This document shows positions 1 through 48,528 of a stretch of 48,528 nt of DNA, piece after piece. The stretch lies in NCBI GenBank assembly GCA_003427395.1, contig BFEA01000021.1, positions 677,560 through 726,087 on the forward strand, in the 5' to 3' direction. Each line of letters begins with the position of its first letter. Position 1 is the stretch's first letter. The notes beneath the pieces were generated by a model, which was not told the origin of the DNA, made no database searches, and saw nothing but the letters and a program-made list of their open reading frames with translations. This DNA is from Chara braunii (lineage: Eukaryota > Plantae > Charophyceae). Both the position numbers and the translations under genes were made by a program.

Positions 1-80
1 AAAAAAAAAAAAAAAAAAAAAAAAAGAGCACCATAAATCTTAACGAAATATTACGTATTACCAGTTCCCAAATACCCCCA

Positions 81-550
81 TTCACTAACGGATCCCATTA
101 GCGGCCCCCTTAGTGCAGCGGCCGTCACGTTTAAGGGTACGGAAATGCAAATAACGGATGGGATCCTCGTCAGTGCACTAACGGATCCCGTTAGCGGGCG
201 CCTTAGTGGACTGGCGGATCCTCGTCAGTGCACTAACGGATCCCGTTAGCGGCCGCCGTAGTGGACTGACGGATCCTCGTCAGTGCACTAACGGATCCCG
301 TTAGCTGCCGCCTTAGTGGACTGACGGATCCTCGTCAGTGCACGTCAGTGCACTAACGGATCCCGTTAGAAACCAGCTCCACACCGTTACATTACGAAAT
401 ATTTTGCGAAATATTGGCAATCAAAATAGGGGAATTTCAAATCGTCAGTGCGCTAACGGATCCATTACGAAATATTGGAAATCAAAATAGGGGAATTTCA
501 AATCGTCAGTGCGCTAACGGATCCCGTTAGAAATCCCTCCACACCGTTAG
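81..550. repeat. 55-bp minisatellite with internal hairpin, plus degenerate flanking copies
   Basis: GGATCCTCGTCAGTGCAC recurs at 161, 216, 271 and 326 (period 55). Units contain the hairpin CTAACGG-ATC-CCGTTAG. Partial copies extend to ~550. Confidence 0.85.
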
Positions 551-3088
551 GTGACAAAATATTAATATCGGCAAAATCCAGACGAGGAGGTCAAAGATCA
601 AATGATAGAGAAGACGACAATCATGCAATACGAAAAATACGGCGAAGGAATATTGATACTTTGCCAGCTTTTGTATTAACAAAGAGAAAAAGAAAAAAAA
701 GGTAATACATTAACACAAAATGCGCTACAAAAAAGTTGAAAAACCTTACTTCGATCGCAAGATATTCCGATTATTAATTTCTTATAGAGTTGAAAAATCG
801 CCATGAGAGTGACGACAACTGCTCAGAAAAGTAAGAACTTTAAGGGGAAGATATCGAAACGATTATTAATTTCTTATAGAATAAAAACGAGTCTCGTCCC
901 AAAGCATCGAATCCCCAACATAGCAATCTTTTTTTTTTCGTTTGTATCAAAACAATCAATGATCATTTGTCGTCGTTGAATACCCAAATCGCCGATTTTG
1001 TCAAAATGAATGCGGCAGAGAGCGGCAGAGTGTGCGGCAGAGGCTCGCCAGCACTTCCTGAAGGCCACGGCTCTTGCCGGGGTCCAGTAAAGAGAGTCAG
1101 GAAAAGATCAGGAGGGGCGGAAAAGGGGGGGTGGCGGGAGGGGGGGGGGGATCAAAACCACTATTAATTTTGAAAAAAAGAAGAAAAAGAAAACGAGTTT
1201 CGATAGCCGACGTACATTACGTCGCTCGACGTCCAGGAACGAAGATCGCCCTGAAAGAGAGACGACAGCTCTTTTTTACGGAAGGGGAACAAAAAAAAAA
1301 AAAAAGAGAGTTGTAATACTAATAATCGAGTTTCCGTTGCGGGCTAGAGACCACCCAAAACATTAATTCGAGGGGAAAAAATAAAACAAAATCGGGCCTA
1401 CTAAGTCCCACTGCCAGGGGGCTTAGTCTTCCTTTCGAATATTTCGACACGTGGCAACACTGCAGCCGTGAGATTTTCAGATCGGATTTGCAGGAACTGG
1501 TCTGCAATGAAAACCTAGTCTAAACCCCTGCTAATGGAACTTAGCCCCACGACCATTGACTACGAAGATGACTCTCGGAAGACCTGAAGAGTCTGTGAAG
1601 ACAACTGCTCAGGTAAAAAAGAAGGGAAAGAAAAGAAAAAAAGAAAAAAAAAAAGTTCGACCTGACGACGAGATTCCCCTTGAAGTTCTCCTTTCCGGTC
1701 ACTGCCAGCCATTCTCTGGAAAGAAAGGAAAAGGAGGGAGGGAGGGGGAGGGGNNNNNNNNNNNNNNNNNNNNNNNNNNNNNNNNNNNNNNNNNNNNNNN
1801 NNNNNNNNNNNNNNNNNNNNNNNNNNNNNNNNNNNNNNNNNNNNNNNNNNNNNNNNNNNNNNNNNNNNNNNNNNNNNNNNNNNNNNNNNNNNNNNNNNNN
1901 NNNNNNNNNNNNNNNNNNNNNNNNNNNNNNNNNNNNNNNNNNNNNNNNNNNNNNNNNNNNNNNNNNNNNNNNNNNNNNNNNNNNNNNNNNNNNNNNNNNN
2001 NNNNNNNNNNNNNNNNNNNNNNNNNNNNNNNNNNNNNNNNNNNNNNNNNNNNNNNNNNNNNNNNNNNNNNNGGGGGGGGGGGGGGGGGGGGGGGGGGGAG
2101 GGGGAGGGGGAAGGGGGAGGGGGAAGGGGGACGGGGAGGGGGAGGGAGGGAAGTTCGACCTGATGACGAGATTCCCCTTCTCTCCTTTTCCGTCAGACAT
2201 TCTGTGAAAAGAAAAAAGGCGAAAAAAAAAGAAAAGAAAAAAAAAACACTCATTTGCAGCCCTCGGACCCTAGATTACGACGATTTAGTATTTACGATGA
2301 TGACCCCCCGAATGACTGAAGACGATTTAGTATTTACGACGATGAACCCCCGAAAGACTGAAGACATCTGCTCAGACAAAGATGGGAAAAACAAAAAAGA
2401 AAGTTTCAAAAAGTTTGACTTGATAACGAGATTCCGCTTCTCTCCTTGTCCGTACGCAATACTCTGAAGAAAAAAAAAAAAAAACGTTCATTTGCGTGTG
2501 GACGCTCGTCTTTCTCCTTCCACCCTACACACAGTTCACCGCAAACGTTTCTTTGCTTCCATTTGATCAAATCTCTCAGAGAGGAAATAACATCAATCGA
2601 AGAAGCTGATGAGAATGTAAGCGCATCTTTGCTTCAACTTTCGAAAAAAAAAAAAAAAAAAAAAAAAAAAGAGATGAGAATATTATTAATCAATTTCGAA
2701 AGAAAACAACATCTGGTGAGAAAACATAATGATTTCGGATTGCTGACGTTCTGAACAATTTACAAGGGACCAGATTTTGGAAGACAGAAAAAAAGGGACT
2801 AGAGGGAGAACTCAGGGCATACTCCCACTTTCCTGTGTATATATGAGTCAATAATATGACTCCAACTACGGCCAGAGCTGGATGAATCTGACCGCAATCA
2901 CGCCCACAGCTTAGTAGAAAAAGTCCTACTGTGAGTATGCTGTCATTCGGTCTTTCGGGACATCCGCCAAGCTATACAGCGAAGATTTGCATATTGTAAG
3001 AGAAAGAGGCGAAAAAGAGCAGAAAGCCAGAATTTAAAGCTGGGTAAAACACAATCAATGAAAATTACATCCCCTGGATCAAATTCAG

Positions 3089-3089
<1 letters not shown>

Positions 3090-3129
<40 letters not shown>

Positions 3130-3144
3130 GTCGGCCCTTCGGCA

Positions 3145-3193
<49 letters not shown>

Positions 3194-3527
3194 NNNNNNN
3201 NNNNNNNNNNNNNNNNNNNNNNNNNNNNNNNNNNNNNNNNNNNNNNNNNNNNNNNNNNNNNNNNNNNNNNNNNNNNNNNNNNNNNNNNNNNNNNNNNNNN
3301 NNNNNNNNNNNNNNNNNNNNNNNNNNNNNNNNNNNNNNNNNNNNNNNNNNNNNNNNNNNNNNNNNNNNNNNNNNNNNNNNNNNNNNNNNNNNNNNNNNNN
3401 NNNNNNNNNNNNNNNNNNNNNNNNNNNNNNNNNNNNNNNNNNNNNNNNNNNNNNNNNNNNNNNNNNNNNNNNNNNNNNNNNNNNNNNNNNNNNTGAAAAT
3501 TACATCCCCTGGATCAAATTCAGAACA

Positions 3528-3564
<37 letters not shown>

Positions 3565-3579
3565 GTCGGCCCTTCGGCA

Positions 3580-3649
<70 letters not shown>

Positions 3650-3655
3650 GTCGGC

Positions 3656-3709
<54 letters not shown>

Positions 3710-3725
3710 TGTGTGTGTGTGTGTG
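3090..3725. repeat. (CA)n/(CT)n/(GT)n compound microsatellite spanning a gap
   Basis: Dinucleotide tracts separated by CTGGTCGGCCCTTC spacers. 3059-3193 is repeated after the gap at 3494-3650, possibly a scaffold overlap. Confidence 0.9.
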
Positions 3726-5003
3726 CAAGGGGAGAGAGGTTGGCAGCAACAGACAACACCTACCCCACCGGCAGAAACAAGCGTTGCTCGTGGTGCGTTG
3801 CAAATTTGCAATTGCAAGCTCAACGGCCGTTCGGCACGTTGGCACGAGCTCGATAGTTGGACTGGGCCCCCTCCTCTTCCAGCGCCCACGGTGAAATCCT
3901 TCGCTGACTACGGTATCTTCGACTAGCCTTCTGAGCCCCTCTCCGCTCGCTGTACCTCTGCTTCTCCCTCTATGCTTTCGTCGACGAGACGTTAAATTCG
4001 ATGAAAACTTGAAAATAATCCTGCGTTTTTTCTTTCATTGGAAATGCTAATGTCATGGTGCTCAGATGCAAAGGATGTCAAAGCACCGCGCCGCACGGAT
4101 CACCCATGCATAAAGTCCCGACTGTATCTTCACGTAGAAGGTGGACATGAACATCCACCAATCTTTTGTCTTAGTTGTATGACGACGATGAAAGCGGATT
4201 GGATTGAACACCTGAATCTAGACTTGTTTGCGGAAAGGTGCAGAAAATCGAATTTGAACTCCTTTTCTGCATCTCTGCCTAAAAACACGCCCAGATTCAG
4301 GATCTTGATCCAATCCCCGCTCGTGGGACCATGCTCCTGAAACTGAAAACAGCCGAGAGCCCGAGCACTGCTCCCCACGAATTTTGAAAAATCTTCGTAG
4401 AGTCGTCTTCGGCCCTTTTCTTAGGACAAGCCCAACCTTCGGCGGGTGCTATGCTCGTGCTATCAATGCACGAACCTGGTCCGTTGCACGATCAGGTTCG
4501 GTACTTTCCAACCGTTCGCGGACATCGGACGCACATGTTCGCCTGCCCCTCCACGTCAGACTCTAGATTCCGGAATACAATGCGTGATCTCCAACGCTGA
4601 GAGTTTTTTTCTTTTCTTTTCCGTTTTTTAATCACCGTCCGATTCCCCTCCCGAGAACGGCGGATAAGTCCTTCGCGGACATCCAATTGGAACGATACAG
4701 AGAAGATCTCTTTTTTTCTTTTTCTTTTAGGGGCCATGCTAATCTTCTCTGTATCGTTCCAATTGGATGTTTAGCATGGCCTCTGCGCAAAGATGACAGG
4801 CATCAATCGAGAAATGGTCCCAAAAAAAAAAAAAAAAAAAAAAAANGGNCCCAAAAAAAGACAGTGGAGCCCGCCTCTCATGGCAGACAGGGCGTAGTCA
4901 GCCCGACGACTGTGTTTCTGATGTATCTGGGGGCCAGGTCCCACCAGCCCGGATTCATTTCTAACCGTCGATTACGAAGATGGACGGTCACATGTGAATA
5001 ATC

Positions 5004-5212
5004 CCGGGGCCAAGTCCCACTAGCAGCGTTGAGTTTCCTCAACGCCTGAATCTGGACGTGTTTGAGGAGCTTGTGCAGAAATCGCGTTGACTTTCCTCAA
5101 ACGCACATCTCCACAAACACGTCCAGATTCGAGCGTTGAGGAAACTCAACGCTGCTAGTTATTAGCTTTTTCAAAAGAAACTTAACGCTGCTACTAGTGG
5201 GACTTGGCCCCC
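5004..5212. repeat. Long imperfect palindrome (MITE-like foldback)
   Basis: GGGGCCAAGTCCCACTAG...CAGCGTTGAGTTTCCTCAACGC...GAATCTGGACGTGTTTG is mirrored by CAAACACGTCCAGATTC...GCGTTGAGGAAACTCAACGCTG...CTAGTGGGACTTGGCCCC. A related foldback lies at ~4210-4300. Confidence 0.6.
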
Positions 5213-6408
5213 GGGAGGTGGGACCTTGCGGCGGGCCCGTGTCCCACTGCAGCAGCATTACCATGTCCCCCCGAATAGTATGGTCATTCTAGTCTATCTC
5301 TAGATACTGAAAGCTTGACCAGATACAGGCATGACGACAGTACGTTCTATTCGAGGGAAGGAGACTGCAGCTCTGCGTTTCTGCTCTGTCGCCTCTGGGA
5401 ACATTGCAGCCAGGCCGCCAGTCTGTCTGCTGACGCCCCGCGCTTTCCTCGATTTTTTTTTTCTTTTTTTTTTTCTGTCTCGATGCTCTGGCGCCATGGG
5501 ACCGTAGCCGCCATGCCGCCACTGTGACCGCGCTTCTTTTTTGCGTTTTTTTGGTGCCTTCTTTGCTCTGTGACCACCATGCCGCCAGTATGAGCTTTCA
5601 GGCGCGCCCTTTTTCCGTTTCCCTTTGGGCGCCTTGTTTGCTATGGGGGCGCCATGCCGCCAGTGTGGTGATTGTTTACCACTTAGGGCATCGTTCGACA
5701 CACCTCGGGGACGTGATTTCAAGGATTTCGTCTTCGTTCCACCTGTCCTCGGAGCCGATTTTCGAAACCGAAATGTGAAAACACTCCGAGGACAAATCCT
5801 CGGGCTCCGAGGATTTTCCAGCCAGATCGTCCTCGGGCTCCAAGGGACCTCGCGAGGTCCCTCGGAGTCCGAGGATCCGCAATAATCGGGGTGTCGGCGG
5901 CGAGTCCAAAAGGGAAATTGGTGGTCGGAGGTGGTCCAGTGCTGGTCCTCCGTGTTGAAGACGGACATCGCGAGGCGCCAACGTCCAAGACGTCCACGAA
6001 CGGCCTCGTCTTTTTACCGTTGTCGGGGATTGGTGGTACGTCCCTGTCGGTTCGTCGGGCGGCCCCACGGCGGTGCCGTGCCGGGCATCGGACGTTTTCG
6101 GGCGGGTCGTGGAGGTGTCATGGCGTTCCTGCAGGCTGCCCAACGGTCGGAAACACGAATTTCTTTAACCGTCCACCCCCGCGCGGTGGCTGCAGCAATT
6201 TCGTATGTTGTCGTCTTCCCTCGTGCAACGTGTGTCTCTGGGCGCCGCGATCGCGACAGCCAAGTGTGTCCCCTCTCCTTCATGGCTGACATGTGCCGCA
6301 GGCTGCCTTTAATGCGGCTTGCCGTTGTACTGCTGCTTGCCGTTGTCATCTTTCATATCTGCATCCTCGGTCGCGTCCCTGGGAGGAAAGACGAAGGAGA
6401 CCGGGAAG

Positions 6409-8115
6409 ATGGAGAAGGTGCAGACGAAGAGGACGATGTCCGTAGGGGCTGGCGGGTTGTCACGTCAGCGTTGCAGCTCTGCGGAAGGCGGCAGGCGCCC
6501 GTACGACCCGACGCTGTACAGCCATCTGCCGTCCCACGAGATTCCATTGCCTCCGAGTGACGACGACAACGACGAGCCCCGATCATCAACGGTTCCTCTG
6601 GGCAGCGGTTCGACGCAGGATTGGATGGGGAGCCGGTTGTACAGACAGCCCTCGACGCCGACGTACACTGATCTGCTGGAGGGGCGGACCCCGGTTGGTT
6701 ATGACGGAGGGCTCGTAGATCTCAGCTTCGGTTTGAGGTCTGGGAGTGGCCAGGACGTCACGCACACCGTTCTCGTGAACCCGGGTTCTGCCAGCAACCA
6801 CACAGCGCCTTCGGTGGGGCCGTGTGGCCTTTCTGACACCTGCGGTCGGGGTTCTGGTCAGTCGGGCGACGAACGTGGACTCGTTTCGCGAGGGCGGACG
6901 GCAGTGGGCACAGCAGGTGTTCGTGCGGAGGGGACGAGGACAGGTGGATCAACAACGGCAGGCGGCGCAGTCCACCGAGGAGGGGATGGCGCTGACGGCT
7001 ACGCTGCGGAGGTCGCGGGGCAAGAGGTTTGGGATGATTACCGACGACAATCGCGACAATCTAGCACGCCCGCCATAAAGAGAGGGGTGGTGAAGATTAA
7101 TGTACGGGCGGACGACACACCCGGCGATTGCGACGGTGCGGGTGGTGAAGATTTGTCGGCAGGCAACGGGGGAAACGACAACGACGACGACGACGACGGG
7201 GAGATGGAGATTTGTCCGCTGGGGAAGAAACAGGGAGGGCCGAGGGCGACGAGCAAGTCCAGCGAGCTGCGCGCAGGGCGGAGAGGCAAGAAGACTGTGG
7301 GAGATGCATCGGCAGGCGACGGAGCGAAAAGCAGGGATTTTTGGACCGTGGAACACATGATTGCTCTTGACAGAGCTAAAAGAGACCAGGATTTGCATCT
7401 TGCTGGTCTCGGCCACAACATGGGAAGGATGAAGACGAAGACATGGAAGTGGGCCGACATCGAGAGCAGGCTCGTGCAGATGGGGGTGACGACTAGAAAG
7501 GCCGATGACTGCGGGAAAAAAATGGACAACCTGTACATGCAGTTCAAAATTGTGCACAAGTTCATGGGAGAATCGGGGAAGCCTGATTTCTTCTCACTGG
7601 CACCGCGGGAGAGAAAGGAGCGGGGGTTCGATTTTCGGATGGACGAGCGTGTGTATTCGGAGATGATGGCCATGTCCAAGGGCGATCACACTATACACCC
7701 CACGAATCTGGCAGACACGAGTGCGGCGGGAGGTGTTCAACTACCAGGCCGGACTGGAGGTCGGAACGAATCAAGCGGTAGTGACGGATGCGGGGATGGG
7801 CAGGACGACGATCAAGGATCGATGCGGAATTCAAGTTTCAGCGGCGGTGCTGTGGGCGGGTGCGGCAAAAGGAAGAATGTGAGACAACAGACCTTCGACA
7901 CGATTGCGGACGTCATGAAGGACCACGGGAGTCTGATGACGACGACGGTGGACAGCGCGAGCCAGAGGCAGTGCTCAATTCTGACTAGGCAATGCGACAT
8001 TCTCGAGCGAGAGCTAGAAATGCAGAAGGAGCACTACGTGAAGACGGACCAGGCGAACCTGTTGATGTGCGACGCCCTTATGGAGATTGCTAAAGCGATC
8101 CACGAACGATCATGA
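6409..8115 (+). CDS. Harbinger Myb/SANT-like (trihelix-type) DNA-binding protein
   Basis: Uninterrupted ORF (open from 6319, first ATG 6409). Motif FWTVEHMIAL...KWADIESRLVQMGVTTRKADDCGKKMDNLYMQFK and a C-terminal coiled coil, typical of the PIF/Harbinger DNA-binding ORF. Confidence 0.85.
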   Translation: MEKVQTKRTMSVGAGGLSRQRCSSAEGGRRPYDPTLYSHLPSHEIPLPPSDDDNDEPRSSTVPLGSGSTQDWMGSRLYRQPSTPTYTDLLEGRTPVGYDGGLVDLSFGLRSGSGQDVTHTVLVNPGSASNHTAPSVGPCGLSDTCGRGSGQSGDERGLVSRGRTAVGTAGVRAEGTRTGGSTTAGGAVHRGGDGADGYAAEVAGQEVWDDYRRQSRQSSTPAIKRGVVKINVRADDTPGDCDGAGGEDLSAGNGGNDNDDDDDGEMEICPLGKKQGGPRATSKSSELRAGRRGKKTVGDASAGDGAKSRDFWTVEHMIALDRAKRDQDLHLAGLGHNMGRMKTKTWKWADIESRLVQMGVTTRKADDCGKKMDNLYMQFKIVHKFMGESGKPDFFSLAPRERKERGFDFRMDERVYSEMMAMSKGDHTIHPTNLADTSAAGGVQLPGRTGGRNESSGSDGCGDGQDDDQGSMRNSSFSGGAVGGCGKRKNVRQQTFDTIADVMKDHGSLMTTTVDSASQRQCSILTRQCDILERELEMQKEHYVKTDQANLLMCDALMEIAKAIHERS

Positions 8116-9275
8116 AGTCGATGGGCCGCACATGTCCAACGTCCACGTGAATGCCTCATGTGTGCTTCTGGATCGTCGGCGTTGCCCCCGTACTGCATGC
8201 TGCTGTGTGGTGGTGGTGGGCAGGTTGTTTACAGAGGACGGCTCGTTTGTGCATGCGGTTTCCATTGCACGAGTCGACTTTTTTGATTAGTTTGAAGGGT
8301 GTTGATTGCTGTCATGCCCGTCGGCACGTCAGTCGGTCTCAAACTACGACGCCCAATTATTGTTCAGTGCCTGTTGACGTGACGCGTTGCAGCCAAGCGC
8401 GGANTGGGATCCAGCAGCGTTTTCTTCTTTGGGGGTGGGGGCAACGAGCTTGGGNNNNNNNNNNNNNNNNNNNNNNNNNNNNNNNNNNNNNNNNNNNNNN
8501 NNNNNNNNNNNNNNNNNNNNNNNNNNNNNNNNNNNNNNNNNNNNNNNNNNNNNNNNNNNNNNNNNNNNNNNNNNNNNNNNNNNNNNNNNNNNNNNNNNNN
8601 NNNNNNNNNNNNNNNNNNNNNNNNNNNNNNNNNNNNNNNNNNNNNNNNNNNNNNNNNNNNNNNNNNNNNNNNNNNNNNNNNNNNNNNNNNNNNNNNNNNN
8701 NNNNNNNNNNNNNNNNNNNNNNNNNNNNNNNNNNNNNNNNNNNNNNNNNNNNNNNNNNNNNNNNNNNNNNNNNNNNNNNNNNNNNNNNNNNNNNNNNNNN
8801 NNNNNNNNNNNNNNNNNNNNNNNNNNNNNNNNNNNNNNNNNNNNNNNNNNNNNNNNNNNNNNNNNNNNNNNNNNNNNNNNNNNNNNNNNNNNNNNNNNNN
8901 NNNNNNNNNNNNNNNNNNNNNNNNNNNNNNNNNNNNNNNNNNNNNNNNNNNNNNNNNNNNNNNNNNNNNNNNNNNNNNNCAGTACTCCATTGTCCACGTC
9001 TCCGACGGTGTCGTCTGATCACTGATTCCTCGCCGCAAGCCAGCACTTCCCACCCTTTGCGCCTCCACTCTCAAGCTTTGTGCACCACGTGCAATCACAT
9101 GCTCTTTTTTTTGTGGCCATAATCGTCGCGGCTCCTACCCACCACGACTGCGCATCGTCCACATGCTCCTTCGTCGACGTGGCCGTCGTCGATCTCCAAA
9201 CGTCGTACTTCCACGTGCTCCTTCGTCGACGCGCTCCTTCGTCCACGTGTTCATCGTTGCGGAGTTGCGGACGAC

Positions 9276-10859
9276 ATGGCCCCGAGGAACGCATCAGCGA
9301 AGGCCAGGCAAAATAGCGGGGTGGGCGACGAGGGGGAAACCAAGAGAGGCAGAGGGCACATCCCTAAGCTGAAAAGGCAGCGCGTTGAAGAGTCGAGCTC
9401 CGAGCACACTGCAGACTTCCAGCCAGAAGAAGTGGTGATGGTGGACGCGCAAGGTACTTCAGCGGCGCCGCGATTGGGTTTCGGGCGAGATGGGTTGACG
9501 AGGGAACAGGTGTCCGCTGTGAAGCAGAGCATTGTTGTTGGTGCTGCCGGGGCGTCGTAAAGGACCCCGAAGGCGGCAGGGGTTGTCATAACGGAGGTGC
9601 GCATCCCGAGGCAACTTCCCGCGGCGACGGGGCAGGGCCAGCCACTTCCACTGGAACAGATGGGGGCTTGATGGGGGGGGGAAGCACAACCCGCGCAAAA
9701 GGGCGATGCAATGGCGATCGGCACTCGGGCGGCGGCGGCGGATCGCAGTGGTAGAACCGGAGTCGCCGAAGGTGCGGGCGAGGAGAGGGTAGACGACGTC
9801 CGCCACGACGAGGGAAGAAGAGACGGGAAGCGGGAGGGCGACGACGACCGTCCACTTGTGACGAGGTTGAAGGGAGCCGCAAAGGAGGATGGTCTGGAGG
9901 AAAGATCGAAGTTGTGGGTTGATTGCGACTCTTTTTGGGGTCAGGGACCGGGGAAACCCTTGAGGGAGGCGGTTGGGGAGTGCGCGGACTACTTCATCGC
10001 AATCGCCAACGGAGACGCGTGAGCTGAACCGCCTGCGATGCTCATACTGCCGCCGAACGACGTGCCGCACTTCAAGATCGACGACCCTGCGCACCGAGAA
10101 CCGGCTCTGCGCAGAGCGCGCAACATCGAGAAACTGGTGTTGCGCGCCATCCACGGCGCGATCTTCAAATCGTCGTCGTGGTCGGCTGGATTCGCTCGTG
10201 CAGAGTTGTACATCAGTGTCAACATTGCCACAGACGCCGCACGAGCAGTTTGGCAGGGGCAGGAATGATCGAACGTGGTGTCCCCTGCACTCGTGTACCA
10301 CACTCTAGCGCTGAAGATGGACGTGCCTCTGTGGTTCGCGGGGGTGAAGATTGTGGATCGGCCAGAGGACGACAACATGGCGGCGCGGCAGGAGGAGACA
10401 GTTCTTCGCATCGCGGACTGCTGGACAGACGCACTGTGGTGTGGACAATGGGCGGACGACGGGCGCGTGAAACAGGAGAGGTTGTCTAGGCTTGTGGACT
10501 GTCTTTGGGCATTGTTGAGCGCGTGCATGTGGATCATGCGCATGGGTGGTGACGACGACCGTTCGCACTACGAGGCGTGCCTTTACTCGTCCCTGGTTGC
10601 CAAACCGACAATGATAGCGGCGGGGTCGTACATCTTCAACTGGCGGCGACACATCGTCGACAGCGCGAACCTCGTCTTGGATCGTATAGGGAAGGCTCAC
10701 CTCACGCTGGGAGAATACCCGCACTGCATTCCGGAATGGTGTGACTGCGGGTTGGTGTTCGGCCACAACGCGGCCCTGAAGAACGTGGCGAAAGCCGCGA
10801 AACACGGATGGATTGGCAGCGGGCCTGCGGTGGAGGAAGTGGGAGACGAGGACGGTTGA
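9276..10859 (+). pseudogene. Third Harbinger-internal gene of unknown function (~527 codons, 4 in-frame stops)
   Basis: ORF pieces 9276-9560, 9711-10022, 10038-10268 and 10275-10859 are all in one frame. They are split only by TAA 9558, TGA 9669, TGA 10020 and TGA 10266. Basic NLS-like segment KRGRGHIPKLKRQR and a Trp/Cys-rich globular-looking C-terminal half. Confidence 0.75.
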
Positions 10860-12326
10860 CACGTGGGTGCGTCCGTGGCGCAGTGTCAAGGTGCGGTCGA
10901 GGCGACTCGAACGGCGTCTGGTATCGAGTGTCATCATGTATAGGTCAGGTTGCAGTCGTAGTTGTGCATGTGTAGTGAAGGATGCTTTCATTTATTTTGT
11001 GTTATTATTAGGTGATTGGAGCGCACTTGGTACGCTTGCTCCGCCGCATGGTTAATTGGGTCGGCGGACTGCTCCGCCGATATGTGCGTAGACGGCAGGA
11101 CCAGTCGGTGTGTAGTGCGGAACGCTAGAAGTGTCGATAGTCAGACAAAAGGGGGAATCGTCGCCGATGCGATTGATTATATGCAATATGAACTCAGTGA
11201 AATGTGTGTTGCTTTTTCCATGTCTTGTATTTGCATACCAAAAGATTGCGCACGGAGTCATGTCGTCGTTGTCTTCTGTGTGGTTTTATCACATGACGCA
11301 CGCGTGAACGACCATTGGATCGTCGTCCACATCTTCTTGTGTATGAGCCCGTGTGTTTTCCATTCCACCTGTCGCGGCATCGTTGTCATCGTCGTGAACT
11401 TAACAAAGAAAAGAAATAAAAGGATTGTGTCTTCATTGCACGGTTGCATGATGAGCACATCAGTCGCGATATCATCTTTCTTTTCGTTGTCGATGCATGT
11501 CAGTCGTGATTCACAAACGTGATGCACGTCATTCGTCAATGTAAAAAACGAAGTAGAAGAGCTTTTTGGAAAAAAACGGAGACAAGCAGAGACGACATGC
11601 ACAACACACGTTCTGTGCACCATGCACAACACACGTTCNNNNNNNNNNNNNNNNNNNNNNNNNNNNNNNNNNNNNNNNNNNNNNNNNNNNNNNNNNNNNN
11701 NNNNNNNNNNNNNNNNNNNNNNNNNNNNNNNNNNNNNNNNNNNNNNNNNNNNNNNNNNNNNNNNNNNNNNNNNNNNNNNNNNNNNNNNNNNNNNNNNNNN
11801 NNNNNNNNNNNNNNNNNNNNNNNNNNNNNNNNNNNNNNNNNNNNNNNNNNNNNNNNNNNNNNNNNNNNNNNNNNNNNNNNNNNNNNNNNNNNNNNNNNNN
11901 NNNNNNNNNNNNNNNNNNNNNNNNNNNNNNNNNNNNNNNNNNNNNNNNNNNNNNNNNNNNNNNNNNNNNNNNNNNNNNNNNNNNNNNNNNNNNNNNNNNN
12001 NNNNNNNNNNNNNNNNNNNNNNNNNNNNNNNNNNNNNNNNNNNNNNNNNNNNNNNNNNNNNNNNNNNNNNNNNNNNNNNNNNNNNNNNNNNNNNNNNNNN
12101 NNNNNNNNNNNNNNNNNNNNNNNNNNNNNNNNNNNNNNNNNNNNNNNNNNNNNNNNNNNNNNNNNNNNNNNNNAGGACGAGTACTACATCAGCGATCCCG
12201 TCGCACTCCCGCTGCGCGACGGACTGGACCTATACAGCGTCGTCGAATACAAGAACAAACACCTGAAAAGAATCTGACCGCGACGGCATGACTTCAATGG
12301 GACGAACAGGTAGGCGGCAGGGTGGA

Positions 12327-13671
12327 TCAAACGTGTTTCATCTGCTGCGTCAGTGCATTGCGGAGCGCATGAGCCTCGCGCGTCGAAGTCAACATGGACA
12401 CTGGCTGCGGGGGGCGATGAATCCCCCCCAGGTCCACTCGCCGCCTCACCCCGTTCGCGTCTACCTCCCACAACAAATTCTCGTTGAACTCGATTCCTGC
12501 ATCGAGCAGGATGTTGTGAAGAATGCATACCGCCGTGAACTGCTGCGGCAGACTCTCGAGGTTCGTCTTGTGCGTCCGCAGGAAAAGCCTCCACATCCCT
12601 TTCCACCTCCCGAACGCCCTCTCCACGGCCCCTCTTGCGACCTTCTGTTTCGTGTCGAACCTTTCCTCGTCCGGGTGCTGATTGATTCCTCCGTACGGCA
12701 CCACCACCCACTCAGAAGGAGGATACCCGTTGTCGCCCAAGATGTATCCGTTCGTCATCACCCCTCCCGGAAGCATCACAGGTGGCCCACGAAACAGCAA
12801 TCCCTCTTCCGCGCGCCTCGACAGACTTAACAGCTGGATCACCCTAATGTCCTGGCAGCTACCCGGATATCCCACGAACACATCAAGGACGCGCAGATCC
12901 AGGTCCACCACAACCTGCGCAATGACGGAAAAACGGTGCTTGCGGTCGAAGTAGTTCTCGCTAAGCGCGTTCGCCGGTTTGTCCACGTAGATGTGTGTGC
13001 AGTCAACTGCGTCATGGCAATTTGGAAACCCCTTGTCCGGAAAAAGCCCGTAGGATGACTTGTTTCCGCACCCCCGTCGGCCACGATATCTTTTCCCCGT
13101 ACACCCTCAAAATGACGGCTGTTGCACACGGCTCGAACTCCGGAAGTCCTGCCCATGCCGAAGGATGATGTGCTGTTATCGTAAGACTCTCCTGTGGCCC
13201 ACCTATACAGCGTGTATGCGACGATCTGCTCCGACTGCAGTGGCTCCCTGTTAAACATCACCTGCCGCTGCACATGAGGCGCACATGCTTCGCTGATCTC
13301 CATGAACACTCTCCTCGACATGCGGAGCTTTTCCCGGAAGTAGTCCTCTATCGCGTCATTGCAACCCGTAAATCCTCCCAAGTCCCGCCAGCTCTCCGCC
13401 GCATCCACCAACGTGGCGTCGCCCGAGGAAGCAAACCGCTCCCAATAGCAGCACACAGCTGAACCACGGCTTGGGATGTGGTGATGCAGTCCGGGGCGTC
13501 CAACACCCTTTGCAGCAGTAGCCTCTGCCGCCGCCTCGAAAACGCTGCCTTCATCTGCCCGTCCGCACTCTCGATTTGAAAACGACGGACAACGGCAACC
13601 GCAGCCACCGCGACTGCTGTCTTCTCCGTCGTCGACAGCACAGCAGGTCCATCGCCATCGTAGCCGTCCAT
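12327..13671 (-). pseudogene. PIF/Harbinger DDE transposase (DDE_Tnp_4/HARBI1-like), frameshifted
   Basis: Motifs FREKLRMSRRVF, AVDCTHI, YFDRKHRFS, GYPGSCQD, ILGDNGYP, VERAFGRWKGMWR and ILHN are spread over several frameshifted segments. Confidence 0.92.
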
Positions 13672-14345
13672 CACGTCCCTTGTAGACAAAAAATGACGTC
13701 CACCGCTGCCCACCTCTGTGCATGTATGCCGCCACGTGTTGAAGACGCCTGCAACCACGTCAGGAAGACAGCCCGGCCCAACGACGCGATTCTGATCGAA
13801 GCGTCCACCCACCGCCGCGGCGCTTGCATGTGGCGAACGCGACTGACGTCTTTGTTTCGTCGCGTCGACCACACTTGACGCACTGGCGGTGCGGCGCCAC
13901 TCAAATACGCAACCCGATGGCAAACGAAACCCTGGTCGGGCGTAGGCAGGCACGCACACCGCCCGCCTGTGCGCAGCCACCACGTCGCTTCGCAACATCA
14001 AAATTCAAAATTCGAATTTCGAAAGGGGATTTTCCCGTGTTGGCGTTTTATTTTCCAAGGGCCCGTGATGTCTTCCCGCCGTCCACGTTTTGGACCACCA
14101 TCAGAGCTACACGGACATCCCGAATCGGAGGTCGGACATTCCTCTCACGGTTGTGTATAATCTAATTAAACTGGCCGCGGGAGGGCCCCGAGGATTCGTC
14201 CTCGGGGCATTTCTCCGAGGACAGGTGGAACGGCACCTCCGAAAATAAAAAATTGCTCCGAGGATTCGTCCTCGGAGCCCGAGGACGCGCTGAGGTGTGT
14301 CGAACAATGCCCTTCATCCTCGGGGCATTTCTCTGAGGACAAGTG

Positions 14346-14382
14346 CTGTCTCTTATACACATCTAGATGTGTATAAGAGACA
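14346..14382. other. Nextera mate-pair junction adapter (assembly artefact)
   Basis: CTGTCTCTTATACACATCTAGATGTGTATAAGAGACA is two inverted Tn5 mosaic ends (last G missing) and translates as VSYTHLDVYKRQ. It is flanked by a ~128-bp duplication (14218-14345 and 14383-14510). Confidence 0.97.
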
Positions 14383-14851
14383 AGGACAGGTGGAACGGCA
14401 CCTCCGAAAATAAAAAATTGCTCCGAGGATTCGTCCTCGGAGCCCGAGGACGCGCTGAGGTGTGTCGAACAATGCCCTTCATCCTCGGGGCATTTCTCTG
14501 AGGACAAGTGGAACGACACCTCCGAAAATCAAAAAATGCTCCGAGGATTCGTCCTCGGAGCCCGAGGACGCGCTCAGGTGTGTCGAACGACGCCCTTAGT
14601 CAGTGTAGCAACTCAAACGTCGAATTACAGGGCAGATAAAACCCATTCATAAGAGAAGGAGACATGACATAGAAGGAAGATGACAAGACAGTACACAAAT
14701 ATCCCGAACGCTATAGGTTGCATCATTAGAAAACAGTGAAAGAACGCAACCAAGAACTCGGACCGAAAGTGAGCAAAGTTCATCGTCAAAACCCTGTCCG
14801 AGCGTCTGAGCAAAGCTCATCGTCAAAACCCTGTCTTAGCATCTGGCGGTT

Positions 14852-14899
14852 GACCCTACATGTTTCATCTGGCTGCCAGTGCCGGAAACGTCAGGGGTC
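14852..14899 (-). ncRNA. Degenerate minimal hammerhead ribozyme in the 3' end of copy A
   Basis: Minus strand: GACCC-CTGACGT-TTCCGGC-loop-GCCAGAT-GAAA-CATGTA-GGGTC. Stem I is GACCC/GGGTC as in copy C, and stem III is palindromic ACATGT. The core has an A9>T change. Confidence 0.65.
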
Positions 14900-15170
14900 T
14901 CAATCACGGCGGTGATAACCTGTGTGCCACCGCAGAAACTACTTATACGAAGAACAGTAGAGACCTAGGCACGAACCGTCATTCCCTAACAAGAACCAGA
15001 CAAGACAAAAATAAGGGACCCGTGGAACAGCAAGTACCACGGGACCCTAAGCGGGAAGCACTCGAAAAGTCCACAAAACAGTACCCTATTACAGTGCCTC
15101 TTTACCATGTGTCAACCAAAAGGGGCCAACGGTGCCCCTACGCCATGAGGCAAAACGCCCATCGAATCAA

Positions 15171-18141
15171 CTACAATGCCCCAATATCCTCGCGTTCGTT
15201 TAAACAAACACACCTACTCAAGCATCCGGGAGACATCCCCCACCCGGTCAAACATCTGACCCAACAGTCCCAGATGCCTCCAAACTTAAAAGAGAAATTC
15301 AACACAACATTATCAAAGTAATCATCAGTAAACCCACGAAGCCTCAATTCAATCTTCAGGGACAGAAGAAAGGCCCCTACTGCATCCTGCATACTGGAAA
15401 AACGTTTAGCACGATGCAAAAACGAAGTGATCACCGCCATTTTCTGCTGGCGACTGGTGTACGACGTAGCATCCTGCAGGTTCTGGAAACGAATCTTCCC
15501 ATTCCTCACCGAAACCTGATTCTTGTGTACCGCTGCACAACATACCCCCTCTGGATATCCAAGATCATCCACTACGCACCCCAGAAACCCCCAGGGTCCC
15601 GATCGGTTCGTGCACTCCAAAGAGAGGTTACTGTCATACGACCCCTCAAAGCCACCCAGAATCCTCCAGGCCTTCGTCTCCTCCGTCACATCTCCCTTTC
15701 TAAATTTAATAAAAACCGTCACATCATCGATTAAGCGGATCCCATGTACCACCAGAGAACGATCTGCATCCAACGACGATAAAAAACAAAATTCGAAATA
15801 AGCACAGAGCATGCATGCAAGGGTTGGACTTGAGGATTTGCCCATCGCAATGTCGATGTTCTGTCTCAAGATCTCCCCACCTACCTTAGTGAAGGTGTTT
15901 GCCAAGTCAAAGGCCACGAAATTTGAGACCACCCCAAAATCAAAACAGTCCCATCCTTCTAACTTCCTCCCCCGTAGGAGCTTAGCACCTTTCCCATGCT
16001 TCTTGATCAAAACTCTATCAATACCTTCTCGGTGCCAGAAATCGATCAGCCACTGAAGAGCCTTGATAATCAATTTGTGAGGGAGATTACAGAACAGCTC
16101 CTTCACATCATACGCACCAATCAACAGTTCCTCACCATCAACCACATCCTTGTTAATAGCATCAACCTTGCTGATCAAAAGATCAGTACTCTTTATATTG
16201 AAGTGGGACCATTTCGGTAATTCCCATACCATTTCATTCACCACCGTTGACACCTTCCTGCACCCACGCACATTTCCTTCCGAAAAGGAAGGACAAATGG
16301 GCCGCCATTTCGAAACATCCTTATGCTTCGGAATTGCATAAGCCTGACCCATCTTCCCATTGTCATCCCACTTGGCAAGCACCGACAAGCCCTTCTCCAT
16401 GTAGCTTTGCTTCAGACTACCCAAAACAACAGACTCCTCTCGACGTACCACCTCAAAACAAGCATTTGACAGAAACAACTTATCCAATCCGCTTCGATAG
16501 ACCACTGGGCAACACACCAAGATGTCACCTGGATTGTGATCAATGGGACGCGGACCAAACCCTCCATCCTCTTGATCCAATCCAAGACCTCCTTCAAACG
16601 TACATGTGGCCCGAGCATGTCGCACCCAACCCCATCATTCAAACATCCAACCAAATCATTAGCCCGAGGAGCCGAAATCACAAAACCGACACAAGACAGA
16701 CTTTCCGTAATCTCTTTCAACCGGCGCGTGGTCAAATTCTGCGTATTAGGGACAAAGATGTTACGAGAGTTCTCCAGCCATGCAGGAACGAAGCCAAGCT
16801 CACTTAATCGCCAACAAACATGACCCCCGACTCTGGTCCAAGAACTGTCCGACGCCGAACAAGAACAAATCGAGGAACCCGACTGTGCGAAGTTCCTGAA
16901 ATTAAACATAATATCACCAATACTCTTGTTCTTGACCAAAACGACCCGTGAACGTCGAACCACCAACTCTTTCCAGTCGACGTTAGCCTCCGCTTACTTA
17001 AATGACTTCTTACAAAGATCCTGAATCCCTGGTTTGCTCAAGCGATGATCATAGGTAATACGGACAGTGAGTCTGCGATGAACATTATCATCGAATCGCC
17101 TACGCAAAACACAGGAGATAATCAGGTGGAGAGAACAGCGCGTCCTCTTCTCATAAAAAGCACGAATCGCCAGGAAGCAGCGAATCAACGGTCCAAAATC
17201 CCATGCATACAAATCTTTGCGACAAGATGGATTGGCTTCAAATAGCACAGCTTAGAACAGAGGGAGACAATGTTAACAACAGTCACCACCGAACCTTCCT
17301 GAAAGCACCCTCGATATTTTTAAAGAATACCAGAGTCACCAGCCGATCGAACCAACGAAGTTCCGAACCGACGTTTCACAATTTTCCAGTCATCAATAAA
17401 ACGCCCACCCGTTCCACAGTAAATATCCACAAAGGTCTTTAAGTTATTCAAGCTCAAACACTCATCCAAGATACGTATCAATGAGACCGAAGCACGTCCT
17501 GGCGACGAACGAAACGAGAGATGCGGATCAATAACGGTGTTCCCAAGAAATCTCATTTTCTTCAACTTCTCCCTACACCGCTCACGCTTACCCTTCCTCC
17601 TCCTTTTGCCCTTGCGTCTCACATCTCTCGAGTTAAGGCTCGGATTGGCCAGGTGAATAAAGTTCTTTTCAACAGAAATGAGGTCATACTGCTCACATCT
17701 ACAGAAAGGTAACATCACATACTGGGCCAATCCACATCGTCGTAACCATGCATACAATCGGTGGTTCCGCTTACCACCCTCAACCACCTCTGAATTCAAA
17801 CATCGATACAAATGCTCATTCCACCGAACGGCCAGAGATCGACCAGTAGATCCCAAGTACACATGCCGGGACCAAGGAGAAACCAAAGCATACACCCATG
17901 CGCCATCACCCGTATCCAAATCCTCATCATCACGTAGCACTCTCTCCAGGTAAGATTTGAAATTTTCCGCCCACTGAATAGCATCGCAAAGAATAAGTTT
18001 CAGCACCACAAGCCGATAAAATCCATTAAACTCTCTATTACGCAGAAAAAAGTCGGAGTCAGCGTCCTTACCTATGCGATGCTCATGAAGCCTCCTAGAA
18101 ATAACCGCCCATTTCCACAAATGGTCGCGCTCGGGGACCAC
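15171..18141 (-). pseudogene. Copy A ORF2: GIY-YIG endonuclease + Penelope-type reverse transcriptase
   Basis: GIY-YIG: WVYALVSPWSRHVYLGST...RWNEH...E...LN. Linker CSC...GGHV. RT motifs PIDHNPGD, AYAIPKHKD..KWRPI, AYDVKELF, QNIDIAMGKSSSP, RLIDD, FLG. Several frameshifts. Confidence 0.9.
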
Positions 18142-18143
18142 AC

Positions 18144-19548
18144 CTAAAGCTCAGCAGAGCAGCCATCTCCCAACTTCGAAGATTCAACAACAGGCGGGGA
18201 GTCCTCAGAAACTTCATGGACAGGGACCTCCTTGTCCGCCTCCTTACCATCATTGTTGTTACTGCCAAATGCTTTGTTAGCCCGATGTTCCGTGAGATCA
18301 TGAATCATAAGCTCTATAGCCCGAAGCTTTAATCCGGTTTCTCGACACAGCATCTCCAGCCCAGACTTTTTATAATTTCGAAGATCCTTCTTCTGAGCTT
18401 CGACATGCTGAAAGCGTTCATTCACCCCACCCGAGGCAGCATCCCCATCACCTAAATCCCGTCTGGGGGTGGCTTTCAAACCTTTTCGAGTGGATCGAAC
18501 AGCCGCCGCATCCAGCCTCGTTTTCAAGTTAGTCCCACCTCCTTCACCACGTTGACCAGTCCCAACAGCTAGCACCTTGTTCAATTGCTCTTTCAACTTA
18601 ACCACTTCTCCTTCCGCTACGACACGCTTCCCTTTCAACACTTCAGCCTCGAGACCAGCAGCCCTATGCATTTCCTTCATCCTGCATACTCTTGCTTCCA
18701 TTTATGCGCTTCGCGGATGTTATCCGTCCAACGAGGTTTTGGTGATGCGCGAGGCGGGCCACCCGGAGTGTCGATCGCAATGCTGCCACACTTATTGCCT
18801 GGCCTAAGAGCTTCACCCTTCCACAGTTCGGTTTTTTCCCAGTCCTTAGCATTCTGCAGTTTCAGTCGTCCTACTTCGATGTGAAGGTCATCCAACTCAG
18901 CCTGAAAGTTGTTCCTCGTTACGGCTGCAGTCCTGAATTGCTCAATCTCGTGCTTCATTGCACATAAATCATCTTCCGGAAGACGTTTATCCGAAACCTG
19001 CCTCTTCAACTCCATGATCTCTCTCTGCAACTTAGTCACCGTATCTTCATCCGTTACACCATCGTCTGACGTAACCAATCACCTCAGCCTATCATTCTCC
19101 TTTTTTATCTTATCCAATTCTTCTCAAGGCTGCACTCTTCTGATTTCTCCTTCAAACGAGGATAATTCTTCTCCTCCATTCGTTTACCCAAACGCGCACT
19201 CATCTTTGCTTCCAAGCGCTCCTGTTCTTTCCTCCACTCCTCCTTTCGATCCTCTTCCTCCTTCAAGGTCTTCTGCCGTTGTTCTTCTTCTTTACGCTTT
19301 GCTTCTCTTTCTTCATCTGCCACTGTCTTGGCAAAGCACCGATCCAACTTCTCTTGATTCAGTCTCGAGAAATTAGGACGACCAAAGGAAGAATTAGAAT
19401 TGCAACCAGATCCCGGGGCATAACCTTGAGAGGAAAACCCTGTATTAGGCACATCACCGACAAGAGCCGGGAAGGCAGGAAGAGGAATAATATTGGCCGA
19501 CAAAGTCGACGAGCCACTCTCACGTAGTCTAATCTCTACGGAGGTTAC
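18144..19548 (-). pseudogene. Copy A ORF1 (coiled coil, ALRPG motif, SAP-like helix), 5'-truncated
   Basis: Fragments 19105-19503, 18677-19078, 18144-18701. WKGEALRPGNK matches WQEEALRPGKR of copy C. LRNYKKSGLEMLCRETGL is SAP-like. Confidence 0.75.
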
Positions 19549-20022
19549 TACGTAGAAAAAAGTGTGGCCGCTGAGGAGCCCGCTCTTTTTTCATTTCGCA
19601 GCCAAAGGCTGCATCTTACCCCGTTGCTTACCCCGTTGCACTTTGTCGTGTAGCGGGGCTTTCCTAAAAAAGAATGTAGACAACGGGGTTTATGGGGCGT
19701 CCAGAAGGTGTGCGGTCGGGGGCAGGGCACAGACCGTCGGCGCAAAGGTTGGAGTGGGGGCGACCAACAGTAGGTGGCAATAGGTTAATCTTTGGTGGCG
19801 GCGGGCCTTTCCTGTTTGAGGTTGGCCGGCCTTCGTTTTTTAGTTTGAGTGGCCGGGTTGTTTTGGGGGGTTGTTTTGGGGGGTTGTTTTGGGGCAGGCG
19901 GGGTCTAATAAGTGACACGGAAGGGATGGCCAAACTCCCTCGCTCCACCACTCACAGACTATGCAAAATGTGAATGAATCTTCCGCTAGAACATGGAAAT
20001 ATACACCGCCATAGTTTTTGTC

Positions 20023-20177
20023 TTTTGTGCACGTGTTCAGTAGTGCAGCGAGGCCCAAAGGTAGGGTTCAAGTCCTTTGTGCATGTGCTGAGTAGTGCAG
20101 CGAGGCCCAAAGGTAGGGTTCAGGTCTTTTGTGCATGTGCTGAGTAGTGCAGCGAGGCCCAAAGGTAGGGTTCAGGG
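20023..20177. repeat. 52-bp tandem repeat, 3 copies
   Basis: TAGTGCAGCGAGGCCCAAAGGTAGGGTTCA at 20041, 20093 and 20145. Confidence 0.9.
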
Positions 20178-20597
20178 CATAGCCACACCATTCTCGATAT
20201 TTGCAAAATGGGAATGAACTTCCCGCGAGAACATGGCCAGATGCATCCGCCATATTTTTTATTTTTTTTTCACATTTCCAAAGTGGTGTGGCGAGGCCTG
20301 GCGAGGCCCAGAGTCCACGGCGGTAGATCGATGGTGGTGGAGGCAGGAGGAGTGAGAAAAGCGCCACCTCGCCTGTCCTGCTCCTCACCCCCGATTGGCT
20401 GTGCCCCCGCGCCCTGCGCTGTACAGAGTTCATTTTTTTGTTGTCCTTTTTGGTCTAGGAGCGTAGCCGACATAGGGGCAACATGACCGTGAATCGTGCT
20501 CGAATCAAGTCTGATTCAACGAAGCCCTGAATCAACTGGGGCGCTTCAAACAATATATAGGGCTCCGGTGGTAAAACTTACAACATAAATAACAGCT

Positions 20598-20927
20598 AGA
20601 GGGGTCTAGTTGATGACCGAGGTAGGGGACGGATGGTGACTGTAGACCCTGCAATGACAGAGGCTAGGGTACCTCCAGATGACATATAAATCGCCAGTAC
20701 ACAGCCCCAATCTTGCAGAAAGTGGGAGGAGAACTTGTCCCCCCCGCCATGTCTGCTCAATCAAACGACTACAATGTTCAGGATGCTGGTCCCGCTTTCC
20801 AGCAGGTGCTGCTCCCCACCATTAGATGGAGCCTCAAGGGAAGTGTCGGTAGTGGTGCCTGCTCATACCACCACCCCTAGCATCCACTCGGGTTGTTAAA
20901 AAAAAAAGACAAACTAACAAACAAACA
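20598..20927 (+). mobile_element. Short 5'-truncated LINE 3' end (or LINE-tailed SINE)
   Basis: The last ~115 nt before the poly(A) match the 3' UTR of the LINE at 29213-31571 (TTTCCAGCAGGTGCTGCTCCCCACCA.TAGATGGAGCCTC...CCCCTAGCA.CC.CTCGGGTTGTT). A-rich tail. Putative TSD AACAGCT at 20591-20597 and 20928-20934. Confidence 0.65.
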
Positions 20928-22930
20928 AACAGCTTTCGGAGTCGGGCAGCCATTGATAAATTTCATCAAATTGAATGGTTCTTGTTCGCATTTCCGGCCT
21001 CCAAAAGTTGTGGTGAGGGATCCGCGGCTGATGTATGGTTGTGTACTAGTGCTATAACCTACAACGATCAGAGAGCAATGGTACAACCACAAGATAGTGA
21101 CCAGAGAGGGGGCTAGGGGGACGTCTATGCGACTCTATAGGTAGAGCGGAGGACGATCGTCGTACATCTACTCGTAATAGGCTAGAACCTCTAGGTTGCG
21201 ATTACGACAACAACAGTGCATAGAACGGACAATACAAGTATACACAATTAGAATAATCCATAATAGTTGTGCTAGATGGGTAGACCTGGGTTATCCAGAG
21301 GATGTATGGGTTAGGGGGGGCATTAGACACTACCTGTGACACCAACCAGCGCTAGAAGTACCCGCAGGACAGGGCTTGTCCGACTATGCTAAGACTTCAA
21401 TCAAAGCCGAGCAGGGGGGGTCCTGCTTAGCCCTAGTGCCAACAACCACGGTCGGGTCAGGTCACCCCCACTGAGATGGGTAGGAGGGTGATAGTGGTAA
21501 ACACTGGGGTAGGATTGTGGGACTCAGTGGGAGTAGAGTTGCACCAGGGAGAAATATTAAGAGAGGAAGGTTGGGAGGGAGTCTCATAAGGAGTAGGACA
21601 AAGTGGTGGAAAAAGAAGGATATTATAGGGCCTCGCCTCATCACTCACCGAACTTGAAATTGGGTGGTGAGTTCTCATCAATGAGGAAAGGACTCCAAGA
21701 CTCGCCAGACGGAGGCCTCACCGCAGCACGTCAACAAACTTATCTTCTCTCAGCCTGGGTATTATCCAGAGCGGTCGGCTGAAAGAAAATTAGTCCAGAC
21801 TGCTGGTCTTGACATGTCAGCTACTCACAATTTTCGTGAAGGACGCCTCGCCGCACTACCTCACCAAATTTATTTTCTCACAGCGTAGTATTTAGACTGG
21901 TCGGCTGAAGACAACGCAGGAAAACAGAAACTGGTCCAGACTGCTGGCCTTTACATGTCAGCTACTCACAATTTTCGTGAGAAGAGCTAAGGATTTACCA
22001 AACTCCCTGCCTGCATCCGCAGTTTTGCTGAGTCCTCGCCAATGCTACTTTCACCATAATGATTTTGAAAGATTCTGGTGAAGTGGTGCAGGTTGTGCAG
22101 CGACACAGATGTCAACAAAATACGAATTTGGTGAGTCGTGCAGCAACTTGAAGGCCTATAAAGCCGCACAGGCACACTTGTGTGATGTCGCCATGACCGT
22201 AGACCCCCCTGGATCAATAGGTCGATGAAGTTCGTGAGTTTTCGAACTCAAAATTCGTTTTCACACAGGGATGGAGCACATCATTCCATAGTTGTGATTG
22301 GCCAGTCTCATAACAAAACAACAGAAGAAACGTCACCGCTTCAAGTTGATGAGTTTTTACTATCCAGTGCATGCACAGTAGAAGCACAACCCCTCCCCCG
22401 CTAAAACGAGAAACAAAATGAGTGGAAAGATCATTGTGCTCATGGTTTGGCCTTTTGGGGAACTTGCTCTGTTGAAACCCACACCGGCGACACCGCAACC
22501 GGCAACGGCAATGGAAGGTGGATGCTTCAAGGGAACTTCAAGATTTAGGCCTCGCTCCACCGCTCACCAATTTAAATGCGAAAAATGAGAATAAATCTGC
22601 AGCTAGAACATGGAAATATGTGCCGTATTTTGTGTCTTCTAGACTACATCTGTGATTCAGCTGGTGACTGGACTCCAAAGACCTGTTTCGATTAAAAATC
22701 AAACTTCGTTTTTGACATTGCCATAGTCACCTAAAAGTGTTTGTTCGTTTGTTTTTATACCTCTATTTTCTTATGTCTCAAATTCTCATTTCTGACCTCT
22801 TGCAGTTTGCAAGGGGTCGCAAACATAGACCGTTGTCTTAGTCCCCCTGTAGAGGAACCTTGCACCTGGGGCCGGTCAGTTCAATGACAATACGTCGAGG
22901 CTGTCACACAATCTTCATTACTACCTTGTT

Positions 22931-23510
22931 GGTAGTGTTTACTCGAAGCAATATGGCAATCAAGAGATTGCTCACAAAACACTCAACGTACAAATGCACG
23001 TTCACAAGTACACAGTGTAACCATTGAAACAAAATTGAAAGAACTCAGGTATAGCAGGATAGGTGTCCCCGACGCCGCGTTTCAATGACAGGCACGTCAT
23101 CATCTTGAGGGGGTTTCCTACATCATCCCCCAACTATGCGTTCTTCCCCATTCCCGCTTCCATTCGCGTACGTACCGCAGTCCGGACTGCCCATACCCAC
23201 GTTAGAACGTCAGTCCTGAAAGAGGCTACTGACTATGCAAACTTCCTACTTATTGGAACGTCAAACTTTTTTGTCCACTAGGCCCGAATAGTATGTACCT
23301 GCGGCCTCGTGCGTGTCCCCTCGTACGTGAAAAAGTTATACAAACTAACACTACGGTCTCTAGTCTATCTGAGAAAAAAAAACAAGACAACTGCATTTCG
23401 ACAAGTAGTGCGTATTCGAGCCCCCGAAGAAATCCTGAAAAGTCGATAAAATCGATACGACTCCATTGGTCCCCGCAGACCTTATATACGAAAGCCTGTC
23501 CAAATTTTCG
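22931..23510 (-). repeat. 3' pseudo-LTR of copy B
   Basis: Colinear match to the interrupted copy at 28173-31683. Confidence 0.88.
23067..23113 (-). ncRNA. Minimal hammerhead ribozyme, B 3' pLTR (core mutated)
   Basis: Minus strand: CCCC-CTCAAGA-T-GATGAC-GTGCCT-GTCATT-GAAAC-GCGGC-GTC-GGGG. G5>C relative to CTGAAGA in the other pLTR. Confidence 0.75.
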
Positions 23511-23674
23511 GAACCAACCGCCTGCTGCCACCCATCATCCAAAATCACCTCACCAACTATTAAAATCCCAAAATTCAAAAATCCTAACCGAACAAGTAAA
23601 CAATGGGAAACGTTCGACATTGGTATTCCTCAACTTCACAGTCCAGATAGGAGGAGAGACGGTTAACGGGGGCC

Positions 23675-26600
23675 TAAATATTCGCCGTTTTCGTTGGCAA
23701 TTGCGGCGCCACTATTTGCTCCCAAATTGTCGCCCGGTGCTTTGCGAACCGCTCTAGTACTCTCATGAAGAAATCATGCTCAAAACCTTTAATCCTCAAT
23801 TTTTTTTTCACGGTCAAAGCACGTATAGGGATAGTTGAAGGAATTGTGGTATTCTTATCTATCCGATGTAAGTAACTTCCGATGATTGAACTCTTCTGTT
23901 TTTTTTAGCTCCATGATCTGAATGTTTGTCCGTTCTGGAAGACAATCTTCTCTTCTGCCCACAGACTCTGTTCGTCCTTAGATTGTTGGATACTACCCAC
24001 GCATGGGAGGCATCCAGACACCTTGATCTCACATCCCAGAAATTCAAAATTCCCACATCCATCATTGGTCCACTTGAGCACGAGATTATCCGGGTAACAT
24101 TCTTTGAACCTTTTTACGATATCCGCCTTACTTTCTTGAGGGATAGCCCCCAAGATCCACTCCACGTCGCCCATGAGACGTATATCGAAAACCTGGTTTC
24201 GCCATCTGCCCAGGCTTACGATGAAGGTATACTCTGCATATGCATAGAGAATGCATGCTAGGGGTGGGCTTGTGTTTTTTCCCATCGGGATTCCCACGTC
24301 CTGCCTTAGCAGTACTCCTGTAGCTTTCGTATAAGTGTGCTGCAGTTCCAGCGCAACAAATTTCCTTAAATCGTCCAGACTAAGCTCTCTCCTGCAGTCT
24401 TTCCCCGTCGTCCTCCCAGACGTACTCCCCTTCCCTCTCGGATTCACCATAATTGAACGTCTGCCCTTCTTCTTGTGATACTCCACAATCCAATCCACAA
24501 CTCCCCTGATTTTTTCGTGAGGCAATTTACTGAACATTTCCTTAATATCAAATGGCATTGCTTCCACCGATCCCTCACTCCGAGTCCCTTTCAACTTCTT
24601 GTTGATTCGAGCTAAGCGTCCAACCATGTGCTCTACTGCTTGCATGTTGAAGTGCCAGTCCTTTGGCAAAGTGAATAGGAGGTGGTTAAGAGCCTTCGCC
24701 ACCAATCTTAATGTTTTCACCATGGGATCATTAAATGCAGGACAGATTGGGCAATATCTGTCGAGGTCCTTGTGCTTTGGAAGCACATAGGTCTTGCCAA
24801 ATTCCCCTTTCTTGTCCCATCTCACAAAATGTTTCAGTCCCTCTTTCTCCACATCTTCTCTGATTTCCCTAAGAATCACTCCTTTCGTACTAGTCATCAC
24901 ACGATAACCTGGATTGTTGGCAAAGGTATCCATCATCGCCTTGTGATAGACCGCTGGGCATATCGCCACTGTTTCTTCTGGATTTTTATCCAACGGTGTT
25001 ATGACGAACCCTGTCAATTCCCTCTTCACACTTGCAACCTCCATAACACTAATCCTGTCCTCGTTATCCTCCGGACTTGAGATACATGCGACCAACCGTT
25101 CTCTACTAACTTTCGAAATATTACCACGAAAATTATACCAATTAGCAAAGCTATCTTCCACCTCATGCTTCAACAACTTTGCACGGTCCGCTACAGTCGC
25201 CCGTGGAATGTCGTTGGCATTCCCCATGCGAACATGCCTATCCTCGCCTTTACTGAATCGGAATCGCACGTGCCCTCCCTCCCGGGGGTAGGGCAAATCT
25301 GCACAAGTACAGATCAACACCTTCTGAGCCGCATAGGCTCGTTGGTTGTGCAACAGGTCCTTAACTGCCAGATTCTTCGTCTGGACTATGCGAACCTTCC
25401 TCCGTGCTCGATTCCTAAAACACTCAGGCAACTCACATGTCGTGATACAGTCGTTGACCACCTTGTGCAATTCGACTAGCTTAACTCTAGCATCGTACTT
25501 AGTCTTCACCACCAATCCTTCCCTGACTATCCTTGACACTTGGCGCCTCATATACTTGCGAGTAGACTTCTTACCGAAATCTCTAACCACGTTGTACAGT
25601 CTTATTACAACTTTAAGGTCCCATTCGTAGATACTTGCCAGCTTCCCCGGGTTTCTCATGATCCCTATCAGTATTTGCTTTAACTTATTACCTTGCGGTT
25701 TCCATGCTCGCAGATGTACCACTTCAAGCAGACCACCCTGTTCAAGTTCCACTTTGAGTTCCTTTAAAACTCCCGTCCATCCTCCAATTTTTACTGTTGA
25801 TTCTCCAAAGGCCTTCCTAACCTTCTGCCACCTGGGAAACCACGTGTTACCCCCATTAGCTTCTATCGGGAAGGTACGTATACCCTTCTTATCGTACTTC
25901 GTCAGTATGCTCGGCAAATTCGAGGACCATACTCCGTCATCCTTGAATCGAATAGGTATAACAACCCTTTGACTACCTCCCTCCATGTCCTCCCTCGCTC
26001 TCCACCACTCCGCTCGGCCTTTCCTACCCCTTTTTAGTCTCTTTCTTCCCGACCTCTTTGCTCCATTGGTATTCAAAAATGGGGACCATTGTGTTATATA
26101 CAAATTCTCCAGATCAACAGGGTCAGATTCGCTGGTTGTATCTAGCGGCAGTAGGACGTAGTTAGCGGCTCCAAAGTATCCCAACGATCTATAGAAGTGA
26201 GTGTGTATACGTGATTTGCTTGCTCGGAGGTGTTCCCTCCATCTTATGTTTAGTGCTCTATTTGTCCTCCCGATATGTTGCAACTTACAAAATGGGGAAA
26301 CCGCGACATAGACACAACATTTAGCGTTGACAAAATCTACCCCGTATACTTCAAACAATCTTCTCCATAACGACCATTTCGTCAAAATGGACATTTTTTA
26401 TTTTTTGAACGAAATTGATCCCAGTTTTTTGGCCGAAAACTCGTCAAAATTTGTTGTTCCTGAAAACGCTGGACCCCCTGGCTGTACATGGATCTAGCTT
26501 GAGACCAGGCACCTCCAGGCAGGACTGCTTGGAGGTACCTGGTCTGAAGCTAGATCCATGTACAGCCAGGGGGTCCAGCATTTTCTGGACCCTCAGGAAC

Positions 26601-26900
26601 AACAAATTTTGAAGAGTTTTTGGCCAAAAAACAGGGTTTCAATTTCGTTCAAAAAATAAAAGATGTCCATTTTGACGAAATGGCAGTTCCATGAGCTAAT
26701 TAGCTTACGGTTTCATTTGATCTCACCTCTAACTGATAGATTGAAGATGCATAATCTCATCAATTCTTCGACATCTGCATTTACGTTTGGAAACTTGCAT
26801 CGCAAGCTCGTCAAATTCCGTACTAGGCGCCAAAGTATTTTCACCCAATCTCTAGCTAATGCTTCACCCCCTTCTCCGGGTTCATCCACAGTTGTGTCAT
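23675..26900 (-). pseudogene. Copy B ORF2: GIY-YIG + Penelope-type RT, split by a MITE
   Basis: The 829-aa ORF 23905-26394 has CVYVAVSPFCKLQHIGRT...RWREH, CTC...GGHV, PLDKNP, YVLPKHKD, PFDIKEMF, GIPMGKNTSP, RLMGD (DD mutated) and FLG. The frame continues upstream of the MITE (LWRLVRNL...IK*NRKLISSWRR). The C-terminal SYLHRID segment follows a stop. Confidence 0.9.
26369..26688. mobile_element. 320-bp fully palindromic MITE with 4-bp TSD
   Basis: Near-perfect inverted arms (AAC..CCATTTCGTCAAAATGGACAT...). CCAT is duplicated at 26365-26368 and 26689-26692. Excision restores the ORF2 frame (LISSWRRLFE). Confidence 0.88.
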
Positions 26901-26902
26901 CC

Positions 26903-28005
26903 TCATCTTTCCTCAGTGATTTTGATCACCTCCTCCTCCTGATGTGCCACTTCCTCAAAGTTGAGTCGTGTGCGATGACTCGCAATATCGAAGATGGCAT
27001 CAATTTTTCCCGCATAGCAAATCCCTTCCTCCTTGCAGACTGCTTGCAGTTCAGCCGCGTCGAAACCCTTGATCTCCTCCATAACCTGGTTTCGGTATCT
27101 CAGCTTTGCTACTGTCCCTCTAGTCGCTGGCGTCTTCATTTTTTCCACGATCGGCAACAACTTAGTCTTGATCTTCCTTTTTGACCTTGTCATCCGTGTC
27201 GTCAGGTTCACTGACTTTAACTTTGAATTCCTGGTTTCGATGACCGCTTCGGGGGGGTCAGCATGGGAGAGTTGTTCTCTAGAACAGGTTTCGGCCCACG
27301 TTTCCGCTTTACTGTCGTCGTCCTCTTGCCAAACTTCTGCAGCTTAACCTCTATACTGCTCCCGCTGGTCTCTATCTCGGAGCTAGACCCTTCAGAGGAC
27401 ACACTAGCTGCCTTTTGTTTGCCTTTGTTCTTCTTGCCCTTTGGCGGTGCCGAAATAAATTTCGCCTCCAACGTGTCGCATAACTCACTTATTTTAATGG
27501 ACACTGAGGTCCACACTCTTATCGATCTCCGCCATTCTCATCTCCTCTTTTATGGCCTTCTCAGTTTTTTCCGTTGCCTTCCTTTCCTTAGCTCGTTTCT
27601 CCTCCTCCGCCCTTTGCTTGGCTTCCGCTTTCTCCCTCTTGCGACGCTCCTTTTCTTCCTTCTTAGCCCTCTGGTTTTGTACAAACTCAGTCACTACCTC
27701 CAGATTACGTCCCAGCTCTTGTATCTTTGACGTCACTTCCGGATCCTGGAAGTATGATCTCCTCTGGCAGGGTCGGTCATATCTCGCTAGTGATACCGAC
27801 CTACCACGCCGTGAATCTAACGATGATGACGGACGCTCCAAATATCTAGCCCTCTTGGGGTGAGGACATTGGTTTGTGTAGTGTCTCTCTTCCCGACAAT
27901 TAAAACACGTCGGCCCTCTTCTCGTTCCTCTCTCATCTCGCCCTCTCATTTTCTCTGATCTTCATCCTCCCTCCGTTGGGGGTCCTGCTGCTCGCGTCCC
28001 GCCAT
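26903..28005 (-). pseudogene. Copy B ORF1: gag-like CCHC zinc knuckle, coiled coil, SAP-like motif
   Basis: CFNCREERHYTNQC (CX2CX4HX4C), an E/K/R-rich helix and IKGFDAAELQAVCKEEGICYAGKIDAIFDI. Frameshifted fragments. Confidence 0.8.
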
Positions 28006-28236
28006 CCTACGAACCTTAGTAGTTCGCCCGCGTCTTCACTCTCAAAGTACTTCCTCCTTAGATGTCTCCAACAACAACTCCTTGACTCGAAGGTTCGCAC
28101 CTCCAAATCTCATAAAGCACGCTCACTCCTCCCGGTGATCTCCTTCAGGTAAGTTCACGTGTGCCGTCAACAGGTAGTGTTTACTCAAAGCAATATGACA
28201 ATCAACAGATTGCTCACAAAGCAGTCAACGTACACA

Positions 28237-28786
28237 GGGTCTCGTTAGACACTCCTAAAAGTGTCTGTTTTTAGGATTGCATTTTGGTTGCACGCAATCC
28301 TAAATCTAATTTTGAGATCGAAAATGTGAAAACGGCGTTAGGAGGAGTCCTAAAGGATTTAGGATTCCCCAGGCAAAATCGTCCTAAATTTTCTAGTAGC
28401 CCCCAACCTACTGAAAAAATTAGGATTCCCGTGTTTCACGGACTCGTTGCGTCGCGCGCATGGCACCGTCGACACGGAGTTGCTGGTGCAGAAGTGGTCC
28501 GTCGGGTCAGTGGTTGGACATCAGAGGTTTTCTGCGGGTCGACGCGGGCAATGGCCACGAACGGCAGCCGTTGGCGGGGATTGGACGGACATTGGCAGGA
28601 ATGGACGCAAATTGGCGATGCGGCTGCGTATACGCATATGAAAACCTGTCGCGGAAGACCTTTTAGGACGAATCCTAAGAGATGATTTTTAGGATTGCGT
28701 GTAACGACGTCGCACAAAATCCTAAAAATCCTTTAGGACTCGTCCTAAAGATTTTAGGATTCTTTTAGGAGTGTCTAATGAGACCC
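28237..28786. mobile_element. 550-bp Harbinger/Tourist-like MITE
   Basis: TIR GGGTCTCGTTAGACACTCCTAAAAG and CTTTTAGGAGTGTCTAATGAGACCC. The empty site in the other pLTR (CAACGTACAAATGCAC, ~22984) shows 3 extra bp (ACA/AAA, an imperfect 3-bp TSD). TCCTAA/TTAGGA subterminal repeats. Confidence 0.88.
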
Positions 28787-28861
28787 AAATGCACGTTCAC
28801 AAATAAACAGTGTAGCCATTGAAACAAAATTGAAAGAATTGAGGTACAGCAGGAGAGGCGT

Positions 28862-28908
28862 CCTCGATGCCACGTTTCGATGACAGCCACGTCATCATCT
28901 TCAGGGGG
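28862..28908 (-). ncRNA. Minimal hammerhead ribozyme, B 5' pLTR
   Basis: Minus strand: CCCC-CTGAAGA-T-GATGAC-GTGGCT-GTCATC-GAAAC-GTGGC-ATC-GAGG. Intact CTGANGA/GAAA core, perfect 6-bp stem II, substitutions in stems I and III. Confidence 0.8.
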
Positions 28909-29212
28909 TTTCCTCCATCATCCCCCAACTATGTGTTCTTCCCCATTCCCACTTCCGTCCGCGCACGTACCGGCAGTCCGGACTGCCCATACCCACGTTA
29001 GAACGTCGGTCATGAAAGAGGTTACTGACTATGCACACTTCCTACTTATTGGAACGCTAAACTTTTTGGTCCACTAGGCCCGAACAGTTTGTACCTGCGG
29101 CCTCGTGCGTGTCCCCTGGTACCTGAAAAAGTTATACAAACTAACACTACGGTCTCTAGTCTATCTGAGAAAAAAAAAACAAGACAGCTGCATTTCAACA
29201 AGCGGTGCGTGT

Positions 29213-31265
29213 AGGCAGAGCCCTGGTGATCAACAATGTGGTGCTTGTCTCTCTGTGGTACAAATCGGCCATCTGGGGGTTAGACAAAACCTCCCTGAGA
29301 ACCCTGCAGCGACAGCTGGCTGCTTTTTTGTGGCGAGGGAATCATGAAAGACACAATGTTATCAGCAGAGTCGCATGGCAACCGATTATCCAACCCAAAG
29401 TAAAAGGTGGATTGGGCATAATTGACCCGACAACGCAGGTCAAGGCTCTTGCCATACAATGGCTCAAACGCTTGCTCTTCTGCCCACGCACCCCGTGGAA
29501 AGACCTGACACTGGAACAGATCTCAAGATTAGCTCCGGAAACACCGGCCCACATCAACCCGCTCACATGGATTGAAAATAGAGAATGGCCAATCTCGCGG
29601 TGGTCCCGACAAGAAAATGTCGTTGTCAACTCACCAAGAAGAGAGGCAAGGAAGGACCTGCACAATGACTCCTTCTGGCCAACCCTATTACGGACATGGA
29701 GAAACCTCCCCCTGCCAGACAAAATCCAACCAGAAAGATGGGAGGAGGTGGCCAGACAACCATTGTTTGGGAATAGAAGGATAACTAACACAAGAGGTCA
29801 GATGCTGCACTGCACGGACGCCCCGTGGAGAGGATGGGTGAAAAAGAGGGTTCTTAAATTTAGGGACATCTGGGACGGCGATAGAAGAGATTGGGTCACA
29901 AGGGATCAACTCAAGGAAAAACCGAGGTACTGTCACAAACCGGAGGAGGCGCTAGATGACCTGATTGAATGCATCCCCCTGAACTGGTGAAAAATCCTGA
30001 GAAAGGGTCCGGTGATACGAGAATCAGACTGGGTGCTAATTCGGGGCCACCAGGGAGAAGTAGGCAAGGTAGTACGCAGCGTCCCAAATAGACCAGTGGC
30101 GGTTGATATCCACACAATTGGCAACGACAACTCCCTCCAAAAGGCCAATCCCGAACGGACACAATTGGTCGGGGAGCAGGAGCTCTCACGCATTAGAGTG
30201 CTGAAGGAAGACCACAGATGGGTGGCATTCTTCCCCGACACTCCGATATCGTAACTACCCTTAGATCCCCAGGAGTGGGTATGGACGAACACAATAGGCA
30301 GAGGCAGAACCAGCACTAAAACACTATATGATATCACGGTCAAAACAACATACCGAATGCTCCGGCCAAAAACCGGCCTGCGGGACAGGGTGGAAGCGAG
30401 ATGGATGAACCAGTTGAACATCAGCAAAGTTTCACTGAGAAAGGTCAAATGGTTCCAACTGACCAAAAACAAACCTGCTAACTTGGCCTCTGTGCAGTGG
30501 CAAATGGAACACAGGTGCCTGCCTACCAACAATTGGTTGATAGACAGGACCAATCTTGAACAGAAGGGGCTCGCCCTGTCTTGGTGTAGATTATGCTCAA
30601 ATGCATTCCCATCGAGAAAGAGACCCGAGACAGTAGAACACATATTCCTTCAATGCCCGGGCGCTGTCTGGCTCTGGCGATGGTGGGATAGAATCTGGGA
30701 TCAGCTGGGAATAGGGTCACCCTGGCCGTGGGATTGGAAAGCCTTGATGTTTGAAATTTGGCCCGTGGAACAGCCGGACGACTTCACGCTTAACATGTTC
30801 CCACAAGGACGCCAGGCAGTATTGTGGGCACTATGGAGACGACGCTGCACCTATGAAATGGAAGGCGTAAGGTTGGAAGGTCCAGAATTCACGGAAAGCA
30901 TACAACAACAAATCCAGACAAACATTACAGCGAGATGGGAAAAAGTGAAAATGCAAATCAAGTACACCCACACTCAGAATGAAATAAAACAGAAAATACA
31001 AACTTTCTGCAAAGAATGGCTCGGGGGAGAAACGGGGGGGAGGTTGGGAAAAGTGGAATGGCAAGGAGGGAAAGAGGGGCAGGAGGAGGCGCAGATAACC
31101 AGAGACTACAGACTCCTCTTTAATGAGTGGACCAAGCTTGATGACTCAATCCCAATGCGACCAAGTGTTCAATTCCCAGACTTTTTCCCTCCCCCGGCAA
31201 ATAGCTTAGTAAGCAAGGCATGGTATGAGGGAGAGCGAGGGGAATGGCTCCGAGAGAAGGGTTAG
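29213..31265 (+). pseudogene. LINE ORF2 C-terminal part (post-RT region + zf-RVT)
   Basis: GRALVINNVV...FLWRG...RVAWQPIIQPKVKGGLGIID, QPLFGN, CRLC...ETVEHIFLQC, LWALWRRR. One frame with stops at 29990 and 30254. Confidence 0.88.
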
Positions 31266-31571
31266 ACTGCTAGGGACTATGGAAAGCAGCGGGCGGCCCC
31301 TCAAAAAAAGGGGGGCTGAAGAGGCAGATCTAGCTCAGGGGCTCAGATATTTCATGATCACACACATTGTTCACATTGTTTACATTTGTATTTCACAGGG
31401 ACGCTGGACCCGATTTCCAGCAGGTGCTGCTCCCCACCAATAGATGGAGCCTCCCCGACAGTGCTAGCGGTGTCTGCTCGTATCAGCACCCCTAGCACCC
31501 GCTCGGGTTGTTCATTTGAAAAAAACAAAAAAAACCAAAAAAAAAACCAAAAAAAAAACAAAACAAAGAAA
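29213..31571 (+). mobile_element. 5'-truncated L1/Tx1-type LINE
   Basis: 16-bp TSD AACAAGC(G/A)GTGCGTGT at 29197-29212 and 31572-31587. A-rich tail 31519-31571. Encodes the post-RT region of ORF2. Confidence 0.92.
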
Positions 31572-33787
31572 AACAAGCAGTGCGTGTTCGAGCCCCCGAA
31601 GAAACCCTGAAAAGTCGATAAAATCGATACGACTGCATTGGTCCCCGCAGACCTTATACACGAAACCCTGTCCAAATTTCCGGTCCCCGCATACCTTGTT
31701 GGCCTTGGGACTATCGGTCCTAGAGGCCAATTTTTTTCTGTTTCTTTTTTCTTAAAGAAAGGGTAAGTTCAAGCAACCTGAAATTTACAAGCACACGAAT
31801 GGCCTGGCTACCCTACACAGCTGATCCCAGTTTTGGGGTGAGTAGGGGAGCCACACATGCTCAAGTCGACCTCACGAATATGAATATAAAATGGCTGAAA
31901 AGTGGGCAGGGTGAGAATACTCACCCTGTTTCTCGTTTCCCCGGCGGGCAGCCGTGATTCAGGTGGGAGCTTTCCAGCATTCACCCTGTGGGGCAAGTTT
32001 TTCCGCGGTCCACACAGCTTCTCTGCACCTTTTCTGTCATCATGATTTTGTTCTAACCACCACTCCCACCCTCTGCCCTGCACTTGGACCATTTCATATG
32101 CGACGGCAGGGTGAGCGAACAGCCTCACAGTGCTCACCCAGGTGTGGCAGCCTGGAGACAATCGAGTTTAGTGTACAAAGGGGATCATGAGTGTGCGCAG
32201 CAAAGAGGTCTGTTCTTGGGGTGGGGTGATGAGTGCAGCGAGCCCCGAACTCTCATATCCAGCATCCATATGGACAATGAGCAGAAGTGGCAGAGGAACG
32301 GCCACACCAGCACAAAATTGGATAATGCTATAATATAAGTCCCCTTCAGAATCTCTCCTCCCAACAATCAACACAACAACACAACAACAGTGATAGTTCT
32401 CTGTGTGGTCAACGACCCTATCCACCACCCTACCGTTGTCACTCGAATACAATGTACAGCCATTATACCTGTATCTGGTGCAACTTTGAGTCTAGATACA
32501 GCAATAATGGCCGCACGTTGTGTTCGGGTGAACACTGTAGCCTGCACTACCCCACTGTACAATGCCGCAGTGTAAGATGATACAGCATGTCAGTAACTGC
32601 TCCCACCTACGCCTGAACGTAGAATGTACCTTGCTCAGCCTGAAGCTCTCCCGCGACCACCAGGTATGTCCCTTACCAAACCCTCCTCCATGTGCCCTTC
32701 ATCCCTTGCCAAAACCTTTCTCCCTGCTCCCTTCATCCCTTGCCAAACCCTCCTCCTAGCCTGAGGATCTCCTTTCTGCGCACCAGCCTCTTCTTCACGT
32801 ACTCAGCCCAGCTATGGCTGTCTCTGCCTGCCTTCCCCCACAGCTCATGGCTAGCTGCTCATGTTTGCTTCTCAAGCGCAGCAGCATCTACCTGGCAAAA
32901 GACTCCTCTAGACCACCCTGCCCTCCTTCTTTATGCCAAGCAGGAACCTAGTCAGGCCAGGGTACCTTCTGAAAGAGGCTGCAATGTGTTCGGATCCCAG
33001 CCACCTGGCTGGTATTCCGACCAGGTACCCTGGTTCCCTTACCAGTCTGATCTGGGCCTTCCCAAAAATGGTTAGGCCCGACTTTCCACCTGGTCTGGCT
33101 TTCACTTGCGGCCCTGCGCTTTCATACCTCGGAGGCCCTCATGGTGTGACGATCCCATCCCCTTCCGTCCAAAGCACTCTGAGAAACCATCATTACACTA
33201 AGTCTTGCTGTTTTCCTTTCGCCCCCCCCCTCCCCCTCTCTCCGTGCTGTTTGCACCAATTCTTCCCTTGTAAGCCATCCACCTTCACTCCGATCAATAT
33301 GATATCTAGAGTGAAATTTGCACTGCAACTGAGGCTCCGGTGGGCACCCTCTCTTTTTAGTTTTTGGCGCCGGAGTCGGAGGCAGACGCGCCGCGTCAAC
33401 GGAAGTTGCCTTGTCGCCGCCAGCTTCCGCAGCTCATCAAAGTCGCGCCAGTCAATGGACACGGTCCTTTAGGGTCAACTCGTCAACCAGTTCCCTTAGG
33501 GCGAGTCAACGGAATCCCCCAAGCCCTGCACGTTCCACGTGGCTATTTTAATTCTCCCCATAGGGTACCATCATACTACCATGCGGAGGGCTGCTGGTTG
33601 AATTTGCCCTGGGGACAGCAAAGCTTCTGGCCATCTGCCACTTAGTACTTCTGCAAAGTAGGCTGATGATAGGTTTCTTCTCTTCGGCAGTTAGCCGTTC
33701 AACCGTTGTAATAGAGACGCTGTCACACCCGGTCCCACCGAGATTCACAGAAGTTAGCCTCTCTCTTATGGTTACAGTCCCACCCGG

Positions 33788-34800
33788 CATTACCAACAGC
33801 GAGATGGCTGAGAAAAAGGGGAATGTCAGTAAAAGACGCCTGCGGCAGGTGTAGTTGGGTGTTCGAAACTATGCACCACCTGTGGTGGGCCTGCCCCAAA
33901 TCCAGGAAGTGGTGGGAATCGTGGACAGCTCATTGGTTTATGTGGTCCGGTAGGAAGGATCCGACAGGAGAAAGGTGGGTCACACTGGGAACAGTTCCAG
34001 AAGGCACGGCGACAGACAGGGGATGGGGTTATGAAGCACAGGTTTGTAGAGCGGTTCTGCTGTGGGTGATTTGGGCAGTCTAAGACCGCAATGGCACCAG
34101 GTTCAAAGGAAATAGCATGTCCGAAGCCCAGGCGGAGAGACTCTTCAGAAAGTTGTTAAGAAATGAGATCTTGGCGGATTGGAGGAGAAAGGTGGGCGAG
34201 GGAAGGAGGGGGGCAGGCACGCAGTGGTTCAAAGCAACCTGGGGGCAGAATGCAGCCGTGCTACAAGTTACCAAAGATAACAAGCTGAAGTTCTCGTCCT
34301 GGTGGAACAAATAGGCAGGGGTAGAGTACGGACAGCAGTAGGAGTAGGATAGAGGTAGAACCAGAGCCACTCGGTTCTTGGATCGGACCACAGTAGGTCA
34401 AGCAGGGGAGGGGCGGGGAGAGTGCCAGGGGTACGAGGAGCTTGGGTTCCACCGTCCGGGTAGGCCGGGGTCAGGCTGGGTTAGGCCTGTATAATTAGAA
34501 TAGGTGTAAATCAGAAGGGATGGTAGGAGACTTCAGTAGGCAGTTCAGAAGATTTAGACTGACAAGCACGACAGATTGATTGGAAACAGCAACCCACGAC
34601 ATGGTTAATAGACAGATTGGCGAAGTACGAATTCCAGGCGAGTGAGGCAGGTTGCCTCAGGAGACAAACTTAAGCTAAACTGGCTGATGCTGCCAGGATA
34701 ACTCCGGGTTGAATTGTGAGGTCCCCGGCCTCGATCTCTGATTTGCAATAAAAGCGACAGTTTCTGGTAAAAAAAAATAAATCAAAAAGTAAAAAAAAAA
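33788..34800 (+). mobile_element. LINE 3' fragment (zf-RVT, 3' UTR, poly(A))
   Basis: LPTARWL...CGRC...ETMHHLWWAC...LLWVIWAV*..N. AATAAA at ~34747 and an A-rich tail at 34769-34801. Confidence 0.8.
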
Positions 34801-35079
34801 ATGGACGTGTATCTTGCCATGATCCAACAGGCCGATTCATTCAGCCAATGCAACAGTGTAGGGCCTGTCTCCACGGCACCGGCCACCACAGGGGTCCAAA
34901 GGGAAAAACAAAGTTTCTTCCCTGACGGCCGCTTCACTACTGACACCACAAGTCGGTGACCTCCCCCCGAATGCAGCCCTAACTCACCGGAATGTCCATT
35001 TTCAGCCGTTGGGGGGAGTGGTGAGAAGAAAACTTCTGTTTCAAGTTGCGATCAACAGAAAGGCCGTCTGCAGAGAGGG

Positions 35080-35511
35080 GGCCCACCCTGTGCTGTTAGA
35101 GAGCCAGTTTGGGGGGCACTCTTGAGGGCACCTGCCAATGAGCAGACAAACTTTTAGGGGGGGTAGGGCTTTTGGGGGCATAATTGTGATGAGCAAACAG
35201 ACATTTAAGGGGGGTCCTAAGGGCGCCTGCCAATGAGCAAATGGACTTTTAGTGGGGTTAGGGTTTTTAAGGGCCTGCTAATGATCAAACTGGATTGTAG
35301 GGGGGTTGGGGATTGTAAGGGCCTGCTAGTAGGTGAACGGACGGAATTTTAGTAGGGGTCTTAAGGAACCGCCGATTAGCAAATGGACTTATAAGGAGAT
35401 AACTCAGCTAAGAAGGGGTTTTAGGCGCCTGCTAATGAGCAATCAGAGGCTCTTGGGCGATTCACAGGGGCCTGACAATGAGTGCACGAACTTTAAGAGG
35501 TTTTAGGGGCC
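35080..35511. repeat. Degenerate ~45-bp tandem repeat
   Basis: Recurring GCCTGC(C/T)AATGAGCAAA..GACTTT(T)AG(G)n units. A similar unit occurs at ~44780-44835. Confidence 0.6.
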
Positions 35512-37470
35512 TGTGACGCCCAACCTCACGCCCAGCGCGACTTCCAGTTTCGGAGTGTTAGTGGGCCTGGAAGTGCGAATAGGGGTGTGCCAAGGATTTT
35601 AGGAAAGTGGGGATGGAGTCCCAGGTCGTATCTTGAATCTCCGACGTCAAGTTTCAGGGGTAGGAGTGCAAGAGTCTCATTTTAGCTCAGAACCGGGGCG
35701 ATCGCCGATCTCGCGGCCTGGGCCGGGGATGTATTTGATGTATAAGCGGAATGATATGAGTATCTCTCTAAGAGCGCATGTACCGCCGTCGGCCAATGCA
35801 CGTCTCAGAGTTTGATGAGGACGGTTGTAGTCAGAAACTGTGTTCCCGAAGCTCTGCGTCGGAGCAGGTTCGTCGGATGAACCCTCCTTCGCGATACTCG
35901 TTTTATTGTTGGCACTCCGGGCACGGTGTGCTGGGCCAGTAACGAGCTATGGAGTCCCACGGGACCACCGTTAGGTGATGATGCGGGAGAAGGATATAAT
36001 AGGGAGCGAAACAGGTAGTAATTGCGGCGAAGCCTGAGGTTAGATAATACTGCCTATTGCGGGTGTCGGGATAGTCCAGAGTCCGAGAATCCTGGTTTAT
36101 GGCCCACTGGAAATTTCCCCCACACAGTCGATCGTTCTCAGTCTGACAGGGGTAGTCAGGATTCCATGAGTTTCGTCGTCGCCTAAGTTGTTCCCTCTCC
36201 CAGTACATCCGATACTCCGAGTTCCTTAGGCTCTCGCGGTCGGTGACCCAGAAGGGAGTTTCCACTGCCATATCCTACTCAATGGACGATAATTACGTTC
36301 ATTTTTTGACGAAGCGATATCGCAGCTGGGCTTACGCAGATGCGCGTGTATGTTGCAGACTCCTCTGCCGGACTTGCTGTCATACACGGACGCTTGCGCA
36401 GGCAGACTGCTCATATCCTATCTTGTCGCGCGGATAAGCCGGTGGTAGTCGCTTCTGTTCATGCGTCGATCTATCCCGTATGCATGCAATTATCCTTCTC
36501 ATGCAAACATCATCATTCCAAGTGAGATCCAATCATTACATACGTGTCCATACCATCATGCAACAAAGAAGTGATTGTCCAACATTAAAGACCAATACAT
36601 CAGATCATTCATGTTATCATGCATGAACTAAGAGCAAACAAAACTGGAAATCAGAAACAACTCGAGAAAGGAGATACGAGTTCGTTCATCAACATGCATA
36701 CATACATACAAAACAGAGAATCCGAGATGATTGACAAAGAAATCCGAAACCGCCGCAACAAAGTTGGCCAACGTTGGAGTCAAAATTTCACAGAATGTGG
36801 GAAGAAAGACATTGTTCCACCATATCCCCGTTCCTCTCTCTCTCTCTCTCTCTCTGTGCACCCTTCTGGTGTGGGCAGTCCGTCGCCCCACACCTCTAAA
36901 CCATACAGAGCCCTCACCCCGCTTGGCCTGAGCATGCCAGTCAGGCTCGCCCGCGTGCCGCAGTCCTTCACGCCCACGCGTCAACCCCGCATACCTAGCA
37001 CCAGCTCATCGGGTTGACCCGACTCTCTACTCACCGTTTTTCTGCTTGTTAGTCGATCCTCTCGACCACGATAACTCCCGAGTGGATTAGAGAGTCAATT
37101 AATCGCGCTTGCAGAATTTATAGCTTGTGCATCCGCGCGCAATAACCAGGATTGTCAGAGAGGAATAGGAGAAAGGAAGGAGGCAGTGCCTAACGACTGC
37201 ATGGCTGGGCCGCGGCGTAAGGGATGTAGCCTCACTCCACGCTTCGATCCAGTCATGCACCGATTTGGCCAATGAGATAGAGAAGGGAGAGCGCATGCAG
37301 CAATGCAGGAAAGAATATCAAGAAAGGAGAGATTACAGTTACATTTGCGTAGGCAAAGAAAGAGCAAGAAGAGATTACAGTCGAGATTGGAATTTAGGCG
37401 CGGGAACAGAGCGCAAGCCCAGGCGCAGCAAAGCGCGTGCAAGCAGGAAGCGATGTGCAGTTACAGGGAA
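35512..37470. mobile_element. Possible LTR-retrotransposon LTR remnant
   Basis: Abrupt start TGTGACGCCC resembles plant Ty3/gypsy LTR termini and the region is non-coding. The other end and a TSD were not identified. Confidence 0.3.
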
Positions 37471-37883
37471 AAATTACGAGGCACCCAATTTCCTAGTCTA
37501 ATTAAGGTCCTAATTGCAAAAAGGAATTCCGAGAGCCCACATGGGTTCATCCCAATTCAAAAATTGCGAAGGAATTCCTTGCGCAATTGTCGCGCCAAAC
37601 AGACAGACTTCTGTCGAAAAAGAAAGAAAAAAACTATGTTACCAGCTGTCCGATGGGAAGACGTCTCCCCCGGACGTCTCCGGGAGACGGTCAGGGAGTT
37701 GTCCAGAAAATCGGACAATTGCTTTTTTGCCAAAAAAAAACGAAAAAAAAAACAAAAACGAGGGGGGTCTGCGCACCACTAGGGGAACCCCCCCAAAAAA
37801 ATTCAGGCAGTTCTGAGCAAGAACGAAAAAAAATTTGAAAATTCAGATACGGTGGGGGAGGTGTGATGGTGTGTGGATAAAAC

Positions 37884-37889
37884 GTGTGT

Positions 37890-37928
<39 letters not shown>

Positions 37929-38000
37929 ATGCCGCAGTCACTGCAGTTGCTGCATCTGCCGCAGCGGATGGTTCACTGCATGTGCAGCAGTTGCTGACTG

Positions 38001-38085
<85 letters not shown>

Positions 38086-38305
38086 TATCCACACACAAAC
38101 ACAACGAGTGACACGCACGTGAGCACCCATACATACAGTCACACACACACACACACTATCGACTCGCACACACACACACACACTGTCTGCACACACACAC
38201 ACACACTGTACAGACACACAGATGCACTGTCTACACAAACAAACACACACCGACAGCCACGCCCACATACACACACATACTCACACTCACACTCACACTC
38301 ACACT
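37884..38305. repeat. (GT)n followed by (CA)n microsatellite tracts
   Basis: Direct observation. Confidence 0.9.
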
Positions 38306-38342
38306 GGGAAGGAAACAGTAGCAAGGCTAAGGCAAAAGTTCT

Positions 38343-38842
38343 GACTTGTCGTCGGTTCGTAAGTATCTGACCTGTTTTCGGGCTTTTGGACTCGGATTTG
38401 TTAGTTTTTGCGACCAGGTTAGTTGCTAGTTTTTTCCTTTCTTCTGTTTGTAGTCCTATTTTTGGAAGACTGTAGTCTCGTGAGCGTGACTTTTCTTGGG
38501 CAGCGGTGGTTGATGCTGGAACTATTCACTTTCAACTATTAATACGCAGTGTACTGTTTACTCGTCGCACTTGCGACGACCAAGACCCCCGATGAGGCTG
38601 GTTGGCGGGCCAGCCGAAACGTCGGGTCCACGCCGTTGTACGTCATTGATAAATTTCAATACTTACGTTGCGTCCGGGTTACATGCACCTACGTGTATTG
38701 TCTTTCCCGTCATTTTCCTGCTCCATTCATTTACTTCTTCCCCTTACTCTATCCCTCTCCCACTCCACTGTCTTGGTTCTGATGTATGATCGGTCGATGA
38801 GTGTTTACCTTGAAGTCAGCTTGTCGTTTCCTCGTCAACTGC
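38343..38842 (+). repeat. 5' pseudo-LTR of copy C
   Basis: Highly similar to 43573-44094. No TG..CA ends, PBS or PPT seen. Confidence 0.93.
38584..38628 (+). ncRNA. Minimal hammerhead ribozyme, C 5' pLTR (U4>C variant)
   Basis: GACCC-CCGATGA-GGCTGGT-TGGCGG-GCCAGCC-GAAAC-GTC-GGGTC. Confidence 0.8.
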
Positions 38843-38953
38843 TTCATTTCACGGAGTAACCACCGTAGGGATAGCACTACATGTCTGTGTGGCTTCGACA
38901 TTTCTATGGTAACGCTTTGTCACCTTTGTCGTCGGAATCTGGTTTCTAACACC

Positions 38954-40296
38954 ATGGCTTCCAACGTCCCTAGTTCTTCTATCGTCCGAACTTGCTACAA
39001 CTGTGGGGATCCAGGGCATTTCGTGAGATGGTGCCCGCACCCCAAGCCTGCTAATCCCAATTTTGCTCTTGTCCCCACACATCCCCCCTTGCTTACCCTC
39101 CCATCTTCTTCTGCATCTAACTCTAATGCTATCGTTAATACCAACGTTACGGGGAAATTTGCTAGAGGTTTTGGATGGAGCCAGGCGAAGCAACGACTTG
39201 ACTATTTGGAGCATGTCATCGTTGAGATGAAGACGAGACATGATGCAGAGGTTGAAAAGGAGAAGAACCTTAAGGCCGATGAGGAGAAAGCTCAGAAGGA
39301 GAAAGCGGAGGATGAAAGACGTGAAGCGGAGAAGAAGGATCGGGAGGAATTCCGCAAACAACTCACTGACTCGATGAATGCCAGGCTGGATGGAGTTGTT
39401 GACAAAGGAAGCAGCAACGAGGTTGAGACCTTGCGTAAGGAAGTGGAGAAGTTAGGCGGAAGGGTGCTACTTGTTGGCGCTTCGTCCAGCTCTGTCCAGG
39501 GTGCTATGCAAGGCAACGATGGTCTGCTCGCCAAGTTGCTTGCTGAACAGGAACGAATGAAGAATCAACTTGACGAGGCACTTTTGGCAAAGCGGCGTGT
39601 GGAGTCGATCGAGAACGACATGAGTGCGGTCATTCGAGCTCGGGATGAAGCCCGAGCAGATGCTGAGAAGTGGCAGGAGGAGGCGCTGCGGCCTGGCAAG
39701 CGTGGTTGTATCACGCTTAGTACTCCAGCTACGAGGACTGCTTCGAAGCCCTCTACATCGACACCGCTCAAGTCCCCAGCTATGTCGGTTGACCTAAAGA
39801 AGATCTCGGATTTGCACCGACTGAAAGTAGAGACGATTCAGGAAATGCACATTGAATTTCGTGAGTTTAATGCATGGCGAGAGGCTGAGCAGGATTTGGA
39901 GAAGGCGAAAGAGAAGATTGTGAAAATGGAACGTGAGATGTTACTAAAGTCGCCACGATCGAACCTGCACTCCAAGATGGACGGGCTTGTACCGGGAAAG
40001 GCAAAGAGAAGATGGTTGCTGATAGGAGTGGGTCGGACGATAAGGACAAGGATGCTTTTGCTAAAGACGAAAGGAAGGCACTGCGAGGATTAACAAAGGA
40101 TGCATTGATCGCTATCTGTGACAAGGAAGGAATTAGGTATGTGGGGGTGAAGCAGACTGTCGATGACATTGTCGCAGATCGTGTCAAGAAGCCATTCCCT
40201 CCAGCTACAGTAGAGGTGTCCGAAGATTTGGCGGAGGGTGCCCTTGAGAAGTCATCCGAGGGAGACTCTGCTTCTTACTGTCTCTCCCGGACGTGA
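38954..40296 (+). pseudogene. Copy C ORF1: CCHC zinc knuckle, long coiled coils, SAP-like motif (one frameshift near 40000)
   Basis: accATGg start. CYNCGDPGHFVRWC knuckle, E/K-rich helices, WQEEALRPGKR and LRGLTKDALIAICDKEGIRYVGVKQTVDDIV. Confidence 0.85.
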
Positions 40297-43200
40297 CGAC
40301 GCTCTGGAGCTTATTTCGCCGTCTTTATTACTTCAGGACCTCCTCACCTTCCCATTTGCGTTGCAGAGAGGTTAATTATTTTCTTCAGCTCATTGTTGTT
40401 GGTCTTATTCTGGGTGGTTGTATTCCTTGGGCTTCAAAATTTGAAGGGCACCTACTGAATTTTTGGCAGACGCGTGGAGATGATTTTGTCAGCGGTCTGT
40501 TGGTTTATTTACTTGTATCACCAATCTACAGGCATGTTTATATTGGTAGCACGAGTCGTGATCTGCCCTCTCGTTGGAGTGAGCACGTATACCGTGCTAA
40601 GAATGAGTCACTTATTAACAATGGTCGCCGCAAGGAGAGATTGTATGGTTGGATGAAATGCGTAGGTATTGAGGGTTATGTGGCTGTTCCTTTGTCATCT
40701 TGTTCGAAGGAGAATCTGCTGATTGTTGAGCGATTTTATATTAAACAGTTTTGTCCTGCACTTAACACTAGGTAGCGACCAAGGCGTCGACGTCGAGGTA
40801 GACCGGGTAAGAGAGAACGACGTCAAAGGAGGAACCGCAGGCTGTCGAGCTCTCCGGCGCTCGTACCTTCTGTTGATGGTGGTGCCTTTAAATCCGGTTT
40901 GTTGTTGTTTCATTCATCCACTGAAATTGTGTCGCAGAGCTTGCTGCGTATCTTGGATTACTGTCGAGACCGCCATATTCATGAGCTTTCTGTTGTTTGT
41001 AGGGGAGGTTCGTTGTGTATCGATTCATGGAAGCTTCTTAGGCGTTGTTACGGTTTTTCGGTGATTTCATGCAGGTTTGGTACGGATCAGTTGCGTTCGT
41101 CAAAGGGATGGTTTGTCGATGGTGCTTTCATCTCTTTTCGTTCTGTTCGCCCTTTCTGTAATCAATCTCTTTGTCTTAAAGCCCCTCTGTCTTCCTTCCT
41201 TAGCAACCCTTCGTCTAAACGAACACTTGTCACCTGGGATCTTGACTTGCTTATCTCTGCTTTCTCTGCAGTTAGATGCTTTTCGGATAAGCGTACTTGC
41301 TTTCGACTTCGGTTGATTCTTTCCAAATATATCTCCTCCAGGTTCAATCTTTCTATTCGTAAGCGGCTTGTCGTTCGAATTACCTATGATGTGGTGTTCT
41401 GCAAAAGCGAGATTCGTAGTGTATGTGCTAAGATTATTTGGAAGTTAAGTATTAATAAGCAATGGCAGTCTATGTTGGTGCGAAGGATGCGTGTGGTATG
41501 GCGGAAGAATCGTACGATCGGGGATCGTATCCATAACTTTCGTAGTTTTTCTAAACAGACCTCTTATGAATGCACTTGTTCTTCCGTTGACCCAACTTTG
41601 GCCCGTGTGGGTGGGCACGTGGTTTTCCGACTCAGTGAGGATAATTCCTTCCCACCATGGATGAGCAATTCTAAAAATATCTTACGACCTGCTGCGGGAG
41701 ATCCTATTGGTGCATTGCGAAGGCAGATTAGGTCCGCATTCCTGTCCTTTTTTGAGCTGGATTCCGGGCCGGCATTGTTTGAGTTATCTCATTCGGAACT
41801 CGGCAGTTGTTTGACCAAGGCTTCCGTTGACTCCTTCATTTCAGAGTCTATGCTAGTGAGCAGGCGTGTCGTTTTCAGGGTCTGGTTTATTGTCCGATTA
41901 ATCACAATCCTGGCGATCCATTGGTTTGTTGCCCTGTTGTGTTTGGGGCAGGTATGAGTAAGCTCTTCACTTGTAACTCCTCTTCCTGCGTGAGCCCATT
42001 GATGTTGATGACCTTTTTGGACGTTGTGGTTCGTTGCATAAGAGTTTGGGTTTTGGTAAGATTGGGAAATGGGATGCGCACGGCAACTTTGGTAGTGCGT
42101 ATTGTTTGCCTAAGCATAAGGATATTAGTCGATGGCGGCCCATTTGCCCTTCACATTCGGAAGGTGTTGCTCTATGCGGAAAGCGTATTGCTTATGTTGT
42201 CAATGAGCTTCTTTGGCGGTTACCTAGATCTATGCATTTCAATCTTCGTAGTACCTCTGACTTTGTCGAAGGGATTAGCTTTGTAAATGAGACGATAAAG
42301 AAGAATGATCTCCTGTTGGGGGCTTTCTTTGATGTAAAAGAGATGTTCTCGAATCTGCCCCATAACTCGATTCGGAGGGCCCTGCAATGGGTCATCAACT
42401 ATTGGCTTGGGGATGGTTTCACTGGTGTACTGGTACGTAAGCATGGTAAGACTGCACGCTTGACGAGAGGACGGTCTGAAGACAGTTGAATTCTTATTAA
42501 ATTCTCCACTTTGTTCAACTTCGTCTCTCATGAGCTTGATCACACATTTGTACGTGCTTCTGGTATGTTGCTGAGACAGGTGCTGGGCATTCCGATGGGC
42601 AAATCGATCAGCCCTGCCCTTGCTTGTCTACTTTGTGCATTCAACAAATATAGTTTTCTGTCGTCCTTGAGCTCTGATCGCAGGTTGATTGCTGGCTTTA
42701 GGATTGTGGATGATGTCTCAATCTTTGTACGTTCTTCCAAACTCTCCTCTCCATCTCTTCTCAAGGCACAGTCTATTGTTGATCGCTTTCGCAGATGCTA
42801 TGACCCAAACTTGACGTTGGAGCAGACGAATGACAGCAGCAGCTGGGACTTCATTGGCTGTACCGTCAGAGTATTTGATAATCCCTGCAGAATTGGGTGT
42901 GTGGCGTTGCATAAGAACCAACGCGTAATTTCTGAGCGGGGTTTGATTTTTCACAGTCTACAAGGTTTCTCTTCTTTCTCGAGTCGTCAATAGAAGATGG
43001 TCGTGATCACTTCCTTTCTGTACCGGGCCCGTGTCTACACCAATGTTCCTGGTCTGGAGTTTGCTTTCTTGCTAACCTTGAAGCATGAGTTGTGGTTGAG
43101 AGGATATCCTGACATCTACTTGGATGTCTCTCTCGAGAAATTTTCTCGGAAATTCTCAGATTGTTGGGATCATTGGTTGGGGATTTTGACTAAGTGGGAT

Positions 43201-43302
43201 CGTCTTTTCTCCTTGAAGAAGGTTGTTTCAGGTGCTGATTTTCATAAGCCCGCATTAGGGTCGTGTGACTGGACTTATCTCTTTTTTTTGGTTTGGTTCT
43301 GA
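40293..43302 (+). pseudogene. Copy C ORF2: GIY-YIG + Penelope-type RT
   Basis: LVYLLVSPIYRHVYIGST...RWSEH...E..YI....PALN, CTC...GGHV, AYCLPKHKDISRWRPI, FFDVKEMF, QVLGIPMGKSISP, RIVDD, DFIG, SFLYRA. Stops at 40775, 42489 and 42993, frameshifts at ~41850-42030. Confidence 0.92.
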
Positions 43303-43572
43303 TCGCCGGTCTTTGCTTTTGCTTTGTTCTGTTTGTTTTTTCCTATCGATTTGTGTGTTTCGTTGGCTTTGGGTTGAGTAATGGGTTTTGGTAGCTTTAT
43401 GTAGGGGGACCCACGGAACGTGTTTGGGCCTACTCGGTCGGTGCTGGGTCGCTGGAGAAAGTTGGAAGTTTCGTATGCAGTGGTTCGAGTTCAATCTGTT
43501 GTTTGGCCTTTGGTTTGTTTGAACTTAGGTTTTGCCGATGGATGCCGTCTCCTTTTGACAATTTTCTCAGTC

Positions 43573-44094
43573 GACTTGTCGTCGGTTTGTAAGTATCTGA
43601 CCTGTTTTCAGGCTTTTGGCCTCGGATTTGTTAGTTTTTGCGACCAGGTTAGTTGCTAGTTTTTTTTAGGTTAGTTGCTAGTTTTTTCCTTTCTTCTGTT
43701 TGTAGTCCTATTTTTGGAAGACTGTAGTCTCGTGGACGTGACTTTTCTTGGGCAGCGGTGGTTGACGCTGGAACTATTCACTTTCAACTATTAATACGCA
43801 GTGTACTTTTTACTCGTCGCACTTGCGACGACCAAGACCCCTGATGAGGCTGGTTGGCGGGCCAGCCGAAACGTCGGGTCCACGCCGCTGTACGTCATTG
43901 ATAAATTTCAATACTTACGTCGCGTCCGGGTTACATGCACCTGCGTGTATTGTCTTTCTCGTCATTTTCCTACTCCATTCATTTACTTCTTCCCCTTACT
44001 CTATCCCTCTCCCACTCCACTGTCTTGGTTCTGATGTATGATTGGTCGATGAGTGTTTACCTTCAAGTCAGCTTGTCGTTTCCTCGTCAACTGC
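43573..44094 (+). repeat. 3' pseudo-LTR of copy C
   Basis: Direct repeat of 38343-38842 with a ~21-bp internal duplication (AGGTTAGTTGCTAGTTTTT). Confidence 0.93.
43836..43880 (+). ncRNA. Minimal type-I hammerhead ribozyme with canonical core
   Basis: GACCC-CTGATGA-GGCTGGT-TGGCGG-GCCAGCC-GAAAC-GTC-GGGTC. 5-bp stem I, 7-bp stem II, palindromic ACGT stem III, GUC cleavage triplet. Confidence 0.9.
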
Positions 44095-45890
44095 AAGGCA
44101 AAAGTTGTTCATTTTATTTTTTTGTATAACATAGTTCTATTTTTTTTTTTTTAAATGAATTTTATAAAGAACCTCGTTTTTTTTTGTTTTTTTGTTTTTT
44201 TTTATAAAGAATTTCGATGTAATCCTAAGGCAAAAGTTGTTCAGTTTATGTTTCTGCATAGCATAGATTTGTTTCGGAATTTTTTGAGTTGTTTTTTTTT
44301 TTTGGCCATTCGGCCTTCAGACAGACTATCCGGGGAGGACGTCTTTAATTGGCCGCATGGTGGCAGATCCAGGCTATTTGCAGAAGCTGGCTTTCGAGCA
44401 AGGGATGACCATCGTGCTGAACCTGCTGTGGGAAATCCAACACCGTGGGGCCAAGATCAAAGAGGAATGGGACTTAACGGCGATGAACATAATCCGATCA
44501 GACAACCCTGGACGGTCAGTGGGGTCCCGAACGTCCGATCTGGTAACCTAGGAAAAGAAAGAAAAAGGACATATCGGACATTGTTCTCTGGCGCTCACTA
44601 AGGCGCGAACCAACTTCCCCGAAGTTCCTAACCACTGCCTACCTTCTGTCGAGGGACCAAGGAGAAAACCAAGAACAAGGGACTGCCATTCAATTTATCC
44701 CCGACCCCCCCCCCCCTCCACGTACCCCCAATCCCGGTTGCGCAGAAGATGGCGCTTATCTGAAAAGAGCTCGTCACAGGCCTCCCAACGAGCAGAGCAA
44801 ATAGACTTTTAGGGGGGTTAGGGTTTTAGGGTTTGGGGGCTTTGCCGAGCCGCATACGAGTGAAGCATATGTTTGATAAAAAGAGGTCATTTGATCTTTG
44901 CTTCGCTGGCTTCTCCCATAACACTATATGTTTGATAAAAACAGGTCGTTTGATCTTTGCTTCAAAAAAAAATAGAAAAAAAAAAAAAAAGGGCACGACA
45001 GTGCAGCCTTTTGAGGCCCAGAACATGACCTTTTGACTAGACCATAGTGACCGCAAGGGTCAGATTACTGGGGCCCGGTGCAAACGGCACTGGCAACGGA
45101 CGTTGGGTTAGTGAGGAAAATAGGGACTGTTTGGGACCCGCCCGACGCGGCTGTATAGCCGGGTCAGGAAAAGCACGGTCCAAAATGGCGAAGATAAGAA
45201 TGACTGCGGTAACATCTTCTATAACAATATCATCACTTCTACGAGAGTCTTGCACTCTTCAGGAAGGTAAGTGTCAGGCTGAGTCTGACGTGGTTTCTGT
45301 TCTCTCTCCCGACATATCCCCTTTGTCTTCTCTCTTTTCCACAACCGCCGTGCATTGCGAGCCAAGTTTCATTTGTGTGGCCGCACACTTATCTTTCCTT
45401 CTCTCTGCCCGAGGGGTTGGGGAGGGAGAAGGGTGGGAGGAGGGGTCCGTCCGGCTGGGCATGAGGAAACGCAGGGTTTGGTGGATCAAGCATGGGCAAT
45501 GGAAGCGAGGAGTGGGATAGAGGCAAGGATTTAGGGAGAGCGGATCTACCCCCTTCATATGACAACCTTGTTTTATCTCTGTCATTGTGAAGGTCGAGCT
45601 GATCGTAGAGGAGTGGGCCCGACTGTTGATGCTGATGTTATGCCCGCACCCCTGAAATCATTTTGCTGTATGATCTGCACATCCCTCTATTGGGGAAGAT
45701 GATAATTTTTTTTTGTGGAATTACGATGATTGACGGTTTGCCCGCAGGTCGAGGCTCTGTTATTTCCACAATGATATCTCCCTTTTATCTCGTGTTCATA
45801 TCCGCCATTCATTGATTCAATCCAAGAGTCGAGGGTTTCCCCCTCTACATCACTCTTGTGTTACTTTTGGCAGTGGTAGTAGGAAGACAC

Positions 45891-46974
45891 CAGAGTTCGC
45901 AACTGGGATTTTTCGGGATACCTGTACCTGACCTAACCACACCCTCTTTGAAAACCAACCACCCATAGCCACTGTACACTTGGCCTGCCGGACCTTCAAG
46001 TTTACCCATCTCCACCTGCTAAAAAAAAAAAAAAAGTATACCGAGACCTACCCTACCTGAACCTCTTCAGCATGTAACTGGTCATACCTACCCATGAACA
46101 ATTTTTTTCAACACCACCCATGGCCACCTGAACCCAAACCGTTTGTTAACCACCCATACCCTACGCTACCCAAGTTTTGTTTATCTGTACCCACCCGTAC
46201 CTACCCATTATTGTATGCACCCACCCGTAACCACCCGTGCTCGTCACCCACCCTCCCCTAACCGCCCATAACCACCCTAACTGTCCCTAACTGTCCCTAA
46301 CCGTCCCTAACCGTCCCTAACCGCTCCTAACTGTCCCTAACTGTCCCTAACCGCACCTAGCTGTCCCTAACTGTCCCTAACTGTCTCTAACCGCCCCTAA
46401 CTTTTTCACTATTTTTTTTTTTCTTAACCGCCCCTAACTGCCCCCTACTTGTCCTTAACCGCCCCAAACTGTCGCCAACTGCCCCCAACCACCCCCAACC
46501 TGTATAGCATCTGCAAATGCAACAACCCTTGGTTCTGCTGGGGAAAAAACAAATTGTGCCGACCACAGGTTTGCTGGCGGGAGGGGGGCTTAACGAGGAG
46601 TGTATGTGTGTGTGTGGGGGGGGGGGGGGGGGTAGGAACGGGTGGGTATACCATGGTTACCCGATGGGAACCTCCACCCGCCCGTACCCACCCTTTTTTA
46701 TTTTGGCCACCCATACTTGCCCATAACCATGTAGTTCTTTTTCTGGCTGCCCATACCCTTTTTTTTTTTTTTTTATCCCTACCCCTACCTGCCCCTACCC
46801 ACCAATGATCTCCAAAAAGGGCAACTGTGCCTGCCCTAACAACCACCACCTTTTGTTTGTGCCTCCCCATACCCAACTCCCCCTTCGGAGGGGGTACCCA
46901 TACCCGCCTGTAACCTGGCAGTTACAGTTGGGTACGGCCGGGTTCGAGCAATGGTTACCCGTTTGCGCTCTCTG
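45891..46974. mobile_element. Non-autonomous hAT-like element (1084 bp)
   Basis: Exact 8-bp TSD GAAGACAC at 45883-45890 and 46975-46982. Imperfect TIR CAGAGTTCGCAACTGGG vs reverse complement CAGAGAGCGCAAACGGG. Many ACCCA/ACCCG subterminal motifs. Confidence 0.8.
46255..46500. repeat. 10-bp CCCTAAC(T/C)GT tandem repeat
   Basis: More than a dozen units containing CCCTAA, inside the hAT-like element. Confidence 0.85.
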
Positions 46975-47356
46975 GAAGACACGTATTTAGCTAATTACTG
47001 ATCATAATTACATGGGGTTCGACCATGATCAGAGTCCTTGTGTTTGATTTGCTTAGCCCTATCATGACACACGAGTCGCCCGGCTATAGTACGGCAAAAC
47101 TCAATTTTTGCATGGCGGGGGGTTAATCCTTCCCATCAGGGGAAGCAATCAATGCCCCTTGCGCATTCTGCACTTTTCATGTTTAGGGAAGCTGTCTCCG
47201 CGGGAGCAGTGGCTGAGGCTCTTCCAAACCTAATGGGAAGAGGCGTGTGTTTGTGTTGTATTCAATCTCTTAATCTGAGCCTTGGGCACTGGGCCCTCAT
47301 TGCCCCTCAATTAAAAAAATAAAGGAAATGAGAGATTAGACCCTTATGATAATTAA

Positions 47357-47600
47357 GGGGGATCCTGTTCTAATTTTAGCACAGGGCCGACTCTTCATAT
47401 TCCAGAGTCGGGCCTGTCCCAGCCCTGTGCTATTTTTAGCACGAGACTGATTGTTCGTATTCCAGGATTGGGCCTGCTTTATTTTTAGCACAGGCCCGGT
47501 CTAATTTTAGCACAGGGCCGACTGTACGGATCTCACAAACAGGGTTTGTCCCTGTCCCGTTCTATAATTAGCGCAATCCCTCACTAATTTTAAAACAGGA
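47357..47600. repeat. Cluster of (A)ATTTTAGCAC(AGGGCC) motifs, possible MITE remnant
   Basis: The motif recurs at ~47372, 47432, 47481 and 47503. Weak GGGAT...ATCCC inverted ends. Confidence 0.35.
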
Positions 47601-48528
47601 CTGGTACCAGCCACGAACGTGGGACTACAGGACTTGGGGGCGATTGTTTAGCCTCTCCACTATAAAAGGAGAAGGTGGTGTCATTTGTGAGGGACGTGTT
47701 GGAATGTGGAAGCGCTGGTGGAGCGGTAAGGAGGAGCATGCACTAGAGCCACTATGCAGGGGCGAGCAAGCGGAGAAGCAAGTTGGACGAGAGTAAGGCA
47801 AGCATGCGGGAGGTAGGGAAGGGGAGAGCTGCCTATGGCAGGGGCAATGGGCAGGATTCCATCTAGGACCACTGTCATCTCTCTCACCTTTGACATGCAC
47901 TTCATGAAAACTGGACCGAAACGAAGTTCATTTTGCCAAATTATGCGATACGTTTTTTCGTAAACTAGCTTTGAGGACAAGATTTAGACCTTGGGTTTAT
48001 GTGACACAACAAGACGAGAAAACTGGTTTTCAAGAAAACACAATTAGCCCAGCGATCCGTGACTCACAACAACATATTAGAAAACATTTTTTTTTTCCAA
48101 AATGAAGACGCCCGAAGAAGCTACGTCAATACCATAATAGTTTTGCAGAAAATTTGAGGTTGTCCACACGTACAATCGAGAGGCCATATAAGAAATGAAA
48201 ATGGGTCGGACTCCAAAAAGGGCAGAAGAACAAAGAAACCAATTCCCAATTGCCATCATCAACTCTCTCCACAAAAAGAGACAAAGACAAATCCCCTGCA
48301 AATAACACTTGAGTTAGCGTGCCCACAATCAAACAACACAGTAATTAATCAGATCAACTGGCAAAGAAGATATCACAAGCCGAAAATGAGATTGAGTTGC
48401 TTATTTATAAGTTTATTGCAAGTACGACGTACAACAAGCATCCCATGGTGCAAGTCCCAACAATTATGCAGAAAGCCCGCAACCATACAAGAAACGAAAG
48501 GGGGAGCAGTGGAGGGGGGAGGGGGGAG

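Follow-up and report, generated by a model that had tools for sequence, protein, structure and literature searches.

The closest described system is Chlamys-2_cBra, a Penelope-like retrotransposon of Chara braunii reported by Craig, Yushenova, Rodriguez and Arkhipova in 2021 (Mol Biol Evol 38:5005; PMC8557442). According to the main text of that paper, C. braunii has three Chlamys types, and this second one contains a canonical 3′ hammerhead together with an upstream gag-like ORF carrying zf-CCHC. The same text characterizes the Chlamys elements by the absence of CCHH and CxxC fingers in the nuclease, by a DK motif without G and by a bias towards insertion in (CA)n. The other Chlamys and Naiad elements, known from green algae, protists and invertebrates, contain the order endonuclease-CxC-reverse transcriptase (EN-CxC-RT), pseudo-LTRs (pLTRs) and microsatellite targets, and most of them consist of one ORF and lack a canonical hammerhead. 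The Athena/Coprina elements contain hammerheads and possibly an upstream ORF1, have no endonuclease and occupy chromosome ends; the coiled-coil ORF1 is followed by a frameshift with a pseudoknot before the RT ORF (Fig. 1 legend, PMC8557442). The Penelope/Poseidon and Neptune elements contain a TERT-related RT, a GIY-YIG nuclease that is C-terminal and carries a CCHH finger, pLTRs and minimal hammerheads with a very short helix III, in a single ORF.

The window analysed here, the whole stretch of 48,528 nt from contig BFEA01000021.1 of C. braunii assembly GCA_003427395.1, was found to contain an element at positions 38341-44094 (copy A) with the order pLTR-ORF1-ORF2-pLTR inside a 12-bp target duplication. 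With a probability of about 0.9, copy A is a two-ORF Penelope-like retrotransposon with an N-terminal endonuclease of the published Chlamys-2_cBra type, matched by its description. Copy A and Chlamys-2_cBra come from one species and assembly. Both have pLTRs and a microsatellite-associated insertion, both encode an RT with a CxC linker and an N-terminal GIY-YIG, and both carry a canonical 3′ hammerhead and an upstream zf-CCHC ORF; no defining feature was found to differ among those described in the main text of PMC8557442. The two-ORF architecture is therefore already known, having been published in 2021 for the same genome, and copy A, as one more decayed copy of that type, matters little alone. 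The ORF1-ORF2 junction, the C-terminal domain of ORF1 and the self-complementary helix III go beyond that main text. Copy A agrees with the other Chlamys and Naiad elements in EN-CxC-RT, pLTRs and target, and with Chlamys also in the lack of CCHH, whereas its two ORFs and its hammerhead set the Chara element apart from most of them. The GIY-YIG, the internal insertion and the target duplication distinguish it from Athena/Coprina, and the N-terminal position of a nuclease without CCHH, together with the second ORF, from Penelope/Poseidon and Neptune.

All features of copy A given here lie on the + strand. The 5′ pLTR (38341-38842) was found to be a 5′-truncated partial upstream copy equal to the 3′ end of the unit, and in the 3′ pLTR (43573-44094) an internal stretch of 22 nt was duplicated in comparison with it. 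The repeats, aligned at 38343-38842 and 43573-44094, are in direct orientation, about 500 bp each, and 93% identical over 522 columns (97% in ungapped blocks). They are flanked by the 12-bp word AAGGCAAAAGTT at 38329-38340 and, as an exact match, at 44095-44106, for which about 0.01 matches were expected by chance; the hammerhead-bearing terminal repeats and the exact target-site duplication of the preliminary description were thus both recovered, one of the hammerhead cores being mutated. A third occurrence of AAGGCAAAAGTT at 44227 is part of a local repeat in the flank. The target duplication matched at 12/12 positions in copy A and at 9/10 in the Chara locus L004. A (CA)n-rich microsatellite at 38005-38330 lies directly upstream of copy A and is its likely target context, and (CT)n or (CA)n adjoin two further loci (L007 and L008).

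The hammerhead of the 3′ pLTR (43836-43880) was found to contain an intact core, followed by a predicted cut after C43875. Its parts were parsed as helix I GACCC/GGGUC, core CUGAUGA, a helix II of 6-8 bp and then GAAAC-GUC, with the self-complementary word ACGU in helix III, so that core and helices I-III of a 3′-end hammerhead, as is typical of Penelope-like elements, were all assigned. The hammerhead of the 5′ pLTR (38584-38628) contained the core mutation U4 to C (CCGAUGA). The core pattern was observed four times in the window against 0.5 expected. Since Rfam returned no hammerhead match at the gathering threshold or at E<=10, the call is based on parsing by hand and on the covariation seen between related elements, for 13 sites in 12 elements. 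The cores were found to be conserved and helix I to co-vary in this parse, whereas helix II, unrelated in sequence between families, yet pairs in every one of the 13 sites; helix III is self-complementary in 11 of them.

Two further copies were found in the window, both on the - strand and both with the order ORF1-ORF2. Copy B, of a diverged family (14610-19551, ends approximate), was found to contain no 5′ pLTR, an ORF1 with the knuckle deleted, an ORF2 in pieces and a degenerate hammerhead at about 14850-14900 (manual parse). Copy C, of a third family (22931-29210), contained pLTRs at 22931-23413 and 28173-29210 with both hammerheads mutated, an ORF1 with the knuckle at 27494-27949 and an open ORF2 of 829 aa at 23905-26394. 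The three copies share 25-49% amino-acid identity, in keeping with the three highly diverged copies noted earlier. Among ten further Chara loci, ORF1-ORF2 was found between hammerhead-bearing repeats in eight (L001, L003, L004, L006, L007, L008, L009 and L011); of the remaining two, one contained repeats with no core match and one was without repeats found. An intact ORF2 of 921-980 aa was present in L006, L007, L008 and L011. A profile search gave 2166 representatives of 50%-identity clusters, 388 of them at E<=1e-30, and all ten representatives sampled from the best 150 of the 2166 came from Chara; these 150 appear to be Chara throughout. Every ORF1 or ORF2 homologue whose source is recorded was from C. 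braunii, ORF1 homologues were found only in Chara, and two word-based searches for relatives outside Chara gave Chara only. A feature search of the ESM Atlas returned animal GIY-YIG/RVT clusters, which are a lead only. For annotation, many C. braunii "genes" of the CCHC-type, GIY-YIG and RT-domain kinds are pieces or artificial fusions of such elements.

This divergence bears on the alternative that the two-ORF Chlamys lineage of the window is separate from the published one, its families being new or a new subclade. The low identity among the three window copies, the hundreds of 50%-identity clusters and the single representative named for the type in the main text of PMC8557442 speak for such a separation. 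The same text, however, gives Chlamys "types" and high copy numbers in C. braunii and not one family, and the defining features are all identical to those of the published type, so that a separate lineage is considered rather unlikely. Were it true, the window families would still be members of an already described element type.

Returning to the reading as Chlamys-2_cBra type, the broken ORFs were searched piece by piece with naturally intact relatives as references. The decayed ORF2 (EN-RT) of copy A spans 40248-43302 and opens at 40248, in the -1 frame relative to ORF1 and without an ATG; premature stops were found at 40773, 42487 and 42991 and at least two frameshifts near 41920-42034. The GIY-YIG endonuclease domain (40503-40772) matched PF01541 with 23.5 bits against a cut-off of 22.6 (E 7e-5), the positions R, H, E and N being visible, and the Pfam matches were weaker in copies B and C. 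The nuclease regions of the three window copies were scanned by regular expression, and neither a CCHH finger nor a CX2-5CxxC linker was found. The linker motif CxC...GGH, with the CxC specific to Naiad/Chlamys, was read at 41571-41618 in copy A, and CxC..G(G)H is present in all three window copies, followed by the RT, to which the endonuclease is N-terminal in all copies. The DK motif reads PLDKN or PLDRN, without G and without a conserved third residue. The Chlamys-type assignment proposed earlier is supported by these features, of which the missing finger and linker and the DK motif, together with the green-lineage host and the (CA)n targets, speak for Chlamys as opposed to Naiad. The RT core, in pieces, lies at 41921-43299, with the motif A Asp at 42331, motif B GIPMGK..SP at 42586-42615 and the DD of motif C at 42709-42714. 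In the Naiad/Chlamys clade, an insertion-in-fingers domain is expected between RT3(A) and RT4(B); in the model of copy C, motifs A and B are separated by about 75-80 residues that include two helices.

The identity of the RT rests on a fold search, because no RVT match was found by Pfam and NCBIfam on the RT pieces and a Chara ORF2 profile gave no match among PDB sequences. In the AlphaFold (AF2) model of the copy C ORF2 (pLDDT 85), the 18 best Foldseek matches in the PDB were all TERTs (E 2.5e-10 to 1e-6), followed by group II intron, DRT2, R2 and LINE-1 RTs, and none of the 50 best was an LTR or retroviral RT. By fold ranking rather than phylogeny, the RT of this model thus comes closest to telomerase RTs, in line with the expectation for Penelope-like elements, whose other features, the GIY-YIG, the 3′ hammerhead and the pLTRs (in copies A and C and the eight loci), were found as well. 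The GIY-YIG, the CxC..GGH linker and the RT of the preliminary description accordingly stand on Pfam, on the motif reading and on the copy C fold, respectively. That account had named a grouping of the RT with LTR/DIRS or LINE RTs beforehand as an outcome that would count against it, and no such grouping was seen in the fold ranking.

A LINE-like (non-LTR) element that has an ORF1 and an unusual nuclease could account for the two ORFs, the coiled-coil and zinc-knuckle ORF1, the AUG-less ORF2 and the 5′ truncation, and R2 and LINE-1 RTs do occur among the fold matches. The LINE RTs, however, have E-values 4-5 orders of magnitude worse than those of the TERTs, the nuclease belongs to the GIY-YIG type and is neither APE nor RLE, CxC and DK motifs of the PLE kind are present, and copy A contains hammerhead-bearing pLTRs but neither a poly(A) nor a simple-repeat tail; such an element is very improbable. 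Direct terminal repeats, a CCHC-knuckle ORF before the RT ORF and a target duplication would equally suit an LTR or DIRS-like retrotransposon with true LTRs and a true gag, but no Pfam family of integrase, RNase H, protease or tyrosine recombinase was matched in the ORF pieces of copies A, B and C, as had been noted before, and a GIY-YIG nuclease is present instead. The repeats carry hammerheads and end at the 3′ end of the unit, and copy B forms a complete unit that lacks the 5′ repeat. On the RT fold and the domains present, the LTR/DIRS reading is regarded as refuted.

The gag-like ORF1 of the Chlamys-type copy A (38954-40296) was found to contain an ATG at 38954 and a CCHC knuckle at 38987-39040 (zf-CCHC, E 5.6e-6 by Pfam), followed by long helices, a conserved C-terminal three-helix domain at about 40040-40200 and an acidic tail. 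One frameshift lies near 40012-40090, and the ORF1 stop of the intact relatives reads TAC in copy A (40279-40281). An intact relative, modelled with AlphaFold, shows the long helices, and the three helices of its C-terminal domain reach a pLDDT above 90. The knuckle and the long helices of the preliminary description were retained, whereas its SAP-like helix was not: no PF02037 match was found in 19 ORF1 sequences at E<=1, and the C-terminal domain gave no significant match in a profile search against the PDB and none by Foldseek at E<=0.001. The earlier wording, a gained LINE-ORF1/gag-like protein, describes the likeness of ORF1 fairly: like LINE ORF1 and the retroviral Gag nucleocapsid, ORF1 combines a zinc knuckle with a coiled coil and precedes the polymerase gene, and the expression of ORF2 may likewise be tied to it. 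Beyond the 18-residue knuckle, no homology to them in sequence or fold was found, and no capsid, RRM or CTD domain is present. That ORF1 is foreign, a fragment of another retroelement or of a host gene caught between the repeats by chance, might be argued from the different frames of the two ORFs and the missing ATG of ORF2 in copy A, but is refuted by recurrence, a homologue lying directly upstream of ORF2 in 13/13 copies of families 25-49% identical, with its stop within 0-16 codons of the opening of the ORF2 frame in nine of them. ORF1 is thus linked to ORF2 in every copy examined, and between the same repeats in 11/13; a lack of consistent linkage, the second outcome that the preliminary description had named as counting against it, was not seen.

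The frame relation between the two linked ORFs was found to vary among copies. Some, such as L007, contained an in-frame TGA between ORF1 and ORF2, which suggests readthrough. Others, relatives of copy A among them, contained a short -1 overlap with the ORF1 stop in the loop of a hairpin of 11-14 bp and no canonical slippery heptamer, no X XXY YYZ being found in the overlap of copies A and B and of L003, L004 and L005. In still others, L008 and L011 among them, the ORF1 stop is followed within a few nt by an AUG that belongs to ORF2. The close relatives L008 and L011, both with an intact ORF2, differ in frame relation (-1 and +1, respectively), which argues against a frame-specific device in their family. 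Splicing of ORF1 to ORF2 was considered for a GGTAAG before the stop and a pyrimidine tract with CAG about 110 nt after it, and was rejected because the stretch between these splice-like words encodes a peptide kept across families (LW...RRL...L.VV). It is tentatively proposed that in the two-ORF Chlamys of Chara the ORF2 product may be made by recoding or by coupling to ORF1, with devices differing between lineages. The LINE-1 ORF2 is translated by reinitiation, and the retroviral polymerase gene by readthrough or frameshift. The main text of PMC8557442 contains no description of ORF1-ORF2 coupling in endonuclease-bearing PLEs. The residual interest of these elements lies in how such a PLE expresses a second ORF that is often without an AUG, for which Chara offers many natural variants.

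A life cycle may be proposed for the intact relatives. The sequence parts, the way they are ordered, their reappearance in further copies and the RT fold were observed here, whereas each biochemical step follows the example of Penelope and other PLEs. Transcription of a tandem copy or of one with pLTRs would come first, and the hammerhead in each terminal repeat would cut the RNA to unit length, probably as a dimer because helix III is a short self-complementary word. The ORF1 protein, with one zinc knuckle, multimerising long helices and a small C-terminal helical domain, would coat the RNA, and the ORF2 protein would be produced by translational coupling to ORF1. Its GIY-YIG domain may nick DNA beside microsatellites, followed by copying of the RNA at the nick by the telomerase-like RT, leaving the 12-bp target duplication. 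Copying of a second template would yield the partial tandem that resembles LTRs.

Copy A itself is a dead, decayed element, since its ORF1 is frameshifted with the stop lost and its ORF2 is interrupted by three or more premature stops as well as two frameshifts, a damage that had been understated in the preliminary description. Three oligo-dT RNA runs, in which the presence of Chara is unconfirmed, gave two partial reads on copy A and hence no evidence of its transcription. Just past the 5′ pLTR, a word of the 5′ UTR at 38854-38872 was found to be near-identical in L003 and to contain few changes in copy B and L004, and is conserved although the proteins of copies A and B are only about 40% identical.

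Copy A, the decayed two-ORF Penelope-like element at window 38341-44094, was found to contain direct repeats at its two ends (38343-38842 and 43573-44094), which shared 93% identity across 522 columns of the alignment, or 97% when only its ungapped blocks were compared; a 22-nt internal duplication was present in the 3′ repeat. The element was immediately flanked on both sides by the 12-mer AAGGCAAAAGTT (38329-38340 and 44095-44106) as a target duplication, for which shuffles gave 0.01 chance matches, and a (CA)n-rich microsatellite extended up to the left duplication. A third occurrence of AAGGCAAAAGTT at 44227 was part of a 48-nt local repeat in the flank, where the stretch 44095-44142, target-duplication word included, recurred 132 nt downstream at 44227-44274 with 83% identity.

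The ORF1 of copy A was found to start with the ATG at 38954 and to contain a zf-CCHC knuckle (E 5.6e-6); it was broken, with one frameshift and with TAC in place of the stop codon of intact relatives. The AlphaFold model of P0011, an intact ORF1 relative of 438 aa, contained three long helices and, at the C-terminus, a confident three-helix domain followed by an acidic tail. This domain had been labelled SAP-like in the preliminary description, a label left unsupported by Pfam, PDB sequences and Foldseek, none of which gave a SAP match. The ORF2 frame began at 40248, with a short N-terminal region conserved across families, and contained a GIY-YIG endonuclease (EN) domain (PF01541, score exceeding the cut-off), a basic stretch, a CxC...GGH motif (41571-41618) and the reverse transcriptase (RT) motifs A, B and C. 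Stops were found in ORF2 at 40773, 42487 and 42991 together with at least two frameshifts near 41920-42034, and copy A is dead. The copy A stretch was present in no indexed RNA run, and among about 42 million records from three raw oligo-dT runs of Chara braunii there were 2 partial reads, which is neither evidence of expression nor a valid test of silence.

The RT region was not recognised by Pfam, NCBIfam or a PDB sequence profile, and therefore the sister copy C, whose ORF2 is open for 829 aa, was used for structure prediction from 42 aligned Chara relatives (mean pLDDT of the model 85). The best 18 Foldseek matches of this model in the PDB were all telomerase catalytic subunits (TERT; E 2.5e-10 to 1e-6), followed by group II intron RTs, DRT2, R2, LINE-1 ORF2p and retron RTs, and no LTR or retroviral RT was found among the top 50. 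As a model-based fold ranking and not a tree, the TERT-first order is that predicted by the sister relationship of Penelope-like element (PLE) RTs and TERT, and with it the proposed Penelope-type RT withstood the check for a grouping with LTR/DIRS or LINE RTs.

Both repeats of copy A contained the hammerhead layout GACCC-CUGAUGA-(helix II)-GAAAC-GUC-GGGUC; the 3′ repeat had an intact core (43836-43880), and that of the 5′ repeat read CCGAUGA. Rfam gave no hammerhead match for these repeats, even at E<=10, and the motif was therefore tested by comparison of 13 sites parsed in 12 elements, drawn from the three copies in the window and from other Chara loci (L001, L003, L004, L005, L007, L008, L009, L011), some elements containing two sites. 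The core was conserved except at the mutated 5′ site of copy A and 3′ sites of copies B and C. Helix II was of unrelated sequence between families, yet a stem of 5-9 bp was formed at all 13 sites, with one clean G-C to A-U exchange between close relatives, and helix I co-varied among sites (GACCC/GGGUC, CCCC/GGGG, GCCUC/GAGGC). Helix III was a short self-complementary word (ACGU, ACAUGU, ACUAGU, ACCGGU, ACGCGU) in 11 of the 13 sites, as in the minimal hammerheads of Penelope-like elements, which reportedly may work as dimers (Cervera and de la Pena 2014). Four occurrences of the core pattern were counted in the window, where 0.5 would be expected. A further core match (CUGAAGA and, behind a 5-bp helix II capped by a GAAA loop, GAAAC) was found at 10776-10803 on the plus strand.

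The three diverged copies reported for the window were borne out, copies B (about 14610-19551, without 5′ repeat and with the knuckle deleted) and C (22931-29210, with its own repeats) lying on the minus strand with 25-49% protein identity to copy A. Tandem repeats adjoined copy B at 20020-20174 and 14218-14628, in 51-nt and 128-nt units of three copies each. A gene model of the window itself mapped to contig BFEA01000021.1 of the C. braunii assembly GCA_003427395.1. Every ORF1 or ORF2 homologue whose source was recorded was likewise a C. braunii gene model; the labels were often those of CCHC-type, GIY-YIG or reverse-transcriptase domain proteins, and in some models host domains were fused to the element sequence. 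The profile search returned the representatives of 2166 clusters at 50% identity (388 at E<=1e-30), so the clade is very diverse in this genome.

Among ten further Chara loci examined, the order repeat(hammerhead)-ORF1(CCHC)-ORF2(EN-RT)-repeat was found in seven (L001, L003, L004, L007, L008, L009, L011). L006 contained the same ORF order between repeats, but without a hammerhead-core match; L005 contained the order and the hammerhead with short repeats only, at a locus with assembly gaps; L010 contained both ORFs, with no repeats within the DNA fetched. Open ORF2s of 921-980 aa were present in L006, L007, L008 and L011, repeat identities were 93-98%, and the target duplication of L004 matched at 9/10 positions. 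The proposed linkage of ORF1 and ORF2 between the same repeats thus recurs outside the window and withstood the check for its inconsistency among other copies. A 19-nt word opening the 5′ UTR was found at window 38854-38872 and 19532-19551 (minus strand), and right after the 5′ repeats in L003 and L004; it contained few changes between families despite proteins only about 40% identical, and may act as a promoter or as a signal recognised by the RT.

Three Chlamys types have been described in C. braunii (Craig et al. 2021, PMC8557442). The Chlamys signature given in that paper combines an N-terminal GIY-YIG free of CCHH and CX2-5CxxC with a CxC motif, a DK motif whose third residue is not fixed, an insertion-in-fingers domain (IFD) and (CA)n targets. 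Of these, the GIY-YIG, CxC, DK and (CA)n features were all found here. Since every Chlamys feature tested was present, the preliminary description, confirmed in its observation of copy A and supported in its Chlamys-type interpretation, is a correct reading of an element type already described in this very genome, and the architecture of copy A holds no novelty.

The observations at the ORF1-ORF2 junction go beyond the main text of PMC8557442. In copy A, L003 and L004 (family A), copy B and L008, ORF2 was in frame -1 to ORF1 and opened 1-16 codons ahead of the stop of ORF1; the ORF2 of L005 was also in frame -1, but opened 10 codons past the stop. In L001, L006, L007 and L009, ORF2 was in frame with ORF1 behind a single stop, in every case TGA (L001:6225, L006:4150, L007:4284, L009:3566), with the context TGA-CGG in L007 and additional stops within about 54 codons after the TGA in L006. 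The out-of-frame junctions contained TAG or TAA. ORF2 of L011 was in frame +1, against -1 in its close relative L008, both with an ORF2 AUG 7-32 nt past the ORF1 stop, and copy C ORF2 had its own ATG. Splicing as the link between the ORFs is argued against because a conserved LW-containing peptide begins within about ten codons of the ORF1 stop in most families. Production of ORF2 by recoding or by translational coupling to ORF1, with a device differing between lineages, is tentatively suggested by these frames, at a probability of about 0.35. No X XXY YYZ heptamer was found in the -1 overlaps, and a TGA-CAA-TTA readthrough context was absent from these copies. The ORF1 stop was placed in the loop of a predicted 11-14 bp hairpin in copy A (40255-40315), L003 (8290-8345) and L004 (8300-8360), and, with a different sequence, in L008 (3880-3935), with z of -1.9 to -4.6 and weak covariation support; the hairpin was absent from seven other copies (L001, L005, L006, L007, L009, L011 and copy B).

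In L001 (10096-10135), a related element directly adjoined, at its 3′ end, a fragment of U6 snRNA that begins near U6 position 24; this may reflect either a chimeric retrocopy or insertion beside a U6 copy. The 3′ flank at L008:7374-7413 contained the Nextera adapter word and then the same word in reverse complement, which is an assembly artefact in GCA_003427395.1 and not biology. Rfam U6 snRNA matches on both strands were found at window 4668-4828, where a U6-like gene was interrupted by an inverted duplicate of its central part.
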